Assembly: GCF_024223415.1 (NCBI RefSeq)
Contig: NZ_CP100500.1
Reading direction: 5' to 3' (one strand)
Origin: Escherichia coli
Lineage (GTDB): Bacteria > Pseudomonadota > Gammaproteobacteria > Enterobacterales > Enterobacteriaceae
Length of the DNA: 64,000 nucleotides
The notes below the pieces were generated by a model that saw only the letters and a list, made by a program, of their open reading frames with translations, did no database searches and had not been told where the DNA came from. Below, piece by piece: positions 1 through 64,000 of this stretch. The position numbers and the translations under genes are program-made. The number at the start of each line of letters is the position of its first letter. Positions within the stretch are counted from its first letter, which is position 1.

Positions 1-334
1 AGGTACCCGTATCTGGCTCGTTGCCGGCGTTACCGATATGCGTAAATCCTTCAACGGACTGGGAGAACAGGTACAACATGTGCTGAATGATAATCCCTTC
101 TCCGGTCACCTGTTTATCTTCCGTGGCCGACGGGGTGACACCGTCAAAATTCTTTGGGCTGATGCTGATGGTCTGTGCCTGTTCACCAAACGCCTGGAGG
201 AAGGCCAGTTTATCTGGCCTGCGGTACGTGACGGCAAGGTATCCATTACCCGCTCGCAACTGGCAATGCTCCTCGATAAGCTGGACTGGCGTCAGCCAAA
301 AACATCCAGCCGTAACTCACTGACAATGTTGTAA
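1..334 (+). CDS. tnpB: IS66-family transposase accessory protein TnpB, 5'-partial (window edge)
   Basis: Reading frame open from position 2; translation GTRIWLVAGVTDMRKSFNGL...FIFRGRRGDTVKILWAD matches the IS66 Orf2/TnpB family and is paralogous to ORFs at 6483 and 45637 in this window. Confidence 0.9.
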   Translation, partial: GTRIWLVAGVTDMRKSFNGLGEQVQHVLNDNPFSGHLFIFRGRRGDTVKILWADADGLCLFTKRLEEGQFIWPAVRDGKVSITRSQLAMLLDKLDWRQPKTSSRNSLTML

Positions 335-364
335 AAAACTCCTGACCGCATTATAAAAACGGTC

Positions 365-1978
365 ATGAGTCAGAAATATCTCATTCGCATCGCAGAGCTG
401 GAAAGATTGCTCTCTGAGCAGGCTGAAGCCCTCCGTCAGAAAGACCAGCAACTGAGTCTGGTTGAAGAGACGGAAGCCTTCCTGCGCTCTGCACTGACAC
501 GTGCCGAAGAAAAGATCGAAGAAGATGAACGGGAAATAGAACATCTGCGGGCTCAGATAGAAAAACTGCGCCGGATGCTGTTCGGTCCCCGTTCTGAAAA
601 ACTGCGTCGTGAAGTTGAACTGGCTGAGGCTCTGCTGAAACAACGTGAACAGGACAGCGATCGTTACAGTGGGCGGGAAGACGATCCTCAGGTTCCCCGC
701 CAGTTGCGACAGTCGCGCCATCGTCGTCCGTTACCGGCACACCTTCCCCGTGAAATACACCGCCTGGAGCCAGAAGAAAGCTGTTGCCCGGAGTGTGGCG
801 GTGAGCTGGATTATCTGGGGGAAGTCAGCGCTGAACAGCTGGAACTGGTGAGCAGTGCCCTGAAAGTGATCCGCACAGAACGGGTAAAAAAAGCCTGTAC
901 AAAATGTGACTGTATTGTTGAAGCACCGGCGTCGTCCCGCCCGATAGAGCGTGGTATCGCGGGCCCCGGATTACTTGCCCGCGTGTTAACGGGAAAATAC
1001 TGCGAACATCTGCCACTGTATCGTCAGAGTGAAATCTTTGCCCGCCAGGGTGTCGAACTGAGCCGGGCCTTACTCTCCAACTGGGTTGACGCGTGCTGCC
1101 AGTTAATGACACCGGTGAATGATGCCCTGTACCGTTATGTAATGAACACCCGCAAGGTTCACACTGATGACACACCGGTAAAGGTACTGGCACCGGGTCA
1201 GAAAAAGGCGAAAACAGGGCGTATCTGGACGTATGTCCGGGATGATCGCAATGTGGGTTCGTCATCTCCTCCAGCGGTCTGGTTCGCGTACTCGCCGAAC
1301 CGGCAGGGGAAACACCCGGAGCAACACCTCCGCCCCTTCCGGGGTATCCTGCAGGCGGATGCGTTCACAGGTTACGACAGGTTGTTCAGTGCAGAACGTG
1401 AAGGTGGTGCACTGACAGAAGTTGCGTGCTGGGCCCATGCCCGGCGAAAAATCCACGATGTATACATCAGCAGCAAAAGTGCGACGGCAGAAGAAGCCCT
1501 GAAGCGAATCAGTGAACTGTACGCCATCGAGGATGAAATACGGGGATTAGCGGAGTCAGAGCGTCTTGCCGTCAGGCAGCAGCGAAGCAAAGTGTTACTG
1601 ACGTCGCTGCATGAATGGATGGTGGAGAAGAATGGTACGCTGTCGAAAAAATCCAGACTGGGCGAAGCGTTCAGCTATGTACTGAATCAGTGGGATGCCC
1701 TCTGTTATTACAGTGATGACGGTCTGGCGGAGGCGGATAATAATGCTGCGGAAAGAGCGCTTCGTGCAGTCTGTCTCGGAAAGAAAAACTTTATGTTCTT
1801 TGGCAGCGATCACGGCGGCGAGCGTGGAGCACTGTTGTACGGGCTGATCGGCACCTGCCGTCTGAACGGTATCGATCCGGAAGCGTATCTGCGCCATATC
1901 CTGAGCGTACTGCCGGAATGGCCTTCCAACCGAGTTGATGAACTCCTGCCATGGAACGTAGTACTCACCAATAAATAA
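365..1978 (+). CDS. tnpC: IS66-family transposase TnpC
   Basis: 537 aa ORF with leucine-zipper-like N-terminus, CxxC...CxxC zinc-finger region and DDE region; paralogous to 6850..8454 and 44049..45587. Confidence 0.93.
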   Translation: MSQKYLIRIAELERLLSEQAEALRQKDQQLSLVEETEAFLRSALTRAEEKIEEDEREIEHLRAQIEKLRRMLFGPRSEKLRREVELAEALLKQREQDSDRYSGREDDPQVPRQLRQSRHRRPLPAHLPREIHRLEPEESCCPECGGELDYLGEVSAEQLELVSSALKVIRTERVKKACTKCDCIVEAPASSRPIERGIAGPGLLARVLTGKYCEHLPLYRQSEIFARQGVELSRALLSNWVDACCQLMTPVNDALYRYVMNTRKVHTDDTPVKVLAPGQKKAKTGRIWTYVRDDRNVGSSSPPAVWFAYSPNRQGKHPEQHLRPFRGILQADAFTGYDRLFSAEREGGALTEVACWAHARRKIHDVYISSKSATAEEALKRISELYAIEDEIRGLAESERLAVRQQRSKVLLTSLHEWMVEKNGTLSKKSRLGEAFSYVLNQWDALCYYSDDGLAEADNNAAERALRAVCLGKKNFMFFGSDHGGERGALLYGLIGTCRLNGIDPEAYLRHILSVLPEWPSNRVDELLPWNVVLTNK

Positions 1979-2084
1979 GCGTCAATACGGTGCTCCGTTG
2001 ACGCTTACCGTTTACCGGATAATGAGCGAAAATATCCTGTTGTTACATGACAAACCATCACGACCGCAGCGGGAACATAAAGGC

Positions 2085-2610
2085 CGAATATCGGTAAGGA
2101 AAGCGACCAGCGTTGATGTTCTGATGGCTTTGAGTTCGGTTGCGATGATGGCGAAAAAGTCCGGGTTACGTTCGCTCTGGACTGTTGCGATCGTGAAGCT
2201 ATCGACTGGGCATCCAATACGGGAGGTTACAATAAAGCGACAGTGCAGGATGTGATGTTAGGAGCGATAGAAAAACTCTTTGGCGATAAAGTACCGGAAC
2301 AGTCCATCCGGTGGTTGACAGATAACGGTTCAGCGTATAGAGCGCATGAAACACGGCAGTTCGCCAGAGAGTTGGATCTGGAGCCCTGCACAACGGCAAT
2401 CAGCAGCTCTCAGAGTAATGGAATGGCAGAAAGGTTAGTGAAAACGATGAAGGAAGACTACATTGCGTTCATACAGAAACCGAATGTAATAACGGCATTG
2501 CATAACCTTGCATAGGCGTTCGAGAATTACAATGAGAACCACCCGCATAGTGCGTTAGGTTATCTCTCACCACGGGAATATCGATGTCAGCGGATAACGT
2601 CACCTTAGAT
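2085..2610 (+). pseudogene. IS3-family (IS2-group) transposase OrfB C-terminal remnant
   Basis: Translation ...[24 protein letters not shown]...[25 protein letters not shown]...[12 protein letters not shown]... aligns with IS2 InsD (15776..16681) but has an internal stop and frame change and no N-terminal half. Confidence 0.7.
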
Positions 2611-2784
2611 GTAGCAGTTGCCAAACAGTGACTCAAGGGCAGGCTTACCGCATACACTGACACTTAGCGGATCGACAGAATATTATTAACAGTTCATCAC
2701 TGAACGCTACATAATCAGAGTTGCATAAATAAAATGTTATGTTATAACATTTTAATACCGACATATGTTTTCGGATGTATATGA

Positions 2785-4755
2785 ATGTATATGAATGTAA
2801 TCAGAACTGTCATTTGTACATTAATTATAGTCCCGGTGGGACTACAGGCAGCGACCAGTCATTCTTCTATGGCTAAAGATACAATCACCATTGTCGCGAC
2901 AGGAAATCAGAACACGGTATTTGAAACGCCGTCGATGGTCAGTGTCGTCACGAATGACACACCGTGGAGTCAGAATGCGGTTACATCGGCCGGCATGCTG
3001 AAAGGTGTTGCCGGTCTCAGCCAGACTGGTGCAGGACGGACCAATGGGCAGACCTTTAATCTACGCGGCTATGACAAAAGCGGGGTACTTGTTCTTGTTG
3101 ACGGCGTCCGCCAACTTAGTGACATGGCAAAAAGCAGTGGCACTTATCTGGATCCGGCTCTTGTCAAACGTATCGAAGTTGTCCGCGGGCCAAACTCCAG
3201 TCTGTACGGCAGTGGCGGGCTGGGAGGTGTAGTGGACTTCAGAACTGCCGATGCAGCAGATTTCCTTCCCCCCGGAGAGACAAACGGTTTAAGTCTGTGG
3301 GGAAATATTGCCAGTGGTGACCACAGCACAGGCTCGGGGCTCACCTGGTTCGGTAAAACCGGAAAAACAGATGCGCTCCTTTCTGTCATTATGCGTAAAA
3401 GAGGTAATATCTATCAAAGTGATGGTGAGCGCGCACCTAACAAGGAAAAACCTGCAGCCCTGTTTGCGAAAGGCTCTGTCGGTATAACAGACAGTAACAA
3501 AGCAGGTGCCAGCTTGCGTCTCTACCGGAATAACACCACTGAACCGGGCAATCCCACTCAGACACATGGTGACAGCGGCCTGCGTGACAGAAAAACAGTA
3601 CAAAATGACGTACAGTTCTGGTACCAGTACGCTCCTGTGGATAACAGCCTCATCAATGTACAGTCAACGTTATATCTCAGTGATATCACTATCAAGACAA
3701 ACGGTCACAACAAAACGGCAGAATGGAGAAACAACAGAACCTCCGGTGTTAATGTTGTCAACAGGAGTCATACTCTGATTTTTCCGGGAGCCCATCAGTT
3801 AAGTTATGGCGCTGAATATTACCGTCAGCAGCAGAAGCCAGAAGGCTCTGCCACACTATATCCGGAAGGAAATATTGACTTTACATCGTTGTATTTCCAG
3901 GATGAAATGACAATGAAAAGCTACCCTGTTAACATTATCGTCGGTTCCCGCTATGACCGGTACAAGAGCTTCAATCCCCGTGCCGGAGAACTGAAAGCCG
4001 AACGCCTGTCCCCAAGGGCGGCGATTTCAGTCTCACCGACAGACTGGCTGATGATGTACGGCTCCATATCCTCTGCATTCCGAGCGCCCACAATGGCAGA
4101 AATGTACAGGGATGATGTACATTTTTACCGCAAGGGTAAACCCAATTACTGGGTTCCTAACCTTAATCTGAAACCAGAAAATAACATCACCCGTGAGATT
4201 GGCGCAGGTATTCAACTGGATGGCCTGCTTACAGACAATGACCGGCTGCAGTTAAAAGGCGGATATTTCGGAACGGATGCCAGAAACTATATTGCCACAC
4301 GCGTGGATATGAAACGGATGCGTTCTTATTCTTATAATGTATCCCGGGCCCGTATCTGGGGATGGGATATGCAGGGAAATTACCAGTCTGATTATGTTGA
4401 CTGGGTGCTTTCTTATAACCGGACGGAAAGTATGGATGCCAGCAGCAGGGAATGGCTGGGCTCCGGCAATCCTGACACACTTATCAGTGACATCAGCATA
4501 CCTGTTGGTCATAGAGGCGTTTATGCCGGATGGCGTGCTGAACTTTCAGCATCAGCCACGCATGTGAAAAAAGGCGACTCCTATCAGGCTGGCTATGCCA
4601 TACATTCCTTTTCACTGTCTTATAAGCCTGTAAGTGTTAAAGGCTTTGAGGCGTCAGTAACTCTGGATAATGCCTTCAACAAGCTTGCCATGAATGGCAA
4701 AGGTGTGCCGCTTTCAGGCCGAACTGTCAGTCTTTATACCCGTTATCAGTGGTAA
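2785..4755 (+). CDS. TonB-dependent outer-membrane receptor, heme/hemoglobin type
   Basis: 656 aa; signal peptide, plug-domain motifs, FRAP motif (SAFRAPTMAEMY) and NPNL-like box (VPNLNLKPE), C-terminal aromatic residue (YQW). Confidence 0.85.
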   Translation: MYMNVIRTVICTLIIVPVGLQAATSHSSMAKDTITIVATGNQNTVFETPSMVSVVTNDTPWSQNAVTSAGMLKGVAGLSQTGAGRTNGQTFNLRGYDKSGVLVLVDGVRQLSDMAKSSGTYLDPALVKRIEVVRGPNSSLYGSGGLGGVVDFRTADAADFLPPGETNGLSLWGNIASGDHSTGSGLTWFGKTGKTDALLSVIMRKRGNIYQSDGERAPNKEKPAALFAKGSVGITDSNKAGASLRLYRNNTTEPGNPTQTHGDSGLRDRKTVQNDVQFWYQYAPVDNSLINVQSTLYLSDITIKTNGHNKTAEWRNNRTSGVNVVNRSHTLIFPGAHQLSYGAEYYRQQQKPEGSATLYPEGNIDFTSLYFQDEMTMKSYPVNIIVGSRYDRYKSFNPRAGELKAERLSPRAAISVSPTDWLMMYGSISSAFRAPTMAEMYRDDVHFYRKGKPNYWVPNLNLKPENNITREIGAGIQLDGLLTDNDRLQLKGGYFGTDARNYIATRVDMKRMRSYSYNVSRARIWGWDMQGNYQSDYVDWVLSYNRTESMDASSREWLGSGNPDTLISDISIPVGHRGVYAGWRAELSASATHVKKGDSYQAGYAIHSFSLSYKPVSVKGFEASVTLDNAFNKLAMNGKGVPLSGRTVSLYTRYQW

Positions 4756-4773
4756 CCTCTCAGGAAATAAATC

Positions 4774-5565
4774 ATGATGAAAAATACAGGCTATATCTTA
4801 GCTCTTTGTCTGACAGCATCGGGGCATGTCCTGGCCCATGATGTCTGGATTACCGGCAAACAGGCAGAGAACAACGTTATCGCAGAGATTGGTTATGGTC
4901 ATAATTTCCCCTCAAAGGGCACGATTCCTGACAGAAGGGATTTCTTTGAAACTCCCCGGCTTTATAACGGGAAAGAGACAATAACGCTGAAGCCAACATC
5001 CACGGATTATGTCTATAAAATTGAGACTGCAGGCAACGGTAATAGCTACGTTCTGTCAACGAAAATGAAACCGGGATACTGGTCGAGAACCTCGTCAGGA
5101 TGGAAGCCTGTCAGCCGGGAGGGCAGAAATGATGTGGCATACTGTGAGTTTGTGACTAAATATGCAAAATCTTTTATTCCTGGTGAACAGCAGATGCCAG
5201 CACAACTCTATCAGTATCCAATAGGGGATGAGCTTGAAATCATTCCGTTATCCGATATCAGTCGTTTCGGTGAAGATGTGAAGCTGAAAGTTCTGTATAA
5301 AACTTCCCCGCTTGCCGGAGCCACTCTGGAGCTTGACTCTGTCAGTTATCTGAAATCATCCCGCCATACTCATGCGGCAGAGCATAAACATTCGGCTCAT
5401 AAAGCAGAACTTACCTTTGTAAGTAATGAGGACGGTATCATCACTGTACCCTCCCTTCATGTCGGGCAATGGCTAGCTAAAGTCAAAAATAAGAAAGTAT
5501 TTCAGGACAAAAACCTGTGTGATGAAACTGTCGATGTGGCAACCTTAAGCTTCTCCCGAAATTAA
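4774..5565 (+). CDS. Secreted periplasmic protein, DUF4198-like, receptor-associated
   Basis: 263 aa with signal peptide; mature N-terminus AHDVWITG; immediately downstream of the receptor in the same orientation (19-bp gap); family assignment from memory only. Confidence 0.6.
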   Translation: MMKNTGYILALCLTASGHVLAHDVWITGKQAENNVIAEIGYGHNFPSKGTIPDRRDFFETPRLYNGKETITLKPTSTDYVYKIETAGNGNSYVLSTKMKPGYWSRTSSGWKPVSREGRNDVAYCEFVTKYAKSFIPGEQQMPAQLYQYPIGDELEIIPLSDISRFGEDVKLKVLYKTSPLAGATLELDSVSYLKSSRHTHAAEHKHSAHKAELTFVSNEDGIITVPSLHVGQWLAKVKNKKVFQDKNLCDETVDVATLSFSRN

Positions 5566-5575
5566 TAATACTATT

Positions 5576-5600
5576 CCTGCCCTGTAATTTACGGGCAGGG
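5576..5600 (+). terminator. Stem-loop downstream of the receptor operon
   Basis: Inverted repeat CCTGCCC...GGGCAGG 10 bp after the stop at 5565. Confidence 0.4.
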
Positions 5601-5811
5601 TATATCAACCGGAAATAGCCTACTGACATCCATGTATAAAGCCACATAATTATTTTGTTGATGTATCTTACCTAATACGTAAGCGTAAAGCCAATGCCGT
5701 CTGTAACTCCTGATCCTTGCAGACTAAATGTAAGCGCCCTATCAGCGACGTCTTGTGAAAATTGTCCTGTCTGGCAACAATTGCGCCCATCTATATTGAT
5801 GGACACGAACG

Positions 5812-6486
5812 ATGAATTCCCAGACAACAAAAGATATTCTCTGCTTCCGTTCTTATTTGCCTGATGCCCTACGTTTAAGATTTGAAGATAAACTGACTAT
5901 CCGAGCCATCGCTCAGCGTCTAGGTCTCAGTCATTCCACAATACATACGCTTTTTCAGCGATTTCTTGCATCCGGTATCGCATGGCCATTGCCCGATTCA
6001 GTTTCATTCGCTCAACTTGACGCCATCCTTTATGCCAACAGAAAGAAGGAATTAACAGAGCCTCAAATCAGAGAAGGCTCATGGCGAAAAGAACGGCGAA
6101 CCAGCTATAGCCGTGAATTTAAGGTCCGTCTGGCTAAGCAGGCATTACAGCCTGGTGCTGTTGTTGCCCGGATCGCCAGAGAACACGATATCAATGATAA
6201 GCTGCTGTTTAAATGGAAAAGCCAGTACGAGGACGGCTTACTGAGCGATGATGACATACAGGAATGCATGCCTGTCCCGGTGGCACTGACTGATAAGCCA
6301 GAGCCGACCAGACCAGTTACAAATCCCTTCTGGCGTAACAAGCCTGATGAGCGCCCTGAGGGGGATCCCGGAAACGTCCCACGGTGCGAGCTGCATCTTA
6401 AATCAGGTGTGGTAAAACTGTTTGACCCTCTCACTCCGGAACTGTTACGGGCGCTAATCCGCGAAATGAAAGGGGGTACCCGATGA
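5812..6486 (+). CDS. IS66-family accessory protein, TnpA-like with N-terminal extension
   Basis: 224 aa; central region ...YSREFKVRLAKQALQPGAVVARIAREHDINDKLLFKWKSQY... resembles IS66 Orf1 HTH; overlaps tnpB start. Confidence 0.7.
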   Translation: MNSQTTKDILCFRSYLPDALRLRFEDKLTIRAIAQRLGLSHSTIHTLFQRFLASGIAWPLPDSVSFAQLDAILYANRKKELTEPQIREGSWRKERRTSYSREFKVRLAKQALQPGAVVARIAREHDINDKLLFKWKSQYEDGLLSDDDIQECMPVPVALTDKPEPTRPVTNPFWRNKPDERPEGDPGNVPRCELHLKSGVVKLFDPLTPELLRALIREMKGGTR

Positions 6487-6830
6487 TAACGCTGCCGACC
6501 GGTACCAAAATCTGGATCATCGCTGGCATCACAGATATGCGTTGTGGCTTCAATGGCCTGGCTTCGAAGGTGCAGAACACGCTGAAAGATGACCCGTTCT
6601 CCGGGCATATCTTCGTCTTCCGGGGCCGCAGTGGCAAAATGGTGAAAATACTGTGGGCCGATCGTGATGGGTTATGCCTGTTCGCCAAACGCCTGGAACG
6701 GGGCCGCTTCATCTGGCCGGTGACCCGGGAAGGGAAAGTGCACCTGACGCCAGCTCAGTTATCCATGCTACTGGAGGGGATCGCGTGGCAACATCCCAAA
6801 CGGACAGAACGGCCTGGCATCCGGATATAA
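6483..6830 (+). CDS. tnpB: IS66-family TnpB
   Basis: 115 aa MITLPTGTKIWIIAGITDMRCGFNGL...; paralogous to the other TnpB copies. Confidence 0.9.
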   Translation: MITLPTGTKIWIIAGITDMRCGFNGLASKVQNTLKDDPFSGHIFVFRGRSGKMVKILWADRDGLCLFAKRLERGRFIWPVTREGKVHLTPAQLSMLLEGIAWQHPKRTERPGIRI

Positions 6831-6849
6831 CCCGTGATAAAACAAGGGA

Positions 6850-8454
6850 ATGAACAATGAACTCCCCGACGATATTGAGCTGCTTAAAGCCATGTTGCGT
6901 AAGCAACAGAGTCGGCTTCGCCAGTATACCTGTCAGGTCGCGGGCTATGAGCAGGAAATTGAACGGCTGAAAGCGCAACTCGACAGGTTGCGTCGTATGT
7001 TGTTCGGCCAGAGTTCAGAGAAAAAGCGTCATAAGCTTGAAAATCAGATCCGACAGGCAGAAAAACGACTGTCGGAACTGGAAAACCGGCTGAACACAGC
7101 CAGAAATCTTCTGGAAGATGCATCGTCAGTCACAGATTCACCTGACACCAGTCCCCCGTCAGAAAACCCGATCGCCAGTAAGCCTGAATCCCTGGGACGA
7201 AAATCTTCACGAAAACCGCTGCCGGCAGAACTTCCCCGGGAGACACATCGCCTTCTGCCTGCTGAAACCAGTTGCCCGGCCTGTGGAGGTGTTCTGAAAG
7301 AAATGGGGGAAACAATCTCAGAGCAACTGGATATCATTAATACCGCCTTTAAAGTTATTGAAACCATACGTCCCAAACGGGCCTGTAGCCGGTGCGACCA
7401 TATTGTGCAGGCGCCGGTTCCTTCAAAACCCATTGCACGCAGTTATGCCGGAGCGGGGCTTCTGGCTCATATCGTCACCGGGAAGTATGCAGACTATCTG
7501 CCGTTATACCGCCAGTCAGAAATATACCGTCGTCAGGGCGTGGAACTGAGCCGCGCCACGCTGGGGCGCTGGACCGGTGCCGTTGCTGAACTGCCGGAGC
7601 CGCTGTATGACGTGCTGCGCCAGTATGTGCTGATGCCCGGTAAAGTCCATGCGGATGATATCCCCGTTCCGGTCCAGGAGCCGGGCAGCGGTAAAACCCG
7701 GACAGCCCGGCTGTGGGTCTACGTCCGTGATGACCGCAATGCCGGTTCGGAAATGCCCCTGGCGGTCTGGTTCGCGTACAGTCCGGACCGGAAAGGCATA
7801 CATCCCTAGACTCATCTGGCCGGTTACAGCGGAGTGCTTCAGGCCGATGCTTACGGTGGCTACCGGGCGTTATACGAATCCGGCAGAATAACGGAAGCCG
7901 CGTGTATGGCTCATGCCCGGAGAAAAATCCACGATGTGCATGCAAGAGTGCCAACCGACATCACCACGGAAGCCCTGCGGCGTATCGGTGAACTGTATGT
8001 CATCGAGGCAGAAGTCCGGGGATGTTCAGCAGAACAGCGTCTGGCGGTAAGAAAAGCCAGAGCTGCGCCACTGATGCAGTCACTGTATGACTGGATACAG
8101 ACTCAGATGAAAACACTGTCGCGTCACTCGGATACGGCAAAAGCGTTCGCATACCTGCTGAAACAGTGGGATGGCCTGAACGTGTACTGCAGTAATGGCT
8201 GGGTGGAAATCGACAACAACATCGCAGAGAACGCCTTACGGGGAGTGGCCGTAGGCCGGAAAAACTGGCTCTTCGCGGGTTCCGACAGCGGTGGCGAACA
8301 TGCGGCGGTGTTGTACTCGCTGATCGGCACATGCCGTCTGAACAATGTGGAACCAGAAAAATGGCTGCGTTACGTCATTGAGCATATCCAGGACTGGCCG
8401 GCAAACCGGGTACGCGATCTGTTGCCCTGGAAAGTGGATCTGACCTCTCAGTAA
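6850..8454 (+). pseudogene. tnpC: IS66-family transposase TnpC interrupted by an in-frame TAG at 7807..7809
   Basis: ORFs 6850..7809 and 7834..8454 are in the same frame; the paralog at 44049..45587 reads ...[10 protein letters not shown]... where this copy reads ...KGIHP*THLA..., consistent with CAG to TAG. Confidence 0.85.
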
Positions 8455-8491
8455 ATATCAATACGGTTCTGGCGAGCCGCTTACGAACAAT

Positions 8492-10205
8492 GTGAATTAT
8501 GTTAATTATGTTTTCAGGCAGATGCTTCTCTGTCTGTTATTGTTCTGGCTGCCTGTATCCTGGGCTACCGAAAGTGGCTGGTTGCGTTCTCCTGAGAATG
8601 AGCATGCCAGTATACGGATACGTGCTGATTCCGTGGTCTCCGGGGAAACACGTGTTTTGCTGGACGTTAAACTGGATAACGGCTGGAAAACTTACTGGCG
8701 CTCACCCGGATAAGGGGGGATTGCACCGTCAGTCGACTGGAAAAGTGAAACACCGGAAGTGGAGTGGTACTGGCCTGGCCTTCACGTTTTGACGTGGCCG
8801 GCATTACCACTACGGGATATCACAACACAGTCACGTTTCCCGTGGTGTTACGTGGTATATCACCTGAGAGGATCACTGGCGTACTGACCCTGCCTGTCTG
8901 CAGCAATGTCTGTCTGCTGACCGATTACCCTTTCACTGTGAATGTTTCCACACAGGATACAACATTTGCACATGATTACGCACAGGCCATGGGGAAAATT
9001 CCGCTTTCCCATGGGGTAGCGGATTCCTTAAACGCGGTTTACCGACCTGGTGGACTGCTCATTACCGCAATACGGGCAGACGGCTGGTCATCTCCGGATA
9101 TTTATCTGGATTCTGTTGATTATGCAAGCTTCGGTAAGCCGCAGATGCAGATTGACGGCAAGAATCTGCTCGCATCTGTGCCGGTCACGGACAACTGGGG
9201 AGAGGGGGCGCCGGACCTGACTGGCCAACAAGTCACACTGGTTATTGAAAGCGGCGGCCTCGCTCAGGAAAGTACGCTTACGGTTGCGGCAGGTGCAACC
9301 AAAATAGCAGAGAATGTCTTACCTCTTTGGCAGGTCACTCTGATGGCATTAGCTGGTGGACTCATTCTTAACCTGATGCCCTGTGTATTACCGGTTCTGG
9401 GGATGAAGCTGGGCTCAGTTTTACTGGTGGAAGAGAAAAACCGTCAGCAGATTCGATGTCAGTTTCTGATGTCTGTAGCCGGGATCCTTACTTCCTTTAT
9501 GGCTCTGGCTACGTTAATGACCCTTCTGCGGCTGACAAACCGGGCTCTGGGGTGGGGGATCCAGTATCAGAGTCCCTGGTTTATTGTTCTGATGACGCTG
9601 GTTATGCTGATTTTTAGTGCCAGTCTGTTTGGCCTGTTTGAGTTCCGCCTGCCTTCCGGCCTCATGACTCGTCTGGCGACATTTGGTGGTAATGGAATGT
9701 CCGGACATTTCTGGCAGGGCGCTTTTGCGACTCTTCTGGCGACACCGTGTAGCGCCCCCTTCCTCGGTACGGCAGTGGCAGTGGCGCTGACGGCATCACT
9801 ACCCACTCTGTGGGGGATTTTCTTTGCACTGGGCGTGGGAATGAGTCTTCCGTGGCTGTTGGTGGCGTTGCGACCCGGGCTTGCGTTGTGTTTGCCCCAT
9901 CCGGGAGGATGGATGAATATTTTGCGTCGGGTGCTTGGCCTGATGATGCTGGGTTCTGCCTTCTGGCTGACAACACTGTTACTGCCACACTTGGGAGTAT
10001 CCTCACACAGTACAACGAAAGAACAGGTTGTCTGGCAGCCTCTCAGTGAACAGGCGATTAAGGAGGCGCTGGCTCAGCATAAGCGGGTATTTATCGATGT
10101 GACTGCAGACTGGTGTGTTACCTGTAAATTCAATAAATACAATGTGCTGCAAAAAGACAATGTGCAGAAGTCGCTGCAGGAGGCGGATGTTGTTGCACTG
10201 CGTGG
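8492..10205 (+). pseudogene. scsB: DsbD-family thiol:disulfide interchange protein (ScsB-like), decayed and 3'-truncated
   Basis: N-terminal ORF stops at TAA 8711..8713, frame resumes in 8764..; central transmembrane core and C-terminal thioredoxin motif WCVTCK present; reading frame runs into IS629 at 10206. Confidence 0.7.
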
Positions 10206-10259
10206 TGAACCGCCCCGGGAATCCTGGAGACTAAACTCCCTGAGAAAGAGGTAAACAGA

Positions 10260-10586
10260 ATGACTAAAAATACTCGTTTTTCCCCCGAAGTCCGTCAGAG
10301 GGCGATTCGTATGGTTCTGGAAAGTCAGGGCGAATATGACTCACAGTGGGCGGCAATTTGTTCCATTGCCCCAAAGATTGGCTGTACACCGGAGACTCTG
10401 CGTGTCTGGGTACGCCAGCATGAGCGGGATACCGGAGGCGGTGATGGCGGGCTCACCACCGCTGAACGTCAGCGTCTGAAAGAGCTGGAACGTGAAAATC
10501 GTGAACTGCGCCGCAGTAACGATATCCTTCGCCAGGCTTCCGCTTATTTTGCGAAGGCGGAGTTCGACCGCCTCTGGAAAAAGTGA
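10260..10586 (+). CDS. IS629 OrfA
   Basis: [59 protein letters not shown]... Confidence 0.9.
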
Positions 10587-11473
10587 TGCCACTGCTGGAT
10601 AAGCTGCGTAAGCTGTACGGGGTCGGACCGGTATGCAGTGAACTACATATTGCCCCGTCAACGTATTACCACTGTCAGCAACAGCAGCATCATCCTGATA
10701 AACGCAGCGCCCGTGCGCAGCGTGATGACTGGCTGAAGAAAGAGATACAGCGCGTATACGATGAAAATCACCAGGTGTACGGTGTGCGTAAAGTCTGGCG
10801 TCAGTTGTTACGGGAAGGTATCAGAGTGGCCAGATGCACTGTGACACGTCTTATGGCGGTTATGGGTTTTGCCGATGTTCTCCGGGGTAAAAAGGTCCGC
10901 ACTACCGTCAGCCGGAAAGCCGTTGCCGCAGGCGACCGCGTAAACCGTCAGTTTGTGGCAGAACGTCCTGACCAGTTGTGGGTGGCTGATTTTACTTACG
11001 TCAGCACATGGCAGGGGGTCGTCTATGTGGCGTTCATCATTGATGTGTTTGCCGGATACATCGTGGGGTGGCGGGTCTCATCGTCTATGGAAACGACATT
11101 CGTGCTGGATGCTCTGGAGCAGGCGTTATGGGCCCGTCGACCGTCCGGCACAGTCCATCACAGTGATAAAGGTTCTCAGTATGTATCGCTGGCCTACACA
11201 CAGCGGCTTAAGGAAGCCGGATTACTGGCATCAACAGGAAGTACTGGTGACTCGTATGACAACGCGATGGCGGAGAGCATCAATGGCCTTTACAAAGCGG
11301 AGGTAATACACCGTAAGAGCTGGAAAAACCGGACAGAAGTGGAGCTGGCCACACTCACGTGGGTGGACTGGTATAACAATCGACGATTGCTGGAAAGGCT
11401 GGGCCATATCCCACCGGCAGAAGCAGAAAAAGCTTATTATGCTTCCATCGGAAACGATGATCTGGCAGCCTGA
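10583..11473 (+). CDS. IS629 OrfB (DDE transposase)
   Basis: 296 aa with integrase catalytic core ...[13 protein letters not shown]...[10 protein letters not shown]...; overlaps OrfA as in IS3-family frameshift arrangement. Confidence 0.9.
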
Positions 11474-11523
11474 GTTCACAGATAAAACACTCTCCAGGAA
11501 ACCCGGGGCGGTTCACTCCGGAG

Positions 11524-11790
11524 GTGGCGGCTTTATCTGCCAGGGGAGAGAATGTGATGACGATTGCATACCGTTCCGGCTCATCTGATGAGGTGAGCCG
11601 GAAGCTGGCTCTCAGGAGGAACAGGTTCCCGGTGATCAATGATGCTGATGGCACAATATCCCGTTTATGGAGAATTAGAGTAACCCCGACGTTCGTAGTG
11701 ATATCGAAGGGGCGGGTAATCTCCACAACCAGCGGCTGGACCAGTTCCTGGGGGATGAAGCTACGACTGCGGTGGGCCACAATAGTCTGA
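11524..11790 (+). pseudogene. Possible thioredoxin-like (TlpA/ScsD-like) C-terminal fragment
   Basis: Translation ...FPVINDADGTISRLWRIRVTPTFVVISKGRV... resembles the C-terminal part of a TlpA-like thioredoxin fold; no N-terminal CxxC region present. Confidence 0.35.
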
Positions 11791-12119
11791 GCAGAAGACA
11801 GCCTTCTGAGAAGGAAACCTTTCAGAAGACGCCCTTACCAAAGTTGGTGATGGAAAGACTGTTGGCAGAGAGACAGATGGACATATCCGGTCGCGCTTAT
11901 GAGACAAGTCTGTGGTCACAGAGCCTGTTTATCACTCAGTGTAAATGTCTTTTCTCAGTCGGGGGCCGTCCAGACGATAACTGGGTCCGATAATAAAGCT
12001 ACATCGCCCATTTTTGTGATGCTGCCTGGATTACCGGCTGTACGGCCTTGTACTGAGAAACAGAAAAAGACTTCAGTCACCCGGCGAAAACGGTCCCTGT
12101 CCCCCCGTTACCTTATTCG

Positions 12120-12239
<120 letters not shown>

Positions 12240-12301
12240 TACCCATCTGAAACCCGAACAGTTGTCCATACGCTATAACGCATTTGCAAGGATGGGTAAT
12301 C

Positions 12302-12600
12302 ATGAGTCAGCCAAATCAGCTTTGTGTGGGTATTGATGTTTCTAAAACAACTCTTGACATTGCTACTGCTAACAACGAGTTTGCTCAGTTTACTTCTTGT
12401 AACGACACCGATGGTTTTTAGCTCATCATTGCTGAATTGAGAAATCATTCGGTGGCGCTGGTTTTGATGGAGGCTACTGGTGGGTTTGAAGCTGCTGTAG
12501 CCTGTTCACTTTAGGCTGAAGGTTTTGATATAGCTGTTATCAATCCCAGACAGGCCAGGAATTTCTCTCGTGCTAAAATCAGTTATTTCCCGAGGTTGGA
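12302..12600 (+). pseudogene. IS110-family transposase N-terminal fragment with internal stops
   Basis: MSQPNQLCVGIDVSKTTLDIA...[38 protein letters not shown]...; two stop codons and loss of similarity after about 12600. Confidence 0.6.
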
Positions 12601-12787
12601 TAGCCCTGTCCGATCAACATTTCCCAACATAGCTCACAAAACAGACACTTTATTTATTGACTTTGTTTTAATATGTGATAAATACGGAGAAGTGGTCTAA
12701 CAGGTTTAATGATTGGTCGGACAAGATGATAATAAATGGCATTTTATATCAACCAATTTTCATGTTTATACATAGAGGAGGGATTAT

Positions 12788-13777
12788 ATGAAAATTAGGT
12801 TATTTATCCATTCGTTATTTTATTCATCAGTTCTGGTGACTTTGCTTATCAATAGCGTAAATGCCGCAGAAAAAGTGACATTAAAATTGGCACACAACCT
12901 TGAACGCAGTCATGTTGTACACCAGACTTTTGAACATCTGGCAAACGAGGTAAAACAACTTTCTAATGGCAATATTGTCATTCGTATATACCCCAGTAGC
13001 CAGATGGGTAATGCGCGAGAAACTATGGAGTTGTTACAAAATGGCGCACTGGATATGACCAAAGGTTCCGCCAGTGATCTGGAGTCTTTTGATAATATTT
13101 ATGCTATCTATAATTTGCCGTTCTTATTTAAAGATCAGGCGCACTTCAACAAAGTGGTTTTTGGTGAAGTTGGTAAAGAAATTATGGACTCAACAAAAGA
13201 CAAAGGCTTTTTTGCTTTATCAGCTTATGTAGCGGGTACTCGCAGTTTCTATGCGAAAAAACCGATTACTAAGCCAGAAGATCTTAAAGGGCTGAAAATT
13301 CGTGTTCAGCCAAGCCCGACCACCATCAAAATGATTGAACTGATGGGGGGCTCACCCACTCCAATTTCATTTGGCGAAGTTTATACTGCGATGCAGCAAG
13401 GTGTAGTAGATGGCGCAGAAAATAACGTGCCTTCCTGGGTGCAGACTCGACATATCGAAATTGCCAAAGTCTTTTCTGAAGATGAACATGCCTCAATTCC
13501 TGACTTTTTGGTTATCTCCACCAAAACATGGAATAAATTAACCCCAGAACAGCAACAAATCCTCGAAACAGCGGCGAAGAAATCCGAAGCTTATCAACAA
13601 AAATTGTGGGAAAAAATTGACGCTGACACACGTGCTCAGGCGAAAGCTATGGGTGGTGAAATCGTTAAGGTTGATAAAGCCCCATTCCGTGCCGCAGTTC
13701 AACCTCTGTTTGACGACTTCAAAAAAGATCCAAAACAAGCTGCTTTGTTAGAGAAATTCGACAACGCTGCTCAATAA
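12788..13777 (+). CDS. TRAP transporter substrate-binding protein (DctP family)
   Basis: 329 aa, signal peptide, DctP-like sequence; first of three co-directional TRAP genes; substrate unknown. Confidence 0.85.
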   Translation: MKIRLFIHSLFYSSVLVTLLINSVNAAEKVTLKLAHNLERSHVVHQTFEHLANEVKQLSNGNIVIRIYPSSQMGNARETMELLQNGALDMTKGSASDLESFDNIYAIYNLPFLFKDQAHFNKVVFGEVGKEIMDSTKDKGFFALSAYVAGTRSFYAKKPITKPEDLKGLKIRVQPSPTTIKMIELMGGSPTPISFGEVYTAMQQGVVDGAENNVPSWVQTRHIEIAKVFSEDEHASIPDFLVISTKTWNKLTPEQQQILETAAKKSEAYQQKLWEKIDADTRAQAKAMGGEIVKVDKAPFRAAVQPLFDDFKKDPKQAALLEKFDNAAQ

Positions 13778-13783
13778 TATTTC

Positions 13784-13807
13784 GGGCCAGTCTCTGGCCC
13801 TGATTTT
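13784..13807 (+). terminator. Stem-loop followed by T-run after the TRAP binding-protein gene
   Basis: GGGCCAGTCTCTGGCCC followed by TGATTTT. Confidence 0.4.
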
Positions 13808-13812
13808 CCAGG

Positions 13813-14325
13813 ATGCTTACAATGATATTTAACCGCCTGAAACTTGCGGTAGACCGCGTCATTGCCGCGTTTTCTGTCGCCGTCATGCTTGCTCTGGTTG
13901 TATGCGTAGTCTGGCAAGTATTTAGCCGCTACGTACTTAACCAGCCAAGTACATTAACCGATGAGCTGGCACGCTTTTTGATGATCTGGGTAGGATTATT
14001 AGGTGCTGCATATACCGTCGGCGCGCAGAGACATCTCTCTATCGATTTATTTGCTCTCGCCCTGAATAAGCGCAAGCAATTACTTCTTAGTATAGTCATT
14101 AACATTCTCATTTTAGGTTTTGCCGGTTCGGTCATTGTGACTGGTGGCCTGAAATTAATTGATAAAACACTGGCAACATCACAGGTATCTGCCGCGATGC
14201 AAATACCGATGGGATACGTATATATCATTCTGCCATTAAGTGGATTGGTGATGATGTTTTATGCCTTGTGTTTTATTAATCAAAGCATTCAACAACTGAA
14301 ACAACCTGCGCAGGAGGCCAGTTAA
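13813..14325 (+). CDS. TRAP transporter small permease (DctQ family)
   Basis: 170 aa hydrophobic protein with four predicted TM segments between the DctP and DctM genes. Confidence 0.8.
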   Translation: MLTMIFNRLKLAVDRVIAAFSVAVMLALVVCVVWQVFSRYVLNQPSTLTDELARFLMIWVGLLGAAYTVGAQRHLSIDLFALALNKRKQLLLSIVINILILGFAGSVIVTGGLKLIDKTLATSQVSAAMQIPMGYVYIILPLSGLVMMFYALCFINQSIQQLKQPAQEAS

Positions 14326-15626
14326 TGGATAGTTATATCGCGCTTACACTATTTGGCTGTTTTTTTGTGCTGGTCTTTATTGGTGTGCCCATTTCGTTCT
14401 CAATCGGTATTGCGACTGTAGCTTCAATGCTGTTGATGTTTCCCTGGGATATCGCGGCAATCACTGTTTCGCAACGATTGGCTAATGGACTGGATAACTT
14501 TGCCCTGTTGGCAATCCCCTTTTTCATCTTTGCCGGAACACTGATGAACAGCGGCGGTATTGCGATACGTTTGATTAACCTCGCCCAGGTAATGGTTGGC
14601 CGCGTTCCTGGTTCGCTTGGTCATGTGAACGTCCTGGCGAATATGATGTTTGGTTCCATTTCTGGTTCAGCCGTTGCGGCAGCTGCTGCCGTTGGTGGCA
14701 CACTGAATCCCATTCAGACCAAAGAAGGTTATGATCCGGCATTTTCTACCGCTGTAAACGTCTCATCTTGTATTACTGGATTACTGATACCGCCCTCAAA
14801 CGTGTTAATTGTATTTTCCCTGACAGCTGGCGGCGTTTCTGTAGCATCGCTATTTATGGCGGGATATTTGCCAGGGATCTTAATGGGTCTCGCGGTAATG
14901 ATAGTCTGCGGCATTATTGCTAAACGCCGTGGCTACCCACTTTCAGAAAGAGCAACCTTTGCTCAGGCATGTAAAGCGTTTCTGGATGCCTTACCAAGTT
15001 TGCTTCTGGTGTTCATTGTAATGGGCGGCATTCTGGGCGGCATTTTTACCGCAACTGAAGCGTCAGCAATTGCCGTGGTCTACACATTTATTCTCTCGGT
15101 GCTGATTTACCGGGAAGTAAAATGGCGCGATTTACCCAAACTGATTCTGGAGTCGGTTGTTACCACTTCGATTGTATTACTGTTGATCGGTTTTTCCGTG
15201 GGCATGTCCTGGGCAATGACCAATGCTGATATTCCTTATATGATCAGCGACGCGTTGATGGGGATTTCTGATAACCCACTGGTCATATTGCTGCTGATTA
15301 ATATCGTCTTATTAATTGTCGGCATCTTTATGGACATGACACCGGCTGTACTAATCTTCACACCAATCTTCTTGCCGATTGCACAAGAGCTGGGAATGGA
15401 TCCGGTACATTTCGGTATTATGATGGTGGCCAACCTTTGTATTGGGCTGTTAACACCGCCGGTGGGTAGTGCGCTATTTGTTGGTTGTTCTATTTCAGGT
15501 GTGAAGATTCAACATTTGCTTAGACCATTGCTACCCTTTTATACAGCATTGCTAGTCGCATTGATGATGATCACTTACATTCCACAAATCTCTTTATTTA
15601 TCCCACAATTTCTAGGGCTGATGTAA
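14325..15626 (+). CDS. TRAP transporter large permease (DctM family)
   Basis: 433 aa polytopic membrane protein; start overlaps the dctQ stop. Confidence 0.85.
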   Translation: MDSYIALTLFGCFFVLVFIGVPISFSIGIATVASMLLMFPWDIAAITVSQRLANGLDNFALLAIPFFIFAGTLMNSGGIAIRLINLAQVMVGRVPGSLGHVNVLANMMFGSISGSAVAAAAAVGGTLNPIQTKEGYDPAFSTAVNVSSCITGLLIPPSNVLIVFSLTAGGVSVASLFMAGYLPGILMGLAVMIVCGIIAKRRGYPLSERATFAQACKAFLDALPSLLLVFIVMGGILGGIFTATEASAIAVVYTFILSVLIYREVKWRDLPKLILESVVTTSIVLLLIGFSVGMSWAMTNADIPYMISDALMGISDNPLVILLLINIVLLIVGIFMDMTPAVLIFTPIFLPIAQELGMDPVHFGIMMVANLCIGLLTPPVGSALFVGCSISGVKIQHLLRPLLPFYTALLVALMMITYIPQISLFIPQFLGLM

Positions 15627-15635
15627 ATAATTAAT

Positions 15636-15658
15636 AGCCGGACAATTTTTATTGTCCG
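15636..15658 (+). terminator. Rho-independent terminator-like hairpin after dctM
   Basis: CCGGACAA-TTTTTATT-GTCCGG followed by A/T-rich sequence. Confidence 0.5.
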
Positions 15659-15670
15659 GTAAAATTCATC

Positions 15671-15761
15671 GTAAGCGCTCCTTCTGTGCCGTCTTGTGGT
15701 GGTTGTCCTGTCTGGCAACAATCGCGTCCATCTATTGATGGACACGAACGATGAATTCTCA
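15671..15761 (+). mobile_element. IS66-family left-end fragment (about 90 bp), truncated by IS2
   Basis: Begins GTAAGCG and contains a 60-bp stretch nearly identical to 5758..5820 including the MNSQ start of the accessory ORF; similarity ends at the IS2 junction. Confidence 0.65.
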
Positions 15762-15775
15762 GACTGGATTTGCCC

Positions 15776-16681
15776 CTATATTTCCAGACACCTGTTATCA
15801 CTTAACCCATTACTGGCTTGCTGCCGTAGATATTCCCGTGGCGAGCGATAACCCAGTGCACTATGCGGATGCCATTCGTTATAATGCTCGAACGCCTCTG
15901 CAAGGTTCTTTGCTGCCGTTAACCCGTCTGGTTTAGGCATGATACTGATGTAGTCACGCTTTATCGTTTTCACGAAGCTCTCTGCTATGCCGTTACTCTC
16001 CGGACTCCGCACCGCCGTGCTCTTCGGTTCAAGCCCCAACATCCGGGCAAACTGCCGTGTTTCATTAGCCCGGTAGCATGAACCATTATCCGTCAGCCAC
16101 TCTACTGGAGACGCCGGAAGCTCGTTGCCGAAGCGGCGTTCCACCGCTCCTGGCATGACGTCCTGTACTGTTTCACTGTTGAAGCCGCCCGTAGTGACCG
16201 CCCAGTGCAGTGCCTCACGGTCACAGCAGTCCAGCGCGAACGTGACTCGCAGTTTTTCTCCGTTATCACAGCGGAACTCGAACCCGTCAGAGCACCATCG
16301 CTGATTACTTTCTTTCACAGCCACTCTGCCTGTATGTGCCCGTTTCGATGGCGGTACAGCAGGTTTTCGCTCAAGCAACAGCGCATTCTGGCGCATGATC
16401 CGGTAAACACGTTTGGCATTGATCGCAGGCATACCATCAAGTTCTGCCTGTCTGCGAAGCAGCGCCCATACCCGACGATAACCATACGTGGGCAGCTCTC
16501 CGATAACATGGTGTATACGGAGAAGCACATCCGTATCATCTGAGTGACGGCTGCGGCGACCATCTTTCCAGTCATCGGTTCGTCTGAGAATGACGTGCAA
16601 CTGCGCACGCGACACCCGGAGACAACGGCTGACTAAGCTTACTCCCCATCCCCGGGCAATAAGGGCGCGTGCGCTATCCAC
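15776..16681 (-). CDS. insD: IS2 transposase InsD (OrfB)
   Basis: 301 aa matching IS2 InsD. Confidence 0.92.
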
Positions 16682-17004
16682 TTTTTTGCCCGTCCATATT
16701 CAACGGCTTCTTTGAGGAGTTCATTTTCCATCGTTTTCTTGCCGAGCAGGCGCTGGAGTTCTTTAATCTGCTTCATGGCGGCAGCAAGTTCAGAGGCAGG
16801 AACAACCTGTTCTCCGGCGGCGACAGCAGTAAGACTTCCTTCCTGGTATTGCTTACGCCAGAGAAATAACTGGCTGGCTGCTACACCATGTTGCCGGGCA
16901 ACGAGGGAGACCGTCATCCCCGGTTCAAAGCTCTGCTGAACAATTGCGATCTTTTCCTGTGTGGTAAGCCGTCTGCGTTTCTCCGGTCCTAAGACATCAA
17001 TCAT
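16639..17004 (-). CDS. insC: IS2 InsC (OrfA)
   Basis: [53 protein letters not shown]... Confidence 0.9.
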
Positions 17005-17096
17005 CTGCTCTCCAATGACTAGTCTAAAAACTAGTATTAAGACTATCACTTATTTAAGTGATATTGGTTGTCTGGAGATTCAGGGGGCCAGTCTAT

Positions 17097-17420
17097 TCGG
17101 CAGCACTGTTGCCCTGTATCGAACAGGCCAGAGAGGATGTCCGTACCCTGCGTCATCTGCAGCTTCTGCACCAGAACCGGTGAATATCACTCACCACGCT
17201 TCATTACCCTGACGCCAGCCTGAATACGGCTGGCGTTTTCGTTTATAAACCAAAAGGAAAAATGATGATGTCAGATACCACACTCTCCCGCCCGGAGGTG
17301 GTCAGCGGGCATACGGACGTTATCTATTCCACCTCAGTCTGCCACATTCTGGCTGTACGAAAGAGTACACTGTTGCCAATCGACACAATTATCCGGCATC
17401 AAGTGAGCGATATCAGTTAA
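17097..17420 (+). pseudogene. Truncated second copy of a CP4-like island segment (3' end of a small yeeW-like ORF plus 5' end of a DUF4942 gene)
   Basis: Homologous to the reverse complement of about 58900..59085: ...[21 protein letters not shown] and MMMSDTTLSRPEVVSGHTDVIYST... versus MSDITVSRPETLNGHTDVICST... at 58934; abuts the IS2 end. Confidence 0.7.
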
Positions 17421-17820
17421 CCGATATAGATGGGGAAGATGCTTTTATCCGGATTGGATCTATCGCGATGGTGCGAGTACCACTTGATGCAATGGAGCCT
17501 GTCGAGGCAGATGACGAGTAACAGAGCTCGGTATCTCAATCAGGACCTGATTGTCCTGGTTCGATGCCGAAAACCAGTGATTTTTCGTGTTGGTATCTGT
17601 GTTGGTATAGGATGGTGTTGTTTATTATTAACAATTTTAAATCATGAGGTTAAATCGCATGTTTGAGTCAGGCCTTCGCATCAATATCAAAACAATCAAT
17701 AAATAAGTCCTTTAACCTAGCCACGACCAATCATTGATCAACCACGAAATCCTCTCCGAAACACAGTCCCAATCCCTAAACCCTACGCTCAACATCGAAA
17801 CCCGCTTATCACCATCCCCC

Positions 17821-18690
17821 TCATCCCCTGAACACCTCCCGCCGGTGCCACGCCACAAACCCCTCCTGGGGATAGCATTCTTTCCCCATCGGCAAGGTAA
17901 TCGGCTTACCATCAAAATCCCAGAACAACCTGCCAACGATGCCTCCGCCGTTCACCGCCGGCGAAACCTGGATGCGCATATCCTCATCCAGACCAATGGA
18001 TCCTTTATCAAAATCCTTATGGTGAATCGCGCAGAGCGCCAGGCCGTTAGGGATTTCGCAGGGGCCGCCGTGCTGCTTCCACTTGATATGGGCCGCTTCC
18101 AGGGCGACGGAGGTATTATCATGGCGCATATTGAAGCCGCAGATAGCGCACTCATAGTTATAGGCGCGCAGCACCTGCTGGCGAAAATGCGGGTCGCGCT
18201 CTTTGCGGATCTGCAGCAGATCAAACCCCATCTCTTCAGCCAGTTCTTCCTGAATACTCTCCGGAAAGTGCGCCTCAAGGATCTGATGGGCGAGGGTATT
18301 GATCAGCTTCTTATTTCTGTTAAGTAACGCAAAATGCTGCTCATCAAAGCCGCCGGCGACGTGGCAGAGCTCCAGCTCTTTGCCGGGCGGCTGTCGGCTG
18401 CCCTGGGTTGAGCACTGTTCGCTGTTGTGTAGCTCCCAGAAGCCGTCGCCTTTCAGGCGCCAGAAGGGCATGTCCGGCCGGTACTGGCGGCGCTGCGGGC
18501 CAAAGCGTTCCAGCAGGCTATGCAGCTCATCACGTATCTCCGAGGCGTAGTCGAACATCCGCGCATGGCCGCGCTGGTATTGCGAGAGGACGTACAGCAG
18601 CAATAGTGGTTTATGCGGCGCACGCTGTTCGCCTTTGCGCCAGATGGTGATGTTCTCGATCGCGTGTTGCAGGGTCGTGCTGGAGGGCAT
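17821..18690 (-). CDS. HNH endonuclease with an N-terminal putative modified-DNA-binding domain (candidate type IV restriction enzyme)
   Basis: 290 aa from the ATG at 18690; C-terminal HNH motif ...YNYECAICGFNMRHDNTSVALEAAHIKWKQHGGPCEIPNGLALCAIHHKDFDKG...; N-terminal about 170 aa (...APHKPLLLLYVLSQYQRG...FWRLKGDGFWEL...) recalled as resembling sulfur-binding-domain-HNH proteins. Confidence 0.6.
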   Translation of the reverse strand: MPSSTTLQHAIENITIWRKGEQRAPHKPLLLLYVLSQYQRGHARMFDYASEIRDELHSLLERFGPQRRQYRPDMPFWRLKGDGFWELHNSEQCSTQGSRQPPGKELELCHVAGGFDEQHFALLNRNKKLINTLAHQILEAHFPESIQEELAEEMGFDLLQIRKERDPHFRQQVLRAYNYECAICGFNMRHDNTSVALEAAHIKWKQHGGPCEIPNGLALCAIHHKDFDKGSIGLDEDMRIQVSPAVNGGGIVGRLFWDFDGKPITLPMGKECYPQEGFVAWHRREVFRG

Positions 18691-18869
18691 AGCGTTACAT
18701 TGGCAGCTAAATAAATGCGATGATGCTCGCAAAATCCTTGCCGATCAACCTACCAGATGCGGCGATTCTACGTGGATCGCGATTTAATTATCACTGCCAG
18801 TTATTTGTTCGAAAAGACCATAGCTTTCTATTTATACTCAAGCTTCGCGCCATCAGATAGCTATGTCTT

Positions 18870-19508
18870 ATGAAAAAACTACCGGACCATTTATCCAGGG
18901 AATGCATCATCGCCGCCATTCGCGCTTACGATGCAGGCGTTGCGCATCAGTTTAAAAGCGCGCGTCTGTATGAGATCGAGTTTGAGGGGCGTCGGTATCC
19001 TTCAAAAGCCATCGTCGGGTTAGCGGCCACGCTTGCGACGGGAACGGAATTTACCCCGGCGGATTTCAGCGGGGGGATTAAATCAAAATGCGTGCGTCTG
19101 TTACTGGAGCAAGGATTTACGATCGCGTCGCAGGGCGCTGGCGATGACGAGGTTGCGCTTTTCCCCGATGAGGGGCAGACGACCATGGAGTACGTGGAAG
19201 GGGCGGCGTTGCAGGTGGTGGTCAATCGCTATGAGCGCGACCGTCAGGCTCGTCAGGCGGCGCTTCGCCTGCATGGCTGCCAGTGTCAGGTATGCGGTCT
19301 GGATATGGCCAGCCGCTATGGCGATATCGGCCAGGGCTTTATCCATATCCACCATCTCATCCCGCTGGCCGGGATAAAGCAGGACTACCGCCTGAACCCT
19401 GAAACCGATCTGATCCCGGTATGTCCCAACTGCCATGCGATGCTGCACCGGCGAGATCCGCCGTTTACCCCCGAAGAGCTGAAGGCCCGGCTGCGCCCCA
19501 CAGACTGA
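18870..19508 (+). CDS. HNH endonuclease with a distinct N-terminal domain of unknown function
   Basis: 212 aa; C-terminal zinc-finger HNH ...CQCQVCGLDMASRYGDIGQGFIHIHHLIPLAG...PVCPNCHAMLH...; divergent from 17821..18690 across a 179-bp intergenic region. Confidence 0.6.
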   Translation: MKKLPDHLSRECIIAAIRAYDAGVAHQFKSARLYEIEFEGRRYPSKAIVGLAATLATGTEFTPADFSGGIKSKCVRLLLEQGFTIASQGAGDDEVALFPDEGQTTMEYVEGAALQVVVNRYERDRQARQAALRLHGCQCQVCGLDMASRYGDIGQGFIHIHHLIPLAGIKQDYRLNPETDLIPVCPNCHAMLHRRDPPFTPEELKARLRPTD

Positions 19509-19552
19509 CATCCGACAGCGCTCGCTTTAATTACATCAAACACACCACAAAC

Positions 19553-19579
19553 CCCACGCTACCTTACCGGTAGCGTGGG
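19553..19579. terminator. Bidirectional stem-loop between convergent genes
   Basis: CCCACGCTACC-TTAC-CGGTAGCGTGGG between the stop at 19508 and the minus-strand stop at 19591. Confidence 0.5.
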
Positions 19580-19590
19580 CCCACTCTCTT

Positions 19591-21270
19591 TTACTTATCC
19601 CGCGTCTCGCCAGCCTCCCAGCTGTAGCTGCCATCGGCCGCTAAGCTATCGCCCAGCTCCTGATACTCGAACTGATAAAACTCAGCCTGGGTGCCGTACC
19701 CGGCGTAGTCTACCGCCGCCAGGCCGACGAACGCCCCGGTAAAGAACCCGCCGTAGCTCTGCAACACATAGTCATCGGACAGCACCGCGGCATCCAGCTG
19801 GACCGGGATCTCGGTGAACGTCACGCCATCGAAGCTGTATTCATAGCTGTAGGTCTGCTTGCGGACTTTGGTCCGGAACCAGACGTATTCCACGCCGTCC
19901 GGCACCTTGATGGCGTTATCTTTCAGGTACGACGTGTATTTCCCGCGGTTATTTTCGCCGACTTCGATGACCTTGCCGTTAATTTCATTCCAGGTCAGGA
20001 AGACGAAGCTCCAGTGGCGGTCGTTATAGTAATTCGTTAACCCGGCCATCTGCTGGTAGCTGAAGGGCTCGAATTTCACCTTCACCGCGGCGTCAAAATA
20101 GAAGGCCTGCCAGCGGCGGGCAATCAGCGACAGATCATGCGTATTGGCTAACGAGCCCTGGCCGATTAAGGTTAATTTGCCGTTACCGGTGGTGCCCATT
20201 TTGGCCGTAAACGGCACCCGCAGGGTATTCCAGTTCGGGTCGAGGGCTGGCGACGTAAAGTCATCCTGCTGGCTATTATCGCTGGCGCTTTCGGTGAAGA
20301 TGGCGTCTTTCGGTCCTTCGACGAAGGTTTTCCCGCCGTGACCGCCTTCAATACGCGGCCAGCCCTCGTCATCCCAGTACACTTTCTGGATCGCGGTTTC
20401 CCGGCCGAGGGTTGACCAGCCGCGCGGGTCGTAGATGGATTCCCCCGGGCGATTCCACGGCCGGGCGCAGAGCGAGGCGTAATACCATTCGCCTTCCGGG
20501 GTGGAGACCAGCGCGCCATGGCCCTGTTTCTGGATGTAGCTGTCCGGGGTGTCGACGTTGGTTAAGAACACGTCGCCCGGCTCGGTTTCAAAGCTGTCGG
20601 CCTCGAGGGTTTTCGACCGCGCCACCACCTCCTGGTGGGTAAACACGGTGCCGCCCTGGGCGGCAAACAGGTAGTAGTAGCCGTTCAGTTTATAGAGGTG
20701 CGGCCCCTCGACCAGCGCTACGGCGGTGCCGCGGTAGATGGTGCGCGCGGTTTCCGGCATTAACTTCAGCGTGTTGGTATCCAGCTCCGTTAAGGTAATG
20801 CCATCGAAGGGGTGATGGTACTCCCGGTGATCCCAGGTTTGCTGGACGATATATTTCCGGCCATCGTCGTCATGGAACAGCGAGGCGTCAAACCCGACTC
20901 CGTTCAGCTTGATCGGGTCGCTCCACGGGCCCCGAATATCCTTCGCGGTGGTCAGGTAGTTGGTCATGTCTTTGAAGGCGCCTTCGGTGACCTTCACATC
21001 GGTATACACCAACCAGAATTGCCCGTCGGCCCAGGAGAGCGCCGGCGCCCAAATGCCGCCGGAGGAGGGGTTGCCCTTCATGTCCAGCAGGGTGGTGGTG
21101 GAGAGCGGCGAAGGCAGCAGGTTCCAGTTTTTCAGGTCTTTCGACTCATGTAAACGCACGCCCGGAAACCACTCAAACGTCGAGTTGGCAATATAGTACG
21201 TATCCTCGACGCGAATAATACTGGGGTCGGCATTAAAGCCGCGTAATATCGGGTTTTGAATAAGTGACAT
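19591..21270 (-). CDS. xynB: Glycoside hydrolase family 43 beta-xylosidase (XynB-like)
   Basis: 559 aa; N-terminal GH43 five-bladed propeller motifs (...FNADPSIIRVEDTYYIANSTFEWFPGV...) plus C-terminal beta-sandwich; high GC. Confidence 0.85.
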   Translation of the reverse strand: MSLIQNPILRGFNADPSIIRVEDTYYIANSTFEWFPGVRLHESKDLKNWNLLPSPLSTTTLLDMKGNPSSGGIWAPALSWADGQFWLVYTDVKVTEGAFKDMTNYLTTAKDIRGPWSDPIKLNGVGFDASLFHDDDGRKYIVQQTWDHREYHHPFDGITLTELDTNTLKLMPETARTIYRGTAVALVEGPHLYKLNGYYYLFAAQGGTVFTHQEVVARSKTLEADSFETEPGDVFLTNVDTPDSYIQKQGHGALVSTPEGEWYYASLCARPWNRPGESIYDPRGWSTLGRETAIQKVYWDDEGWPRIEGGHGGKTFVEGPKDAIFTESASDNSQQDDFTSPALDPNWNTLRVPFTAKMGTTGNGKLTLIGQGSLANTHDLSLIARRWQAFYFDAAVKVKFEPFSYQQMAGLTNYYNDRHWSFVFLTWNEINGKVIEVGENNRGKYTSYLKDNAIKVPDGVEYVWFRTKVRKQTYSYEYSFDGVTFTEIPVQLDAAVLSDDYVLQSYGGFFTGAFVGLAAVDYAGYGTQAEFYQFEYQELGDSLAADGSYSWEAGETRDK

Positions 21271-21328
21271 TTCATTACACCTTTTAAAATGGAAAGTGAC
21301 GAATCGGTCTGATTTATAATTTTTTTAA

Positions 21329-22783
21329 CTACACGCGGATCTCATCCAGCTGACGGTTGATGTCGGTAACATGTTTATCGGAGATCGGATAAACCTGGAT
21401 AATCACCATCGAAATAGCGGCCAGCGCGATCGGGATCCACACCGCGGTCATAATGATCCCGTCGATGGCGCTGGCGCTCTGCACGGCGCCGCTTTCATTA
21501 AAGCCATACACCGCCAGCAGCCACAGCGGGATCGCGCCGCCGATGGTGAAGCCGATCTTGAAGAAGAGTCCCATAATGGCATTGATAATGGCGGCATTGC
21601 GTTTGCCAGATTTTAATTCGCCGTACGCGATGACTTCCGGTACCAGCGCCCACATAAAGCCGGTGGCGGAGGTTAAGCCCCACTGTTTAATAAAGGTGGC
21701 GATGTAGGCCAGCCACAGGGCGTCGTGCATCCCTTCGCGGGACCAGACGTAGGTCAGCAGTTCGCCGACGATAAACATGGCGAGGAACAGATGGAAGAAG
21801 CCTTTTTTACCAAAGATTTTTTTCAGTTTCGGCCAGAAAATCGGGAAGGCGATGCCGGGAATAGACGCGACGAGACCCACCGCGCCCATCCATTCGGAGT
21901 GGCCGACGACGTACTGGTTGAAGAAGCCGTTAACAGTGTTCATGAAGAACATGAAGGTAAAGGCCAGCATAAAGAACATGCCCAGAATAACCAGCGGGCG
22001 GTTATGTCGGAGCTCGTGGAAAAGGTCGGTGGTTTTGACGTTGGCGGTCTGCTCGGCGGTCGCGACAACGCGTTCTTTGGTGAATTTATAACAGATAAAC
22101 AGAGCCACCGCGCCGATGATCATATAGATGGCGTACACGCCAAACCAGGCGTAATTTGCCGACGGATCGGCATAATTCCCCAGATTCAGCTCAAGGCCAA
22201 AAAAGCCGGTGTCTTTCAGGCTGCGATCTTTCGGCGCCGCCATCTGCACAAACATCGGGAACAGGGTATAGACCAGCAGGTTGGCGCTGTTGGCCAGCAT
22301 CATGCGGGTACTGGTCAGTTTATCGATCGATTCCGGGTCGCGGGTCAGCGACGCATTCAGCGAGCCATAGGGAATATTGACTAAGGAATAAACCAGGTCC
22401 AGCGCCAGATAAATAATAAAGGCGAAAGCCACCGAACCTTTCACTCCGGGGATGGGCGCGAACAGTAATGCCGAGAGGATCACCAGCGGCACGCCGGCTC
22501 GTAACAGCCACGGACGATATTTCCCTGCCTTCGAGGTTCGTTTATCCACGTAGGTGCCGACCATCGGATCCCAAAACACGTTAATTATGCGGACAAAAAG
22601 AAAAATAAAGCCTGCCGTTGCCGTGCTGATGGTATTTACCGTCAGCATATGCAAAGCCAGAAAACCCCCAATTGTGCCGAAAACCAGGTTTTGCGCAAAG
22701 TCGCCCATGCCATAACCAATTCGTTCTCCACGGGTTAATTTATGATATTCATCATGCCGACTGTGCATTATGTTTTTACTCAT
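21329..22783 (-). CDS. Glycoside-pentoside-hexuronide (GPH) family cation symporter, xyloside transporter-like
   Basis: Polytopic membrane protein with GPH-family N-terminus (...RIGYGMGDFAQNLVFGTIGGF...); start chosen at MSKNIM; co-directional with the xylosidase. Confidence 0.8.
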   Translation of the reverse strand: MSKNIMHSRHDEYHKLTRGERIGYGMGDFAQNLVFGTIGGFLALHMLTVNTISTATAGFIFLFVRIINVFWDPMVGTYVDKRTSKAGKYRPWLLRAGVPLVILSALLFAPIPGVKGSVAFAFIIYLALDLVYSLVNIPYGSLNASLTRDPESIDKLTSTRMMLANSANLLVYTLFPMFVQMAAPKDRSLKDTGFFGLELNLGNYADPSANYAWFGVYAIYMIIGAVALFICYKFTKERVVATAEQTANVKTTDLFHELRHNRPLVILGMFFMLAFTFMFFMNTVNGFFNQYVVGHSEWMGAVGLVASIPGIAFPIFWPKLKKIFGKKGFFHLFLAMFIVGELLTYVWSREGMHDALWLAYIATFIKQWGLTSATGFMWALVPEVIAYGELKSGKRNAAIINAIMGLFFKIGFTIGGAIPLWLLAVYGFNESGAVQSASAIDGIIMTAVWIPIALAAISMVIIQVYPISDKHVTDINRQLDEIRV

Positions 22784-23194
22784 TCTAAGCAGACTCCGGT
22801 TTGTTTTGTGTAGGTGAAACACTTTCTGACACAGTTGACATGGAAGAATCTATTACGTTTTTAAATTAAGTAATTATGTTTTTTTACTTCTGTGATCCTC
22901 GAAGCAAAGGCCTGTATCACCTGCGTTGAGCCGCCATCCGCCGCTAATTTTTTGGCAGACAGGCAATGTGACAAAACCGGCATTTTAATTCGCTATGCCC
23001 ACCTGAATTCCCCAGGAAGTGTACTCTATACGCGCGCGAAGCGAGATATTTAAAATAGTTTTATTTGCGAGATGGCTCACATTTGAGCATTTTCTCAATC
23101 GCTGAGTGAAATAACGTAATTGAGCAACCGACGATGAGAATACACGATGTGTCACAGTTGTTAATTTTCGGCTTCCTCAATTTCGGAGTTCATC

Positions 23195-24514
<1,320 letters not shown>

Positions 24515-24523
24515 ATTTGGCTG

Positions 24524-24545
24524 ACATGCCCCTGCGGGGGCATGT
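24524..24545 (+). terminator. Stem-loop after xylA
   Basis: ACATGCCCC-TGC-GGGGGCATGT 10 bp after the xylA stop. Confidence 0.5.
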
Positions 24546-24844
24546 ATTCCGCCGTGTGCCCGCTGCCGGGAAATAGCGTTTATTTGTTCGTGTTGTATTT
24601 ATGCTGTCTGTGCCGAAAGGCTATCTGTTTGACTGTCTATAGAGGAACAATCCGCCGCGCGGATGGTTCTGCCATTGTGCCACCTTTTTAATATCAGTGA
24701 GGGAGGGCGAGTAGCGATAATTGTGTAATGCCTCTGTGACCGTACAAAATAAAAAATAATTTGTTCTGATGATAGCGACATATTCTGTCAGCTCAGAATA
24801 GGCTGGTTATTGTCTGAATAAAATTAACCTATATTGAGAAACTC

Positions 24845-25156
24845 ATGACAATGATAAAAAAACTTCCATTAACCATGGCGGTTATCGCCGCGTTTTTTCC
24901 GCTTACCTCTGTAATGGCGCAAGAATTTACTCAGGAACAGATCGACGCCATCGTCGCCAAAGCCGTTGATAAAGCGCTGGCCGAGCAAATTGACGCCTTG
25001 AAAGCCGCCGCCCGTGAATGCGGTCCGTTACCCGATGAGCCGTTTATTCAGATGGCGTTTCTTTCTCTGCCAGTGATCCCCGCGCTGAAACTAACCAGTC
25101 AGGGGCTATTTGATGGCGAGAAGTTTGCCTTCACCACGCTGGAAGTCACGGAATGA
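24845..25156 (+). pseudogene. 5' fragment of a LamB/ScrY-type porin gene fused to unrelated sequence
   Basis: First about 120 bp encode signal peptide plus [22 protein letters not shown], the same as the N-terminus of the porin at 30214; the rest has no porin similarity. Confidence 0.6.
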
Positions 25157-25352
25157 AAAAAAGACCGTATTAGCTGATTTACGGAAAATATGTACTCCAC
25201 AAGCGTCAATATCAGACGAGGCCTGGGAAAAGATAATGTTGTCTGATGAAAGTAATCAGCAGCACATCCGTGAGGCTATTGTGGCGATGGAACGCAATAA
25301 CCAGAACAATTACTGGGAAGCGTTAGGCAAGGTTGAATGCCCGGATATGTAG

Positions 25353-25376
25353 ACGTGAAGCTGCAGCTTCACGTCA
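25353..25376. terminator. Perfect palindrome downstream of the LacI-family regulator gene
   Basis: GACGTGAAGCTGCAGCTTCACGTC 13 bp beyond the regulator stop at 25389. Confidence 0.5.
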
Positions 25377-25388
25377 TACATTTAGCAC

Positions 25389-26345
25389 TTAACGTGAACG
25401 TACATCGGGAATAATTAAATCACCGCGCAGAACATATGAACCCAGCATCGTCTGCGTCTTATCGTTAAGCCAACTGACTATGCGGGCGGCCATTTCGTCC
25501 AGCGAATATTCTATCGCCGGAATGGTCGGTATCCCCGGAAGATGAACAGTACCCGCCAGACTAAATACCATAATGTCCTCAGGAACAGATTTATTAAACG
25601 CCTGCAATTGCGGTATCACCCGCTGCGCTTGCTGTTCATCAGCAACTAATAACGCATTAAAGTTCAGTGTTGAGGCGTTATTTAGCAGCTCCTGCAAAGC
25701 CACTGAGGAAGAGATTGCTTCCATAAAAACCAGATTACGGTTAAAGGGAAGAAAGTTTTTCTCCAGCGCGTGTTTATAGCCCAGTAAGACCTGGTCAGAA
25801 AATCCCATACCGTGTGGGTGGATGAGGGCGATTTGGCGTCTGTTCTGACTTATCAGATAGTTACAAGCGGTTTCAGTCGCGAATGTGTGATCGAACTGAA
25901 TACTGTTAACATCATTACCCGTCTCAAGGCAGTCCACCAGTATCACGTTTTCCTGATGAATATTCAGTGGGAAACGCGCACCAATAATCAGTACGTCATC
26001 ACACAAACCACAGCTCAGCTCATCAAGGGCGTTCTTTACCTCGGCTTTATTGCTGGCGAAGCGAAGAAGTAGATGTTTTTGATGCTGGCTGAGATGTTTT
26101 TCCAGAGCGTAAAGATAACCGGTGGTCTGATTAATGTTTTCCTGAGCACAAATTACACCGATACAGCCCGTAGATTGCGTCAGCAGTGACTGCGCAATGA
26201 CATTGGGACGATAGTTTAGCTCTTCGACGGCTTTCAATACCGCGAGACGGCTGGCTTCTTTAACACCACGCGATCCGCTCAACACCCGAGAAACCGTCGC
26301 TTTTGAAACGCCAGCCAAACGCGATACATCATTGATAGTAGACAT
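25389..26345 (-). CDS. LacI-family transcriptional regulator
   Basis: N-terminal HTH MSTINDVSRLAGVSKATVSRVLSG... and periplasmic-binding-protein-like effector domain; divergent from the PTS operon. Confidence 0.85.
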   Translation of the reverse strand: MSTINDVSRLAGVSKATVSRVLSGSRGVKEASRLAVLKAVEELNYRPNVIAQSLLTQSTGCIGVICAQENINQTTGYLYALEKHLSQHQKHLLLRFASNKAEVKNALDELSCGLCDDVLIIGARFPLNIHQENVILVDCLETGNDVNSIQFDHTFATETACNYLISQNRRQIALIHPHGMGFSDQVLLGYKHALEKNFLPFNRNLVFMEAISSSVALQELLNNASTLNFNALLVADEQQAQRVIPQLQAFNKSVPEDIMVFSLAGTVHLPGIPTIPAIEYSLDEMAARIVSWLNDKTQTMLGSYVLRGDLIIPDVRSR

Positions 26346-26636
26346 CATTCTCCCCTGACAGAGCGGCCCTGGCTCCCACAATCCTGAATTCCTGTTGGCT
26401 TAAATATTAGCCGTTCGCAGTATAACTGTTTCCGTTTTCTAATGGAAACCGATTTTCCATGGCATCTCAAAACTGAGCTAATAATGATAAAAATGTGAAC
26501 AGAGTCGAAATAATAACGCGACTTTATAGCGAAATCTGATAGCCGTCACAGTTTATGTTTCCATGAATGGAAACCGGTTTCCAAATGATATCAAATCAAT
26601 TGCGAAATAGATTTTTACATTCAGAGGATGTGTCAG

Positions 26637-26951
26637 ATGGTCAGGATTATGTTGTGTTGCTCTGCGGGGATGTCAACCAGTCTGCTGGTGAAAAAAATGG
26701 TCGAGGCCGCAGAAAGCAGAGAGCTATCGGTAGAGATAGATGCCTACGGAGTTTCCGAATTTGATATTCAGTTTCCAAAATATCAGGTGGTACTACTCGG
26801 ACCGCAGGTAAAGTATATGTTAAACATGCTCGCAGAAAAGGCCGCCCCCCAGGGAATACCCGTAAAAGCCATTGATATGGCGGACTACGGAATGCAACGG
26901 GGTGACAAGGTGCTGGATTACGCTCTGTCGCTCATTGCAGCGACACATTAA
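26637..26951 (+). CDS. PTS lactose/cellobiose-family EIIB component
   Basis: About 105 aa, MVRIMLCCSAGMSTSLLVKKM... with the active-site Cys motif typical of ChbB-like EIIB. Confidence 0.85.
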   Translation: MVRIMLCCSAGMSTSLLVKKMVEAAESRELSVEIDAYGVSEFDIQFPKYQVVLLGPQVKYMLNMLAEKAAPQGIPVKAIDMADYGMQRGDKVLDYALSLIAATH

Positions 26952-26964
26952 GAAAGGTGTCATT

Positions 26965-28296
26965 ATGAGTTCGTTATATCAATCAATGGTTGCCGTTATT
27001 GAACAATCCATCACACCGCTTGCCGGGAAGCTGGGGCAGCAAAAATATGTGATTGCCATCCGGGACGGTTTTACTGCCGCTCTACCGTTTATGATCATCG
27101 GTTCGTTTATGCTGGTGTTCATTTTCCCACCGTTTTCGGCTGAAACAACCAACAGTTTTGCCCGAGGCTGGCTGGATTTCTCCGCTACCTACCGTGAACA
27201 GCTAATGTTGCCATTTAACCTCAGCATGGGGGTGATGACTTTCTTCATCTCAGTGGGGATCGGTGCCAGCCTTGGGCGACAGTTTAATCTCGATCCGATT
27301 ATGTCTGGCTTGCTGGCATTTATGGCATTTTTACTGGTCGCAGCGCCTTATGCTGACGGCAAAATATCGACTCAATATCTTTCCGGGCAAGGTATTTTCA
27401 CGTCTCTGATTACCGCGATTTATGCCACTCGTGTATACGCCTGGTTAAAACAACACAACGTGACAATCCGCTTACCCAAAGAAGTCCCTACTGGTGTGGC
27501 GCGTTCCTTTGAGATCCTTATCCCGGTTCTGGTGGTCATTGCTACGCTACACCCACTGAATCTGTTTATTGAGGCCCAGACTGGAATGATTATTCCTGAG
27601 GCGATCATGCATCTTTTAGCGCCACTGGTCTCTGCCTCTGATTCCCTGCCTGCAATTCTGCTGTCTGTTCTGATGTGTCAGATTTTCTGGTTCGCAGGTA
27701 TTCATGGTTCACTGATTGTAACAGGCATCATGAATCCCTTCTGGATGGCAAACCTGTCGGCAAATCAGGCAGCTCTTGCCGCTGGCGCAGCACTTCCTCA
27801 CGTTTATCTGCAAGGGTTTTGGGATCACTACCTGCTGATTGGTGGTGTCGGCTCGACGCTACCGCTGGCGTTATTGCTGTTACGCAGCCGCGTTGCTCAC
27901 TTGCGTACCATCGGAAAAATGGGCGTTGTCCCCAGTTTTTTCAACATCAATGAGCCTATTCTGTTCGGTGCGCCGATCATCATGAATCCGATGTTGTTTA
28001 TCCCGTTCGTTTTCGTGCCAATTATTAACGCCATCCTGGCCTATACCGCGACCAGACTGGGCTGGCTGGCACAGGTTGTCTCATTAACGCCATGGTCCAC
28101 ACCTGCTCCAATTGGTGCCTCCTGGGCTGCCAACTGGGCACTTAGCCCAGTGGTGATGTGCATTATCTGTATGGTGATGTCGGCGCTGATGTACCTCCCA
28201 TTCTTGCGCGCCTATGAACGCTCATTGCTGAAAAGCGAAGAACAAAAAGCGCAGGATACCGTCTCCGTGGCCAATGCAGCCCGTAGCAACTCATAA
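26965..28296 (+). CDS. PTS lactose/cellobiose-family EIIC permease
   Basis: 443 aa polytopic membrane protein; RBS AAAGG before the ATG at 26965; ChbC/CelB-like. Confidence 0.85.
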   Translation: MSSLYQSMVAVIEQSITPLAGKLGQQKYVIAIRDGFTAALPFMIIGSFMLVFIFPPFSAETTNSFARGWLDFSATYREQLMLPFNLSMGVMTFFISVGIGASLGRQFNLDPIMSGLLAFMAFLLVAAPYADGKISTQYLSGQGIFTSLITAIYATRVYAWLKQHNVTIRLPKEVPTGVARSFEILIPVLVVIATLHPLNLFIEAQTGMIIPEAIMHLLAPLVSASDSLPAILLSVLMCQIFWFAGIHGSLIVTGIMNPFWMANLSANQAALAAGAALPHVYLQGFWDHYLLIGGVGSTLPLALLLLRSRVAHLRTIGKMGVVPSFFNINEPILFGAPIIMNPMLFIPFVFVPIINAILAYTATRLGWLAQVVSLTPWSTPAPIGASWAANWALSPVVMCIICMVMSALMYLPFLRAYERSLLKSEEQKAQDTVSVANAARSNS

Positions 28297-28316
28297 TGAA
28301 TCAAGGAGTAAGAACA

Positions 28317-29714
28317 ATGAGATACCGTTTTCCCGACAACTTCTGGTGGGGGAGTGCCTGCTCTGCGCTGCAAACCGAAGGGGATAGTCTGAACGGCGGC
28401 AAAAGCCAAACCACCTGGGATGTATGGTTCGAACGCCAGCCAGGCCGCTTCCATCAAGGTATTGGCCCGGCGAACACATCAACCTTTTATCAACACTGGC
28501 AAAAAGATATTGCCCTGCTGAAACAGTTAAAACATAACAGTTTTCGCACCTCGTTAAGCTGGTCTCGCCTGATACCAGACGGTACTGGTGACGTAAATCC
28601 TGAAGCGGTGGCGTTCTATAACAATGTCATCGATGAGCTGCTGGCGCAGGGCATCGCACCGTTTATCACCTTGTTCCACTTTGATATGCCGATGGTGATG
28701 CAGGAAAAAGGTGGCTGGGAGAGTCGGGAAGTCGTAGAAGCTTTTGGTGAATATGCCCGTACCTGCTTTGAACTGTTCGGCAACAGAGTGAAGCACTGGT
28801 TTACCTTTAACGAACCGATTGTGCCGGTAGAGGGCGGTTATTTATATGACTTCCACTATCCGAACGTTGTTGATTTTAAACGTGCTGCGACAGTGGCTTA
28901 CCATACCGTTCTTGCGCACGCCACGGCAGTTCGGGCATTTCGTCAGGGTAATTTTGAAGGTGAAATTGGCGTGGTGCTCAACCTGACGCCTTCTTATCCG
29001 CGCTCGCAAAATCCGGCTGATGTTAAAGCCGCACACTGCGCTGACCTTCTGTTTAACCGCAGCTTCCTCGATCCGGTGCTAAAAGGGGAATACCCGGCAG
29101 ACCTTGTAGCATTACTGAAAGAGCACGATCAGTTGCCGCAATGCCAGCCTGACGATAGTCAGCTAATCGCCGACGGAAAAATCGACCTGCTGGGGATAAA
29201 TTATTATCAACCCCGACGAGTTAAATGCCGGGATAGCGCCGTAAACCCCAATGCCCCCTTTATGCCGGAGTGGTTATTTGACTATTACGAGATGCCTGGG
29301 CGAAAAATGAATCCTTATCGGGGATGGGAAATTTATGAACCCGGTATTTACGATATCATCACCAACCTTCGCGATAATTATGGTAATCCTCGTTGTTTTA
29401 TTTCTGAAAATGGGATGGGTGTAGAAAACGAGCAACGCTTTATTCAGGAAGGGCAAGTCAACGATATCTATCGTATTGAATTTGTCGCTGAACATTTAAA
29501 ATGGCTGCATAAAGGAATTAGCGAAGGGTGTAATTGCCTTGGCTATCATATGTGGACGTTTATCGATAACTGGTCATGGCTTAATGCTTATAAAAATCGA
29601 TATGGATTTGTTCAGCTTGATCTGGAAACGCAAACACGCACGATTAAAAAAAGTGGTGAGTGGTTTGCGACAGTTGCAGAAAATAACGGTTTTGATTGCG
29701 AGAAACAAAAATGA
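28317..29714 (+). CDS. Glycoside hydrolase family 1 6-phospho-beta-glucosidase
   Basis: MRYRFPDNFWWGSACSALQTEG...; GH1 motifs FNEP and ENG present (TFNEPIV, ISENGMG); RBS AGGAG before the ATG at 28317. Confidence 0.9.
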   Translation: MRYRFPDNFWWGSACSALQTEGDSLNGGKSQTTWDVWFERQPGRFHQGIGPANTSTFYQHWQKDIALLKQLKHNSFRTSLSWSRLIPDGTGDVNPEAVAFYNNVIDELLAQGIAPFITLFHFDMPMVMQEKGGWESREVVEAFGEYARTCFELFGNRVKHWFTFNEPIVPVEGGYLYDFHYPNVVDFKRAATVAYHTVLAHATAVRAFRQGNFEGEIGVVLNLTPSYPRSQNPADVKAAHCADLLFNRSFLDPVLKGEYPADLVALLKEHDQLPQCQPDDSQLIADGKIDLLGINYYQPRRVKCRDSAVNPNAPFMPEWLFDYYEMPGRKMNPYRGWEIYEPGIYDIITNLRDNYGNPRCFISENGMGVENEQRFIQEGQVNDIYRIEFVAEHLKWLHKGISEGCNCLGYHMWTFIDNWSWLNAYKNRYGFVQLDLETQTRTIKKSGEWFATVAENNGFDCEKQK

Positions 29715-30013
29715 TCGAACTAGAAGATGCGGTTATGGAAATAATCGTCAATGCCGGCCAGTCACGCAGCCTCTGTTTTGAAGCGTTACACGCGGCACGT
29801 GCCGGGAACTTTGATGAAGCCAAACAGCTGCTACGTGAAGCTGACGGTTATTCGCGTCAGGCTCACCATATGCAAACCAAATTGATCGAACAGGATGCTG
29901 GTGAGGCCCGACAGCCAATGACATTAATTATGGTACATGCACAGGATCATTTAATGACATCAATGCTGGCACGAGAATTAGCAGAAGAAATAATTCATCT
30001 TTATCAAAGATAA
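29711..30013 (+). CDS. PTS lactose/cellobiose-family EIIA component
   Basis: 100 aa helical protein MIELEDAVMEIIVNAGQSRS...; overlaps the glucosidase stop. Confidence 0.8.
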   Translation: MIELEDAVMEIIVNAGQSRSLCFEALHAARAGNFDEAKQLLREADGYSRQAHHMQTKLIEQDAGEARQPMTLIMVHAQDHLMTSMLARELAEEIIHLYQR

Positions 30014-30213
30014 TTGATTAATGCTTATGAGGAACATCTATTTGATAAAATAAAACCTCTGCCTTACCCAAGAATAAAATAGATAAACCACCCTGTTTCG
30101 GTAGTTAAAAATAAGCCGAAACAGGCTGCTTATTATCATAAAACAAATTAATACACACCTTATATTTATTATGCCCAACGCATAATGAATTATAACGTGT
30201 GCGTGAGATAATT

Positions 30214-31593
30214 ATGAAAAAGATAAAAACACTTCCAGTTACCCTGGCGGTTATTGCCGCTTTGTACTCAATATCTGCCCAGGCTCAGGAATTTACTCAG
30301 GAACAAATAGACGCCATTGTGGCAAAAGCCGTCGATAAAGCATTAGCCGAAAGGCAAGAAAAAATGGATGCCGCGGCAGCGAAAAAAGTGGATGTGATTA
30401 ACGAACCGGAAAGTGCTGCGCAGTCTCCGGATATGGCAATTCCCTTTGGCGTGAAATTTAGTGGTTATGCCCGTTATGGGGCTCATTTTCAAAGCGGCGA
30501 TCAAAAATATGTTGCTGTAGACGGCTCCTATAATGGTGCATCTGCAATTGGTCGTCTGGGGAACGAAGGTAATGGCGGAGAGTTTCAGTTATCAAAAGCC
30601 TTCAAGAGCGATAACGGCGCAATCTGGGATGTCAATGTCATGATTGATCACTGGGGCGACGAAGTTAACCTGAAGAAGGCCTACGTCGGCGTCACCAACG
30701 TGCTGGAATCCAATCCCAACGCCTATATCTGGGCCGGCCGCGACTTCCACCAGCGTCCGCAACAGGGGATCAACGACTACTTCTGGATGAACCACGACGG
30801 CCAGGGCGCCGGGGTGAAGAACTTTGATATCGGCGGCGTGCAGTTCGACGTGGCGGCGGTGTCGCAGGTGAAATCCTGTAGCCCGGAAGTGATGGCCGAC
30901 GAGACCAACCCGTCGCGTATCACCTGTACCGGCAGCTCCGACACCGGGGACAACGGCCACTACGCGCTGACCACCAAAACCCACAACATCAAGGCCGGGC
31001 CGATCGACGTCGAGGTGTACGCCAACTACGGCTTTGACTCGAAGGCGGTGGACAGCGACGCGCGTCTCGAAGCCTGGCAGGGCGGCCTGGTGCTGAGCCA
31101 CACCAACGACAGCGGGGTGAACAAGGTGATCCTGCGCTACTCCGATAACTCGGATAACAGCGTCTACAACAAAACCGACGACCTGACCACGGTCTACGCC
31201 AGCTTCGAGGGCAGCCATAAGTTCACCCAGCAGGCGCAGGTGGAATATCTGCTGGCCTTCCACGACTACGACAACGGCAAAGATAATACCGACAACCGCA
31301 AAAACTACGGTGCCATCGTGCGGCCGATGTACTTCTGGAACGACGTGCACTCCACCTGGCTGGAAGCGGGCTACCAGCGCGTGGACTACGACCAGGGCGG
31401 GGATAACCACGGCTGGAAGCTGACGCTGTCGCAGAACATCGCCATCGGCATGGGGCCGGAGTTCCGTCCGATGCTGCGCTTCTACGTGACCGGCGGTCAG
31501 GTGGACAACGAGCATACCGCTAAGGTCAACGGCACCAAAGACCAGCAGCTGGATTCGCTGAACGTCGGCGGGATGTTTGAGGCGTGGTTCTGA
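30214..31593 (+). CDS. Carbohydrate-specific outer-membrane porin (LamB/ScrY/BglH family) with N-terminal coiled-coil extension
   Basis: Signal peptide, coiled-coil [34 protein letters not shown], beta-barrel ending ...GGMFEAWF; the 5' 450 bp are AT-rich and the rest GC-rich. Confidence 0.8.
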   Translation: MKKIKTLPVTLAVIAALYSISAQAQEFTQEQIDAIVAKAVDKALAERQEKMDAAAAKKVDVINEPESAAQSPDMAIPFGVKFSGYARYGAHFQSGDQKYVAVDGSYNGASAIGRLGNEGNGGEFQLSKAFKSDNGAIWDVNVMIDHWGDEVNLKKAYVGVTNVLESNPNAYIWAGRDFHQRPQQGINDYFWMNHDGQGAGVKNFDIGGVQFDVAAVSQVKSCSPEVMADETNPSRITCTGSSDTGDNGHYALTTKTHNIKAGPIDVEVYANYGFDSKAVDSDARLEAWQGGLVLSHTNDSGVNKVILRYSDNSDNSVYNKTDDLTTVYASFEGSHKFTQQAQVEYLLAFHDYDNGKDNTDNRKNYGAIVRPMYFWNDVHSTWLEAGYQRVDYDQGGDNHGWKLTLSQNIAIGMGPEFRPMLRFYVTGGQVDNEHTAKVNGTKDQQLDSLNVGGMFEAWF

Positions 31594-31669
31594 TGCGATA
31601 GCGTTGTCGAAGGAGCGTTCCCGGCTGGCGCTACGCTTAGCCGGGCTACGACTGGTGCGCTCCATTTAT

Positions 31670-31900
31670 GCCGGATGGCGGCATACATGCCTTATCCGGC
31701 CTACGTTTCTGAGGAGGCCTGCGGGATACCCCCCAGGCCCGGCAGGCGCAGCGCCGCCGGGCAGGACACTTCAAGCTCCATACCTGTGGTTGTGCCGGAT
31801 GGCGGCATAAATGCCTTATCCGGCCTACGTTCCTGAGGAGGCCTGCGGGATCCCCTCCCAGGCCCGCGCAAGCGCAGCGCCGCCGGGCAGCTGGCCCAGG
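31670..31900. repeat. Two tandem REP/palindromic-unit-containing repeats (about 125 bp each)
   Basis: GCCGGATGGCGGCATA(C/A)ATGCCTTATCCGGCCTACG... occurs twice (31670.. and 31795..) with about 90% identity between the porin and ybgA genes. Confidence 0.8.
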
Positions 31901-31905
31901 TTCCC

Positions 31906-32865
31906 TCAGTTCACCGTCAGGCGCAGGGCAAGATCCTGCGGGTAGGGGTCAAAATAGTTCTGCGCCTGCAGGTAGCGATCCGGATACTCGGCCAGATAGT
32001 GCTTAAGCAGCGTCAGCGGCGCGAGGATCGGCAGCAGCCCGGCGCGATAGTTGAGGATCACCTCCCGCAGCTCGCCGCGCTGGCGGCTGTTCAGCTGGTC
32101 GCGGAAATAACCCTGAATATGCATCAGCACGTTGGTGTGGTTTTTCCGCGAGGCGGGCCGCTTGAGGATCGCCATCAGCTTTTCGCGATAGACCTCGAAG
32201 AAAGCCTCCAGATCCTCCCATTCATGCAGCGAGGCGACGAAGGGGACGATCTCGCGGTAGCCCGCCTGGTGGTGAGCCAGCAGCTGCAGCTTGTAGCGGC
32301 TGTGAAAGGCCAGCAGGCCGTGGCGGGTCAGGCCGCGGGCGCGCAGGGCGTTGAGTTCATGCAGGGCGAAGACGCGCTCGACAAAATTCTCCCGCAGCAG
32401 CGGATCGTGCAGCCGGCCATCCTCTTCCACCGGAAGCCACGGGTAGCGCGCCATCAGGGCGCCGGTAAACAGCCCCACGCCTTCCTTACGCCCGCGATTG
32501 CCTTTTTCATCATACAGCCGCACGCGCTCCATCCCGCAGCTCGGCGATTTGGCGCAGACGATAAAGCCCGACAGCTCGCCCAGGGTTGCCAGATGGGCGT
32601 TGGCGAAATCGGCCATCTTCTCCGTCACATCCTCGTGCGGGGCGTGGCTGAAGCGCATGCGGATCTCCCCGACCGGGGTCTGCACCAGCCGGAGCGCCGG
32701 GCGGGGAACGGGCAGGCCGATCGCCATCTCCGGGCAGACGGGCTTAAACGCCACCCACTGCGCGAGCTCATCCATCACAAAGCCCATACGCTTATGCCCG
32801 CCGTCGAATCGCACGGCTGAGCCGGTTAAACATCCGCTGATCCCAATGACAGGTTGCGTGTTCAT
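31906..32865 (-). CDS. ybgA: DUF1722-family protein YbgA
   Basis: 319 aa, near-colinear with E. coli YbgA as recalled (...GGHKRMGFVMDELAQWVAFKPVCPEMAIGLPVPRPALRL...SPSCGMERVRLYDEKGNRGRKEGVGLF...). Confidence 0.9.
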   Translation of the reverse strand: MNTQPVIGISGCLTGSAVRFDGGHKRMGFVMDELAQWVAFKPVCPEMAIGLPVPRPALRLVQTPVGEIRMRFSHAPHEDVTEKMADFANAHLATLGELSGFIVCAKSPSCGMERVRLYDEKGNRGRKEGVGLFTGALMARYPWLPVEEDGRLHDPLLRENFVERVFALHELNALRARGLTRHGLLAFHSRYKLQLLAHHQAGYREIVPFVASLHEWEDLEAFFEVYREKLMAILKRPASRKNHTNVLMHIQGYFRDQLNSRQRGELREVILNYRAGLLPILAPLTLLKHYLAEYPDRYLQAQNYFDPYPQDLALRLTVN

Positions 32866-33413
32866 GGCGCTGTCCTCGCTTCTGCTGTGGTTCGGGTAAA
32901 GAAAAGGGTCACGGTGGCCACCGTAATGCCGAATTTCTTCATCTCGGTTTTGTTAAACAAATGGCTGCCGTCCTGCAGGAACATCCAGTCGTCAAAGTGC
33001 AGCAGCCACCGGCTGCCGCTGGCCTCGACGTTCATGCTGTAGCGCCAGTGAAAGGCATTGCCTGCCGCCTGGCCGCTGGCCACGCCTTCGATATCCCCGG
33101 CGGTGCCCTGATAATGGTTATCGCCGGTGCGGCGAATGCGCCACACCCGCTGCTGTTTCTCGCCATCGTCATAGACAAAGCGCTCATGGAGCGTCAGGGT
33201 GTCGCCGACGACGTCGCCATCGATCGCTACATGGAAGCGGCGCAGCTGTTTACCGCGGCGATCCTGCACCATCCCCCACGCCTCGGTTCGACCCTGAAAA
33301 TAGTGGAAGATGTCGAGGGCGGGCTGCTGCTGCCGGTACTCGGTGACCTCGGTGCTGCAGCCGGCGAGCATCAGCATCAGCAGCGCCAGGCCACGGGTCA
33401 GAATGCGTTTCAT
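32862..33413 (-). CDS. Lipoprotein, possibly DUF3833-like
   Basis: 183 aa from the ATG at 33411..33413 with RBS GGAGG; lipobox MKRILTRGLALLMLMLAGCS; the longer annotated ORF 32862..34007 is a GC-rich read-through artefact. Confidence 0.65.
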   Translation of the reverse strand: MKRILTRGLALLMLMLAGCSTEVTEYRQQQPALDIFHYFQGRTEAWGMVQDRRGKQLRRFHVAIDGDVVGDTLTLHERFVYDDGEKQQRVWRIRRTGDNHYQGTAGDIEGVASGQAAGNAFHWRYSMNVEASGSRWLLHFDDWMFLQDGSHLFNKTEMKKFGITVATVTLFFTRTTAEARTAP

Positions 33414-33934
33414 GGTGTACCTCCGATCAACTGCTGACGCAGTTCGGGATAAGTGGTGCGCGGATCGAGCCAGATGGCGAGAAATCGGGTGCTGAACGCC
33501 GCCGACTGGTGCGGGCCGAGCGGGGTAAAGGCGGTCTGCGCGGCGCTGGAGCGGTACCAGAACTGCCCCTCGCCGCCGCTGACCACGAACGCCAGCTGGC
33601 TGCCCGACGCAACGTCCGGCCAGATCCCCTGCAGCATGCGCAGCCAGGCTTCGCTGCGCGGCTCCTGCTGCAGAATGCCCTGCGCCTGCCACTGGTCGCG
33701 GGTGGCCTCCACCAGCGCCTCGCGATCGATGTCGCGCCGGTAGGTGATGATCAGCGCCCGATCCTGCTGCGGGCCGGCATACCGGCCATTGGGCGTGCGC
33801 AGCTGTGAGTGATAGACGGTGAACGGCCCCCAGGTGAGGGTCGCCTCGCCGACGCGGCGCCACGTCAGCCAGTCGGCGGCGTGGGCCGCCGGGGCGAGGG
33901 CGCTCAGCCACAGCAGTAACAGGGCGAATCTCAT
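33410..33934 (-). CDS. Secreted periplasmic protein, possibly chalcone-isomerase-like
   Basis: 174 aa with signal peptide MRFALLLLWLSALAPAAHA; RBS GGGGAGG; stop overlaps the lipoprotein start. Confidence 0.6.
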   Translation of the reverse strand: MRFALLLLWLSALAPAAHAADWLTWRRVGEATLTWGPFTVYHSQLRTPNGRYAGPQQDRALIITYRRDIDREALVEATRDQWQAQGILQQEPRSEAWLRMLQGIWPDVASGSQLAFVVSGGEGQFWYRSSAAQTAFTPLGPHQSAAFSTRFLAIWLDPRTTYPELRQQLIGGTP

Positions 33935-34125
33935 TTTTGCCTCCCCATCCCCAGATGGAACAACAGCATGAGCACCAGCCAGCCGCAGGCCATGGCGGCC
34001 ACGGCAAGCGCCGTCGGTACCAGCAGGGTCACGAACTCCCCCTCTTCGGCGCAGAACGAGATTTCCCTGGCGGCATAGAATTCGCCGAAGGTTTTGGTCA
34101 CCTGTTCCAGAACCAGTTTTGACAT
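33931..34125 (-). CDS. Small membrane protein
   Basis: 64 aa with one strongly hydrophobic segment (VTLLVPTALAVAAMACGWLVLMLLF); stop overlaps the next start. Confidence 0.4.
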   Translation of the reverse strand: MSKLVLEQVTKTFGEFYAAREISFCAEEGEFVTLLVPTALAVAAMACGWLVLMLLFHLGMGRQK

Positions 34126-34340
34126 GAGTCTCTCTTCTATCGGTTAAAAAGATGATTATTAAATTTACATACTAAACATTAAATTTATGTGACACAGATC
34201 CTTAAAGCTAAAAAATGATCTAAATATCAAATTAAAAGCATATAAAACAATGGATTAACCATAAAATAACAAAAACATCTTTCACATTTAAATTTAAGTA
34301 GTAAAGTTAATTACCATCTTACATTCGAGAGGAAAAGAAG

Positions 34341-35171
34341 ATGGCGTTTAACTTTCACCGGGCGGCAGAGGGGATCGTGCTGGCCAACAGCCACCGAGGT
34401 TATTCCAGCTGCGCGCCGGAGAACACATTCCCGGCCTTTGAAGCCGCCCGCCTGGCGGGAACCCACTGTATTGAAATCGATATCCACCTGACGGCGGATA
34501 ACCAACTGGTGGTCACGCACGATCACCGTATCGACCGGGTATCCACCGGACACGGATTTGTGGAGCAGATGACGTACCCGCAGCTGCTGGCGTGCGACTT
34601 TGGCGTGAAATACCATCCGTCGTTTGCCGGAACGCGCATCCCCTTGCTGGCGGACGTGCTGCGCTGGGCGGTGGAAAACAGCATGGGGCTGATTGTTGAG
34701 GTCAAACAGCGCAACCGCCATGACGAGTTTGTGGCGGCGCTGGTTGCACTGCTGCATGAGCATCTGGATGCCCTCGGCCATATCCAGTTGCTGGGCTTCA
34801 ACCATGTGCTGATCAACCGGGTGAAGGCGCAAATCCCGCAACTGGCGTTACAGGTGGTGACGCTGGAGCGCTACAATAACCAGCTTGCGGCGGTACAGCA
34901 GTCCAATGCCGGATGCGTCTGCTTTGAGTTCGAGTTCGCCCATATCGACGACCTGCGGGCCTACAAAAATGCCGGACTGGGCGTGCGGATGTATCTGCAT
35001 GAAATGAAAAACGGCATGACGCCGCTGGAGCAGTACGACTATAAATTCGGCTGTGACAGTCGTCCGGTGATTATCGGCTGGATGCAGGCGGGGCTGATTG
35101 ATATGCTCAGCCACGATGATATTCCGTATTTGCAGGGACTGATTGAAGAAGCAGGCCTGCGCTGGAACTAG
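34341..35171 (+). CDS. Glycerophosphodiester phosphodiesterase family protein
   Basis: 276 aa; GDPD motifs ...HRGYSSCAPENTFPAFEAA...IEIDIHLTADNQLVVTHD... Confidence 0.8.
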   Translation: MAFNFHRAAEGIVLANSHRGYSSCAPENTFPAFEAARLAGTHCIEIDIHLTADNQLVVTHDHRIDRVSTGHGFVEQMTYPQLLACDFGVKYHPSFAGTRIPLLADVLRWAVENSMGLIVEVKQRNRHDEFVAALVALLHEHLDALGHIQLLGFNHVLINRVKAQIPQLALQVVTLERYNNQLAAVQQSNAGCVCFEFEFAHIDDLRAYKNAGLGVRMYLHEMKNGMTPLEQYDYKFGCDSRPVIIGWMQAGLIDMLSHDDIPYLQGLIEEAGLRWN

Positions 35172-35186
35172 AAAAATAAGGACACC

Positions 35187-36299
35187 ATGAACGCCCACTC
35201 TGAACGCCTTGAACTACGTGGTTCGCAGCGCCTGCTGCTGGAACTGATCCGTCTCCACGCCCCGGTGACGCGGGCTGAACTGGCACGGCTGTCGGGACTG
35301 ACGGCGGGGGCGATCACCCAACAGTGCCGAGAGCTGATGTTCTCCGGCCTGGTGGTGGAAGGGGAGCGCAATACCGGGCAGCGCGGCCAGCCGTCGCTGC
35401 CGTTGCGCCTTAACCCCGGCGGCGGTTGTGCTATCGGGTTGTCGTTCAGTCCCGGTTTTATCGATATGACGGTGGTCGATCTCAGTGGTCGCCAGCTGCT
35501 GTCGCTTTGCGAAGCACATCAGGAGAATCAGCCACTGGAGGCCTCTCTCGCGCAGATCAAAACCTTGGTGGAGAAAATGCTGAAAAAGCGCCAGCTCCAG
35601 CACGCACGTATTCTCGGCATTGGCTATGCAGTGCCCGGATTTCTGAAAGCGGATGGTCGCAAGCGCCACAGCGTACCGTGGCTGGAGAGCTGGCGTGAGG
35701 TAGATCTCCAGCAGGCGTTTGCCGACAACCTGCCGTGGCCGACGTGGGTGGAAAATAATGCCAACGCCTCGGCGGTAGGTGAACTGTACAGCGGCAAATG
35801 GAATGCGTACAGCGATCTAACCTTTATCGACCTTGGCTACGGTATCGGCGCGGGTATTATCTCCGGGAATAAAATGCTACGCGGCGGGTTCTGCAATGCC
35901 GGTGAAGTCGGGATGGCGTTTCCATCCGGTACACCGCGCCCGTCGTATAAGGATTTGCTTGCCACACTGGAGCGTGAAGGATTCAGTGAAACTAAGCTAC
36001 CGGAGCTGATAGCCGGGCAGCACCCACTGCTGGAAAGCTGGTTTGAACGCTGTCGTGGCCAGGTGGAGCAGACGCTCTTCAGCTGTGTGCAGTGGGTAGA
36101 CCCGCAAATCATCGTACTCGGTGGCGCGATGCCGAAACCAATTATCAGTCGTCTGGTGCAGGAACTGAATCAACTGATGGAAGCCTGCCTCGATCCCAAC
36201 CGCCCCAGAGTGAAGTTAGCTGCCTCTTCGATGGGAGCACAGAGTGCGTCATGCGGCGCGGCGATGCTCCCGTTGTATAAGGTGATTAATAATGGATAA
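35187..36299 (+). CDS. ROK-family transcriptional regulator (NagC/Mlc-like)
   Basis: 370 aa; N-terminal HTH (...LIRLHAPVTRAELARLSGLTAGAITQQCRELMFSGLV...) plus sugar-kinase-like fold. Confidence 0.8.
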   Translation: MNAHSERLELRGSQRLLLELIRLHAPVTRAELARLSGLTAGAITQQCRELMFSGLVVEGERNTGQRGQPSLPLRLNPGGGCAIGLSFSPGFIDMTVVDLSGRQLLSLCEAHQENQPLEASLAQIKTLVEKMLKKRQLQHARILGIGYAVPGFLKADGRKRHSVPWLESWREVDLQQAFADNLPWPTWVENNANASAVGELYSGKWNAYSDLTFIDLGYGIGAGIISGNKMLRGGFCNAGEVGMAFPSGTPRPSYKDLLATLEREGFSETKLPELIAGQHPLLESWFERCRGQVEQTLFSCVQWVDPQIIVLGGAMPKPIISRLVQELNQLMEACLDPNRPRVKLAASSMGAQSASCGAAMLPLYKVINNG

Positions 36300-37104
36300 G
36301 AAGTTATGTGATTGTTGCTTCTGAAAGTGATATTTTATGTTGTTAAAATGTAAAGTAATAATACAATGAGCTATCCATGATGGGGTTCTGTAAATAAACA
36401 AAACACTCTCTTCAATTCTGCTCACCTTCGGTATTTGTGTATCATCACTGGCTACTGATAAAAACAGAACCGTCAGTTTTCCACGATGTGAAGGGCAGGA
36501 ATCATCGGCTGTTGCAGCCAGCGTCAAACGGGACTATCTCCAGAAACAGGTGCTTCACTGGAAAGATGACTAGGTGATCTTCAGTCAGCAGCATCCTGTT
36601 GTCTGGGTGAATCTTCGTGAGCTGGTAAGTAAAAGTGATAATTTAGTCACAGTGCATCTCACCGCCCGGGGGAAGAAAGCCGATATTCAGTATCGGGTGC
36701 GCATTGACTGTAAGAACGAAAACGCTATCTGGCAGCGCCAGAGATGAACGTATGGAGATAATCACAGAGTATGAACAAAAGGACTCTACATGTTCATTAT
36801 GACTAAAAAACGCTGTTTTATTTTACGTTGCTGTCATAACGTGTTTATCTCAATTTTCGGGAACATGTTCTTAGCGGTTAGACTGGCCCCCTGAATCTCC
36901 TGCGTTTGAAGGACAGTAACAGGTTAAGTGATAACAGATGTATGAAAATATAGAGATACATCCAAGGAAGAGCCACTTTTGCGCCGTTCGTGACAGTTTT
37001 GTCATGTCCTTGCTCCGGCCTGGTTTTATGTTCATAAGTCCTTCTTCACCAGTATCTTTGTAAACCTTCACCCAGTGCCAGATAATGGTTTCATTTGATA
37101 TATT

Positions 37105-37325
37105 AAACTGTGTAGTGGCCTAGCGCATGGTAAGTTCTTCACTCAAACCTTCAGGACAACTGTCAGTCGAAACTCAGGAGAGCCGCGGTCATTTTGCCAT
37201 GTAATACCATCAATACCGTGGAGTTGCCAGCCCTTGACCCAGCATCGCTCTGATGTTTCTTCAACACCAAAACGTTCAGCGGTACGACGTGTACCATCGT
37301 GTCCGGCAATATAATGATTAACTAC
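37105..37325 (-). pseudogene. IS3-family (IS150-group) OrfA remnant
   Basis: Reverse-strand translation AVVNHYIAGHDGTRRTAERFGVEETSERCWVKGWQLHGIDGI... resembles IS150 OrfA residues about 13-70; no start codon, truncated. Confidence 0.5.
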
Positions 37326-37797
37326 AGCTTATTCGGTTTAGAGAAAATATTTTGGCTTTGCCATAAAAACTAACCTTAATCAGTTGGATGTCCAACTTTT
37401 GGAGGGAGAGTCCAACGATGGTACAGGATTTATTCATGTTAATTTTTCACAAACTCCTTTATTCGTGTGATGTTAATCACAAAATACCAAAGAGAACGTT
37501 GAAAAAATAATGATACATTGTAAAAGATATATTAATTAATTTTTCATAATTTTATTATATATGCTGCATGTCAATTATTTATATACCAAAAACCGAACAA
37601 AAATATTTATTATAGGTATTATGAAATAACCTTTCCATATTGTTTATTTTAATGCAATCAGCACAGATTACTTCAAAAATATAATTAGATGCATGAAAAG
37701 GGAGAAACAATATATTTTATTGTTTAAGATATTTTGTTCAACATGTATGCTGAGAGATAAACTTATCGATACTTAAAAAATCCGAAAAGGAGGAATA

Positions 37798-39357
37798 ATG
37801 ATAATAAAAAGAGAAAGACGTTTCCTGAGAACAGTAGAATGGCTTGGCAATGCACTTCCTCATCCCGTCATCCTGTTCATAATATTAACAATTTCCTTAA
37901 TTGTAGTTTCGATGATTGGACAATATTTTAATATTAGCGCCCCAGACCCAAGACCACCTGGAGCTAAAGGCCGGAATGATGATGGTATTATTTATATTGT
38001 AAGTTTACTGGATGCAGATGGAGTTCGTAAAATTCTTTCGAATCTGGTTACTAATTTTACGGGATTTGCACCACTGGGCACTGTTCTGGTTTCTCTTCTT
38101 GGTGTTGGTATTGCAGAACGGTCCGGGTTAATTTCAGCAACCCTTCGTCTTATTGTGACAAAAGCCCCTGCAAAAGTAACAACTATAGCTGTTGTCTTTG
38201 CCGGTATCATGTCCAACATGGCTTCAGAACTTGGCTATGTCGTTTTAATACCACTTTCGGCAATACTTTTTCATTCTCTGGGAAGACATCCCTTGGCCGG
38301 GCTTGCTGCTGCTTTTGCGGGAGTCTCGGGTGGCTATTCAGCAAATTTAGTATTAGGTACAATCGATCCGCTCTTGTCAGGAATCACCCAGCAAGCAGCG
38401 CAAATTGTATCATCTGATTATATTGTAGGGGCTGAATCCAACTGGTATTTTATGTTTGTCAGTACATTTTTTATAACACTCATGGGGTACCTGATAACAG
38501 AAAAAATAGTTGAACCACAGTTAGGGAAATACAAGGGTGGAGGGTTCAATCAGGATGAACAGTCAATTCGTAATTCATCTGATGTTACAGCAGTTGAGAA
38601 AAAAGCGTTAATGCTGTCCTTTTTATCTGTACTTCTACTATCTGTTATTGTTGCCATTCTGGTTATTCCTGAAGATGGAATCTTACGTAATCAACAAACA
38701 GGATTAATCAGCAATTCTCCATTTCTTAAATCAATAGTGGCTTTCATTTTCATATTCTTTTCATTAGCTGGTGTAGTATATGGATATACAGCGGGAACAA
38801 TAAAAAATAGCAAAGATATTGTTGATGCCATGACTCATTCAATGAGTACATTAGGACTTTATCTGGTCATTATATTTTTTGCCTCTCAGTTTGTAGCTTT
38901 GTTTAGCTGGACAAATATTGGTCAGGTTATTGCGGTTAAAGGCGGGAGTTTTCTGAATAGTCTTGATTTGCCAGATTCCGTAATATTTATTGGATTTATA
39001 TTGATTTGTGCTGTCATTAATTTAATGATTGGGTCCGCATCTGCTCAATGGGCAGTAACAGCACCAATTTTTGTTCCTATGTTAATGATGGCAGGATATG
39101 CCCCTGAAGTAATACAGGCTGCTTATAGAATTGGAGATTCAGTAACAAACATTATTACTCCAATGATGAGTTATTTTGGGCTTGTTATGGCTATTGTACT
39201 TAAATACAAAAAGGATGCCGGTGTTGGGACTTTGATATCAATGATGCTTCCATACTCCATAGTTTTCCTCGTCGGGTGGTCTGTATTCTTTGTTATATGG
39301 GTCTTTGTACTGAACTTACCCGTTGGCCCCGGGGCATCGACCTATTATCTCCCATAA
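37798..39357 (+). CDS. AbgT-family transporter (p-aminobenzoyl-glutamate/AbgT/MtrF family)
   Basis: 519 aa polytopic membrane protein matching the AbgT family; AT-rich region. Confidence 0.8.
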   Translation: MIIKRERRFLRTVEWLGNALPHPVILFIILTISLIVVSMIGQYFNISAPDPRPPGAKGRNDDGIIYIVSLLDADGVRKILSNLVTNFTGFAPLGTVLVSLLGVGIAERSGLISATLRLIVTKAPAKVTTIAVVFAGIMSNMASELGYVVLIPLSAILFHSLGRHPLAGLAAAFAGVSGGYSANLVLGTIDPLLSGITQQAAQIVSSDYIVGAESNWYFMFVSTFFITLMGYLITEKIVEPQLGKYKGGGFNQDEQSIRNSSDVTAVEKKALMLSFLSVLLLSVIVAILVIPEDGILRNQQTGLISNSPFLKSIVAFIFIFFSLAGVVYGYTAGTIKNSKDIVDAMTHSMSTLGLYLVIIFFASQFVALFSWTNIGQVIAVKGGSFLNSLDLPDSVIFIGFILICAVINLMIGSASAQWAVTAPIFVPMLMMAGYAPEVIQAAYRIGDSVTNIITPMMSYFGLVMAIVLKYKKDAGVGTLISMMLPYSIVFLVGWSVFFVIWVFVLNLPVGPGASTYYLP

Positions 39358-39668
39358 AGTCAATCATACATATCATAATGGAGAATATTATTCTCCATTT
39401 CCAGGCTGAATCAATATTAAACCCATGCAGCCATAAAAACTTTAGCATTTTAAGTGTCAGGATGTTTCTATGTAAAAATCACAATAATTTACACAACACA
39501 AATAAATATATAGTTGATTACATTGAAGATTGCAATCACAATGTAATTAAATAGAAAATCAATTGTATGACTCCGGCTCAATGCCGACTTAACATCTGTA
39601 TGCTGAGGTAAGTTTACGCTTCCGACTTTCTGTTATTTTGGTGATTATATTTTCAGGGGAAATTAAAA

Positions 39669-42600
39669 ATGAATAAAGTTTATTCCCTTCGCTACAGCGC
39701 TGTGGCCCGGGGCTTTATTGCTGTATCTGAGTTTGCGAGGAAATGTGTTCATAAGTCTGTCAGAGGCCTGAGTTTTCCGGTTTTATTACTGTCCCCCGTA
39801 CTTTTCTCTACAGGAGGCCTTGCGGGAACAGTCAATAATGAACTTGGCTATCAGTCATTTCGTGATTTTGCTGAGAATAAAGGTATGTTCCGCCCGGGAG
39901 CAACGAATATCGCCATTTATAATAAGCAGGGAGAGCTTGTCGGCACGCTGGAAAAAGCGGCTATGCCGGATTTCAGTTCCGTAAATTCAGGAAACGGTGT
40001 GGCGACACTAATTAACCCGCAGTATATCGCCAGCGTGAAACATAACGGGGGATATACAAACGTCAGCTTTGGTTATGGTGAAAGCCGTTACAATATCGTG
40101 GACCGGAATAATGCGGCGTCACTGGATTTTCATGCTCCCAGACTGGATAAACTGGTGACAGAGGTTGCCCCGGCTGCGGTGACGGCGCAAGGGGCAGTGG
40201 CTGGCGCATATCTGGATAAGGAACGTTATCCTGTTTTTTATCGTCTTGGCTCCGGAACCCAGTATATTAAGGACAGTAACGGACAGCTGACACAAATGGG
40301 AGGAGCATATTCCTGGCTGACTGGCGGGACTGTCGGTAGTCTGTCATCCTATCAGAATGGAGAAATGATTAGCACCAGTTCAGGTCTGGTTTTTGATTAC
40401 AAACTTAATGGTGCAATGCCCATTTATGGCGAGGCCGGTGACAGTGGTTCGCCTTTATTTGCTTTTGATACTGTTCAGAATACATGGGTTCTTGTTGGTG
40501 TTCTCTCTGCGGGGAATGGAGCGGGGGGCAGGGGAAATAACTGGGCTGTTATTCCACTGGATTTTATCAGACAAAAATTTAATGAGGACAATGATGCCCC
40601 GGTCACATTCAGAACATCGGAAGGTGGTGCGCTGGAGTGGGGCTTTAACAGCAGCACCGGAGCTGGCACGCTGACACAGGGAACCACCACATATGCCATG
40701 CACGGGCAGCAGGGAAATGACCTGAATGCCGGTAAAAATCTGATATTTCTGGGACAGAATGGACAGATTGACCTGAAAGACAATGTTGCACAGGGGGCAG
40801 GTTCTCTGACATTCCATAATGATTATACGGTTGCAACTTCAAACAACAGTACCTGGACCGGTGCCGGTATTATTGTGGATAAAGGCGTGTTCGTAAACTG
40901 GCAGGTTAACGGTGTTAAAGGCGATAACCTGCATAAGATTGGTGAAGGTACGCTGACGATACAGGGCACGGGTATCAATGAGGGTGGTCTGAAGGCCGGG
41001 GACGGAACCGTTGTTCTGAAACAGCAGGCAGACAGTAACGGGCAGGTGCAGGCCTTCAGTAGTGTGAATATTGCCAGCGGACGACCGACAGTAGTGCTGA
41101 CTGATGACCGGCAGGTAAATCCGGATAACATCTCCTGGGGATACAGGGGAGGTATTCTGGATGTTAACGGTAATGATATTGGCTTTCACGAAATAAAGGC
41201 GGCAGATTATGGTGCTCAAATCCACAATGGCAGTAACAAAAATGCAATAATCTCTCTGGTTATGCATGATGCCATTAAGTGGACCGGGAAAGATACACCA
41301 AGAATTTTAGGTCGGGTTTATGAGTATTTCAATGATGAAACGCAGAAGACTGAATTCTTTATATTAAAAACCAGCAGTATTGCGTGGTCTCCTTCGCCTG
41401 GAGAAAAATTTTTTCCGGATATGTTCAGAGGTGCTGATTATTTTAATACTCTTGAGGATGCGGACAAAGAGGCCAGAAAAAATACACAATATATTTTCCA
41501 TGGTAAATTAACCGGTAATATCAGTTTTAACCCGAAGAGTGCCGGTACGTTTGTTATGGATGGTTCTGCTGATATGTCCGGAACCTTCACCCGGGAAAAC
41601 GGGCGTCTGACACTGCAGGGTCATCCGGTTATCCATGCATACAATACACAGTCTGTGGCTGACAAACTTGCTGCCAGTGGAGACCATTCGGTTTTGAATC
41701 AGCCCACGTCATTCAGTCAGGAGGACTGGGAGAATCGCAGTTTTACCTTTGACAGACTGTCACTGAAGAACACCGATTTTGGCCTTGGCCGTAATGCCAT
41801 GCTGAACACCACGCTTGAAGCAACAGATTCGACTGTCACACTGGGCGACAGCCGGGTCTTTATTGACAAAAACGACGGTAACGGTACGGCTTTTACGCTG
41901 GAAGAAGGCACATCAGAAGCGGTGAAGGATGCAGACCGTAGCGTGTTTAATGGCAGTGCTGTTCTGTACGGGAAGACGACGCTGGATATCATGAACGCAA
42001 CCTTTAATGGTGATATCAGCGGTCATGCCGGCTCGCATGTGGAGTTGTCGCGCCGGAGTCACTGGAATATGACGAAAAGCTCCACGCTGGATTCGTTCAG
42101 AAGCAAAGGCGGGACGCTCTCCTTTGTGACAGACAACTGGTCGCCGAAAACGCTGACGGTAAACACACTGCATGCCAGCAGTATGAATATCGCCATGGGG
42201 GTCAGCACCGCCGACAACACGGGCGACCGGATTGATATCCTGAATAAGGCAACGGGGGGACATAACACACTGGACCTGTCCTCCCTGTTTGATCAGACTG
42301 TCACACTGAAAAATGACCTGACTCTGGCATCTGCACCGGTCGGAACTTCTCACGGGTACTTCTCCTTTGCCAGCCTGAACAGGGGGTTTACTGTTTATAC
42401 CCCTGACACACAGGTGCAGGAGAAAGACGGCAGAGTTTACTGGCAACTGAAAAATAACGCTGGTCTGGCGGACTCACAGGCACAACCGGTATCGGAAAAT
42501 GAAATCCGGATGGTTGCGGCGGATGGTGATAGTGGTAACAACCGCGCGGATGAATCTGGTTCCGCTGTTTCCGGAAAGAACTCAGAGGTTACCGTGAAAG

Positions 42601-64000: not shown

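Follow-up and report, generated by a model that had tools for sequence, protein, structure and literature searches.

ZnuD of Neisseria meningitidis is a Zur-regulated zinc receptor that was first misannotated as a haem transporter because it shares the motifs of haem receptors (PMC4557270). In Neisseria, receptors under Zur control obtain zinc by stripping it from calprotectin and S100A7 (PMC12663993, introduction), and Zcp (NGO1049) of Neisseria gonorrhoeae is a Zur-regulated periplasmic zinc-capture protein that in crystals takes up Cu, Co and Ni as well (PMC12663993). IsDUF4198, from Ideonella sakaiensis, binds Ni(II) with a Kd of 18 nM via His1 and His18, and its relatives adjoin TonB receptors and NikR (PMC12537917). 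Here we analysed a 64,000-nucleotide stretch of Escherichia coli DNA (contig NZ_CP100500.1; hereafter the window) carrying a ChuA-like receptor gene followed by a DUF4198 gene, a pair to which the first-pass annotation had assigned an iron-acquisition function. A literature search found nothing on this cassette from any organism. With a Zur control site present and an iron one absent, it is most likely a pair of pathogenic E. coli that serves zinc uptake under starvation and has so far gone uncharacterised.

Locus layout and the putative operator

All features of the first-pass annotation were recovered, at coordinates equal to or at most 1 base away from those it gave (Table 1). The two genes appear to form an operon spanning 2721–5599 of the window, co-transcription being suggested by the 18-bp gap after the receptor stop and an AGGA motif 8 nt before the DUF4198 start. 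The promoter was missed by a consensus scanner because its -10 element ends in C, so we infer it from the sequence; TTGCA of the -35 element is kept in E. coli and Klebsiella alleles. The tandem duplication of ATGTATATGA at the receptor start generates an out-of-frame upstream ATG at 2775 with an overlapping ORF of 33 codons; the window shares it with ECCNB12-2 and GF60, whereas IMT5155 and the IncF plasmid allele lack it. The hairpin 3' of the DUF4198 gene (fold energy -16 kcal/mol) is rated weak as a terminator, since its z-score is only -1.7 and it lacks a T-tract; it falls within the block common to plasmid alleles (window 2692–5662).

Table 1. Features of the receptor/DUF4198 locus, in window coordinates
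Feature	Position	Strand	Remarks
ISEc23-like IS66-family element	1..2008	+	Left part beyond window start; partial tnpB 38-334, intact tnpC 365-1978
IS2-like (IS3-family) transposase gene remnant	2009..~2608	+	Frameshifted; cut by ISEc23 insertion
Likely sigma-70 promoter	2721..2748	+	-35 TTGCAT 2721-2726, 16-nt spacer, -10 TATAAC 2743-2748; read from sequence
Zur box AAAATGTTATGTTATAACATTTT	2731..2753	+	Over spacer and -10; receptor ATG 32 bp downstream
10-bp tandem duplication, ATGTATATGA x2	2775..2794	+	At receptor start
TonB-dependent outer-membrane receptor, 656 aa	2785..4755	+	ChuA/ShuA paralogue
DUF4198 (Zcp-like) protein, 263 aa, predicted periplasmic	4774..5565	+	Signal peptide, Pfam match
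Hairpin CCTGCCCTG-TAATT-TACGGGCAGG	5576..5599	+	3' of DUF4198 stop; possible terminator, weak
Second, distinct IS66-family element	5679..8484	+	tnpA 5812-6486, tnpB 6483-6830, tnpC split 6850-7809 + 7834-8454

The Zur box matches 19 of the 22 specified positions of the gamma-proteobacterial consensus and is the sole such site in the 64 kb; none of 100 shuffled sequences gave one. Its 16-nt core, TGTTATGTTATAACAT, is identical to that of the E. coli K-12 ykgM operator, and the K-12 zinT and ykgM operators lie farther from the Zur consensus than the window box does. The box overlaps the likely -10 element, and Zur control of the receptor/DUF4198 pair is strongly predicted. These sequence features are conserved across orthologous cassettes. 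Chromosomal and IncF plasmid alleles of E. coli and the Salmonella diarizonae locus each have exactly one Zur box, 20–60 bp before the receptor, and the exact 14-nt core recurs at this place in Providencia rettgeri and in a metagenomic cassette. The orthologous cassettes that keep the core have receptor identities of 47–55%, and their remaining upstream DNA is unrelated and does not align. Among stand-alone DUF4198 relatives, L027 has the exact core upstream and L025 a weaker Zur-like site with 5 mismatches. The box is half-degenerate in the Klebsiella plasmid allele, and one further cassette (L034), which adjoins a Sit/Yfe-type Mn/Fe transporter, carries an ambiguous Fur-family palindrome. 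Iron regulation, whose absence the first-pass annotation named as refuting its reading and for which it proposed a Fur-box search upstream of 2785, found no counterpart in silico: a sequence scan of the 64 kb gave no Fur box at ≤3 mismatches, and the best Fur match in the 300 nt upstream of the receptor (12/19) falls within the background range and lies inside the IS remnant. A NikR-box scan of the window returned matches at chance level only.

Receptor and DUF4198 partner

The receptor consists of a Plug domain and a TonB_dep_Rec barrel and scores 413.5 bits against the TIGR01785 TonB-hemin profile (cut-off 316.85). Among solved structures it is closest to ChuA and ShuA (E about 1e-166), with 42% identity to ChuA over the full length, which bears out its earlier placement as a TonB-dependent receptor of the ChuA-like haem type. 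Its TonB box, DTITIVATG, occupies residues 32–40. Of the two boxes ascribed to it as typical of haem receptors, FRAP is present (residues 432–435) and NPNL is degenerate, reading NLNL (459–462); between them lies His446, equivalent to the loop-7 histidine His420 of ChuA. At the plug apex the receptor has M114-A-K116 where ChuA has T84-G-H86. At the site equivalent to His86, the haem ligand in the ChuA plug, 11 of the 12 cassette-clade receptors compared have Lys and the twelfth has Ile; all 105 canonical relatives retain His. Clade receptors are set apart by score (667–1475 bits versus ≤600), are distinguished by the changes Met114, Lys116, Arg442 and Tyr448, and are followed by a DUF4198 gene in every member examined. 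Judged by sequence, the receptor is a descendant of ChuA-type haem receptors that has lost the haem-ligating histidine of the plug. The clade comparison disclosed no newly acquired His/Asp/Glu cluster of the kind expected for a zinc pocket like that of ZnuD. Against the ZnuD model NF038289 the receptor reaches 46.7 bits (cut-off 950), over the plug only, and no ZnuD barrel match could be aligned to it. No chuS/T/U/V-type genes for haem transport or degradation were present in the window or the orthologous loci examined, and no inner-membrane transporter is linked to the cassette.

The partner matches Pfam DUF4198 (PF10670; E 9e-25) and carries a signal peptide with predicted cleavage at VLA|HD, before His22, confirming the earlier call of a secreted DUF4198 protein. 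Its closest solved relative is gonococcal Zcp (9mhi, E 3e-22). An AF2 model (pLDDT 87.6, with the His-rich loop at low confidence and predicted disordered) adopts the three-layer beta-sandwich expected of the family, Foldseek giving TM scores of 0.74–0.84 to Zcp and 0.81 to Ni-bound IsDUF4198; by sequence, the match to the latter (9gcb) has an E of 0.14. Four motifs stand out: the N-terminal His22, GYGH43, the Cys124/Cys249 pair and the His-rich loop RHTHAAEHKHSAH (197–209). His22 is invariant in 19 homologues and His43 across the cassette clade; Cys124 and Cys249, a conserved disulfide pair, are nearly invariant. The loop, variable in sequence, occurs in 9 of the 10 closest aligned homologues, including all cassette partners. 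The Zcp zinc triad H29/H31/H142 is missing, the aligned residues being Q/E/E, so its putative metal site is proposed by analogy with the nickel-binding homologue. On this basis, the partner is expected to bind a divalent metal via its free N-terminal His22, His43 and the flexible His-rich loop.

Proposed zinc acquisition and competing readings

Taken together, operator, receptor and partner suggest that the operon probably encodes Zur-repressed zinc acquisition by the receptor and a DUF4198 capture protein. Under zinc shortage, Zur would leave the operator and the receptor would be made. Using TonB energy, the receptor would move zinc, free or stripped from a carrier, over the outer membrane; the DUF4198 protein would then capture the ion in the periplasm and keep it available to ZnuA/ZnuBC import or to periplasmic zinc enzymes. 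Zinc as the cargo and the hand-off to ZnuABC are the presumptive parts of this scheme.

A functional haem or haemoglobin receptor serving iron acquisition, with the DUF4198 protein as an unconventional accessory, would account for the TIGR01785 score above the curated cut-off, the full-length identity with ChuA, and the retention of FRAP and His446. Met/His haem ligation is known in other proteins, and Met114, invariant in the clade and close to the plug apex, could in principle stand in for His86 as axial ligand. However, the plug histidine kept in every canonical receptor is gone from all clade members, NPNL has degenerated, none of the loci examined has chuS/T/U/V-type genes next to the cassette, and a strong, conserved Zur box stands where Fur matches only reach background. 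Moreover, the ligands demonstrated for the partner's family are divalent cations and not haem (PMC12663993, PMC12537917). The haem function originally proposed is therefore quite unlikely. Those same cation-binding studies lend some weight to import of nickel, cobalt or copper in place of zinc: IsDUF4198, the DUF4198 protein best characterised outside the neisserial ones, binds Ni(II) (PMC12537917), Zcp crystals accept Cu, Co and Ni (PMC12663993), and the partner retains the His1/GYGH site. Yet the operator is a Zur box while NikR-like matches stay at chance, and the partner is far nearer to Zcp than to the nickel protein by sequence. E. coli, in addition, already imports nickel through NikABCDE under NikR. 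Import of another divalent metal appears very unlikely. Within a zinc function, the receptor might take the metal from a carrier, such as a metallophore, zinc protoporphyrin or a host zinc-binding protein, and the metal, once released, would pass to the DUF4198 protein. The barrel derives from haemoglobin-docking, porphyrin-binding receptors, has kept one axial histidine and lost the other, and shows no newly acquired acidic or histidine pocket of the ZnuD type. In zinc porphyrins the metal accepts a single axial ligand. Neisserial Zur-regulated receptors offer a precedent in calprotectin and S100A7 (PMC12663993). Still, this reading is purely inferential, biosynthetic, dechelating or carrier genes are not linked, and a cation-binding periplasmic partner agrees with delivery of the free ion into the periplasm; we regard it as unlikely. 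A bolder version, of a haem-receptor barrel re-tooled in Enterobacteria for zinc piracy from a host carrier and delivery to a DUF4198 acceptor, is speculative and carries rather little probability. The carrier envisaged there is zinc protoporphyrin on His446, possibly with Met114, or a host zinc-binding protein. If true, such a zinc-piracy receptor would give E. coli, Salmonella and Klebsiella their first described TonB-dependent route for zinc import.

The remaining alternative concerns mobility, namely that the 3.7-kb segment and its two IS66-family flanks form a composite transposon moving the cassette between replicons. Both flanks are indeed IS66-family elements in the same orientation on the + strand, and they enclose the IS3-family remnant reported earlier, in which ORF 2243–2515 matches the IS2 TnpB model (E 2e-32) and which RefSeq treats, in the homologous region of IMT5155, as a frameshifted DDE transposase pseudogene. 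IS66-family elements also recur near the cassette in other strains, and the cassette is found on E. coli chromosomes and IncF plasmids at 92–96% identity. However, the flanks are distinct elements rather than copies of a single one, with 49% identity between their TnpC proteins and DNA similarity confined to short stretches of 73–83%. The upstream element, closed at 2008 by a right inverted repeat with the end ...GACGCTTAC, has an intact TnpC of 537 aa (447 bits against the IS66 transposase model NF033517) and is named ISEc23 by RefSeq at the identical junction in GF60. There the insertion is flanked by its own 8-bp target-site duplication, CGTTTACC, which marks it as a simple insertion, and the empty site is kept in strain IMT5155. 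The downstream element ends in GTAAGCG...CGCTTAC and has intact TnpA and TnpB; its TnpC is broken into 319 and 206 aa, where RefSeq marks an internal stop. It has no target duplication, as its flanks CCTAATAC and GAACAATG differ, and its left junction is found in IMT5155 and ECCNB12-2 as well. The outer flanks of the two elements do not match, and no complete E. coli genome holds the whole arrangement. The cassette is also found apart from the two IS66-family elements, in 421 of 5,426 complete E. coli genomes; other strains have one flanking IS or a different arrangement, and plasmids have neither, their homology covering only window 2692–5662. A composite transposon can thus hardly be upheld, and both IS66-family elements are most likely unrelated bystanders, context outside the system.

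Comparison with described systems

ChuA and ShuA (E. coli and Shigella; PDB 9dhe, 3fhh), the nearest solved relatives, have the TonB box, FRAP and the loop-7 histidine in common with the receptor. The receptor differs from them in carrying Lys116 for His86 and NLNL for NPNL, and its cassette in having a Zur box in place of Fur control, no chu haem-utilisation genes and a DUF4198 gene next to it. Hma (c2482, UPEC CFT073), a second E. coli haem receptor with which comparison had also been proposed, is likewise TonB-dependent and found in pathogenic E. coli, on a genomic island. At 715 aa and 29% identity, over the plug only, it is another gene, and identity of the receptor with Hma was rejected.

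For the partner, the site of IsDUF4198 (PDB 9gcb) made of an N-terminal His and a second His appears conserved as His22/His43, although the two proteins are 17% identical by structural alignment and the context of IsDUF4198 is nickel/NikR, not Zur. Zcp and the partner share a common fold, the Cys pair (C124/C249 in the partner), a periplasmic location and an upstream Zur box. They differ in that Zcp has the H29/H31/H142 triad where the partner has Q/E/E plus GYGH and an internal His-rich loop, and in that zcp is monocistronic whereas the partner gene lies in a putative operon with the receptor. ZnuD is not an orthologue of the receptor, in which its ligands Asp99, His100, Glu340 and His499 and its His/Asp-rich loop 3 have no recognisable counterpart, and no DUF4198 operon partner of ZnuD is described in PMC4557270. 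As a Zur-controlled outer-membrane receptor with haem-receptor motifs, like the receptor here, ZnuD nevertheless provides the working model for its function.

Predicted Zur control of the receptor–DUF4198 cassette

The cassette pairs a ChuA-like TonB-dependent receptor gene with a DUF4198 partner gene, which starts 18 bp past the receptor stop codon behind an AGGA ribosome-binding site and is followed by a hairpin that is only marginal as a terminator. The site in front of the receptor gene deviates from the gamma-proteobacterial Zur consensus GAAATGTTATANTATAACATTTC at 3 positions, is unique in the 64-kb window, and had no counterpart in 100 shuffles (0/100). When scored alongside validated K-12 operators, it ranks between the znuA/znuC operator (2 mismatches to consensus) and those of zinT (4 mismatches) and ykgM (6 mismatches), and its 16-nt core TGTTATGTTATAACAT agrees with that of ykgM at every base. 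We infer a plausible promoter, TTGCAT-16 nt-TATAAC, at 2721–2748; the box overlaps it, in the arrangement usual for repression. Zur control of the cassette is strongly predicted from these sequence features.

Two other metal-responsive regulators were considered. No site in the 64-kb window comes within 3 mismatches of the Fur consensus. Over the 300 nt upstream, the closest candidate, 12/19 in a permissive scan, falls within the IS remnant and is ordinary for random 300-nt windows of the same sequence; Fur control was rejected on these grounds. NikR control was rejected because NikR-type sites are as frequent as chance predicts.

Exactly at the receptor start codon, at 2775–2794, 10 bp are duplicated in tandem (ATGTATATGA x2), which adds an upstream ATG out of frame with the receptor and an overlapping ORF of 33 codons. 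The window shares this duplication with the E. coli strains ECCNB12-2 and GF60, whereas strain IMT5155 and the IncF allele lack it; it could lower receptor translation.

Features of the cassette and its flanks in the window
Feature	Position	Strand	Remarks
ISEc23-like IS66-family element	ends 2008	+	
Decayed IS2-like transposase gene	2009–~2608		
Candidate Zur box AAAATGTTATGTTATAACATTTT	2731–2753		32 bp 5' of receptor ATG; read from the 5' region
Receptor ORF	2785–4755	+	656 aa; Plug and TonB-dependent barrel domains
DUF4198 ORF	4774–5565	+	Pfam DUF4198, E 9e-25
Second IS66-family element	5679–8484	+	
IS3-family element in DsbD/ScsB-like region, orfA	10260–10586		
IS3-family element in DsbD/ScsB-like region, orfB	10583–11473		

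Of 1.84 billion representatives, just 17 clusters match the DUF4198 partner at E 1e-30 or below, and a genome scan with a narrower DUF4198 alignment returned 10 loci, one of them enterobacterial. In the closest relatives' loci examined, a receptor of 648–662 aa lies directly 5' of the DUF4198 gene. Such cassettes were found in Salmonella enterica subsp. diarizonae, Providencia rettgeri, a Klebsiella pneumoniae plasmid, a divergent E. coli allele, and three metagenomic lineages, one of whose contigs ends within the receptor gene and leaves a 453-aa fragment. Receptors of the orthologous cassettes are 47–55% identical to the window receptor. In the divergent E. coli allele (L031/L032), the receptor is 97.6% and the DUF4198 protein just 74% identical to those of the window, which implies either that recombination broke the cassette internally or that the partner has evolved much faster.

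Each locus carries one Zur box or exact core 20–60 bp 5' of the receptor, with two exceptions, the Klebsiella plasmid allele and the metagenomic cassette L034. The E. coli alleles on the chromosome and on IncF plasmids, and also Salmonella, have the full box, with 2–3 mismatches; Providencia and the metagenomic cassette L035 retain an exact 14-nt core upstream of the receptor, and the divergent E. coli allele has ACAATGTTATGATATAACATTGC there. Across seven aligned upstream regions, invariant columns were confined to the Zur box. The Klebsiella plasmid allele (L029, 3960–4000) keeps the right half-site only (CGTTATAACATTAC); a second AATGTTAT follows 8 bp further on, and regulation of this allele may be weakened or altered. 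In L034, the receptor is preceded (7940–7975) by a different palindrome, a perfect 9-3-9 one of Fur-family type, TGATGATAT-GTT-ATATCATCA, which is ambiguous between Zur and Fur.

The receptor–DUF4198 pair of L034 follows immediately after a Sit/Yfe-like Mn/Fe ABC transporter (4382–7825) that has a Fur-like box to itself. A ZnuA-family transporter beside the L024/L034 cassette was dropped as zinc-specific evidence because of this Sit/Yfe-like character and Fur-like box.

Zur-like sites also precede DUF4198 relatives that have no receptor gene: an exact core at 4918–4940 in L027 (34% identity) and a weaker site with 5 mismatches at 258–280 in L025 (38% identity). It therefore seems that this DUF4198 subfamily as a whole, and not its receptor-linked members alone, is under Zur control, in agreement with the Zur control of gonococcal zcp (PMC12663993).

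Ligand positions of the receptor and its partner

With the NCBIfam haem/haemoglobin-receptor subfamily model, the receptor reaches 413.5 bits (cut-off 316.85), and its best solved relatives, at E about 1e-166, are ChuA (9dhe), 42% identical over the full length, and ShuA (3fhh). A TonB box, DTITIVATG, occupies residues 32–40, and the NPNL box reads NLNL. In ShuA and ChuA, haem sits between His86 at the plug apex and His420 in an extracellular loop. Aligned with ChuA, the window receptor has Lys116 and His446, respectively, in these places. We compared both positions across the full-length members among the 120 best-scoring relatives, together with receptors from the fetched loci. In the 105 canonical receptors, drawn from Citrobacter, Buttiauxella, Serratia and others, both residues are His without exception, and the His86-equivalent is Lys in 11 and Ile in one of the 12 cassette-clade receptors, with a score gap separating the clade (667–1475 bits) from the canonical receptors (600 or less). 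Further differences invariant in the clade concentrate at the same two ligand places, namely T84 to Met114 and N88 to Ser118 on the plug and N416 to Arg442 and S422 to Tyr448 beside His446 (ChuA to window numbering). By this alignment, loss of one haem ligand is a clade character of the cassette receptors.

Two named receptors were weighed as identities and rejected: Hma, whose gene (beside cobU in CFT073) encodes 715 aa and is 29% identical over the plug only, and a ZnuD orthologue, the profile scoring 46.7 bits against a cut-off of 950. A search of the receptor for clade-specific conserved His, Asp or Glu residues found none and no new cluster; the receptor thus shows no obvious zinc pocket of the ZnuD kind, and this absence is the chief weakness of a reading in which the receptor imports free zinc.

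The closest solved relative of the partner (E 3e-22) is Zcp of N. gonorrhoeae, a Zur-regulated periplasmic dimer with zinc ligands His29, His31 and His142 (PMC12663993). The AlphaFold model of the partner (pLDDT 87.6) matches all Zcp entries with TM 0.74–0.84 and can be superposed, too, on the DUF4198 protein of Ideonella in its nickel-bound form. The three Zcp ligand positions are Gln, Glu and Glu in the partner. Nickel in the Ideonella protein is held by the N-terminal His and conserved His18 (PMC12537917), whose likely equivalents in the partner are His22, the N-terminus after signal-peptide cleavage and invariant in 19 homologues, and His43, which lies in a GYGH motif and is invariant across the cassette clade. 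A Cys124/Cys249 pair is conserved, and a His-rich loop of variable sequence (RHTHAAEHKHSAH in the window, HHHDHRSH...HHEH in Salmonella, EEHHHHDHQ in L035) is modelled with low confidence. Sequence and model together point to a periplasmic metal-binding protein of the Zcp type whose site differs from that of Zcp.

Mobility and genomic surroundings

The receptor gene, the DUF4198 gene behind it, the IS3-family remnant and the directly oriented IS66-family flanks described in the first-pass annotation are all present, and its boundaries coincide almost exactly with the IS junctions. Its composite-transposon-like unit did not hold up, as the flanks are different IS66-family members and the whole IS–cassette–IS block occurs in no complete E. 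coli genome. The TnpC proteins of the two elements are 49% identical, their DNA reaches 73–83% in short stretches only, and the downstream transposase gene has an internal stop. GF60 shares the ISEc23 junction of the window, with the element bordered by an 8-bp duplication (CGTTTACC), and IMT5155 retains the uninterrupted target GCGCGTTTACCGGATAATG; These junctions show that ISEc23 inserted simply and on its own into the IS2-like remnant, which is older. The flanks of the downstream element, CCTAATAC and GAACAATG, are unrelated, and its left junction is common to IMT5155 and ECCNB12-2, both without ISEc23.

Plasmid alleles match the window at 2692–5662 only, a stretch that covers the hairpin as well as the promoter and the two genes. 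In the IncF plasmid that was examined, the cassette has no IS66 flanks and is bordered on one side by a PapB-family regulator gene and on the other by a LuxR fragment; on pO104_H7 the layout differs again, the DUF4198 gene being interrupted by two copies of ISEc23. With carriage by 421 of 5,426 complete E. coli genomes (about 8%), on chromosomes and plasmids, the cassette has clearly moved about in the course of evolution, and the IS pair of the window is not the vehicle.

The DUF4198 partner gene is a repeated IS target. In GF60 it is split by an IS3-family element, and on pO104_H7 (L037, 6995–13071) the two ISEc23 copies are inverted, the 3' part of the gene is inverted and the receptor gene is intact.

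Overall, the window is a segment of a pathogenicity island, mosaic in make-up and rich in IS elements; it has an integrase (55701–56963) and no tRNA gene. In the region 8492–11480, a DsbD/ScsB-like protein-disulfide reductase gene begins right where the second IS66 element ends, is frameshifted and is cut at about 10254 by an IS3-family element. At 17824–19508, a phosphorothioated-DNA-binding restriction endonuclease (NF045808, 438 bits) adjoins an HNH endonuclease gene, the two forming a defence pair in the same island. A 1,274-aa ORF (39669–43493) has no NCBIfam match at E 1e-20; the near-identical GF60 region is annotated as an S6-family peptidase (SPATE-type autotransporter).

A candidate outer-membrane zinc route and known systems

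In the mechanism we propose, zinc-loaded Zur would sit on the box and block the promoter, and zinc starvation would allow transcription of both cassette genes. The receptor, powered by TonB, would carry zinc through the outer membrane; the DUF4198 protein would trap the ion in the periplasm with the His at its N-terminus, with His43 and with the His-rich loop, and pass it to ZnuA/ZnuBC or periplasmic zinc enzymes. No linked inner-membrane transporter was found in E. coli, and the core ZnuABC system is the expected recipient. We infer zinc as the cargo from the regulator and the partner's family.

ZnuABC, ZupT and ZinT act at or inside the periplasm. A 2013 review (PMC3852070) left undecided whether zinc passes the enterobacterial outer membrane through porins or by a TonB-dependent receptor. 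The cassette offers a concrete, easily testable candidate for an outer-membrane zinc route against host zinc sequestration, carried by avian-pathogenic and extraintestinal E. coli, Shiga-toxin-strain plasmids, Klebsiella plasmids, Salmonella diarizonae and Providencia. It would also give the newly characterised Zcp family its first link to a dedicated receptor.

The exact proteins bear generic names only in public collections, and their RefSeq accessions are mentioned in no paper found. The literature searched, which covers subscription journals thinly so that prior work is possible, describes no Zur-regulated receptor in E. coli or Enterobacteria. Elsewhere, Zur-regulated TonB-dependent zinc receptors are already known, namely ZnuD and Caulobacter ZnuK/ZnuL (PMC4176598). 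ZnuD is a direct precedent: the same motifs led to its annotation as a haem transporter, and it turned out to bind zinc rather than haem (PMC4557270). Labels of 'haem/haemoglobin receptor' that are assigned automatically can likewise conceal zinc systems. DUF4198 genes beside TonB receptors were noted earlier in a nickel context (PMC12537917), and Zcp is a known case of a Zur-regulated DUF4198 protein (PMC12663993). What appears new in Enterobacteria is a ChuA-derived receptor lacking the plug His, in a predicted operon with a Zcp-like partner that would use a different metal site, behind a canonical Zur box.

Follow-up and report, generated by a model that had tools for sequence, protein, structure and literature searches.

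The window analysed here, a 64-kb stretch of Escherichia coli DNA taken as a whole, contains an IS66-family element lying between genes for a TonB-dependent receptor and a DUF4198 protein on its left and a DsbD-family pseudogene on its right (Table 1). Its three genes stand in series on one strand in the tnpA-tnpB-tnpC layout of the family, with the start of tnpB overlapping the stop of tnpA by 4 nt, and their products score above the cut-offs of the NCBIfam models IS66_access_TnpA, IS66_TnpB and transpos_IS66. For TnpC the score against transpos_IS66 is 464 bits (cut-off 180) when the amber codon that interrupts the gene is read as Gln, and the same read-through protein carries all four Pfam domains of an IS66 TnpC: LZ_Tnp_IS66 (residues 39-132), zf-IS66 (139-183), DDE_Tnp_IS66 (197-483) and DDE_Tnp_IS66_C (490-527). 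Both ends of the element begin 5'-GTAAGCG, the terminal-repeat motif of the family. TnpA has two Pfam domains, HTH_23 at residues 23-56 and HTH_Tnp_1 at 94-170; the HTH_23 helix-turn-helix is an extra one, N-terminal to the usual HTH_Tnp_1, and the TnpA of the intact paralog elsewhere in the window has only 133 residues.

Table 1. Features of the interrupted IS66-family element, its junctions and the comparator element (window coordinates)
Feature	Position	Strand	Detail
Orphan 51-bp left terminus (starts GTAAGCG) of a different IS66-family IS	5679..5729	+	cut off by the insertion beginning at 5730
Chimeric IS66-family element, 2755 bp, tnpA + tnpB + tnpC pseudogene	5730..8484	+	ends GTAAGCG/CGCTTAC
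Left inverted repeat (IRL), ISSfl3-type	5730..5769	+	29/30 to ISSfl3 IRL
tnpA, 224 aa, intact	5812..6486	+	NCBIfam IS66_access_TnpA 279 bits (cut-off 150)
tnpB (IS66 accessory protein), 115 aa, intact	6483..6830	+	Pfam TnpB_IS66 132 bits; NCBIfam IS66_TnpB 125 bits
tnpC pseudogene	6850..8454	+	hybrid ISSfl3/IS679 transposase frame, one internal stop
Crossover between ISSfl3-derived and IS679-derived sequence	7388..7394	+	conserved zinc-finger codons (ACSRCD)
T giving Tyr216 (H216Y)	7495	+	C (His) in 11 TAG-bearing sister copies
Amber codon TAG, codon 320	7807..7809	+	between catalytic-type D270 and D333; E460 downstream
Right inverted repeat (IRR), IS679-type	8445..8484	-	30/30 to IS679 IRR; 17/30 to ISSfl3 IRR
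Right flank GAACAATG	8485..8492	.	mismatches left flank GACTAAAT (5722-5729)
Comparator, intact IS66-family element of a different species	44012..46453	-	tnpA 133 aa, tnpB 115 aa, tnpC 512 aa

Translated in frame, tnpC spans 535 codons, and apart from the natural terminator at codon 535 its only stop is codon 320; in the list of open reading frames it appears as two pieces in the same frame, 6850..7809 (319 aa) and 7834..8454 (206 aa). An earlier note on this DNA had contrasted the TAG with a CAG (Gln) at the aligned codon of the intact paralog (44049..45587, minus strand), and the alignment bears this out; the aligned residue is Gln in 118/120 of the best homologues, encoded by CAA in IS679 and ISCro1 and by CAG in two other near relatives (L021 and L003). 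Judged from these codons, a single C-to-T change from CAG to TAG would be the simplest, single-step route to the stop. Three acidic residues, D270, D333 and E460, which we take to be the D-D-E set of TnpC, are conserved in 120/120, 112/120 and 119/120 homologues, respectively. The stop falls inside the DDE domain, upstream of D333 and E460, so the element lacks the uninterrupted transposase that autonomy requires: the 319-aa product keeps the leucine zipper, the zinc finger and the first conserved Asp but neither D333 nor E460, and neither half of the split frame holds all three residues together. Because the stop precedes D333 and E460, we infer that catalytic activity has been lost.

The same stop recurs in other genomes, always at this locus. 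Among 5426 complete E. coli genomes one, that of isolate ECCNB12-2 (chromosome NZ_CP033635.1), carries a near-identical copy at the same position, with 3 differences over 2901 nt relative to the window and none at 7807. RefSeq labels its tnpC 'IS66 family transposase, pseudo, internal stop', and tnpC is thus a pseudogene already flagged by standard annotation, of the same kind as other transposase pseudogenes with internal stops annotated by PGAP in E. coli and Shigella and with no material difference from them. A comparison with the same IS in other genomes, which the earlier note had proposed, returned TAG at codon 320 as the sole internal stop in 15/15 fetched copies (L001 and L007-L020), namely the ECCNB12-2 chromosome and 14 contigs from separate assemblies and projects, including two ENA metagenome assemblies. 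The window's right junction is present in all 15 and its left junction in 14, the contig of the fifteenth (L010) ending too near the gene for the left junction to be visible. The exact 319-aa product was found in 8 contigs in the window's variant and in at least 24 contigs in a variant with His216, and all TAG-bearing sub-lineages share the stop though they differ elsewhere (H216Y, E388A). At the ECCNB12-2 locus, neighbouring fragments of IS66, IS3 and IS110 elements are also annotated as pseudogenes.

The element proved to be a chimera of two IS species. In sliding windows computed from Biopython aligner alignments, identity to ISSfl3 (L005), an IS66-family element of Shigella flexneri and E. 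coli that we call by its RefSeq name, is 97-100% between 5730 and about 7380, whereas identity to IS679 (L002) and ISCro1 is 91-100% between about 7380 and 8484 (150-nt windows). IS679 is reportedly an IS66-family element of the E. coli plasmid pB171 that Han and colleagues are said to have described in 2001; the IS679-family copy used as comparator is 2704 bp long. Against the other parent, identity drops to 48-77% in the left part (to IS679) and to 62-75% in the right part (to ISSfl3). In ISfinder practice, copies of one IS species or isoform share nucleotide identity above about 95% over their whole length, and by this measure the element belongs to neither parent, with overall identities of 86% to ISSfl3 and 76% to IS679.

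A four-way alignment places the switch within a few bases, 7387 being the final ISSfl3-specific base and 7395 the first IS679-specific base. ISSfl3 matches the element through IRL, tnpA, tnpB and the 5' region of tnpC, with dS = 0.018 over tnpC codons 1-160, and differs from 7395 on. IS679 shares the tnpA-tnpB-tnpC layout and matches the right 1.09 kb of the element (7395-8484) including its IRR; it differs across the left 1.66 kb (IRL, tnpA, tnpB and about 180 tnpC codons), has CAA at the codon where the element has TAG, and is unlike the element in that the latter has no 8-bp duplication. The encoded TnpC is correspondingly a hybrid, ISSfl3-type from codon 1 to about codon 180 and IS679-type over the remainder, and because the two terminal arms derive from two IS species, the element's IRL agrees with its own IRR at only 18/30 positions.

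No intact version of this hybrid came to light. A search of 5.8 billion protein clusters returned no intact full-length hybrid TnpC, the best full-length matches being 78-80% identical and the sole close relatives being truncated proteins. Megablast found no intact hybrid progenitor in complete E. coli genomes or plasmids, and scans with an exact pattern whose first codon base was left free yielded none, either for the whole hybrid or for its 3' patch, from GTDB species representatives or JGI metagenomes. The description of tnpC in the earlier note as an otherwise intact transposase is therefore too generous, since the open frame is a recombinant for which no intact counterpart was found; it also carries the H216Y substitution considered below.

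The junctions of the element are as heterogeneous as its interior. The 8 bp immediately outside the ends are GACTAAAT on the left and GAACAATG on the right, confirming that the 8-bp target duplication typical of IS66 insertions is missing at 5730..8484, as had been noted before. The absence is real, because the intact paralog element at 44012..46453, examined in the same way, does have a perfect 8-bp repeat, GCTGAACC, on both sides. On the left, the insertion interrupts a 51-bp terminus of another IS66-family element; this 51-mer (5679-5729) occurs in 621/5426 E. coli genomes, at up to 22 places per genome, and an IS66-family element of pHUSEC2011-2 begins with it; there a transposase ORF of 144 aa occupies the position of tnpA, and tnpB comes next. 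The nested junction at 5679/5730 is base-identical in strain 104 and ECCNB12-2. We considered 5679 as the element's own left end and rejected it: homology to ISSfl3 begins at 5730, and the 51-mer is the terminus of the other element.

The right junction is restricted to the window's lineage among the 5426 complete genomes, and the left and right flanks are adjacent in no other complete E. coli genome, so no empty site was found. From the sequence, and by analogy with a documented case, the missing duplication would be best explained by homologous recombination between IS66-family copies, which would have left unrelated DNA on the element's two sides and hence no 8-bp duplication. On the Agrobacterium plasmid pAt15955, two IS66 copies recombine to leave one IS66 whose 8-bp flanks do not match, an outcome shown to require homologous recombination between the copies (PMC6778807). 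As in pAt15955, a lone element at our locus would carry 8-bp flanks that each stem from a different parental insertion; there, however, the parents were identical and the deletion was seen experimentally, whereas here the parents would be different IS species, the chimera is visible, and the event is read back from it. We found no reciprocal junctions (IRR next to GACTAAAT, or GAACAATG next to IRL) in the window or the fetched loci, and no parental arrangement with an IS679-type element beside a DsbD-like gene, so the recombination history is reconstructed rather than observed.

Other E. coli lineages share the identical left junction and are near-identical over the first ~2 kb, including the crossover at 7388-7394, but from about 7737 on they have different 3' segments, right flanks and lesions. 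In one of them (L021:5001-6605, GCA_902843545.1, the ortholog of 6850-8454), codon 320 is CAG and a TAG stands instead at codon 342 (TAC to TAG); identity to the window is 91.5% over 7737-8030 and 98% beyond, and the right flank is a glycosyltransferase gene. A third mosaic, found in E. coli TA008 and others (L022-L025:5001-6616), has a frameshift near codon 495 that yields 494-aa and 61-aa products; its tnpC runs as in the window to about codon 300 and then becomes ISEc8-like, resembling the copy at 365-1978 of the window, and its right flank differs again. These mosaics are the most telling evidence on the origin of the element, for they are what IS66-family copies at separate chromosomal sites would be expected to produce if they recombined homologously time and again. 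The element that contains the 365-1978 gene is a third IS66-family element in the window (1-2008, cut by the window edge), with an intact 537-aa tnpC whose product is 49% identical to the interrupted TnpC; it lies in the same orientation as the chimeric element, 3.7 kb upstream, and is a plausible recombination partner for the mosaics in other lineages.

Decay has continued since the stop arose. The divergence of the 3' part of tnpC from IS679, which predates the stop, is mostly synonymous (dN/dS 0.15-0.26), indicating that until recently this part was evolving as a functional gene. His occupies position 216 in 120/120 homologues but is replaced by Tyr in the window, and since TAG-bearing sister copies still have His216, the H216Y change arose after the TAG. 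Downstream of the stop, the variants among sister copies comprise 9 nonsynonymous and 3 synonymous changes, close to the ratio under neutrality; some of the assemblies counted are short-read or metagenomic and the sequence is a repeated one, so that assembly chimeras may be among these variants. Several of the post-stop variants strike residues that are invariant in the four-sequence alignment. One copy (L015:5001-6605, GCA_958323525.1) has 8 substitutions packed into the 51 nt orthologous to 8125-8175, past the stop, and 7 of these belong to nonsynonymous codon changes; gene conversion by another IS66 copy or a chimeric short-read assembly could account for the cluster.

The surrounding DNA is also marked by insertion and decay. 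The DsbD-family gene (8492-10254) is broken, a 73-aa ORF ending at a TAA beside a G6 run near 8711-8720 and a 496-aa ORF following it, and its RefSeq ortholog is described as 'frameshifted; internal stop; incomplete'. Inserted in this pseudogene is an IS3-family element of about 1.3 kb (10203-11510; orfA 10260-10586, orfB 10583-11473), and because it is absent from the otherwise colinear ECCNB12-2 locus, its insertion is the more recent and occurred in the window's lineage. Further along, a second orphan IS66-family left end (15671-15764), 84% identical to 5730-5825, abuts an IS3-family remnant (15763-16651) whose sequence recurs in inverted orientation (97%) in a fragment lying upstream of the ECCNB12-2 locus; the inverted fragment suggests an IS-mediated inversion or rearrangement in the region.

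Taken together, we consider it very probable that the element is a fixed, non-autonomous and immobile relic of IS66-family insertion sequences in the E. coli chromosome. In the order of events that we propose, an ISSfl3-type element would have landed within another IS66-family IS, 51 bp in from the left end of the latter and beside the operon of the TonB receptor and DUF4198 genes, and the right portion of the ISSfl3-type element would later have been replaced by homologous recombination with IS679-type copies. The outcome would be an element whose left end is that of ISSfl3 and whose right end is that of IS679, with a hybrid tnpC and with unrelated sequence on either side. Within the IS679-derived part, Gln codon 320 would have become TAG; translation would stop after 319 residues, no active transposase would be made, and the element would stay put.

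An alternative is that the element, though non-autonomous, is moved in trans by intact IS66-family copies. Its tnpA and tnpB are intact, both termini have ends of the GTAAGCG family, and two IS66-family copies with intact tnpC lie inside the same window. However, the intact paralog of the earlier note belongs to a different IS species, its TnpC (44049-45587, minus strand) being ~55-58% identical to the interrupted one; for the two potential helpers together, TnpC identity is only 49-58%, and the helper terminal repeats match those of the element at 17-20/30 positions. The element's own ends, moreover, come from different IS species. Helper TnpCs from distant IS species and heterologous ends therefore argue against mobilisation in trans, as do the missing target duplication and the distribution of the element: all 15 fetched copies lie at one locus, the further places listed have the same neighbouring genes, and no copy was found at any other locus. 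Of the two fates offered in the earlier note, immobile or mobilised in trans, the single locus makes immobility the most likely, and the divergent TnpCs and mismatched ends leave the second very unlikely.

We also weighed whether the amber is read through, by a supE-like suppressor tRNA or by near-cognate decoding, so that a little full-length TnpC results, the stop serving to throttle its production. A supE-type suppressor would reinstate exactly the conserved Gln, the remainder of the frame past the TAG is open, and the TAG is followed by A. In E. coli, an A after the stop does not make for the strongest termination context, and basal read-through of UAG is never exactly zero. Against this, the window contains no tRNA genes, and a supE allele is present in 155/5423 E. 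coli chromosomes, of which the matches listed (60/155) all look K-12-type and are mostly named laboratory derivatives. The RNA downstream of the stop (7801-7900) folds no better than shuffled sequences (z = +1.3), and no Rfam recoding element was found near the stop, so that neither of the usual marks of recoding, a conserved stop and a downstream structure or known element, is present. The stop is not a conserved feature, because it occurs at a single locus in a single lineage, and 118/120 homologues have Gln in its place; in addition, the missense at an invariant His (H216Y) arose after it, and a full-length protein, even if made, would meet mismatched ends. Programmed read-through was rejected on the same grounds, namely no conservation of the stop, no RNA structure and no Rfam element. 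The view in the earlier note that suppression or read-through is the less likely alternative is thus upheld by the absence of tRNA genes from the window and of any recoding signal, and we regard it as highly improbable.

Equally doubtful, in our judgement, is the idea that the 319-aa product, with its leucine zipper, zinc finger and partial DDE domain, may be kept because it inhibits or regulates related IS66-family elements in trans, a reading drawn by analogy with truncated transposase-derived inhibitors of other elements. It would be in keeping with two independent ambers only 22 codons apart (320 here, 342 in L021) that both spare the N-terminal DNA-binding region, and with the undamaged state of tnpA, tnpB and the reading frame upstream of the stop. 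Yet two nonsense mutations in a dead gene could easily be chance, and in the third lineage the lesion is a late frameshift. H216Y alters an invariant residue within the very fragment that would be retained, and the lineages have existed for too short a time to test for selection. That the TAG is anything beyond a mere lesion, whether through trace decoding of UAG as Gln to give a hybrid transposase or through a 319-aa trans-inhibitor of ISSfl3- and IS679-type elements, is accordingly something to which we give very little weight; if it were true, the independent amber at codon 342 of the same locus would reflect recurrent selection for truncation and not chance.

Finally, although a one-base difference from a sense codon is just the type of change that errors produce, a sequencing or assembly error at 7807 in a gene that is really intact, which the earlier note had named as the finding that would overturn it, is excluded for practical purposes by the identical TAG in ECCNB12-2 and the 14 contigs, 15 independent E. 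coli assemblies in all, and by its presence in sub-lineages that differ at other sites.

The element is thus an ordinary mobile-element pseudogene, a fixed and immobile relic in our preferred reading, and the core of the earlier interpretation stands with three corrections: tnpC is chimeric and not otherwise intact, recombination would readily account for the missing duplication, and the intact paralogs are too distant for a helper role to be likely. Its importance beyond correct annotation is small: counts of active IS elements should treat it as a pseudogene rather than as a possible source of transposition, and its junctions could be used as lineage markers. More generally, it offers a clean worked example of recombination within the IS66 family in E. 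coli, which would generate hybrids with mismatched ends and no target duplication and would lead different lineages to join different chromosomal segments to one and the same left junction.

Follow-up and report, generated by a model that had tools for sequence, protein, structure and literature searches.

Which operon did this locus once belong to, how did it come to be cut down to its present form, and in which direction have its alleles been changing? The locus lies in a 64,000-nucleotide stretch of Escherichia coli DNA, here called the window, and an initial annotation made from the sequence alone had taken it for a decayed scs-like copper-tolerance locus. Near-identical intact alleles, in which the genes are ordered scsA-scsB-scsC-scsD, bear this out. 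In Salmonella, scsABCD encodes a copper-induced periplasmic thiol-disulfide reductase system, in which ScsB hands electrons to ScsC and ScsD. Expression of the Salmonella genes is induced by copper and by CpxR, and they contribute to copper and oxidative stress tolerance (PMC10907172).

The gene order of Salmonella enterica scsABCD (suppressor of copper sensitivity) is found unchanged in the intact sister alleles, referred to as L004, L006 and L007, and also in Enterobacter and Klebsiella loci; the scs genes left in the window itself are a truncated scsB and the tail of scsD. ScsC of intact L006 matches Salmonella ScsC (PDB 4GXZ) across the mature protein (E = 4.8e-91), and the ScsB alpha domain of the intact alleles matches that of Proteus mirabilis (6C29; E = 3e-66). 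ScsB has the expected periplasmic alpha domain, DsbD-type membrane domain and C-terminal thioredoxin gamma domain; the Pfam families DsbD_N, DsbD_TM and Thioredoxin_7 are found in the window fragments, and the intact alleles have DUF8393 as well. Because the NCBIfam DsbD model scores 112 bits on ScsB, below its cut-off of 330, the protein is of the ScsB type and not DsbD proper; a search of NCBIfam for an Scs-specific model returned none. The intact sister ScsB belongs to the 626-630-aa type and is 70% identical to Salmonella ScsB, and their ScsD, as in Salmonella, resembles TlpA/DsbE and has a CxxC motif. Relative to the 669-aa ScsB of Klebsiella and Enterobacter, 47 aa seem to be missing internally; an additional scsB deletion was considered as the cause and rejected, since ScsB of the 626-630-aa Salmonella/Citrobacter type, including the intact sisters, naturally lacks that segment.

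Unlike its Salmonella counterpart, the operon sits in an E. coli accessory island, where it adjoins a TRAP transporter and a nicO/DUF1007/DUF302 cluster, and in the window it has lost scsA and scsC and keeps a triply disabled scsB and an scsD tail that can no longer catalyse anything. Because the CxxC motifs of ScsC and ScsD, on which catalysis depends, have been deleted, the window copy is a pseudogene remnant and not a working member of the family; the native promoter region is deleted too. Judged by its sequence, the region is very probably without function and is what remains of an scsABCD operon that was acquired horizontally and lies in a mosaic accessory island. The decay itself is of an ordinary kind, routine pseudogenisation driven by insertion sequences (IS), with two such elements and two point lesions (Table 1). 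For annotation, this means that the open reading frames should be named as scsB and scsD pseudogene fragments and that the island should get no credit for copper or redox tolerance.

Table 1. Features of the scs remnant and its surroundings, in window coordinates.
Feature	Coordinates	Strand	Evidence or remarks
Decayed IS66-family element	5730..8484	+	Terminal GTAAGCG repeats; right end ..GCCGCTTAC adjoins scsB start region
IS66 tnpA	5812-6486	+	Part of the 5730..8484 element
IS66 tnpB	6483-6830	+	Part of the 5730..8484 element
IS66 tnpC, broken by TAG at 7807-7809	6850-8454	+	Part of the 5730..8484 element
Spacer GAACAATG, 8 bases from IS66 end to scsB	8485..8492	+	Direct comparison with L006
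scsB pseudogene (DsbD-superfamily membrane reductase)	8492..10205	+	Codons 1-571 plus 2 nt of 630; Pfam, tblastn to Enterobacter/Klebsiella ScsB
9-bp tandem duplication, AATTATGTT twice (codons 2-7, NYVNYV); polymorphism	8495..8512	+	Allele comparison
Nonsense codon TAA, ancestral GAA (Glu74)	8711..8713	+	Comparison with intact alleles
1-bp deletion (T lost from Val96 GTG), -1 frameshift	8777..8778	+	Comparison with intact alleles
IS629/IS1203-group IS3-family element, 1310 bp, intact-looking	10206..11515	+	Ends TGAACCGCC...GGCGGTTCA
orfA of IS629-like element	10260-10586	+	Pfam HTH_Tnp_1
orfB of IS629-like element	10583-11473	+	Pfam rve/HTH_21/rve_3
ALIL frameshift pseudoknot	10541-10657	+	Rfam, 116 bits against a gathering score of 50
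scsD remnant (codons 78-168)	11516..11790	+	From second base of codon 78 to stop at 11788-11790
IS110-family transposase fragment, internal stops	12305..12577	+	PGAP on identical ECCNB12-2 region, converted coordinates; ORF list

The locus has been cut back at both ends, on the left by a deletion adjacent to the IS66-family element and on the right by one at the IS629-like element. In intact L006, about 3.6 kb of sequence (nicO, DUF1007, DUF302 and scsA) lies beyond the same IS66 end and is absent from the window. The deletion also took the scsB ribosome-binding site, the native GGAG; the gene starts with GTG where the intact allele has ATG. The flanks of the IS66-family element, GACTAAAT and GAACAATG, form no 8-bp duplication, and the right-hand one matches the native GAAAAATA at six of its eight positions (chance of at least 6/8 about 0.004, own calculation). 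This element and the deletion beside it had been overlooked in the earlier reading; PGAP, in strain ECCNB12-2, labels the IS66 gene 'tnpC, internal stop'.

The element on the right has terminal inverted repeats that read TGAACCGCCCCGGG at both ends, each on its own strand, its 1310 bp fit IS629, and its orfA (HTH) and orfB (DDE rve) are joined by a -1 programmed frameshift, as they are in that element. It had been called IS629, and the IS3-family anatomy stands. By ISfinder convention a named element is assigned at 95% or more nucleotide identity to its reference. The window copy shares 94.5-95% identity with O157 copies assigned by PGAP to the IS1203 family and 97-99% with avian E. coli copies, so that, given the figure for the O157 copies, 'IS629/IS1203 group' is the safer label. 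The absence of a target duplication had been observed correctly: TGG and CTC flank the element where a 3-bp duplication would be usual. Such flanks are what an IS that had mediated or inherited a deletion should have, and they do not speak against membership of the family. The idea that TGG and CGG form an imperfect target duplication, the CTC being extra, was rejected, as CTC is native scsD sequence in the intact allele.

Alignment to intact scs loci, which the initial annotation had proposed as a check, maps the segment for which the element now stands in. Relative to L006, 1019 bp are missing, namely the 3' end of scsB, all of scsC (with CPYC at residue 66) and scsD codons 1-77, which confirms both the suspected IS-associated deletion and the loss of the scsB C-terminus, the gene stopping at 10205 in codon 572 of 630. 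The deletion destroys the ScsB gamma thioredoxin domain, scsC, and the anchor and CxxC motif of ScsD. What had been put forward as a possible scsD remnant is certain to be one, for it matches residues 78-168 of intact ScsD with one substitution; tblastn aligns it with ScsD of Enterobacter and Klebsiella at 52-53% identity (E = 5e-27 to 4e-28). Neither the membrane anchor nor the CGVC active site at residues 71-74 is left in it.

Comparison with other strains yields a series of alleles, in which state A is intact, state B is the window, states C and D are IS-less scars, and state E keeps the IS and has lost the left flank. Between A and B, the IS66-adjacent deletion took nicO, DUF1007, DUF302, scsA and the scsB ribosome-binding site, scsB came to carry the Glu74 nonsense codon and the 1-bp frameshift at codon 96, and the IS629/IS1203-group element replaced 1019 bp that begin in codon 572 of scsB and end in codon 78 of scsD. 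The IS-linked deletion could have arisen by RecA recombination between two IS copies in the same orientation or by transposase-driven adjacent deletion. With two copies, one would have lain in scsB with a TGG duplication and the other in scsD with a CTC duplication, and the respective junctions would read GGGGCGGTTCA+TGGTGACTGG and TTTACCACTC+TGAACCGCC. We lean slightly towards RecA recombination, because in related strains IS629 has independently entered scsB at other sites; among the compared alleles, no intermediate between the intact state and state B carries a duplication-flanked IS. The competing route, a direct adjacent deletion by the transposase of a single copy through 'sloppy' strand transfer, possibly assisted by IEE, is a serious contender that we would still bet somewhat against. 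Events dependent on IEE or transposase are reported to give deletions beside the IS whose size varies from several bp to over 40 kb (PMC9943667), and state E is a second adjacent deletion, on the other side of the same IS copy; however, copy-out-paste-in transposition alone is not expected to delete donor flanks, no iee gene lies within the window, and three independent IS629 insertions in the 1.9-kb scsB gene make a two-copy stage plausible.

At the breakpoints the intact allele reads ..GCACTGCGTGGTGACTGG.. and ..TTTACCACTCCGGAGG.., and the window has the TGG and the CTC up to the IS ends. Scar C, in which GCACTGCG is joined to CGGAGG, has lost TGG, the IS and CTC, 1316 bp in all with 3 bp gone on each side, and shows no microhomology; scar D joins GTTGCACT to CCGGAGG at a 4-bp CACT microhomology, with 1318 bp gone. 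In state E, found in one lineage, everything to the left of the retained IS is lost up to the left end of the IS66-family element. The 502-aa product of scar C is found on 51 contigs, the 496-aa IS-fusion product on about 10 and the 491-aa product of scar D on 2, and across about 6 kb of flanking sequence there are essentially no SNPs between states B, C and D. Since the window retains ancestral bases that both scars lack, comparison shows state B to be an evolutionary intermediate, from which the IS-less alleles C and D derive. The decay had been called ongoing, and these further-decayed alleles in other strains agree. Read in this way, one IS copy offers an ordered natural series, from the intact gene through an IS-linked deletion to loss of the IS (with two scars) or to further deletion of a flank, and on this evidence the locus is a tidy natural record of near-precise IS loss. 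Such a series is useful in teaching or as a benchmark of how IS629-type elements erode accessory genes and then vanish, and it shows that a deletion junction without an IS may once have held one.

The loss of the IS would have been a process specific to the IS ends, for which the candidates are excision linked to the transposase and slippage across the inverted repeats. IEE-promoted excision of IS629 was reportedly described in E. coli O157 by Kusumoto in 2011. IS629 excision and adjacent deletions are documented (PMC9943667, bioRxiv 10.1101/2023.06.07.543989, through which Kusumoto 2011 is cited), and IEE promotes excision with small adjacent deletions (PMC9943667). The present locus resembles the IS629/IS1203 polymorphisms of O157 in that a 1310-bp IS3-family element with orfA/orfB frameshifting inactivated a gene, deleted a flank and was later lost near-precisely; it differs in its host, which is not O157, in an IS that is about 95% identical to the O157 copies, in an excision site without target duplication (hence the imprecise scars), and in that iee went undetected wherever its presence could be checked. 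That IEE made both scars is rather unlikely, even though there were two independent losses, each of the IS plus at most 6 bp, though small adjacent deletions are known from IEE, and though the 4-bp joint of scar D agrees with the reported need of IEE end-joining for at least 4 bp. Scar C lacks microhomology, excision without IEE and replication slippage are on record as well, and iee is present in only 740 of 5426 complete genomes. It has no tblastn match in the window or the compared loci, and in a search confined to the chromosome of ECCNB12-2, a strain with scar C, a chimeric scsB+iee query matched by its scs part only. IEE involvement was thus tested and found unsupported, and with iee absent from the window and from that chromosome the best-known excision pathway of IS629 is unsupported for the present-day scar-C strain.

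Loss of ISApl1 from Tn6330 (mcr-1) offers a parallel, which we take from what a review by Chandler relates of Snesrud 2018. There, too, a natural allele series is seen and the deleted segment is near the IS length, and the joints are described as lying at microhomologies of 2-4 bp, a pattern into which scar D at CACT fits. ISApl1, however, is of the IS30 family and the present element of the IS3 family, and scar C shows no microhomology and has exactly 3 bp removed on each side. It is conceivable, albeit unlikely, that scar C is the natural trace left by reciprocal strand transfers of the IS3 type, with each transfer attacking 3 nt beyond the other end of the IS. The IS would then leave as a double-stranded circle, and the donor ends would carry 3-nt 5' overhangs. 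After a normal insertion these overhangs would be the two copies of the target duplication and would anneal to give precise excision, whereas at a site without duplication they would stay unpaired and be trimmed, so that either side loses 3 bp. This model, if correct, would provide evidence from within a genome that a transposase of the IS629 type can carry out genuine double-strand excision and needs no IEE for it.

The order of events could also be reversed, with the scsB-scsD deletion arising first and without an IS, and the IS629-like element inserting later at the existing junction. The IS-less alleles, with nearly the same deletion, are indeed commoner than the IS-bearing allele, yet this order is very improbable: the window has six ancestral bases (TGG and CTC) that are absent from scar C, and GCGTGG, which is absent from scar D, an insertion cannot bring ancestral bases back (chance about 1/4096), and it should leave a 3-bp duplication, of which there is none.

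Within scsB, the window is 99.65% identical at the DNA level to intact L006 in the same island context, with 5 differences, 3 of them inactivating. Both point lesions had been placed correctly, the TAA at 8711 and a frame change near 8750-8780: the first replaces the GAA (Glu74) of the intact alleles, and the second is a single T missing between 8777 and 8778, where the intact CCT GTG CCT at codon 96 reads CCT GGC CT. Whether the lesions were real had been left as a check, and their recurrence in at least 15 independent assemblies rules out sequencing error: all related assemblies with coverage of the TAA, the frameshift and the IS66-scsB junction have them (L001, L008-L015, L017-L020, L022, L025 and L026). 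There is accordingly next to no chance that the scs operon is otherwise intact and that faulty sequencing or assembly produced the stop codon, the frame change and the junctions. For that reading nothing was found beyond single-base indels being a common error class in general; the same lesions and junctions recur in a complete genome and in multi-megabase contigs, and the indel lies within CCTG-GCC, away from any homopolymer run.

The 9-bp duplication at 8495-8512 was rejected as a lesion or IS footprint; it is a polymorphism, because the intact 630-aa alleles L006 and L007 carry it, and it is absent from the intact 627-aa allele L004. A 496-aa open reading frame (8764-10254) is left, from which the signal peptide is missing, as is the last part of the thioredoxin fold; exact-product look-ups of the 421-aa and 88-aa open reading frames gave no match. 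A search for tRNA genes in the window found none. Downstream of scsD, the IS110-family fragment is part of the common island backbone, and the spacing from scsD to dctP, 998 bp, is the same in intact L006.

The scs locus of the window is a case of ordinary IS-driven pseudogenisation of an accessory operon. We show that 1019 bp were replaced where its IS629/IS1203-group element now lies, and that this copy of the IS has since been lost on two occasions in other strains. Over the window ORFs 8492-8713 and 8764-10254, from the ORF list of window 7000-13000, Pfam finds the domains DsbD_N, DsbD_TM and Thioredoxin_7. The canonical scsA-scsB-scsC-scsD order is seen in Enterobacter and Klebsiella loci, both plasmid-borne, whose ScsB needs two frames to align: residues 4-91 with window 8510-8776, across a TAA, and residues 93-619 with 8779-10224. 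Residues 78-162 of their ScsD align with window 11515-11769 (E = 5e-27 to 4e-28). Near-identical intact E. coli alleles turned up in a protein search at three loci, L004 (ScsB of 627 aa, 97.9% DNA identity to the window) and L006 and L007 (630 aa, 99.65%), the latter two in the same island context with TRAP dctPQM downstream. No Scs model was found in NCBIfam. Since L006 ScsC has a match in Salmonella ScsC (PDB 4GXZ, E = 4.8e-91) and the alpha domain of ScsB one in ScsB-alpha of Proteus mirabilis (6C29, E = 3e-66), and since the NCBIfam DsbD model scores far under its cut-off, the label "scs-like" of the initial annotation is warranted. Such loci are typical for Salmonella and several other enterobacteria and rare in E. 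coli (recent review, PMC10907172).

With intact L006 as the reference for the lesion map, the damage first noted from the sequence could be placed to the base. The TAA at 8711 is a GAA to TAA change in scsB codon 74 (window 8711-8713), the frame change near 8750-8780 is the loss of one T from codon 96, between 8777 and 8778, and the missing C-terminus at the IS junction begins at codon 572 of 630. The proposed IS-associated deletion is equally real: L006 9716-10734 (1019 bp) is the segment replaced by the IS, and with the end of scsB it held the whole of scsC, including its CPYC motif, and scsD codons 1-77, within which ScsD CGVC (residues 71-74) falls. The scsD remnant, first noted as possible, is confirmed: window 11516-11790 carries a single residue change relative to ScsD of L004. 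Lesions aside, just two positions separate scsB from its L006 counterpart; scsB was therefore inactivated recently. Two further candidate lesions were rejected: a 47-aa gap relative to the 669-aa Klebsiella ScsB is natural variation, and a 9-bp tandem duplication, AATTATGTT (window 8495-8512, scsB codons 2-7), is a polymorphism that the intact 630-aa alleles share.

Sequencing or assembly error is ruled out as the source of the lesions and junctions: all related assemblies that span the TAA, the frameshift and the IS66/scsB junction have them, the complete ECCNB12-2 genome included. PGAP describes scsB of ECCNB12-2 as "frameshifted; internal stop; missing C-terminus" and its neighbour as "protein disulfide oxidoreductase, missing N-terminus", and window 1-10967 has a 100% identical match in contig UDHK01000044.1 (assembly GCA_900482235.1), whose end lies within the IS.

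As the initial annotation stated, the IS has no target duplication (left flank ...GCACTGCGTGG, right flank CTCCGGAGGTGG...), and no second copy of it was found within the window. What that annotation had not included is a second IS-adjacent deletion and a population-level series with later IS loss. After the right end of the decayed IS66-family element L006 has ~3586 bp (nicO, DUF1007, DUF302, scsA) that are missing from the window, where this end directly abuts GAACAATG plus TGAATTATG; the GGAG ribosome-binding site of scsB is gone and its start codon is GTG vs ATG in L006. The tnpC of this element is interrupted by a TAG (window 7807-7809), and no 8-bp target duplication was found around the element (flanks GACTAAAT vs GAACAATG).

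Mobile elements of the scs locus in the window, and allele states with their junctions (/, joint)
Feature	Window position	Sequence	Length or change	Source or carriers
IS3-type IS	10206-11515	ends TGAACCGCC...GGCGGTTCA	1310 bp	
OrfA (HTH_Tnp_1)	10260-10586			Pfam
OrfB (rve)	10583-11473			Pfam
ALIL frameshift pseudoknot	10541-10657			Rfam
Decayed IS66-family element	5730-8484		right end 8484	
IS110-family transposase fragment	12305-12577		internal stops; between scsD and dctP	common to intact and decayed alleles
State A (intact)		..GCACTGCGTGGTGACTGG.. and ..TTTACCACTCCGGAGG..		L004, L006, L007
State B (window)		..GCACTGCGTGG(IS)CTCCGGAGG..		496-aa product P0122, ~10 contigs
State C		..GCACTGCG/CGGAGG..	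without 1316 bp = TGG + IS + CTC	502-aa P0121, 51 contigs
State D		..GTTGCACT/CCGGAGG..	without 1318 bp	491-aa P0131, 2 contigs
State E		IS/scsD junction kept; left IS end joined to window 5799	5800-10205 deleted	L021

The locus occurs in one of 5426 complete E. coli genomes, there without the IS, and comparison of junction sequences sets apart the five states of the table. State B keeps ancestral bases that are missing from both C and D, and C and D each hold a base without counterpart in the other; C and D are therefore independent derivatives of B, not precursors. The flanks of all three are essentially SNP-free over ~6 kb. In state E, L021 806-919 is joined to the IS at 917, corresponding to window 5687-5799 joined to 10206; this deletion, the second to adjoin the same IS copy, took the whole of scsB and the greater part of the IS66 element.

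The ongoing decay first proposed is seen in states C-E and in further alleles. At L005 (1-113), a locus of a related strain, an IS629 end in inverted orientation lies directly against window 8887, and in the ScsB product P0128 an IS629 insertion follows ...GGNGM, at about window 9697; these are two further independent IS629-type insertions, and scsB has therefore been hit at least three times. Decay of scsB is also continuing in IS-less strains, since among scar-C strains P0130 has lost two membrane-domain codons in frame and P0135 has another frameshift near ORF residue 75.

State B could have arisen by recombination between two same-orientation IS copies or by an adjacent deletion driven by transposase. 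We lean slightly towards recombination between two copies, as the three independent IS629 hits in scsB make a two-copy stage plausible. For the later losses, scar D fits a microhomology joint, lying inside a CACT repeat whose right copy takes in the last two IS bases. Scar C is short of exactly 3 bp on either side of the IS. IS3-family transposases, as known from IS911, attack 3 bp outside the opposite IS end, and the agreement of the 3-bp loss with this distance suggests a transposase-linked origin of scar C. A review gives this distance only as "a small flanking sequence". IEE is documented to promote IS629 excision accompanied by small adjoining deletions (PMC9943667; also a review), and excision without IEE is known too, as is replication slippage; no iee gene was found in the window or on the ECCNB12-2 chromosome. 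At the O157 Sakai locus (L016 28953-31313) and in hits H110-H113, PGAP now names the iee product [quoted passage not shown], a name that ties IEE to defence-system nomenclature.

The scs remnant lies in a mosaic accessory island that makes up the window. Upstream of it are genes for a TonB-dependent receptor and a DUF4198 protein, downstream is TRAP dctPQM, and the window has no tRNA gene. It also carries an S6-peptidase (SPATE) autotransporter (39669-43493) and sugar-utilisation genes (19591-31593), namely GH43 with an MFS transporter and PTS EIIC with GH1 and a LamB-type porin. At L021, L023 and L024, loci of related strains, the sequence that follows the TRAP transporter (window about 15771/17095) runs into inverted window 5697-4182 (TonB-receptor/DUF4198 region), implying that the whole segment underwent an IS-bounded inversion or deletion.

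Follow-up and report, generated by a model that had tools for sequence, protein, structure and literature searches.

An Escherichia coli TRAP transporter operon with predicted ExuR-type operators, probably serving hexuronate uptake

Described relatives of the operon

TRAP transporters consist of a family-7 extracytoplasmic binding protein, a small 4-TM DctQ subunit and a large 12-TM DctM subunit, encoded together, and a conserved arginine of the binding protein pairs with the substrate carboxylate (R147 in SiaP). Two gut nutrients are glucuronate, which host glucuronides supply, and galacturonate, whose source is pectin. Like the E. coli dctPQM operon described here, STM3169-STM3171 of Salmonella Typhimurium, which encodes a D-glucuronate TRAP transporter, consists of three genes and has neither catabolic nor regulatory genes beside it (Herman et al. 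2020, PMC7660916). This system, which lies at a chromosomal locus other than hemW-yggM, was proposed to act alongside ExuT and to feed UxuABC and the Entner-Doudoroff pathway; a Kd of 0.17-0.25 μM was shown for STM3169 itself, and the ligand contacts were assigned to N35, Q36, E74, R150, R170, N210 and D237 (PMC7660916). ExuT, described as the lower-affinity system (PMC7660916), shares with DctPQM the proposed substrates and probably the repressor, but belongs to an unrelated family, being a single-component MFS permease without a binding protein.

A further set of relatives is formed by the hexuronate-binding proteins solved by the EFI: Bamb_6123 (4LN5/4N15/4N17), the Xanthobacter autotrophicus protein 4OVR, Rsph17029_2138 (4X8R), Bpro_3107 (4MHF/4MIJ), Apre_1383 (4N91) and BBta_0128 (4N8Y). 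These originate from α- and β-proteobacteria and one Firmicute, not from Enterobacteriaceae. Entries 4ovr, 4n15, 4pf8, 4xfe, 4ovq and 4p1l are likewise assigned to this set. Documented ligands exist for four entries: glucuronate is bound by 4N91, and both glucuronate and galacturonate by 4MHF (PMC7660916); 4X8R holds glucuronate and 4N8Y galacturonate (PMC11668362).

E. coli itself carries another DctP-type TRAP transporter, YiaMNO (2,3-diketo-L-gulonate), of a different subfamily. Identity of DctPQM with YiaMNO was rejected, as the scores fall below the equivalog cut-offs (YiaM 37.5 versus 260 bits, YiaN 296.9 versus 800; NF007374, NF011634). The 'GR 21' TRAP locus of strain BEN2908, located at ygiQ..ftsP, is likewise a different system. 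No experiments on DctP or its E. coli orthologue were found in the literature searched.

Organization of dctPQM and its surroundings

The window analyzed, a 64-kb stretch of E. coli DNA, carries the operon, flanked by insertion sequences, on an IS-rich island (Table 1).

Table 1. Features of the dctPQM region (positions in the 64-kb window)
Feature	Position	Strand	Basis or remarks
IS110-family transposase, N-terminal fragment	12302..12574	+	Translation: two in-frame stops, pseudogene
Promoter/regulatory region	12612..12787	+	Alignment with four other genera; homologous to the hemW-dctP intergenic region (3' part)
Predicted operator box 1, AAGTGGTCTAACAGGTT	12690..12706		Odd-centred GntR/FadR-type palindrome, ExuR type
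Predicted operator box 2, GATTGGTCGGACAAGAT	12711..12727		Same type, 21 bp downstream of box 1
dctP, periplasmic solute-binding subunit, 329 aa	12788..13777	+	Pfam, NCBIfam, PDB matches, AlphaFold2, Foldseek
Intercistronic stem-loop GGGCCAG-TCT-CTGGCCC, dctP/dctQ	13784..13800	+	-13.5 kcal/mol, z -2.3
dctQ, small membrane subunit, 170 aa from first ATG	13813..14325	+	PF04290 3.2e-30
dctM, large membrane (transport) subunit, 433 aa	14325..15626	+	PF06808 3.6e-121, TIGR00786 474 bits
Strong hairpin just 3' of dctM	15637..15660		-16 kcal/mol, z -5.5
IS2, complete, 1331 bp, InsC/InsD ORFs	15765..17095	-	NCBIfam IS2 TnpA + TnpB

All three reading frames are full length, as judged from Pfam and NCBIfam matches over their entire lengths (PF03480, 7.7e-85 for DctP; PF04290; PF06808), in agreement with the first-pass annotation, which had called the genes intact. 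The genes are contiguous, and both TIGR00787 (284 bits for DctP) and TIGR00786 exceed their cut-offs, which places the system among the three-component DctP-type TRAP transporters (TC 2.A.56). The first base of dctM is also the last base of the dctQ stop codon, and dctPQM is a single operon. RefSeq places the dctQ start at 13822, giving a protein of 167 aa. At its N-terminus DctP reads MKIR, a hydrophobic run and VNA|AEK, which resembles a Sec signal and coincides with a lower-confidence helix in the structural model.

Each gene had been credited with its own terminator; this does not hold, given the dctQ/dctM overlap and the presence of hairpins only after dctP and after dctM. The stem-loop between dctP and dctQ may function in attenuation or mRNA stabilization. 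The hairpin behind dctM is likely the operon terminator or a bidirectional stem-loop, its T tract on the + strand being weak. The number of terminator-like sites in the region does not exceed that in shuffled sequences.

The operon had been taken to start at 12302, which is the start of the IS110 pseudogene; the segment homologous to the native locus runs from ~12612-12658 to 15663. The IS110 fragment, annotated by RefSeq as a partial IS110 transposase in the identical sequence of NZ_CP033635.1, is the left limit of the mobilized segment and lies outside the transporter. Further to the left are the C-terminus of an IS66 tnpC and a DsbD-family gene interrupted by an IS3-family element. IS2, likewise outside the transporter, is the right limit; we take both of its ends to be IS2 terminal inverted repeats and 1331 bp to be the canonical length of the element. 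Thus, the earlier description of IS fragments on both sides is correct for the left side, whereas the right-hand element is a whole IS2. The AT-rich composition reported for the operon was confirmed (GC 0.438 versus 0.514 and 0.543 in the 5-kb flanks), as was the lack of cognate enzyme or regulator genes nearby, since tblastn detected no hexuronate enzyme or regulator homologues in the whole 64-kb window. The genes around the operon are pseudogenes. No complete genome carries the window in its entirety; the best coverage of its first 25 kb is 58%, and the island is therefore a mosaic.

Probable substrate and regulator

The same bare three-gene operon is found between hemW and yggM/yggN in 1440 of 5426 complete E. 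coli genomes (~27%), and at this site in Klebsiella, Kluyvera, Salmonella and Leclercia as well. A lack of partner genes, previously regarded as peculiar to the locus, is thus the norm at hemW-yggM/yggN across the Enterobacteriaceae. Other homologues do have partners. In Aeromonas molluscorum, A. rivuli and Pantoea sp. IMH, an operon with 59-61% identity in DctP is situated between divergent uxaC-uxaB-uxaA and exuR, the position occupied by exuT in E. coli. A 53% homologue is followed by genes for a GntR/FCD regulator and UxuA, and a 54% homologue lies directly after a mannonate/altronate-type dehydrogenase gene. The DctP proteins of the Aeromonas and Pantoea exu loci share with that of the island QMGx[AP]RE, N37-L38, TRSFY, R172, ENN, H234 and PDF; they differ, among others, at positions 40, 75, 76, 174, 176, 214 and 217, and their operons are linked to enzymes and repressor while the island operon is not.

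Within its promoter region, the operon carries a predicted operator of the ExuR type. Of the 17 positions of box 1, 13 agree with the K-12 exuT operator and 13 with the exuR operator (hand count; the ExuR operators were derived from K-12 sequence). Box 1 is also the top match in the 64-kb window, at 14.9 bits, for a matrix based on no more than three operators of the K-12 exu region, and it ranks first with this matrix at the resident hemW-yggM locus too. Conversely, when a matrix made solely of boxes upstream of the TRAP operons was run over 10 kb of K-12, the exuT operator (AAGTTGTATGACAAGTT) came first with 20.3 bits, followed by a site within uxaC, the exuR operator and the uxaC operator; in the uxu region the maximum was 9.3 bits. 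The position of box 1 is conserved across genera at -85 to -90, and counterparts of box 2 are present at -63 to -69 in E. coli, Leclercia and Citrobacter and, by alignment, in Klebsiella and Kluyvera. ExuR-type boxes also precede dctP in the Aeromonas and Pantoea exu loci. On the other hand, box 1 of Klebsiella is absent from the top matches of the K-12-derived matrix, and the island boxes are outside the top eight of the window with a matrix of non-Escherichia TRAP boxes. UxuR was considered as the regulator and rejected, as the sites of the gntP-uxuA/uxuR region are even-spaced (TGGTnnACCA) and score at most 9.3 bits with the TRAP matrix.

Several other elements were noted in this region. 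A Shine-Dalgarno sequence, GGAGG, is present at 12777-12781. A candidate -35 element, TTGACT (~12652-12657), and a TGTGATAAAT motif (12674-12683) were read by eye and missed by a consensus scan. Upstream of box 1, a TGTGA motif similar to that of the exuT promoter may be a CRP site with a poor right half or an extended -10. Operators of the FadR subfamily are alike, the DgoR sites having the same odd-palindrome shape, so another GntR regulator could fit the boxes.

The binding protein points in the same direction as the gene neighborhoods. The best PDB sequence matches of DctP (E 2e-69 to 3e-49) all belong to the EFI group, and SiaP is far weaker (E about 1e-39). With the AlphaFold2 model (pLDDT 94.9), the top 15 Foldseek hits likewise fall in this one structural-genomics group (TM 0.86-0.88, rmsd 1.3-1.5). 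The hexuronate-binding proteins listed above have the same fold as DctP (TM 0.87-0.88, which includes 4ln5, 4ovr, 4n15, 4x8r and 4mhf; rmsd 1.3-1.4 Å; E 2e-69 to 3e-59), but are only 34-38% identical to it in fold alignments. Shared ARSFYA, KIRVQ, DGAENN and EH..P[DE] motifs bear the carboxylate-binding Arg/Arg/Asn, whereas the EFI loop GSEK(D/E) corresponds to G(N/S)ARE in DctP, with Ala76 in place of Glu, and D239 also replaces a Glu.

The first-pass annotation had suggested a comparison of ligand-site residues, and this comparison showed that the carboxylate triad R152/R172/N212 is retained, as are N37 and D239. R152 and R172 are invariant in an alignment of 68 sequences; R172 belongs to the KIRVQ motif, as seen in alignment with the solved structures. 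Five of the seven contacts of STM3169/Apre_1383 are thus kept (STM3169 N35, R150, R170, N210 and D237 correspond to DctP N37, R152, R172, N212 and D239), while L38 replaces Q36 and A76 replaces E74; the exu-locus Aeromonas proteins have P76 at the latter position. Alternative residues also occur in Bpro_3107, a binder of both hexuronates (PMC7660916). Among 389 retrieved proteins, the best fit to the STM3169 residue pattern was 6 of 7, in a Vibrio/Pasteurellaceae-type protein (P0124); a database search seeded with this protein returned no Salmonella protein.

Taken together, DctPQM is probably a TRAP transporter for hexuronates, D-glucuronate and/or D-galacturonate. The substrate had been declared beyond inference, a view at odds with the hexuronate binding of the nearest sequence and fold relatives and with the location of 53-61% homologues within uxa/exuR or uxu clusters. 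It had also been asked whether DctPQM is a close orthologue of a characterized transporter with its partners elsewhere. For partners elsewhere the support is good, as 5422 of 5426 E. coli genomes contain uxaC-exuT-exuR; close orthology does not follow, as an identity of 29-38% to the solved hexuronate binders (fold alignments) is modest and amounts to family membership.

Which ligand is bound, that ExuR binds, which ion drives transport and that the island copy is expressed are all inferred. In the proposed mechanism, DctP would be exported to the periplasm and close on a sugar acid, with R172 gripping the carboxylate and R152 and N212 assisting. In the membrane, DctQM would then take over the sugar acid and import it with the help of a cation gradient, and the substrate would enter the core Ashwell pathway (UxaC, UxuB/UxaB, UxuA/UxaA, KdgK, Eda). 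ExuR of the core genome probably represses transcription in trans through the two boxes upstream of dctP, and the operon may complement the ExuT permease with a system of high affinity. With such control in trans and the Ashwell enzymes in the core genome, no neighboring enzyme or regulator gene would be needed; the orphan appearance would arise because the probable regulator and the enzymes lie elsewhere.

It is possible, though rather unlikely, that the transporter takes up another sugar acid, such as D-fructuronate/tagaturonate, D-galactonate, L-galactonate/L-gulonate, mannonate or KDG, under a different FadR-type GntR regulator, e.g. UxuR, DgoR or LgoR. Pocket positions 38 and 76 are unlike those of glucuronate-specific proteins, the 53-54% homologues adjoin uxuA and a mannonate/altronate-type dehydrogenase gene that also belong to fructuronate/aldonate routes, and the DgoR operators have an identical odd-palindrome architecture. 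A thermal shift of STM3169 with D-galactonate (PMC7660916) fits this explanation as well. However, the sites picked by the operator matrix are those of the ExuR region rather than the UxuR sites near uxu, and of the 17 positions in the resident box 1, 14 agree with the exuT operator and 10 with DgoR IR1 (hand count). Moreover, the closest syntenic operon takes the place of exuT between uxaCBA and exuR, and the best structural neighbors with documented ligands all bind hexuronates.

The island copy and its significance

Between the IS110 fragment and IS2, the island thus holds a second version of the hemW-yggM operon, which is recombinant and rare. It occurs in 1 of 5426 complete genomes, which also contains the resident copy. 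Identity to the resident allele is 99.3% at its center and 71-85% at its ends, the promoter region being ~71% identical to the resident one. DctQ is identical to the resident E. coli WP_021542650.1, and DctM is 98.8% identical, with all five differences in the final 35 residues. Compared with the resident allele, dN/dS values for dctP, dctQ and dctM are 0.16, 0 and 0.065, and codon changes in the two diverged ends are 18 synonymous versus 5 non-synonymous and 13 versus 5. Because dN/dS is low and the changes at the ends are mainly synonymous, the genes look functional.

That the island copy is instead a silent passenger, an unexpressed and decaying duplicate without a role of its own, appears doubtful. 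Its rarity, the resident copy in the same genome, the surrounding pseudogenes and an upstream region of dctP that is strongly diverged and cut by the IS110 fragment would all suit such a fate. Against it stand three full-length reading frames, a predominance of synonymous codon differences that extends to the diverged ends, and the retained Shine-Dalgarno sequence, terminal hairpin and pair of operator boxes.

Still less probable is a recombinant allele in which an unsampled lineage supplied the promoter and operators as well as the signal peptide and the C-terminus of DctM, grafted onto an E. coli-like core, yielding a non-redundant second system that is differently regulated or exported. In a scan of species-representative genomes for the donor of the diverged ends, none of 44 related loci was closer than E. 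coli (82%, 85%). If such a graft is real, this avian E. coli would gain a second uptake system for hexuronates, or for sugar acids with altered specificity, aiding gut or extraintestinal fitness.

A C4-dicarboxylate transporter for succinate, fumarate or malate is scarcely credible: only the family name, taken from Rhodobacter DctPQM for the Pfam/TIGRFAM families, speaks for it, whereas the C4-dicarboxylate DctP structures 9dsy, 9dtl and 9ht3 reach E values of about 1e-31 to 1e-32 versus 2e-69 for the top group, synteny and operators indicate hexuronate genes, and no DctBD-type sensor-regulator pair is annotated in the 15-kb flanks of the otherwise identical NZ_CP033635.1 island or called beside the operon at the other loci compared.

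As a rare IS-associated recombinant, the island copy itself changes little and is ordinary and of modest importance. More generally, missing partner genes in the neighborhood are weak evidence of oddity; here, probable regulation in trans and comparison across genera settled the case. In Salmonella, survival inside macrophages has been connected with a high-affinity system for hexuronates (PMC7660916). For the 'TRAP transporter substrate-binding protein' of about one-quarter of complete E. coli genomes (1440/5426) and of many Enterobacteriaceae, the analysis provides a testable substrate and regulator.

Gene content and surroundings of the TRAP operon

Each of the three TRAP genes matches its TRAP component over the full length, in line with the first-pass annotation, which had described them as intact. 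The genes are contiguous on the plus strand. Identity with YiaMNO was rejected, as the scores of the operon proteins are far under the YiaMNO equivalog cut-offs. Because dctQ and dctM overlap by 1 base and hairpins are found only after dctP and dctM, dctPQM is a single operon, and the earlier claim of a terminator for every gene is not upheld. Likewise, the start previously assigned to the transporter (12302) is that of an IS110 fragment, dctP starting at 12788. Flanking by IS fragments was only partly borne out: mobile elements are present on both sides and the left IS110 is a fragment, but the right IS2 is complete.

Features of the TRAP operon and its flanks
Feature	Coordinates	Strand	Remarks
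IS66 tnpC C-terminus	7834-8454		left of operon
DsbD-family protein-disulfide reductase gene	8764-10254		left of operon; IS3-interrupted
IS3-family element ORFs	10260-11473		cuts DsbD-family gene
Short remnant ORF	11524-11790		RefSeq in identical genome: partial protein disulfide oxidoreductase
IS110 N-terminal fragment	12302-12574		left of operon; two stops
Box 1, AAGTGGTCTAACAGGTT	12690-12706		putative operator
Box 2, GATTGGTCGGACAAGAT	12711-12727		putative operator
dctP	12788-13777	+	329 aa; PF03480 7.7e-85, TIGR00787 284 bits, full length
Hairpin between dctP and dctQ	13784-13800		-13.5 kcal/mol
dctQ	13813/13822-14325	+	PF04290 3.2e-30, full length
dctM	14325-15626	+	433 aa; PF06808 3.6e-121, TIGR00786 474 bits, full length
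Strong hairpin 3' of dctM	15637-15660		-16 kcal/mol, z -5.5
Complete IS2	15765-17095	-	1331 bp; right of operon

The remnant ORF has no NCBIfam match. In NZ_CP033635.1, this DsbD-family gene is free of the IS3 insertion, yet frameshifted all the same. Two adjoining endonuclease genes lie just past IS2 (17821-19508), one for a restriction enzyme that binds phosphorothioated DNA (NF045808, 438 bits) and one of the HNH type. The stretch 19591-24514 encodes a second xylA-like xylose isomerase together with a GH43 glycosidase and an MFS transporter, probably a xyloside/arabinoside utilisation module. In strain GF60, this module directly adjoins the TonB-dependent receptor and DUF4198 genes with no TRAP segment in between; the latter genes (2785-5565), common to NZ_CP033635.1 and GF60, form the island's conserved left portion. 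The whole of 1-25000 occurs in none of the complete E. coli genomes of the collection, the best coverage being 58%. The island is a patchwork whose segments occur separately in different strains.

Distribution and mosaic structure

Among complete genomes, one matches 12000-15760 at 100% identity, that of the chicken isolate ECCNB12-2 (NZ_CP033635.1), where the segment sits in a similar pseudogene-rich island. Moreover, 12658-15663 shows 95.5% identity to a resident TRAP operon at the E. coli hemW-yggM locus, found in many strains (e.g. UPEC132) and in 1440-1489 of 5426 complete E. coli genomes. The hemW-yggM/yggN slot holds orthologues with 81-92% protein identity in Klebsiella, Kluyvera, Salmonella and Leclercia, and a Buttiauxella orthologue operon lies at a different locus.

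The first-pass annotation had regarded the operon as an orphan between IS elements, and this stands: tblastn with E. coli UxaA, UxaC, ExuT, ExuR, GntP, UxuA, UxuB and UxuR gave no match in the 64 kb window. In all five of these other genera, however, the operon consists of the bare three genes, so that missing partner neighbours are the normal state of this operon family in Enterobacteriaceae and not a feature of the island. The D-glucuronate TRAP system of Salmonella Typhimurium, STM3169-71, is likewise an operon without partner neighbours (PMC7660916).

The AT-rich composition noted before was confirmed (operon GC 0.438, flanks 0.514 and 0.543). The resident operon has a GC content of 0.44 (15127-17962 of its locus), whereas the syntenic operons of Klebsiella, Kluyvera, Salmonella and Leclercia reach 0.51-0.55, near that of their own flanks; low GC is thus a property of the Escherichia allele, not an island effect. 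Synonymous divergence between the resident operon and those of the four genera is saturated.

The 140 differences between the island copy and the resident allele are unevenly spread, with 91 in 12658-13057 and 31 in 15458-15657, while the central 2.4 kb (13058-15457) is 99.3% identical. Identity of the ends to E. coli is 71% upstream, 82% in the 5' coding part and 85% at the 3' side, and the diverged ends (12658-13057, 15458-15663) have a lower GC (0.38 and 0.40 versus 0.45 and 0.42). None of 44 related loci from a scan of species-representative genomes is closer to these ends than E. coli. At the protein level, DctQ is unchanged, DctM differs at five positions, all within its last 35 residues, and 14 of the 19 DctP differences belong to the signal peptide. 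In the diverged ends, synonymous codon changes outnumber non-synonymous ones (18 to 5 and 13 to 5), and whole-gene dN/dS is low (0.16 for dctP, 0 for dctQ, 0.065 for dctM). Both parental alleles were thus under purifying selection, and the mosaic reflects recombination rather than decay. A single complete genome has the island-type 5' end, and it contains a resident copy as well.

Substrate and regulation

A single group of TRAP binding proteins from structural genomics supplies all the best PDB sequence matches to DctP (E 2e-69 to 3e-49), as well as the top 15 Foldseek matches (TM 0.86-0.88, rmsd 1.3-1.5 A) to its AlphaFold2 model (pLDDT 94.9). Sialic-acid SiaP (~1e-39) and true C4-dicarboxylate DctP (~1e-32) match far more weakly. 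For four members of the top group the ligands are documented: D-glucuronate for 4N91 (Apre_1383), D-glucuronate and D-galacturonate for 4MHF (Bpro_3107) (PMC7660916), glucuronate in 4X8R and galacturonate in 4N8Y (PMC11668362). Hexuronates are presumably also present in 4OVR, 4N15/4N17, 4PF8, 4XFE, 4OVQ, 4P1L and 4X04. When binding-site residues were compared, as had been suggested earlier, the carboxylate-binding R152, R172 and N212 proved to be kept, together with N37 and D239; these correspond to R150, R170, N210, N35 and D237 of STM3169, whose Q36 and E74 are replaced by L38 and A76 (PMC7660916).

Aeromonas molluscorum, A. rivuli and Pantoea sp. IMH carry a 59-61% identical operon between divergent uxaC-uxaB-uxaA and exuR, in the slot held by exuT in E. 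coli K-12, and their DctP agrees with enterobacterial DctP in the loop QMGx[A/P]RE and at most other positions of the pocket region. A 53% homologue is followed by genes for a GntR/FCD regulator and UxuA, and a mannonate/altronate-type dehydrogenase gene lies directly 5' of a 54% homologue. In E. coli itself, 5422 of 5426 genomes have uxaC-exuT-exuR.

Across five genera, an alignment of the sequences upstream of dctP shows a conserved pair of odd-centred palindromes near -88 and -66, which read AAGTTGTCAGACAGGTT and AATTTGTCGCACAAAGC in the resident allele; similar sites occur in the K-12 uxaC-exuT and exuR regions (AAGTTGTATGACAAGTT, AAGTGGTATAACAAATA, AAGTTATCACACCAATT). A forward matrix built from the TRAP-upstream boxes only was scanned on 10 kb of the K-12 exu region, where it ranked the exuT operator first (20.3 bits), followed by a site inside uxaC (14.9), the exuR operator (13.1) and the uxaC operator (11.1). 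Across 9 kb of the uxu region, nothing exceeded 9.3 bits, and the UxuR sites there are even-spaced. Conversely, with a reverse matrix of the three K-12 exu sites, island box 1 scored 14.9 bits, the highest in the 64 kb window, and resident box 1 came first in its own 33 kb locus; TRAP boxes also led in the loci of Kluyvera, Salmonella and Leclercia, but not in Klebsiella. On sequence similarity, regulation of the operon by ExuR in trans is the most economical reading; FadR-type regulators other than ExuR, DgoR among them, have similar operators.

The second-best forward match, CAGATGTCATACAGGTT (14.8-14.9 bits), falls within the 5' part of uxaC, roughly 160 bp into the gene (4582-4598 of the K-12 exu region), and may represent a further ExuR operator. 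Besides the two boxes, Escherichia, Kluyvera and Salmonella have a third conserved element, ..AGCGCACAAAA.., some 150 bp upstream of dctP (~12618-12636 in the window, CAACATAGCTCACAAAACA; ~14973-14989 of the resident locus), which may be the site of another regulator.

In TRAP systems, a binding protein captures the substrate and membrane subunits import it using a cation gradient. Here, DctP would catch periplasmic hexuronate through an R172/R152/N212 carboxylate clamp and pass it to DctQM for import driven by the cation gradient; the hexuronate would then enter the core UxaC/UxuAB/UxaAB-KdgK-Eda pathway. The operon would be repressed by ExuR until hexuronate is present and would act as a high-affinity complement to ExuT, a role also proposed for STM3169-71 (PMC7660916). 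We consider this combination of hexuronate uptake, core-pathway feeding, ExuR repression and partnership with ExuT reasonably probable; the main alternative, in which another sugar acid is imported under another GntR regulator, is rather unlikely. The literature searched yielded no experimental work on the E. coli operon; the BEN2908 'GR 21' TRAP system was rejected as the same operon, being a different locus.

Ordinary explanations account for both the orphan status and the IS context; that the island copy is recombinant is a minor curiosity. The operon itself is an uncharacterised addition to a known transporter type.

Follow-up and report, generated by a model that had tools for sequence, protein, structure and literature searches.

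An IS2 copy at the joint between an IS66-family end and a CP4-like tail in an Escherichia coli genomic island, probably formed by recombination between two IS2 elements

Introduction

An insertion sequence that has simply landed in a chromosome should carry the same short repeat on either side, and a copy of IS2 in a genomic island of extraintestinal/avian-type E. coli raises the question of how its two flanks came together. The inverted repeats of IS2 are imperfect, with an IRL of 42 bp starting TAGACTGG and an IRR of 41 bp ending CAAATCCA, and insertion makes a 5-bp direct repeat (PMC3299598). Recombination between IS copies, in turn, is the main source of large E. coli rearrangements (PMC4173774, PMC5009759). 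In the 64-kb stretch of DNA analysed here, which we call the window, IS2 lies between the end of an IS66-family element and the tail of a CP4-like element, and a preliminary description had read it as the joint of an IS-mediated deletion or inversion.

Results and Discussion

We found a structurally complete IS2 with two unlike flanks:

15765-17095, minus strand: complete IS2, 1331 bp (terminal sequences; NCBIfam IS2 TnpA and TnpB)
15765-15805: IRR of IS2, tip at 15765, TGGATTTGCCCC
17054-17095: IRL of IS2, tip at 17095, ...GGCCAGTCTA
16639-17004, minus strand: orfA (InsC / TnpA, 121 aa; NCBIfam NF006928; Pfam HTH_Tnp_1)
15776-16681, minus strand: orfB (InsD / TnpB, 301 aa; NCBIfam NF006918; Pfam rve, rve_3)
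15760-15764: CAGAC, the 5 bp adjoining the IRR tip; part of the IS66 sequence and presumed target of an IS2 copy in the IS66 end
17096-17100: TTCGG, the 5 bp adjoining the IRL tip; native DUF957 sequence and presumed target of an IS2 copy in a CP4-like element

The element shares with IS2 of the IS3 family its length of 1331 bp, its asymmetric ends (IRL TAGACTGG..., IRR ...GCAAATCCA) and the A6G overlap of orfA and orfB, a slippery site at 16681-16688 with both frames intact. Its proteins score as IS2 TnpA (NF006928, 272 bits against a cut-off of 229, matching residues 16-136 of a 136-aa mechanical ORF that reaches 17049) and IS2 TnpB (NF006918, 705.6 bits against a cut-off of 597, over the full length, 1-301/301), and near-identical genomes carry the same element annotated as an IS3/IS2 family transposase with programmed frameshift. 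It is the only full IS2 within the window, appears intact and might still be able to move; the joint that it forms is without evident function of its own.

Unlike IS2 after an ordinary insertion, the window copy is not bordered by the 5-bp direct repeat. A search for a 5-bp target duplication at its flanks found none, CAGAC facing TTCGG, in agreement with the preliminary description. Since perfect 5-bp duplications flank all three simple IS2 insertions that served as controls in relatives (GCTAC at yeeW::IS2 in KMi006, ATTCC at DUF4198::IS2 in GF60, and TGGCG at the IS66-borne IS2 in GPEC1258), the missing repeat is meaningful, and its likely cause is that the two flanks stem from two separate insertion events. 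An extra IRL spacer base (T17096) left by an IS2 minicircle was considered and rejected, as T17096 is native to the DUF957 gene of KMi006.

The flank on the IRR side is a remnant of an IS66-family element:

15671-15764, plus strand: IS66-family left-end fragment, 94 bp, starting GTAAGCG and cut off by the IS2 IRR
5730-5825, plus strand: left end of a full paralogous IS66-family element (tnpA/B/C annotated in ECCNB12-2)

On its left the fragment is preceded by an island-borne dctPQM TRAP transporter block (12788-15626), whose 3' end faces it, and similarity to the core-chromosome dctPQM (TRAP transporter) locus breaks off 8 bp before the fragment begins. It is 84.4% identical to 5730-5825 (E 1.9e-22), where NCBIfam places an IS66 TnpA at 5812-6486, and 98.9% identical to an IS66-type left end in strain GPEC1258, which continues AACAAAAGATATC. 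Both the GTAAGCG terminus, common to IS66-family elements of the ISEc8 / ISEc23 / ISCro1 type, and homology to the ends of elements bearing tnpA-tnpB-tnpC are present, with 84-99% identity to left ends. Those reference ends lie upstream of annotated tnpA-tnpB-tnpC genes, whereas the window retains the first 94 bp only, with no genes and no right end; tnpA, tnpB, tnpC, the right end and an 8-bp target duplication are all absent from the 94-bp fragment. Because only these 94 bp are left, we regard the piece as a remnant and not as an element. An IS66 left end that stops at the IS2 boundary had been described before, with a length of 90 bp and a stretch of about 60 bp nearly identical to the full element; the fragment does adjoin the IRR, and 59 of its last 62 bases are identical to the full-element left end with one 2-bp indel, the length alone requiring correction to 94 bp.

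Upon gathering left-junction contexts by look-up of the identical DctM protein, we obtained three kinds. In five assemblies (L013/15/16/18/19) the IS66 end next to the TRAP block runs on without interruption (..CTCAGAC AACAAAAGATATC..), which corresponds to the state before IS2 arrived. The window's exact left junction, ..GAATTCTCAGAC followed directly by TGGATTTGCCCC, occurs in L017 (GCA_053151435.1, an independent contig of 5.3 Mb), where that IS2 lineage has its IRL side joined to DNA matching window 52705 onward and not to the CP4 tail. In four assemblies including ECCNB12-2 we found a derived state with the IS66 end stopping 5 bp earlier. The TRAP block with an uninterrupted IS66 end had no match among complete E. 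coli genomes and was later located in other assemblies; the exact left-junction 41-mer had no match in metagenome or species-representative collections.

The flank on the IRL side is the tail of a CP4-like element, with a paralog elsewhere in the window:

17096-17683, plus strand: CP4-like tail fragment (truncated DUF957, truncated DUF4942, partial HTH gene); homology stops at 17683
17097-17183, plus strand: DUF957 3' remnant of a second CP4-like element, 28 codons and stop (from the translation)
17262-17420, plus strand: DUF4942-family N-terminal remnant, 52 codons; the Pfam domain itself lies outside the remnant
58804-59125, minus strand: paralog of this tail within the complete resident CP4-like element (DUF957 3' part and DUF4942 5' part)

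An intergenic stretch separates the DUF957 remnant, ending at 17183, from the DUF4942-family remnant, starting at 17262. The former has 70% amino acid identity to residues 52-81 of an 81-aa paralog at 59031-59276, and the latter 50% identity to residues 1-49 of a 288-aa DUF4942 protein (58068-58934), the same truncation being annotated in H8 and KMi006. Pfam and NCBIfam gave no match on the DUF957 and DUF4942 fragments or on the 81-aa paralog; Pfam assigns DUF4942 and DUF5983 to ORFs neighbouring 58804-59125. The fragment had earlier been labelled yeeW, a name that does not apply: by homology and by the RefSeq annotation of identical DNA it comprises the 3' end of DUF957 and the 5' end of DUF4942 (N-terminus of the protein), the upstream yeeU/yeeV/yeeW module is absent, and yeeW (DUF5983) has no counterpart beside IS2, occurring within the window only in the resident element (59243-59731). 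The inverted paralogy to 58900-59085 reported for this flank is real, its extent being longer and the match weaker than described, with 17095-17398 aligning in inverted orientation to 59125-58804 at 74.5% identity over 322 aligned columns (E 3e-57).

The claim that at least two CP4-like elements contributed to the region also held. The 17096-17683 tail shares 95% identity with KMi006 L002 9825-10412, and 17097-17382 is 100% identical at the nucleotide level to UTI89, 536 and many others, within an intact DUF957 gene, as compared with only 74.5% to the resident element at 58804-64000. Gene order and sequence of the tail are those of CP4-44 / CP4-57-type E. coli elements (yeeU-yeeV-yeeW-DUF957-DUF4942), of which, however, the window keeps the last ~590 bp only, toxin-antitoxin genes and yeeW being gone. 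The intact DUF957 gene of KMi006 reads ...ACAGG TTCGG CAGC..., and since TTCGG lies inside intact DUF957 genes, it would represent the native target of an IS2 insertion into the CP4-like element, whose part upstream of the insertion site has apparently since been lost.

The IRL followed by TTCGGCAGC and the next 7.9 kb, at 99.96% identity, is common to nine complete E. coli genomes (H8, YZMc17-1, ET479, EC17CM12, EC0585, GF43, ES1, I2 and ST38; hereafter H8-type), with 3 differing sites in 7889 bp downstream of IS2. The right junction thus shared is probably old. On the left, IS2 in these nine genomes adjoins an intergenic site next to a ProQ/FinO gene, with ..GGGAATTCAG immediately before it, and IS-free genomes continue the same site with GGTGTCATC. 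As this left flank differs and is not a target duplicate, the H8-type IS2 also lacks a duplication.

Each window junction hence occurs separately elsewhere, with a different partner flank, and the window is best described as an L017-type left junction combined with an H8-type right junction, a combination that, among 5,426 complete E. coli genomes, is found in the window only; no single independent assembly has both junctions on one IS2. With both junctions present elsewhere with other partners and unbroken flanks in existence, the earlier view of this IS2 as a rearrangement joint and not a simple insertion is borne out, and the comparison with related genomes that had been proposed to reconstruct the event located each junction and both unbroken targets.

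The alleles of IS2 itself point to two parents. Compared with the H8-type copy, the window IS2 has 11 differing sites, all within alignment columns 55-930, and at nine of these (388, 389, 568, 598, 645, 682, 724, 927 and 930) it agrees with an L017 copy. Columns 1119-1204, by contrast, contain 8 sites that set both L017 copies apart from H8, and the window equals H8 at 8/8. The 930-1017 bp on the IRR side of the window IS2 therefore match the IS66-linked copy, and on the IRL side the final 213 bp or more agree with the tail-linked copy, a site pattern that places the switch between column 930-1017 and column 1119. Divergence from H8 is 22-fold higher in IS2 (11/1331) than in the adjoining DNA (3/7889; Fisher p = 1.3e-7). 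The mosaic has two blemishes, a 7-site patch at columns 778-803 of the L017 copy that is missing from the window, and column 55, which matches neither parent. IS2 copies undergo gene conversion, and repeat polishing in assemblies can blur alleles. Apart from that 7-site patch and the one odd site, we found what marks a hybrid IS, namely flanks that occur with other partners and a mosaic with one switch, and the window IS2 appears to be a two-parent mosaic. An origin of this chimera involving a second TRAP locus (that of GF60, ECCNB12-2 and TUM9803) was rejected, as the IS2 at that locus differs at its IRR end and at 47 sites overall.

A common IRL flank with a different IRR side, as found upon comparing the window with the nine H8-type genomes, is also compatible with a transposase reaction, in which a single IS2 in DUF957 would have made a 'sloppy' strand transfer from its IRR into the upstream IS66 left end, deleting the intervening DNA (an IS-adjacent deletion), with the allele differences arising later by gene conversion. 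In the first step of IS2 transposition no end but the IRR serves as donor (PMC3299598), IS3-family deletions have been explained by sloppy strand transfer in a published model (bioRxiv 10.1101/2023.06.07.543989), and the window contains no second IS2, nor do the searched genomes contain a reciprocal junction. We nevertheless consider this route unlikely. In L017 the same IS66/IRR junction has another IRL flank, so that the IRL side varies too; the two-parent alleles follow the linkage to the flanks, and the strand-transfer route would need an extra conversion tract of at least 876 bp that happened to match the IS66-linked copy; and the flank has no significant resemblance to the ends of IS2. 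On this last point, targeted insertion or a pseudo-end was examined by comparing flanks with IS2 ends and rejected, the window left flank giving nothing and the best match, that of the H8 left flank to IRL, reaching p ~0.006 before correction for 28 tests.

A mosaic of this kind would equally result from a misjoin, if an assembler had switched between two real IS2 copies within the 1.3-kb repeat and thereby joined flanks that are not adjacent. The uniqueness of the junction combination among the 5,426 complete genomes and the unmatched left-junction 41-mer in the metagenome and species-representative collections would fit such an artefact, which we nonetheless regard as highly improbable. Another assembly (GCA_900482235.1) has a contig, L020, that matches window 16269-23690 at 100% identity and thus carries on one piece of DNA the tail and 827 bp of IS2, including the switch interval, with the IS66-linked alleles. 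The left junction is confirmed by L017, GF60 provides an independent link of the upstream block with the CP4 tail, its deletion scar lying at the IRL boundary, and long-read data are implied by the several other IS copies that the window runs across. The assembly error that the preliminary description had allowed for is accordingly unlikely, with the left junction in L017 and the right one in nine complete genomes and L020.

We therefore favour, at a probability of roughly 60%, the reading that the IS2 at 15765-17095 is a hybrid produced by homologous recombination between two separate IS2 copies. An IS66-family element would initially have come to lie just downstream of the island-borne dctPQM (TRAP) block, the state observed in other assemblies. 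One IS2 would then have inserted into the IS66 left end after nt 94, at the target CAGAC and with its IRR facing the TRAP genes, yielding the left junction observed in the window and L017, and another would have inserted into DUF957 near the end of the CP4-like element, at the target TTCGG, yielding the IRL junction observed in the window and nine other genomes. A crossover inside IS2, which the allele mosaic would place between nt ~930-1017 and nt 1118 from the IRR tip, would finally have fused the TRAP/IS66 side to the CP4-tail side, leaving one IS2 between two different half-targets. Recombination between IS2 copies is favoured because the two junctions are found apart, both targets survive unbroken elsewhere, the IS2 is mosaic and L017 shows the same process, and it is most likely that IS2-IS2 homologous recombination, and not a transposase reaction, made the joint. 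Of the earlier proposal of an IS-mediated deletion or inversion, the rearrangement thus stands, with homologous recombination a likelier agent than transposase.

The crossover may have deleted the DNA between direct copies, inverted it between inverted ones, or replaced it by incoming DNA. An inversion would give the same flank combination as a deletion, with the reciprocal joint (DUF957 5' part, IS2, then CAGAC and the rest of IS66) lying outside the 64-kb window. This island family has exactly such an IS2-IS2 inversion in L017, where the two repeats of a 5-bp duplication (AATGC, window 5693-5697) lie apart, one at each of two inverted IS2 copies that enclose an inverted block, a pattern that we take as the signature of insertion followed by IS2-IS2 recombination; in ECCNB12-2-type genomes, moreover, the adjacent 13.2-kb block is inverted. 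We judge an inversion at the window joint quite improbable nonetheless, given the single full IS2 in the window, the lack of a reciprocal junction in all collections searched, and the CP4 tail of GF60 and the H8-type genomes, which has no remainder of that element nearby. The parental or reciprocal junctions, truncated DUF957-TTCGG followed by IRR and IRL followed by CAGAC-AACAAAAG, were found in none of the 5,426 complete E. coli genomes and in neither the metagenome nor the species-representative collections, synthetic junction queries matching only nearby, non-identical IS2 insertions. The absence of parental junctions from samples such as these is no proof that they do not exist. The parental insertions would be marked by the 30-mers ACAGGTTCGG joined to TGGATTTGCC... 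and ...CCAGTCTA joined to CAGACAACAAAAG.

The finding is real and known in kind, an ordinary, well-known route of island reshuffling, and implies no new element, gene or mechanism, as IS2, IS66 remnants, CP4-like elements and IS recombination are all textbook matter. As in described IS-IS recombination rearrangements in E. coli (PMC4173774; PMC5009759), a hybrid IS sits at the joint, the half-targets do not match and intervening DNA is lost or inverted; the textbook signature, a split target duplication, is seen in the relative L017. The present case differs in that it concerns the genomic island of a natural isolate and not a laboratory line, and in that the partner junctions of the window are kept in no sampled genome. 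It is a clean case from nature of IS2 copies serving as portable homology by which the modules of an extraintestinal/avian-type E. coli island are shuffled, these modules being the TRAP transporter, an iron-receptor block, the CP4-like tail, and defence and sugar-use genes. The joint matters little beyond bookkeeping, and the series of states (intact targets, hybrid IS2, split target duplication and a scar of IS2 loss) could aid strain typing and assembly checks.

The scar is found in GF60, whose island is 99.9% identical to the window and in which 5630 directly adjoins 17097-17099 through a 2-bp microhomology (TC) that lies 1-3 bp beyond the IRL tip, with the loss of IS2 and 10.1 kb of adjoining DNA, ~11.5 kb in all. 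We rejected this IS2-free joint (5630 to 17097) as the ancestral state, since the window and H8 keep one more native base and since the joint is at odds with a target duplication and has the look of a deletion scar. The sequence comparison implies that the GF60 joint derives from a window-like ancestor, and the scar fits IS loss during copy-out replication. In the IEE / ISApl1 model (bioRxiv 10.1101/2023.06.07.543989), IS loss occurs through strand switching at microhomology in copy-out, and the GF60 joint has the corresponding microhomology at a position where IS2 chemistry leaves a free 3'-OH; it differs in that the deletion is far larger than the IS, and the state concerned is a derived one found in a relative and not in the window itself.

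Close relatives also differ in where the IS66 end is truncated. GF60, ECCNB12-2 and TUM9803 have a second, paralogous TRAP locus at which another IS2 cuts off the IS66 end 11 bp earlier, and in ECCNB12-2 and three other assemblies the block 2555-15759 (13.2 kb) is inverted, with a GTGCG/CGCAC 5-bp duplication in inverted orientation and loss of CAGAC, the 5 bp next to IRR. The truncation points in close relatives fall within 11 bp, at nt 83 (IS2 joint), 89 (inversion joint) and 94 (IS2 joint). One reading of these breakpoints, which we hold to be very improbable, has an undescribed IS2 reaction favour the site where the IS66 left end meets the IRR of IS2: the transposase would use the IRR and a nick in the flank 5 bp away, the spacing of its two catalytic centres, and one concerted step could yield the ECCNB12-2-type inversion. 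A one-ended IRR attack as the sole cause of that inversion was rejected, as on paper it gives a hairpin or a dicentric and not a simple inversion. The conventional route to the same product needs three steps, namely insertion, IS2-IS2 inversion and near-precise excision. These can account for the only mildly unusual points, the clustering of IS66-end breakpoints within 11 bp and the 5-bp geometry seen in the inversion of the ECCNB12-2 type.

Rearrangements around the IS2 copy in related genomes

In four assemblies, ECCNB12-2 (a related E. coli genome) and three others, a 13.2-kb block corresponding to window 2555-15759 is inverted. GTGCG is present at both joints as an inverted duplicate, and the sequence lost is exactly CAGAC, the 5 bp adjoining IS2. 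Both a one-step and a three-step origin of the inversion are possible. The related genome GF60 lacks window 5631-17096, that is, IS2 together with 10.1 kb of adjoining DNA (~11.5 kb in total), and its deletion joint shows a 2-bp TC microhomology that lies 1-3 bp beyond the tip of the IS2 IRL. The GF60 deletion looks like IS loss through strand switching.

Joints of the rearrangements in the window and in the loci of relatives
Window 2550-2554 and 15759-15764; locus L003 3140-3200 and 15030-15095: joints of the 13.2-kb inversion
Window 5629-5630 / 17097-17098; locus L004 16930-16990: GF60 deletion joint

The full IS66 element begins at 5730 and is directly preceded, at window 5679-5729, by a second IS66-type end of 51 bp (GTAAGCGTAAAGCC...). 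This 51-bp end carries an IS2 insertion in L017, a 5.3-Mb contig (GCA_053151435.1), with the target AATGC corresponding to window 5693-5697. We also observed a 1310-bp IS3-family element at window 10206-11515, inside a DsbD-family pseudogene; in ECCNB12-2 the same site is free of it. In L017, the left end of this element adjoins window 5799, so that 5800-10205 is missing there, and this absence is an IS-adjacent deletion.

TRAP transporter loci

In the window, an IS110 fragment and the IS66 end border the dctPQM TRAP block (12746-15663). The block is a captured paralog (96.3%) of a locus that ~1,460 complete E. coli genomes carry between hemW and yggM. A second TRAP locus occurs in GF60 (locus L005 9112-10528), as well as in ECCNB12-2 and the related genome TUM9803. 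There, the IS66 end is cut 11 bp earlier (..ACGATG|IS2), and the IS2 copy, which differs at 47 of the 1331 sites (3.5%), has no duplication in its flanks, CGATG and CTCCC. About 5.5 kb further on, the sequence of the second TRAP locus equals the window from 34010 onward, with 99.7-99.8% identity for GF60 and ECCNB12-2, in both of which an ABC transporter operon instead precedes this sequence. In the window, a further module boundary lies at ~34007-34010.

Genes following the module boundary
Window 34010 onward: glycerophosphodiesterase, ROK regulator, AbgT transporter, S6 autotransporter peptidase

Neighboring features

Directly downstream of the CP4-like tail (the remnant of a second CP4-like element to the right of IS2), window 17821-19508 encodes two neighboring endonucleases, one an HNH enzyme and the other a phosphorothioate-DNA-dependent restriction enzyme (NF045808, 438 bits). 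Further along, two porin-gene segments (24835-24984 and 30204-30350; 77% identical) enclose 24985-30203, a stretch of 5.2 kb that neither GF60 nor H8, another related genome, contains. An 83-bp miniature relic resembling IS2 is found at 36882-36964, with no duplication in its flanks (GCGGT and AGGAA), and it consists of an exact copy of the first 22 bp of the IS2 IRL, followed by ~20 bp of other sequence and a diverged IS2 IRR.

Follow-up and report, generated by a model that had tools for sequence, protein, structure and literature searches.

Two genes coding for HNH nucleases lie back to back in the window, the 64,000-nucleotide stretch of DNA that was analyzed, and the question raised by this locus is whether they make up a single restriction system or are two nucleases that act separately. 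An earlier note on this DNA had proposed that the genes, named A and B here, form a two-gene module directed at modified DNA. Both open reading frames are intact and are placed exactly as described in that note, with a 179-bp gap between them. Gene A, on the minus strand at 17821..18690, codes for a 289-aa protein assigned by the NCBIfam model NF045808 and by its RefSeq name to the SBD-HNH (SBD, sulfur-binding domain) phosphorothioate (PT)-dependent restriction endonucleases (EcoWI family). Gene B, on the plus strand at 18870..19508, codes for a 212-aa ScoMcrA_N (head domain)-HNH endonuclease, as judged from homologues that carry PF26345 and PF01844. The length of A is counted from the annotated ATG; a longer open reading frame, started at a TTG, reaches 18732. 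In the RefSeq annotation of the identical stretch in E. coli H8, A is called "phosphorothioated DNA-binding restriction endonuclease" and B "HNH endonuclease". The N-terminal parts of the proteins, ~160 aa in A and ~90 aa followed by a ~25-aa disordered linker in B, are not related, as had been noticed, and the layout typical of type IV enzymes, an extra domain followed by HNH, is found in both.

Location and origin of the gene pair

The surroundings of the pair are also those described before, a CP4-like fragment and an IS2 on one side and a xyloside module on the other. To the left of gene A there are IS2 (~15776-17049) and, between it and the gene, CP4-type remnant DNA (~17050-17700). To the right of gene B there are genes for a GH43 xylosidase (19591-21270) and an MFS transporter (21329-22822), followed by a second xylA (23195-24514). 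The 3′ ends of B and of the GH43 gene are convergent, and a GC-rich, terminator-like hairpin of 11 pairs lies between them (19553..19579). A search of Rfam found no RNA family match within 17000-19800.

The window belongs to an E. coli chromosome, and the ~3 kb around the pair were found with 99.8-100% identity in 11 of 5426 complete genomes. The window and a Klebsiella contig are 98.3% identical over 4.9 kb, from window position 22690 (at least) down to 17793 (blastn). This match spans GH43 and MFS as well as the pair and ends 28 bp beyond the stop codon of A, which places the left edge of the Klebsiella-type DNA block at 17793..17820, directly past that codon. Klebsiella genomes have the identical order MFS-GH43-B-A, and on the left side the similarity to the common E. 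coli CP4-type flank stops near 17684. The A-B pair therefore forms the end of a block of Klebsiella chromosome that includes the xyloside genes. The Klebsiella allele would have entered an E. coli island along with the neighboring xyloside-utilization genes, and A and B would have travelled together as a small cassette. The view of the pair as accessory cargo agrees with its presence in only those 11 E. coli genomes and its 98% identity to Klebsiella DNA. In strain H8, which has the same stretch, the island is located at a tRNA-Leu between fim/nan and idn genes, and relics of the A/B locus native to E. coli are present in addition. The idea that the window is co-linear with H8 and holds such extra relics was ruled out, since tblastn found a single copy of A and a single copy of B in the window; the relics are in H8 only.

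The intergenic region (18691..18869, 179 bp) is common to both genes and includes back-to-back promoter-like sites, namely sigma-70-like matches at 18794-18765 on the minus strand and 18809-18838 on the plus strand, which are consensus matches only and hence weak evidence. It also contains an 18-bp palindrome, TTGCGAT[G/C]ATGCTCGCAA, at 18715..18732, 24 bp upstream of the ATG of A. This is its one match in the window, and in this copy one of the arms is mismatched (ATGCGA). The palindrome is invariant in every A allele aligned, including those of loci that have A only and those reduced to stubs of 50 aa, and it is kept in a 65%-identical fragment of A with otherwise unalignable flanks. Because of its invariance at such loci, the palindrome is a feature of A and not of the pair, and it could act as an operator or form a hairpin in the 5′-UTR. 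A CRP-like site and a promoter element were considered and rejected, as the palindrome is a poor match to either consensus.

Gene A and the EcoWI family

Gene A matches NF045808 with 438.3 bits, the curated cutoff of the model being 180 bits, and its residues 6-288 cover profile positions 2-284 of 284. The sulfur-binding domain occupies approximately aa 1-160 (18211..18690, minus strand), as located by phmmer matches to ScoMcrA SBD structures. The first ~155 residues matched 5zmo, 5zmm and 5zmn with E values of 1e-6 to 7e-6, and the N-terminus matched the SBD-only chains 7cc9, 7ccj and 7ccd at ~6e-5. The HNH_2 nuclease domain with a C-terminal extension follows at aa 165-289 (17824..18198, minus strand), with the Pfam match to PF13391 at aa 181-235 (E 1e-8). 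In precomputed Pfam assignments, close homologues of A consist of PF26340 (DNA-SBD_ScoMcrA) and PF13391 (HNH_2). The resemblance of the minus-strand protein's N-terminus to the sulfur-binding domain of PT-dependent enzymes, pointed out in the earlier note, is thus borne out by the NCBIfam model, by homology to the ScoMcrA SBD and by PF26340.

Nine enterobacterial alleles of A were aligned. The motifs KPLLLL and PFW are invariant, and so are the zinc and HNH residues C181xxC184, H201, N215, C220 and H223/H224. The counterpart of the sulfur-contacting His-Arg/Lys pair of ScoMcrA is H26-K27. At the place of its sulfur-contacting Tyr-Pro, A has M74-P75 in 9/9 alleles, and this Met-Pro is an observation that could count against an EcoWI-like reading of A. 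The protein shares 78-79% identity with the common E. coli allele and 97% with the Klebsiella orthologues.

EcoWI is an E. coli SBD-HNH protein of 33.4 kDa, characterized as a PT-dependent type IIM/IV enzyme (Lutz et al. 2020, PMC7461809). As a homodimer, it cleaves GpsAAC/GpsTTC at N7/N6 with Mg2+, and its expression from a plasmid, with no partner gene, abolished transformation by dnd+ plasmids in vivo (PMC7461809). Gene A has in common with it the two-domain architecture, the NCBIfam model, the mass of 33.4 kDa and the enterobacterial hosts, as well as the KPxxLL, PF and W motifs, the CxxC...CxxH zinc site and the H-N-H residues. The computed masses are 33.41 kDa for A and 33.14 kDa for the common E. 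coli allele; compared by mass alone (33.4 vs 33.41 kDa), there is a hint that EcoWI is this very A allele. By its sequence, A is a full-length member of the PT-dependent SBD-HNH restriction enzymes. It is an ortholog of a characterized, commercially used PT-dependent enzyme, already so named by NCBI, and nothing novel in kind. By analogy with the family, a homodimer of A would bind the sulfur of an Rp-phosphorothioate link via the N-terminal SBD, the HNH domain would then cut both strands a few base pairs away, and incoming PT-modified (dnd+) DNA would be destroyed.

Gene B and the ScoMcrA head domain

The N-terminal domain of B, which the earlier note could not place, is ScoMcrA_N (PF26345), the head domain of ScoMcrA, at aa 1-90 (18870..19139, plus strand). 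Residues 7-86 of B aligned to residues 6-92 of ScoMcrA by phmmer, and a profile built from 23 homologues gave an E value of 3e-9. Residues H26, F28, K46, F66 and G69 of the head are invariant. Homologues of B are labelled PF26345 ScoMcrA_N plus PF01844, and a head-only AlphaFold2 model of B is confident (pLDDT 87, pTM 0.80). The HNH nuclease domain, with a four-cysteine zinc site, is located at aa 119-212 (19224..19505, plus strand) on the basis of conserved residues and of similarity to the HNH of EcoKMcrA (6ghc, E 1e-4). Pfam places PF01844 at aa 139-195, and there is no variation among 26 homologues at C139, C142, C185, C188, H161, H162, N187, H189 and H193. Several B homologues are named "restriction enzyme A" by JGI. 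A comparison with PHROGs gave generic HNH matches only and no phage-specific family for the N-terminal domain of either A or B.

Two characterized enzymes are relevant to B. EcoKMcrA, a 5mC/5hmC-dependent HNH enzyme of prophage e14 (PDB 6ghc), is like B in having a small N-terminal domain and a C-terminal zinc-HNH; however, B is without the EcoKMcrA-type N-terminal domain that binds 5mC/5hmC, and therefore falls outside the EcoKMcrA family. ScoMcrA of Streptomyces coelicolor (PDB 5zmm) has a flexibly attached head, an SBD, an SRA domain and an HNH in one chain. Its SBD is homologous to that of A and its head to that of B, and the HNH is C-terminal in all three proteins. In contrast, at this locus the head and the SBD are on separate proteins, each with an HNH of a different Pfam family, and the SRA domain is absent from both.

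An exhaustive search with the head-domain profile retrieved 3431 clusters at 50% identity, with proteins of ~100-1570 aa. Among 87 longer head-domain proteins, the Pfam partners were HNH (35), HNH_2 (20), EVE (15), AAA_5 (8), nSTAND3 (7), NOV_C (6), SAD_SRA (3) and DUF3427 (3), with AspBHI_N, MrcB_N and NUDIX also represented. The AFDB matches of the head domain agree, as they include McrB-like, DUF3578, YDG, DUF3883 and ZorC-EH proteins. This variety of fusion partners indicated that the head domain combines promiscuously, as an N-terminal module, with modification-dependent restriction architectures. As a rule it is joined to a known reader, and in B it is the nuclease's only partner. The most likely role of the head domain of B is to direct the HNH domain to DNA. 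We infer that B is an independent nuclease; that it is directed at a second kind of modified DNA is a guess. A literature search for PF26345 / ScoMcrA_N found no paper on the function of the head domain.

Occurrence of the pair and independence of its members

The frequency with which A and B go together was determined in the 5426 complete E. coli genomes, counting a gene as near full length when at least 80% of its length was present. The E. coli-type A allele left some trace in 4859 genomes and was near full length in 1706; for the E. coli-type B allele the corresponding numbers were 3151 and 1239. Both were present in 158 genomes. With 1706 A-type alleles, 1239 B-type alleles and 158 pairs, co-occurrence of A and B is not obligate.

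Where the genes do occur together, their arrangement is the same. Examination of gene neighborhoods showed that the divergent order, with spacers of 137-180 bp, is conserved in E. coli, Citrobacter (2 lineages), K. pneumoniae/quasipneumoniae and K. aerogenes. In E. coli, the pair has a 137-bp spacer and lies beside McrBC, type I R-M and nanS/nanM/fim genes. In one of the two Citrobacter lineages, the pair is beside prpR and IclR/GH43. In K. pneumoniae/quasipneumoniae, it is found between GH43/MFS and T6SS/Mokosh-like genes, and in K. aerogenes it is followed by a third small nuclease gene (Mrr_N-HNH) and HsdR. Synonymous sites are saturated between paired alleles (dS>1.3), with dN/dS of ~0.05 for A and ~0.1-0.17 for B. 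The saturation together with the low dN/dS indicates that the adjacency is old and that both genes have been maintained. The recurrence of the cassette in differing flanks in Escherichia, Citrobacter and Klebsiella likewise indicates that the pairing is real and old. The pair is not discussed in a comparative-genomics paper on dnd/PT systems or in a review of R-M systems.

Each gene is also found by itself. One typical state of the E. coli locus is A without B, as in O157:H7 and EC1515, where A lies beside a nanM fragment and Zorya II, and outside E. coli the same is seen in Salmonella, Enterobacter hormaechei, Buttiauxella and Lelliottia. In a second typical E. coli state, B lies next to CP4-type/IS2 DNA and A is reduced to a stub of 50 aa. 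B without A adjoins the Mokosh gene mkoC in Pantoea and a PDC-S02 Mrr-like gene in Escherichia sp. ESNIH1, is carried on a conjugative element in E. hormaechei, and occurs in Atlantibacter and Pseudescherichia. In K. pneumoniae ATCC 13883, B is present (97% identical) and an IS fragment stands in place of A. At the non-enterobacterial loci examined, B is likewise without A. Among more distant B homologues, no SBD-HNH was found in the ten neighboring open reading frames tested at nine loci, and a 368-aa divergent neighbor of one homologue matched no family. At two unrelated loci (L081 and L011), B homologues adjoin genes for Dcm-type C5 methyltransferases. When A-only or B-only loci enter the comparison, dN/dS is still 0.10 and 0.17. 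Of the earlier proposal of a two-gene module, then, the part that stood is that the pair recurs, in Citrobacter, in Klebsiella and as other E. coli alleles, and the part that did not is that A would be a dependent half. A dependent system is disfavored by the action of EcoWI as a single gene, by the frequent finding of either gene intact without the other and by purifying selection on both.

The arrangement of domains in ScoMcrA nevertheless invites a cooperative reading, in which A would sense PT, B would provide a second nuclease, a second sensing surface (the head domain) or both, and the two would act as a heteromer or sequentially on PT- or doubly modified DNA. The facts on its side are that ScoMcrA itself joins head, SBD, SRA and HNH in one chain, that the intergenic region is common to both genes, and that three genera have kept the divergent cassette in spite of saturated dS. 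We nonetheless hold this reading to be unlikely. EcoWI works without a partner, in vivo and in vitro (PMC7461809), only one of the two genes is intact in most E. coli genomes, A-only or B-only loci are found in many genera, and the conserved palindrome goes with A and not with the pair. The head domain, moreover, is joined to many different readers and effectors rather than to SBD in particular. Head-SBD fusions were sought among the head-domain proteins by phmmer with the SBD of A, and there was no match; in 10/10 head-X-HNH_2 proteins tested the match to NF045808 was confined to the HNH part, so that an SBD between head and HNH_2 was seen in 0/10 and the ScoMcrA type was the only such fusion seen. 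A more specific proposal, that the head is an unrecognized sensor of DNA modification or structure, that B represents a new kind of type IV enzyme and that A and B together are a split ScoMcrA, B extending or gating the PT-dependent restriction by A, also seems improbable to us.

B may, on the other hand, not depend on modification at all and merely lie beside A, as the nuclease of a conventional methylation-protected system or as a sequence-specific or non-specific HNH with another role. The Dcm-type methyltransferases adjoining its homologues at the two unrelated loci would fit, but neither the window nor the E. coli, Citrobacter and Klebsiella loci have a methyltransferase beside B. Furthermore, the head is fused overwhelmingly to type IV modules (e.g., EVE, SRA, MrcB_N, DUF3427, AspBHI_N), and an active, unprotected non-specific nuclease would be toxic. 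This possibility is quite unlikely in our judgment. Finally, one or both genes could have lost their activity, as leftovers in an island that is eroding. Erosion is indeed extensive at the homologous E. coli locus, where 50-aa stubs, fragments and IS insertions are found, and traces of A far outnumber near full-length copies (4859 vs 1706 genomes). However, both open reading frames in the window are intact and lack none of the catalytic and zinc residues, dN/dS is 0.05-0.17 and identity to the Klebsiella orthologues is 97%, which leaves loss of activity highly improbable.

The likely explanation, in our view, is that A and B are two separate single-polypeptide modification-dependent (type IV / IIM-like) HNH nucleases, clustered in a defense hot spot and not mutually dependent. 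We regard the pair as a genuine cassette that has been inherited as such, yet each gene is viable and maintained alone; the two are probably independent of each other. Their pairing would result from shared ancestry and the clustering of defense genes, and shared regulation via the divergent promoter region is possible. Two observations count against independence. The divergent order is kept despite saturated dS and differing flanks, which could reflect selection for linkage, and the presence of head and SBD in a single chain of ScoMcrA is a domain-fusion hint of a functional connection.

The mcrBC-hsd-mrr "immigration control region" of E. coli K-12 is a cluster of independent restriction genes in a defense island. 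It resembles the present locus in that unrelated restriction nucleases lie side by side, next to tRNA-linked islands, and the neighbors of A-B in other strains include McrBC, type I R-M, Zorya II and Mrr_N-HNH. It differs in that A and B are two specific genes whose divergent order is the same from genus to genus. The locus is an ordinary defense-island case and, if the association of A with B is not functional, it is an ordinary example of defense-gene clustering and of transfer from Klebsiella to E. coli. Its interest lies in gene B and in the target of the ScoMcrA head domain, which is present in thousands of bacterial protein clusters, always in restriction-like architectures. B is a minimal case: it is about the smallest protein in which the head domain is a nuclease's sole partner, and it is therefore a convenient test object for the function of this domain.

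A Klebsiella-type block, and a mosaic region upstream of IS2

The DNA upstream of IS2 is a mosaic (positions 365-4755 and 12788-15626 of the window). Its mobile-element genes are a transposase of the IS66 family and pieces of IS3, and it also encodes a TonB-dependent receptor and has an operon for a TRAP transporter. A contiguous counterpart of this mosaic was absent from all the complete E. coli genomes searched, and the highest coverage by any single record was 66%. The DNA from 17793 to 22690, and onward, shares 98.3% identity with Klebsiella chromosomal DNA. The Klebsiella gene order is kept: gene A (the SBD-HNH phosphorothioate-dependent endonuclease), gene B (the divergent ScoMcrA_N-HNH endonuclease), GH43 and MFS, and a second xylA, not of the E. 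coli type, lies just past them. The left junction is located 28 bp beyond the stop codon of gene A. Taken together, the identity, the gene order and the position of the junction indicate that a block for xyloside utilisation, ending in the two nuclease genes, was transferred between genera.

A palindrome upstream of gene A

An 18-bp palindrome (18715-18732, consensus TTGCGAT[G/C]ATGCTCGCAA) precedes the ATG of gene A, which is 24 bp downstream. It showed no variation across all the A alleles aligned, where it was retained at loci with an intact A gene without B and at those with only a 50-aa stub of A. The palindrome was also found in an A fragment of 65% identity whose flanks are otherwise unalignable. 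This element could be an operator or a 5′-UTR hairpin.

Neighbours of the homologues in other genomes

In Klebsiella aerogenes, three consecutive small genes combining an extra domain with HNH (Mrr_N-HNH, SBD-HNH and ScoMcrA_N-HNH; L108-L110, 1760-4136) immediately adjoin a type I HsdR gene. Distant B homologues are found next to Dcm-type cytosine-5 methyltransferases (L081, 3575-4648; L011, 1835-4369), one of the two being fused to an N6-MTase-like region. A Dcm-type neighbour would be odd if the B-type enzyme were 5mC-dependent. In a metagenomic genome, a B homologue is divergent from a minus-strand gene for a 368-aa protein (L086/L087, 3597-4703), with 297 bp between them; searches of this protein against Pfam, NCBIfam and PADLOC produced zero matches.

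The tRNA-Leu (leuX) island

E. coli H8 has the A-B pair in common with the window, as well as further copies (L001, 5319-6255 and 30745-31410). One is a second B gene, of the E. coli type, which is accompanied by a 50-aa stub of A; the other, adjoining an integrase fragment, is a third A fragment with 65% identity. The window lacks all of these additional copies, which are remnants left at the tRNA-Leu island by repeated acquisitions. E. coli O157:H7 and EC1515 (L003/L004) have the E. coli SBD-HNH gene in the common configuration without B, with a fragment of nanM and the type II Zorya genes zorA2-zorB2-zorE directly next to it. Therefore, the fim/nan-proximal end of the leuX island, at its boundary with the nan genes, is a defence hot spot.

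Follow-up and report, generated by a model that had tools for sequence, protein, structure and literature searches.

The question raised by this locus was how a porin gene of two-part composition and a second porin 5' end came to flank a PTS cassette within the window, the 64,000-nucleotide stretch of Escherichia coli DNA that was analysed. The reading we favor, with a probability of about 85%, is that an E. coli island containing a Klebsiella-like block acquired 5,679 bp from a PTS/porin-E locus at adeD/uhpT, inserted by one homeologous and one illegitimate junction. The two porins whose sequences meet in the window are called porin E, from the adeD/uhpT locus, and porin K, from the Klebsiella-like block.

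The porin ORF at 30214..31593 (+ strand) encodes 459 aa. An earlier note had described it as AT-rich for about 450 bp and then abruptly GC-rich, with a change in codon usage, as if two genes had been fused by recombination, and all of this was borne out. In 30-codon windows GC3 was 0.23–0.50 up to ~30600 and 0.77–0.97 from ~30640. Nucleotides 1–450 had a GC-content of 0.464 and a GC3 of 0.413 (62/150), and nucleotides 451–1380 had values of 0.608 and 0.877 (272/310); for the two GC3 counts Fisher's test gave p = 1.6e-24, and the boundary at ~450 bp was accurate. Both parents could be identified, and the jump in GC3 arises because they differ in composition: the values for the 5' and 3' parts are 0.72 and 0.88 in porin K, 0.42 and 0.52 in porin E, and 0.41 and 0.88 in the chimera.

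The E parent is an accessory E. coli locus, for which L010, with the native cassette between adeD and uhpT, served as reference. Window positions 24975..31593 align to L010, and the stretch 24975..30663 is 99.4% identical to the E locus, whose order is adeD, yicS', LacI, IIB, IIC, GH1, IIA, porin E, uhpT. Of 5426 complete E. coli genomes, 25 (~0.5%) have the cassette at this native locus, always between adeD/yicS' and DUF1198/uhpT. The insert proper, 24985..30663, has 33 mismatches to L010 (99.38% identity) and 2 mismatches (99.965%) to L017, a member of a sister lineage discussed below.

The reference for the K parent was L009, in which an intact gene for porin K (1383 nt, 460 aa) comes immediately after xylA. 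Window positions ~17780..24984 and 30664..34031 are 99.8–100% identical to a Klebsiella-like block (GH43, MFS, xylA, porin K, DUF1722) that is uninterrupted in other E. coli islands. The left part of this GC-rich block, 17780..24984, contains ScoMcrA-like/HNH nucleases, GH43, an MFS_2 transporter, xylA, and the porin K 5' end; it is 99.8–99.9% identical to E. coli islands L009, L020, L021, and L027 and 98.5–99% identical to L022–L025, which are from genomes of 4.9–5.4 Mb. Over 22001..24984 the identity to L009 is 99.83%. The right part, 31594..34031, where homology stops, holds REP-like repeats (31666..31890), a DUF1722/2-thiouracil desulfurase-like gene (31906..32865, − strand), DUF3833, a 174-aa ORF, and a truncated DUF2878. 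It is 100% identical to L009 over the extent of L009, 99.8–99.9% to L020, L021, and L027, and 97–98% to L022–L025. The exact protein encoded by xylA (xylose isomerase, 439 aa; 23195..24514, + strand; GC3 0.71) is recorded as 'MULTISPECIES: xylose isomerase [Escherichia]'; the other named members of its 90% cluster are Klebsiella, and member names in the 90% clusters of xylA and porin K are mostly Klebsiella. These source names, with 97–99% nucleotide identity to the loci from 4.9–5.4 Mb genomes, point to a Klebsiella-like origin of the block. The exact intact porin K protein is present in at least 557 contigs, and in EC0585 the xylA–porin K block lies inside an integrase-bearing island at tRNA-Sec (selC).

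At the right junction the hybrid gene passes from one parent to the other in register and in frame. Its E-derived 5' part (30214..30663, + strand; codons 1–150; GC3 0.41) is 97–100% identical to L010 and 65–80% identical to L009, and the AT-rich spacer 5' of the gene (30014..30213) is also E-derived. The K-derived 3' part (30675..31593, + strand; GC3 0.88) is 100% identical to porin K of L009. At every site that separates the parents, the gene follows porin E through 30663 and porin K beginning at 30675; between 30717 and a point past 31675 its identity to K stays at 100%. The crossover interval GTTAACCTGAA at 30664..30674 (+ strand) is an 11-bp block identical in both parents, which are ~78% identical there. 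Judged from these alignments, this is the only one of the two junctions that was guided by homology. A possible K-type conversion patch at 30637 was rejected; because 94 of the 95 E-type proteins have V142, the apparent K-like site reflects an I142 variant private to the L010 reference.

Efficient RecA-dependent exchange in E. coli is usually quoted as needing ~23–27 bp of perfect identity. Porins E and K are ~78% identical in nucleotide sequence and 78–80% in amino acid sequence, and both the 11-bp crossover block and the longest identical block common to the two genes (20 bp) fall below that length. This junction may have been made by a phage recombinase, by RecA when mismatch repair was relaxed, or by template switching. 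Both parents have a Chi site, GCTGGTGG at 30747..30754 (− strand), 73 nt away from the crossover, but its orientation would stimulate exchange rightward and not at 30664, and the five Chi sites in the window are no more than expected by chance; Chi was therefore rejected as the cause of the crossover position.

The left side of the insertion is of a different kind. The porin sequence at 24845, which the earlier note had described as a 120-bp fragment directly after xylA, is a genuine porin 5' end, but it consists of 140 coding nt plus the ribosome-binding region and begins 330 bp past the xylA stop codon (24514). Beginning with the start codon, this stump (24845..24984, + strand) encodes the signal peptide and the first stretch of the N-terminal extension. 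Its nucleotides 1–140 (of 1383) are identical to those of intact porin K, which ruled out an unrelated small gene, and the native upstream region, 24515..24844, is intact. The 99.8% match to L009 stops at 24984. There, nt 140 of porin K meets adeD (adenine deaminase), of which the final 182 bp remain. A 10-bp sequence, CGCTGGCCGA at 24975..24984 (+ strand), is common to porin K (nt 131–140) and adeD (nt 1586–1595) in the comparison of the window with L009 and L010, and outside it there is no similarity on either side. The joining of porin K to unrelated adeD at this microhomology is illegitimate recombination.

Two remnants that the earlier note missed, of adeD and yicS, lie just inside this junction. 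The adeD 3' remnant (24985..25156, + strand) is in frame with the stump, so that the 103-aa ORF at 24845..25156 runs from the porin into the last 57 codons of adeD; the adenine deaminase profile NF007457 matches this ORF at profile positions 518–588 of 588 (E = 3e-31). This porin::adeD ORF is probably a dead remnant. It is followed by a yicS-family remnant from the donor locus (25146..25352, + strand; NF041639 YicS_fam, E = 3e-29), and RefSeq has the same partial gene at native L010. The 182 bp of adeD and the yicS remnant show the adeD/uhpT locus of E. coli to be the source of the insert. Compared with adeD of a cassette-bearing E. coli, the adeD piece shows 99.6% identity, against ~96% for adeD of cassette-less E. 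coli, in which adeD homology extends only up to 25162–25167. Logan contigs L006–L008 start inside the remnant (at 25105 and 25125). These contig breaks and the homology limit suggest that a native adeD 3' end is still present in the carriers, whose native locus was judged from the positions of contig ends, and that the insert would be a copy rather than the product of a reciprocal swap.

Between the two junctions lies the predicted set of genes, a LacI regulator, EIIB, EIIC, phospho-β-glucosidase, and EIIA, all recovered by profile matches in that order. The LacI-family regulator (25389..26345, − strand; 318 aa, or 330 aa from an upstream TTG; NF007075, Pfam LacI) is transcribed divergently from PTS IIB (26637..26951), PTS IIC (26965..28296), the GH1 (phospho-)β-glucosidase (28317..29714), and PTS IIA (29711..30013), all on the + strand; GC3 in the operon, 26637..30013, is 0.39–0.55. 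Profiles TIGR00853, TIGR00410, TIGR03356, and TIGR00823 match, TIGR00410 with 365 bits against a cut-off of 236 and the other three below their own cut-offs. With separate IIB, IIC, and IIA and a GH1 enzyme, the cassette is a Lactose/cellobiose-family PTS operon. The E. coli bgc operon (BgcR, IIB, IIA, IIC, phospho-β-glucosidase; PMC3585215) is an example of the Lac/Cel PTS β-glucoside operons with a dedicated LamB-family porin, and the cassette resembles such operons in its IIB, IIC, IIA, and GH1 genes, its carbohydrate porin in last place, and its divergent regulator. It differs from bgc in its native locus, adeD/uhpT, and in its regulator, which is of the LacI family, whereas BgcR is a GntR-type activator (PMC3585215); on the regulator type, identity with bgc was rejected. 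A targeted literature search found no published description of the adeD/uhpT cassette, and promoter and terminator scans gave nothing above shuffled expectation. No transposase ORF was found in 24985..30663 and no inverted repeats at the ends of the insert, which argues against insertion by a transposon or IS element.

A sister lineage, represented by L016 and L017, bears on the order of events. These loci have the same E/K crossover; their left junction is a different one, transketolase'::adeD at nt 596, with 12–15 nt of microhomology and 1.17 kb of adeD kept. Because the crossover is shared and the left junction is not, the left join in the window was probably made later. We consider it probable from these comparisons that the E/K crossover happened once and first, with the window-type left junction following. 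The order with the L017 type first rests on the retention of more adeD in L017, and both types could descend independently from an unsampled ancestor. The L016 and L017 contigs end at 30662 and 30790; the latter equals 30664 + 127 − 1, which fits a repeat of the K 3' part in those genomes.

Several other explanations of the locus were weighed. Repeats can yield chimeric contigs, and reads of the two porins, or of adeD and porin, might have been misjoined in one draft. However, both junctions were exact in 10 fetched loci (L001–L005, L011–L015) from 7 or more assemblies, and 3 Logan read-set assemblies also contain the right junction; the identity at the junctions is 10–11 bp, far below any assembler k-mer, and the parental blocks are at most 20 bp. 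An assembly artefact is therefore scarcely credible. Among complete RefSeq E. coli genomes none covers more than 88% of 24400..31900. We give a similarly negligible chance to a single natural allele of heterogeneous composition, for example with an AT-rich region for the signal peptide and N-terminal extension. Porin K itself is less GC-rich at its 5' end, but the GC3 values given above show the jump in neither parent, and identity flips from E (97–100%) to K (100%) within 11 bp. The best 120 database cluster representatives were all pure, 95 of E-type and 25 of K-type, and no other E/K chimera was found among them, although chimeras may hide inside the 90% clusters. A Campbell-type single crossover, in which a circle with the cassette and a piece of a porin 5' end integrates into the porin gene, would leave a true direct duplication, roughly as the earlier note had pictured it, and two porin 5' ends in direct orientation do lie on either side of the cassette. 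These ends belong to two orthologous porins, however, and are not a duplication made by insertion: 24835..24984 aligns to 30204..30350 with ~78% identity overall (a repeat search gave two blocks, of 82% and 84%), and each copy is 99–100% identical to a different parent. A Campbell event predicts a left K5'::E hybrid that runs on into porin, whereas on the left only K sequence is present, and it gives way to adeD after nt 140; nor is a deletion expected, and ~313 bp of porin K was lost. We regard this explanation as very improbable.

A reciprocal intrachromosomal exchange deserves somewhat more attention, although it too is unlikely. Two successive inversions, one between the porins and one at the 10-bp microhomology, could swap segments of the island and the native locus. 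The positions of the parents are compatible with this, since EC0585 has its xylA–porin K island at selC and the E cassette resides at adeD/uhpT; these sites are neighbors, which we take to be ~10–20 kb apart on the K-12 map, and the two porins would be mutually inverted. Against it, the 64-kb window contains no tRNA, no 5' part of adeD, and no uhpT, and the native cassette is present in only 0.5% of complete E. coli genomes. The predicted K5'::E3' protein is not on record (an exact-match look-up, and thus a weak negative). The breaks of the Logan contigs in the adeD remnant look like the effect of a second, native copy of the adeD 3' end, and the K 3' part is apparently duplicated in the L016/L017 genomes, which is not an expected product of the exchange.

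The reading we prefer, insertion by one homeologous and one illegitimate junction, is consistent with the comparison to loci that lack the cassette. In L009 and L020 the flanks are collinear and porin K is intact; in the window, nt 141 to ~453 of porin K are missing, so that the net change is a gain of 5,679 bp in place of ~313 bp. The earlier proposal of homologous recombination within a porin gene holds for the site of the cassette and for the right junction, but not for the left. Within 30664..30674, porin E recombined homeologously and in register with porin K, which produced an intact hybrid with E codons 1–150 and the K barrel, and an illegitimate join between porin K nt 131–140 and adeD nt 1586–1595 fused the stump in frame to the adeD tail. 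The window arrangement could have arisen by either of two routes: homology-facilitated illegitimate recombination (HFIR) of an L017-like segment into an intact xylA–porin K island, anchored in the identical K 3' flank, or a microhomology-mediated deletion within a genome carrying both copies.

HFIR (PMC3240628) has one homologous end and another at a short GC-rich microhomology, here 10 bp, with loss of the recipient DNA between the junctions and gain of foreign DNA (5.7 kb). The window has an in-register homologous junction, a microhomology junction of unrelated sequences, and a deletion of the intervening recipient DNA. That the substrate may have been linear foreign DNA entering the cell is at most hinted at indirectly, by the closeness of the adeD remnant to adeD of cassette-bearing strains and by the contig breaks. 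It differs in that a natural event is reconstructed from genome comparison rather than observed as transfer, and an intragenomic deletion could give the same product; moreover, if the porin crossover was the anchor, its ~78% identity and 11-bp block are far weaker than the experimental anchors.

Mosaic genes made by interspecies homeologous recombination include the penicillin-binding-protein genes of Streptococcus and Neisseria and outer-membrane protein genes. The hybrid porin shares with them one clean in-frame switch between diverged orthologues of different genera, with a jump in composition and identity; unlike them, it is a by-product of the insertion of a whole operon and not an allelic replacement within one locus. 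The event is of a known kind and reveals no new kind of system. A stronger claim, which we consider distinctly doubtful, is that this is a datable natural one-sided-homology insertion whose parents and L017-type intermediate still circulate, and that, through an 11-bp exchange at ~22% divergence, an Escherichia PTS operon was coupled anew to the barrel of an 'orphan' Klebsiella porin.

The locus is a clean but ordinary example of genomic-island shuffling and of modest interest. It provides a concrete case of the mosaic construction of E. coli islands, in which captured Klebsiella-like DNA and an accessory Escherichia operon were stitched together by two types of junction with an intact hybrid outer-membrane protein as the result. 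For recombination studies, this natural example, for which both parents and a probable intermediate are available, could offer a way to examine the mechanism of exchange at ~78% identity. For annotation, the 'carbohydrate porin' is best read as an inter-genus hybrid, and the 103-aa ORF as a porin::adeD fusion remnant and not a gene.

Pfam PF02264 (the LamB/carbohydrate porin family) matches the exact hybrid protein, and the PDB maltoporins 1MPR and 1AF6 align to it over about residues 80–459, the match with E = 9e-16 covering residues 81–311. Because its score with the NCBIfam maltoporin profile NF006860 was 142.7 bits, below the cut-off of 394, the protein is a LamB family member and not maltoporin itself; the relationship is distant, and LamB lacks the ~55-residue N-terminal extension carried by the hybrid. 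Its intact frame and its persistence across isolates suggest that the hybrid, whose gene now closes the PTS cluster, is probably still an outer-membrane channel for the cluster's β-glucoside-type substrate. If it has altered, selected substrate or phage-receptor properties, the locus would amount to a domain swap of outer-membrane sugar channels carried out by nature. On 16 contigs the identical chimeric protein is recorded as 'carbohydrate porin [Escherichia coli]', and 33 blocks of the collection list it. The available homologues of the hybrid porin are at least 86% identical.

The porin gene at 30214..31593 encodes a LamB-family porin of 459 amino acids, full length and in frame, to which maltoporin aligns over residues 80-459. 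An earlier note, made from the sequence alone, had described an abrupt change of composition about 450 bp into this gene, and quantitative analysis bore this out. In 30-codon windows GC3 was 0.23-0.50 as far as about position 30600, rising to 0.77-0.97 between about 30640 and the stop codon; nucleotides 1-450 had a GC3 of 0.41 vs. 0.88 for nucleotides 451-1380 (Fisher p = 1.6e-24). This jump results from the composition of two parents. For the 5' and 3' parts, respectively, GC3 was 0.42 and 0.52 in porin E, the porin of an accessory E. coli adeD/uhpT locus (L010), and 0.72 and 0.88 in porin K, an intact Klebsiella-like porin next to xylA (L009), compared with 0.41 and 0.88 in the window chimera. 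The signal peptide, the ~55-residue N-terminal extension, and the beginning of the barrel were derived from E, and the remaining barrel from K.

The parental loci were identified by megablast, using 24400..31900 as the query against 5426 complete E. coli genomes. Two kinds of locus matched; the whole arrangement was present in none of these genomes. The E parent was found in 25 genomes as a cluster of adeD, yicS', LacI, IIB, IIC, GH1, IIA, porin, DUF1198, and uhpT (L010), bounded by the core genes adeD and uhpT. The K parent, for example in EC0585, was in an integrase-bearing island at tRNA-Sec (L009) containing GH43, MFS, xylA, then an intact 460-aa porin directly adjoining xylA, and DUF1722. 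The exact K porin protein was recorded on at least 557 contigs under the name 'MULTISPECIES [Enterobacteriaceae]', and the 90% clusters of porin K and xylA had mostly Klebsiella member names. Three loci (L022, L024, and L025) were 97-99% identical to the window over ~17780..24984 and 30664..34031 (or 31669..34031 where intergenic repeats differ); in L022-L026, from genomes of 4.9-5.4 Mb, the block continued with additional genes, among them a CFA-synthase cluster and an AcrB-like gene. Because of the Klebsiella-named clusters and this level of identity, the GC-rich DNA of the window is, judged by sequence comparison, a Klebsiella-like block captured by an E. coli island, and the AT-richer DNA between is by the same measure Escherichia DNA.

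The E and K porin proteins were 78% identical in the N-terminal part and 80% identical in the C-terminal part. In L018 (4573-9380), with a porin (P0001) named Klebsiella pneumoniae, a K-type porin was accompanied by LacI, IIB, IIC, and IIA genes but no GH1 gene, and this cluster had ~75% nucleotide identity to the window cassette. It follows that E and K are orthologous porins belonging to one type of operon; these comparisons suggest that the porin K beside xylA is an orphan copy of the operon porin.

A three-way alignment located the right junction. All of the informative porin sites were E-type through 30663 and K-type from 30675, and identity to K was 100% from the crossover to past 31675; thus, the crossover occurred within GTTAACCTGAA (30664..30674), 11 bp that are identical in both parents, in register, and in frame. 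An apparent exception to the E-type run at 30637 reflects a variant private to the L010 reference, since the window's valine is found in 94 of 95 E-type proteins. The exchange block is 11 bp of identity between porins at 22% divergence, which share 18 blocks of at least 11 bp, the longest being 20 bp. The two parental porins both contain a Chi site, GCTGGTGG, on the minus strand at 30747-30754, 73 nt rightward of the crossover; with this orientation, it would not account for stimulation of exchange at 30664. The excess of Chi sites in the window (5 vs. 2.2 expected) was not significant.

The earlier note had also recognized that two porin 5' ends flank genes for a LacI-family regulator, PTS IIB and IIC, GH1, and PTS IIA, an accurate description according to the alignment, repeat search, and gene content. 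The second 5' end (24835..24984) begins 330 bp past the xylA stop codon. Its overall identity to 30204..30350 was ~78%, and an independent repeat search gave two blocks, of 82% and 84%. What had been overlooked was that the open reading frame beginning at 24845 extends to 25156, into the C terminus of AdeD. This 103-aa ORF still has the upstream region of porin K and its signal peptide, but its C-terminal 57 residues correspond to the C terminus of adenine deaminase AdeD (NF007457, profile positions 518-588 of 588, E = 3e-31); we regard it as a probable remnant. A YicS-family remnant (25146-25352) follows the AdeD tail. In the native locus L010, a truncated yicS-family gene (6172-6378) is already present between adeD and the cassette; therefore, arrival of the cassette between adeD and uhpT also left a gene remnant.

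Window positions 22001..24984 were 99.83% identical to L009, with the match ending at 24984 (porin K nucleotide 140), and L010 aligned with window positions 24975..31593. At this left junction porin K and adeD have in common only CGCTGGCCGA (24975..24984), with no similarity on either side; the left junction is different in kind from the right one. Relative to the intact island, K nucleotides 141 to ~453 (~313 bp) have been replaced by 5,679 bp containing the adeD 3' tail, yicS', the regulator, the PTS and GH1 genes, and E porin nucleotides 1-450. ORF and repeat searches of this insert revealed no transposase and no terminal repeats. With both parents and the junctions found, the earlier proposals of a gene fusion and of an insertion into a porin gene held, whereas the idea that the two porin 5' ends served as recombination repeats did not, because the left end joins adeD.

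The arrangement is real and not confined to one isolate. Both junctions were exact in L001-L005 and L011-L015, from at least seven assemblies, and the right junction was also exact in three Logan read-set assemblies. The database entry for the exact hybrid protein, 'carbohydrate porin [Escherichia coli]', covers 16 contigs, and the protein was present in 33 collection blocks. Carriers include a contig of 5,559,392 bp, with records for both the exact chimeric porin and the exact xylA protein, and the assembly GCA_900482235.1. An assembly artefact was rejected because the 10-11 bp shared at the junctions are far too short for a de Bruijn mis-join and the junctions recur across assemblies.

Look-up of the exact GH1 protein identified two contigs with another left context, L016 and L017 (assemblies GCA_051128155.1 and GCA_025832935.1). 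Their insert was 99.965% identical to that of the window (2 mismatches in 5,679 bp), and L017 passes through the same E/K crossover. Both keep 1.17 kb of adeD, starting at nucleotide 596; on its left is a truncated transketolase gene from a different E. coli island, and the two genes meet at a microhomology of 12-15 nt, CGATAAACTGGA (L016 3802-3851; L017 3400-3450). Because these contigs hold more donor sequence than the window, they were not derived from the window arrangement. Together with the shared crossover, this would make the crossover older than the window's left junction, unless both arrangements come from an unsampled ancestor. The two contigs end at the crossover, at 30662 for L016 and at 30790 for L017, the latter exactly 127 nt after the first possibly K-derived base; 127 is a common assembler k. 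Contigs would end in this way if those genomes contained the K 3' part more than once, that is, if an intact porin K is retained. In window-type assemblies the contigs continue unbroken through the region, from which it follows that both the cassette and the K 3' part exist there as single copies.

The junctions show that there was one in-register homeologous exchange and that two microhomology joins formed independently, with a target loss of ~313 bp. The window arrangement could have been produced by homology-facilitated illegitimate recombination of a segment bearing the hybrid porin into the intact xylA-porin K island, in which the identical K 3' flank would have been the anchor and the other end would have been closed by the 10-bp microhomology. 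Experiments in E. coli have demonstrated such recombination, with a frequency of about 3e-10 per recipient (PMC3240628). Alternatively, a microhomology-mediated deletion may have occurred in an L017-type genome containing both copies in direct orientation. It is less likely that the two loci exchanged segments reciprocally within one chromosome: this predicts a reciprocal hybrid protein, of which an exact-match look-up found no record, and the carriers' Logan contigs break inside the adeD remnant (25105 and 25125), just where ordinary cassette-less adeD homology ends (25162-25167), so that the native adeD 3' end seems to be still present.

Because the hybrid porin gene still stands last in a PTS cluster of the Lac/Cel family, its product most likely continues to be the outer-membrane channel of that cluster. 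The cassette cannot be equated with the described bgc operon, whose regulator is of a different type, and a targeted literature search found no published description of the cassette. The event falls into well-known classes, being a mosaic gene formed by homeologous recombination plus an insertion of the one-sided-homology or microhomology type. It adds a clean, well-documented example to these, one for which both parents and a probable intermediate could be identified, and is not a new kind of system.

Several features of the surrounding island were also observed. The left margin of the Klebsiella-like block (~17800-19500) carries a gene for a ScoMcrA-like (phosphorothioated-DNA-binding) HNH restriction endonuclease and a second HNH gene, both of which accompany GH43-MFS-xylA-porin in E. 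coli islands and in related 4.9-5.4 Mb genomes. Just 3' of the porin (31666-31890) are two REP/BIME-like units of ~100 nt that are 88% alike; at this position L022 and L025 contain several additional copies, so that their number differs from genome to genome. The Klebsiella-like block ends at 34031 inside a DUF2878 gene (33931-34125), which is a 64-aa ORF in the window vs. 161 aa in related loci, and GC content falls there from 0.67 to 0.51; here the mosaic island has a further illegitimate boundary. A very AT-rich stretch (37000-40000; GC 0.35-0.39) leads to a gene, from ~39669 onward, for a 1274-aa Peptidase_S6 (SPATE-type) autotransporter, with a split YebF-like gene and an AbgT-family transporter gene nearby, all typical of pathogenicity island content.

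Follow-up and report, generated by a model that had tools for sequence, protein, structure and literature searches.

In E. coli the gene ybgA lies immediately upstream of the photolyase gene phr, as an earlier note on this DNA correctly stated. In the 64-kb stretch of DNA analysed here (the window), a gene that also bears the RefSeq name "YbgA family protein" is followed instead by REP repeats and a porin gene, and the note proposed that it belongs to a photolyase-associated cluster from which phr had been lost or replaced. Is this locus such a remnant, or does it have another origin? The evidence presented here makes it very probable that positions 31906–34125 are what remains, at the 3′ end, of an operon conserved in enterobacteria, captured in an E. 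coli-type mosaic island. The identity, origin, boundaries and intactness of the locus, and the recurrence of its arrangement, are documented in turn below.

Results

The gene at 31906–32865 (minus strand) is intact and encodes a protein of 319 aa in which Pfam finds two domains on the same polypeptide: an N-terminal 2-thiouracil desulfurase/DUF523 domain (PF04463, residues 7–149, E = 6.6e-39) and a C-terminal DUF1722 domain (PF08349, residues 192–309, E = 6.5e-39). The protein also matches TudS (6Z92) in a phmmer search (E = 3.1e-5). In alignment with the TudS motifs ACL, CPE and SPSCG it has Cys12, Cys44, Cys110, Glu46, Ser107 and Ser109, and Arg55 was seen directly in the translation, so the three conserved Cys ligands of the [4Fe-4S] cluster are all present, together with the catalytic Glu (Cys+2), two Ser (Cys−3 and Cys−1) and Arg. 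Judged by its sequence, this is a full RudS-type protein, in which DUF1722 is joined to a TudS domain of the [4Fe-4S] desulfidase type.

RudS is a [4Fe-4S] desulfidase that turns tRNA 4-thiouridine (s4U) back into uridine, and removal of tRNA s4U has been demonstrated for six orthologues (PMC11417400). The closest of these to the window protein is probably the Salmonella one. Both RudS_ST (Salmonella LT2 STM1389/ORF319) and RudS_KT (P. putida PP_0741) share its two-domain architecture (PMC11417400), and RudS_ST is likewise 319 aa long, with identical positions for Cys 12/44/110 and for the catalytic residues (Glu, two Ser and Arg); the cluster cysteine numbering is that given for RudS_ST in PMC11417400 (Table 1). 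A 319-aa Salmonella enterica homologue is 84% identical to the window protein and K. pneumoniae proteins are 98% identical.

E. coli YbgA (b0707) shares with the window protein the RefSeq label and DUF1722, the half to which their 50% identity, across 152 residues, is confined. In contrast to the 319-aa, TudS-containing window protein, it is a 169-aa stand-alone DUF1722 protein with no desulfidase domain, it has no effect on s4U (PMC11417400), and its gene is co-oriented with and overlaps phr, whereas the window gene has no phr. The window protein scores 196 bits against the NCBIfam YbgA equivalog NF007549 (PRK10167), below the cut-off of 237. From domain content and identity we classify it as a paralogue of E. 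coli YbgA. A tblastn search with E. coli K-12 Phr found no photolyase homologue in the 64 kb (best E = 0.8). Of the 5426 complete E. coli genomes, 5422 have the canonical ybgA–phr pair, and at most four of the 24 records that carry the island fragment in the complete E. coli genome collection could be without it; its presence in the window's own genome is an extrapolation from E. coli in general. Thus the finding that the earlier note had named as fatal to its proposal, phr elsewhere beside a second ybgA, is what E. coli generally shows.

Upstream of the RudS gene the note had placed three small secreted or membrane proteins, of which two are real genes. At 32862–33413 (minus strand) lies a gene for a 183-aa DUF3833 lipoprotein (PF12915, E = 1.3e-64), with the lipobox LAGC seen in the translation. 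The protein is intact and exactly as long as its counterparts in Klebsiella and on E. coli islands, and its gene has ATGA overlaps at both ends, with the upstream stop and with the RudS start. The gene at 33410–33934 (minus strand) encodes a 174-aa protein with an N-terminal leader that resembles a signal peptide, as read from the translation rather than called by a predictor. Pfam gives it nothing at E ≤ 0.01; Chalcone_3 (PF16036) matches at E = 0.023 with 15.2 bits, against a cut-off of 27, and is matched weakly by 26 of 26 homologues as well. An AlphaFold2 model (mean pLDDT 87.8, pTM 0.82) matches chalcone isomerase (CHI), CHIL and the fatty-acid-binding protein FAP3 in a Foldseek search of the PDB (E 1e-6 to 1e-4, TM 0.56–0.66), and the predicted structure has the open beta-sandwich of the CHI type. 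The protein has 264 homologues, and those listed and named are all from Enterobacterales. No NCBIfam model matched either this CHI/FAP-like protein or the DUF3833 protein.

The third protein was misassigned: the 64-aa ORF at 33931–34125 (minus strand) is an in-frame chimera. Compared with an intact 355-aa ABC-transporter ATPase and an intact 161-aa DUF2878 protein, it joins residues 1–35 of the former, ending just short of the Walker A motif, to residues 133–161 of the latter. A three-way DNA alignment assigns 34125 to ~34021 to the first 35 ATPase codons and ~34020 to 33931 to the final 29 DUF2878 codons and the stop, which is the native DUF2878 stop and overlaps the start of the next gene. 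NCBIfam ABC-ATPase models cover residues 1–39 of the chimera only. The join has the form of an illegitimate-recombination junction at 34010–34031, where Klebsiella-type homology, which stops at 34031, overlaps that to an E. coli ABC/GDPD/ROK/SPATE module, which begins at 34010. The shared core, AGCAGGGTCA, encodes TLL on the minus strand and amounts to ~10 bp of microhomology; because it lies in the same frame in both genes, the fusion is in frame.

Beyond the chimera, 34126–34340 is in sequence a divergent AT-rich intergenic region between the ABC-transporter and the GDPD–ROK module, and three other records show the same arrangement with the ATPase intact. It would be the only candidate promoter region remaining upstream of the truncated operon. 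A simple scan of 31500–34400 found no minus-strand sigma-70 consensus in this region and no convincing terminator after RudS, a null result that is uninformative on expression.

The full nine-gene operon, a putative stress operon, is found in the K. pneumoniae chromosome, Citrobacter braakii and Serratia fonticola. An MlrA-type MerR regulator is followed by genes for SnoaL, SDR, FAD amine-oxidase-like, DUF1365, CMAS, DUF2878, CHI-fold and DUF3833 proteins and, last, RudS; Enterobacter carries the operon without RudS. Its final three genes and the end of DUF2878 stand in the same order as in the window, with stop/start overlaps kept, and the three C. braakii proteins are 69–87% identical to those of the window. 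The enterobacterial operon differs in having the regulator and the first five genes. In tblastn searches of the whole window, only DUF2878 residues 129–161, the CHI-like protein, DUF3833 and RudS found matches, while the C. braakii regulator, SnoaL, SDR, amine oxidase, DUF1365 and CMAS proteins had none at E ≤ 1e-3. The window thus retains the final three genes with 29 codons from DUF2878 and has lost the regulator and the five and a half genes that open the operon, which makes the locus an operon fragment, not a member operon.

By Pfam family and from the literature, the middle enzymes of the full operon (amine oxidase, DUF1365 and CMAS) appear to be the counterparts of UfaD, UfaO and UfaM in the synthesis of furan fatty acids (UfaD and the DUF1365 protein UfaO, PMC7380195). 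With neither the regulator nor any of the first five genes in the window, this putative lipid-modifying chemistry cannot be encoded there. Related domain content is seen in the R. sphaeroides ufaD/ufaO operon (RSP1091-1087) and in the Pseudomonas pmlR1/phrB/ufaM region, which runs phrB-LitR-SDR-oxidoreductase-UfaM (PMC9758184); phrB is included in the Pseudomonas version but absent from the enterobacterial operon. RudS-type genes have been reported in light-responsive operons, some with a photolyase (PMC11417400; Pseudomonas pmlR1/phrB region, PMC9758184). The Pseudomonas-type LitR–PhrB–RudS operon has an adjacent phrB and a class II LitR, whereas the window has neither phr nor an MlrA/LitR-like gene. 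The operon to which the window-type RudS natively belongs has a MerR/MlrA-type regulator, an arrangement also reported for RudS_ST; unlike RudS_ST, the window copy is severed from the MerR-type regulator and from any light-responsive context and lies behind an ABC-transporter 5′ stub.

No phr lies within ~10 kb of the operon in K. pneumoniae (where tblastn agrees), C. braakii or S. fonticola. In K. pneumoniae, phrB is found at the kdp/ybfA-phrB-dtpD locus, some 940 kb distant, and no ybgA precedes it there. The synteny comparison with Klebsiella that the note had proposed thus finds RudS unlinked to phr and phrB at a locus of its own, and the losses from this source-lineage operon were the regulator and five and a half genes, not phr.

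The segment that carries the three genes is foreign, and the note's description of a different, GC-rich version of a ybgA-type gene is borne out: 3.35 kb at 64.0% GC, against 50.6% for the whole window and 45–47% in the immediate flanks. It is ~96% identical in DNA to K. pneumoniae strain 176, which points to Klebsiella-type chromosomal DNA as the probable donor, with strain 176 itself only ~96% identical. In all, the Klebsiella-type DNA comes to 9.6 kb. Outside 18710–24984 and 30680–34031 the window matches E. coli islands at 99–100%; the backbone was compared with E. coli GF60 islands, and the island modules are 99.5–100% identical to E. coli records. A tRNA scan found no tRNA gene in the 64-kb window, so no attachment site is visible.

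On the left, the segment begins within a full-length LamB-family carbohydrate porin gene (30199–31593, plus strand; Pfam LamB, E = 3.7e-74) that is convergent with RudS and is itself chimeric. Its 5′ third is of the type found in the PTS operon of the E. coli adeD/uhpT locus and its 3′ two-thirds are of Klebsiella type. Sliding identity to an E. coli adeD/uhpT-type record is 98–100% up to ~30600 and falls to 64–85% from ~30700, from where to the stop codon at 31593 identity is 99–100% to an island copy and 95–100% to K. pneumoniae. The crossover at ~30650–30700 coincides with the left edge of the GC-rich segment, where GC content rises from 0.39–0.49 to 0.61. From the porin stop codon to that of RudS there are 312 bp, and this spacer holds two tandem REP/BIME-like units (31666–31890), direct repeats spaced 124–126 bp apart. 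Within the window the core motifs GCCGGATGGCGGC...CCTTATCCGGCCTAC occur only in these two units, at 31670/31794 and 31690/31814. Rfam returned two sub-threshold matches to the REP-derived naRNA4 and no structured RNA in 30000–36500. Here the earlier gene calls hold, with an intact ybgA-family ORF followed by REP repeats and a convergent porin. The porin-REP-RudS order is present in the K. pneumoniae chromosome too, with a shorter spacer (183 bp) whose match to the duplicated stretch of the window is broken.

At least 24 public contigs, drawn from several NCBI and SRA assemblies that are independent of one another, carry the identical 64-aa chimera with the same neighbours. One variant of the chimera does not have the PTS insertion, so the junction preceded that insertion. 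In the complete E. coli genome collection no genome spans the 34010–34031 junction, and truncated versions that keep RudS are present in 24 records of that collection and on more than 100 Klebsiella-group plasmids. These other copies break inside the DUF3833 or CHI-like gene, at window-equivalent positions 33120 and 33474–33477. They include a lacIZY-porin-RudS-DUF3833′ passenger fragment, found on large Klebsiella-group plasmids and in tRNA-Leu islands of a few E. coli, that shares its porin-REP-RudS-DUF3833 DNA with the window at ~97% identity on the plasmids and 99.7% on the E. coli islands. The passenger fragment ends earlier (at 33477 beside IS5, at 33474 or at 33120), whereas the window copy reaches 34031 with its unique ABC-ATPase junction.

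Discussion

We propose the following history for the locus. A Klebsiella-type chromosomal fragment would have been taken into an E. coli-type mosaic genomic island, where it replaced a sodC–ABC-transporter module beside an IS3. Its right break would be an illegitimate join at ~10 bp of microhomology that put the last 29 DUF2878 codons in frame behind the first 35 of the ABC ATPase. The genes for the CHI-fold protein, DUF3833 and RudS would have been kept intact with their ATGA overlaps, and the regulator, promoter and lipid-modifying enzymes lost. Later, homologous recombination inside the porin gene would have inserted a copy of an E. coli PTS beta-glucoside-type operon on the other side. Any transcription of the three genes would now start at the ABC-transporter promoter. 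In that case RudS would be a light-independent s4U eraser in a species otherwise without one, and the two envelope proteins would be passengers without their pathway.

Loss or replacement of phr, by REP repeats and a porin, from a GC-rich variant of the ybgA–phr photolyase cluster is very improbable as an account of the locus. It draws on the K-12 order, with ybgA directly upstream of phr, on the lack of phr in the window, and on the RudS genes reported beside phrB in Pseudomonas (PMC11417400; PMC9758184). However, K. pneumoniae has the same porin-REP-RudS order as the window, the operon is without phr within 10 kb in Klebsiella, Citrobacter and Serratia alike, the K. pneumoniae phrB sits at a conserved locus without ybgA, and the window protein, only 50% identical to an E. 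coli YbgA whose pairing with phr is retained in 5422/5426 genomes, has an extra TudS domain. Least probable of all, to the point of being negligible, are an assembly artefact at the junction and a window that is native Klebsiella chromosome. GC content does change abruptly at both segment edges, and among complete E. coli genomes none contains the junction. Yet the same chimera and neighbours recur on at least 24 contigs from independent assemblies, a recurrence on which an assembly chimera is rejected, and ~10 bp of microhomology is too short for mis-assembly; the flanks match E. coli islands at 99–100%, not the 34-kb Klebsiella locus compared, and a native Klebsiella window is rejected since these flanks are E. 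coli island DNA.

A less remote but still unlikely alternative is that the three-gene tail is a selected, functional mini-operon, its translational coupling preserved by the in-frame fusion, which supplies a useful s4U eraser and envelope proteins from the ABC-transporter promoter. The three ORFs are intact with their ATGA overlaps, the in-frame fusion runs to the native stop, which overlaps the start that follows, at least 24 contigs retain the arrangement, independent truncations keep RudS (24 records in the complete-genome collection and over 100 Klebsiella-group plasmids), and RudS_ST expressed in E. coli lowers s4U 18-fold (PMC11417400). Against this, an in-frame outcome is a one-in-three chance; the differing cut points of other copies in DUF3833 or the CHI-like gene are expected for hitch-hiking with sugar genes; near-identical copies suggest recent spread, not long retention; and the simple scan showed no minus-strand sigma-70 consensus in 34126–34340. 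More doubtful again is the idea that the microhomology fusion rewired RudS, in a virulence-type island, from a MerR/MlrA-type regulator (elsewhere light-responsive) to the promoter of a glycerophosphodiester/ROK-associated ABC transporter. Were it true, carriers would have constitutively or nutrient-dependently lower tRNA s4U8, with altered near-UV growth delay and an altered stringent-response trigger, and selection for this effect would lie behind the recurrent hitch-hiking of RudS on the lac plasmids of Klebsiella.

On the preferred reading, a captured operon end, both the family and the operon are known, the mosaic island is ordinary, and the locus is a usual outcome of horizontal transfer in which nothing points to a system of a new kind. 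Under the RefSeq name "YbgA family protein" stand two things, the inert DUF1722-only phr partner of E. coli and a complete RudS desulfidase, and it is this sharing of one name by two different proteins that makes synteny carried over from E. coli misleading here. As an example of mosaic-island construction the locus is clean and datable: a microhomology decapitation kept the reading frame, and a homologous crossover in the porin gene followed. A predicted tRNA s4U eraser, normally absent from E. coli, is present in a few E. coli and on many Klebsiella-group plasmids and, if expressed, RudS could modestly alter the tRNA thiolation and near-UV physiology of its carriers.

Results

Four closely packed minus-strand ORFs fill 31906–34125. 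A 64-aa ORF, a chimera of an ABC ATPase and a DUF2878 protein, comes first and is followed by a 174-aa protein (33410–33934) with a signal-peptide-like N-terminal leader, a DUF3833 protein (E 1e-64) with the lipoprotein signal MKRILTRGLALLMLMLAG/C and, last, a 319-aa protein (31906–32865) combining an N-terminal 2-thiouracil-desulfurase/DUF523 domain with a C-terminal DUF1722 domain (both E ~1e-39). ATGA stop/start overlaps lie at 33931–33934, 33410–33413 and 32862–32865; the DUF3833 gene really begins with the ATG at 33413, which has GGAGG in front of it. A 312-bp spacer 3' of the last gene holds two tandem REP-containing units, beyond which lies a convergent LamB-family porin gene (30199–31593, plus strand). 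GC content is 64% in the segment versus 50.6% in the whole window and 45–47% in the immediate flanks, and tblastn with the E. coli K-12 photolyase across the 64-kb window found no photolyase (best E 0.8). The earlier note had described this arrangement accurately (ybgA-type gene, REP repeats, porin, high GC), except for one of its three small upstream secreted or membrane proteins: the third is the ATPase/DUF2878 chimera.

As the earlier note said, K-12 ybgA (b0707) lies immediately upstream of phr, which it overlaps. K-12 YbgA is a 169-aa stand-alone DUF1722 protein, to which the window protein is just 50% identical, over its DUF1722 half, and the window protein falls short of the NCBIfam YbgA equivalog cut-off. 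RudS, a TudS–DUF1722 fusion, strips 4-thiouridine from tRNA with a [4Fe-4S] cluster on three cysteines; E. coli has an inactive DUF1722 stub only, without RudS, and Salmonella RudS is under a MerR-family regulator (PMC11417400). The positions of Cys12, Cys44 and Cys110 of RudS_ST (Salmonella ORF319, 319 aa; PMC11417400) are identical in the window protein, and the catalytic Glu51, Ser111, Ser113 and Arg60 of RudS_KT are its Glu46, Ser107, Ser109 and Arg55. Judged by its architecture, the product of the window "ybgA" is a predicted RudS, not E. coli's YbgA. Homologues of equal length and 81–98% identity occur across Enterobacterales. In Salmonella enterica GCA_016412015.1 a solitary homologue (10001–10960 of the extracted locus), 84% identical to the window RudS, lies 780 bp from ttcA (PF01171 tRNA 2-thiocytidine synthetase family) and dbpA, so that a tRNA thiolase gene adjoins a tRNA desulfidase gene. 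The E. coli CFSAN06176x plasmids (~115 kb) carry a second, different YbgA-family gene, with which the window RudS shares 79% of its nucleotides over 980 bp.

From the porin interior to 34031 the window is ~96% identical in DNA to the K. pneumoniae chromosome CP125156.1. This record is listed in PLSDB as "plasmid unnamed2" of strain 176, but its size (5.37 Mb) and its kdp, cus, phrB and similar genes identify it as a chromosome filed as a plasmid. There xylA and the porin are followed, on the opposite strand, by RudS, DUF3833, the 174-aa protein, DUF2878, a CMAS-type methyltransferase, DUF1365, an FAD amine-oxidase-like protein, an SDR and SnoaL, and an MlrA-type MerR regulator and divergent lipocalin precede the operon. 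In the locus inspected (487858–522259) the CMAS-type gene (18784–20003) and the MlrA-like regulator (23362–24090) both appear frameshifted. Citrobacter braakii and Serratia fonticola have the same nine-gene operon with its regulator; an otherwise identical operon in Enterobacter hormaechei stops at DUF3833 and lacks RudS, making RudS a variable terminal cistron. The amine oxidase, DUF1365 and CMAS proteins are counterparts, by domain family only, of UfaD, UfaO and UfaM, the enzymes with which Rhodobacter makes methylated furan fatty acids as part of its sigmaE/ChrR singlet-oxygen regulon (PMC7380195).

Pfam and NCBIfam returned no match for the 174-aa protein. Homologues number 264; among those listed, nearly all are annotated hypothetical and the named organisms are all Enterobacterales. 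Each of the 26 homologues tested gives a weak hit to Pfam Chalcone_3 (best E 1.6e-5), whose threshold the window protein itself does not reach (E 0.023). In the PDB, the AlphaFold2 model of the window protein (pLDDT 87.8, pTM 0.82) hits chalcone isomerases, CHI-like proteins and FAP3, a fatty-acid-binding protein of Arabidopsis (E 1e-6 to 1e-4, TM 0.56–0.66). An envelope-exported CHI/FAP-like protein would fit a lipid-handling role beside Ufa-like enzymes.

Window-wide tblastn with ten Citrobacter proteins detected only RudS, DUF3833, the 174-aa CHI-like protein and DUF2878 residues 129–161. The three complete genes are intact, with lengths as in Klebsiella; RudS has 19 synonymous and 3 non-synonymous codon differences from K. 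pneumoniae, DUF3833 has 14 and 5, and the CHI-like gene has 7 of each kind.

The earlier note's central claim was that phr had been lost or replaced. Photolyase genes are absent within ~10 kb of the operon in the K. pneumoniae, C. braakii, S. fonticola and E. hormaechei loci, and K. pneumoniae phrB lies ~940 kb away, at the conserved kdp–ybfA–phrB–dtpD site. The 182-bp gap upstream of that phrB (CP125156.1 1444267–1445638) contains no ybgA, so the ybgA–phr pairing does not extend to Klebsiella; in E. coli K-12 (739001–740925) the DUF1722-only ybgA overlaps phr in the same kdp/dtpD neighbourhood. Of the 5426 complete E. coli genomes, 5422 have the canonical pair. The claim of loss or replacement is wrong; the enterobacteria from whose lineage the segment came never had phr in this cluster. 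What stands of that interpretation is a foreign, GC-rich, different ybgA-type cluster. A related region in Pseudomonas also bears phrB and a LitR regulator (PMC9758184; PMC11417400), which gives the phrase "photolyase-associated cluster" a distant basis.

On the right, Klebsiella homology ends at 34031, and from 34010 onwards the DNA matches an island module of E. coli. In this module the genes for sodC, SBP, two permeases and an ABC ATPase are divergent from GDPD, ROK, yebF', abgT and an S6-peptidase autotransporter. Three-way alignment places the switch of parents at the common AGCAGGGTCA, and the 64-aa ORF joins ATPase residues 1–35 (...EFVTLL), ending just before the Walker A motif GPSGCGKT, to DUF2878 residues 133–161 (VPTALAV...GRQK); NCBIfam ABC-ATPase models cover its residues 1–39 only. 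The microhomology at the junction is the TLL codons common to both parents. The fusion is in frame and terminates at the native DUF2878 stop, overlapping the next start codon. The junction is not spanned by any of the 5426 complete E. coli genomes, but at least 24 contigs, which come from several independent assemblies, encode an identical chimera between the same neighbouring genes; the junction is therefore real and circulating. At 34014–34019 (GGTACC) two positions differ from both parents. Neither change alters an amino acid of the Klebsiella DUF2878 (CTG GTA versus CTT GTG); together they create a KpnI site and most likely reflect donor-strain variation.

On the left, sliding identity of the porin gene to ~30600 is 98–100% to the porin of the PTS operon at the E. 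coli adeD/uhpT locus, and from ~30700 to the stop it is 99–100% to the island copy of E. coli GF60 and 95–100% to K. pneumoniae. This switch, which coincides with the GC jump, and the end of homology at 34031 delimit a GC-rich Klebsiella-type segment of ~30680–34031. At 24835–24984, 150 bp from the 5' end of the Klebsiella-type porin gene survive as a stub. That porin is interrupted at 24975–31593 by a copy of the PTS beta-glucoside/cellobiose-type operon of the E. coli adeD/uhpT locus (yicS', LacI-family regulator, IIB, IIC, GH1, IIA, porin; ~99–100% identity across most of the operon), and the outcome is a chimeric, full-length porin. A sister contig with the same 64-aa chimera is without the insertion; its Klebsiella-type 460-aa porin lies directly beside xylA, so the junction is older than the PTS-operon insertion.

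The window backbone is the 925–986 kb island of GF60. In the window, the stretch from an IS3 to ATPase codon 35 has given way to a fragment with genes for a restriction endonuclease, HNH, GH43 and MFS proteins, xylA, the porin and RudS. The phosphorothioated-DNA-binding restriction endonuclease and HNH endonuclease pair (17821–19508) and a 1274-aa S6-family (SPATE) autotransporter protease beside abgT (39669–43493) are typical avian or extra-intestinal E. coli island content.

Twelve records in the collection of complete E. coli genomes contain shorter passenger copies, which stop at window-equivalent 33474 or 33120. On more than 100 mostly Klebsiella plasmids with lacIZY the end point is 33477; in pABW_S38a, the plasmid inspected, IS5 lies beside it. 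pABW_S38a and ~105 others, large and mostly conjugative plasmids of Klebsiella, Raoultella, Enterobacter and E. coli, carry lacIZY, porin, RudS and DUF3833.

Discussion

The earlier observation was largely correct overall. RudS, its operon and mosaic-island formation are all already known, and the novelties are local ones, namely the exact junction and the porin crossover. RudS and the two envelope-protein genes are intact, cut off from the regulator, the promoter and the enzymes of their operon, and directly preceded by the 5' end, ribosome-binding site and AT-rich upstream spacer of the ABC-transporter gene. A simple promoter scan gave no consensus on the minus strand. Any transcription of the three genes would start at the captured ABC-transporter promoter, and the in-frame stub would let ribosomes terminate at the native overlap, coupling into the next gene. 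The pathway that the CHI-fold and DUF3833 proteins formerly served would now be gone. Carriage on lacIZY plasmids means that the tRNA s4U desulfidase gene is spread widely together with the plasmid lac operon, on which it is a passenger; in the window, RudS, if expressed, would desulfurise tRNA s4U8 independently of the original MerR/MlrA control.
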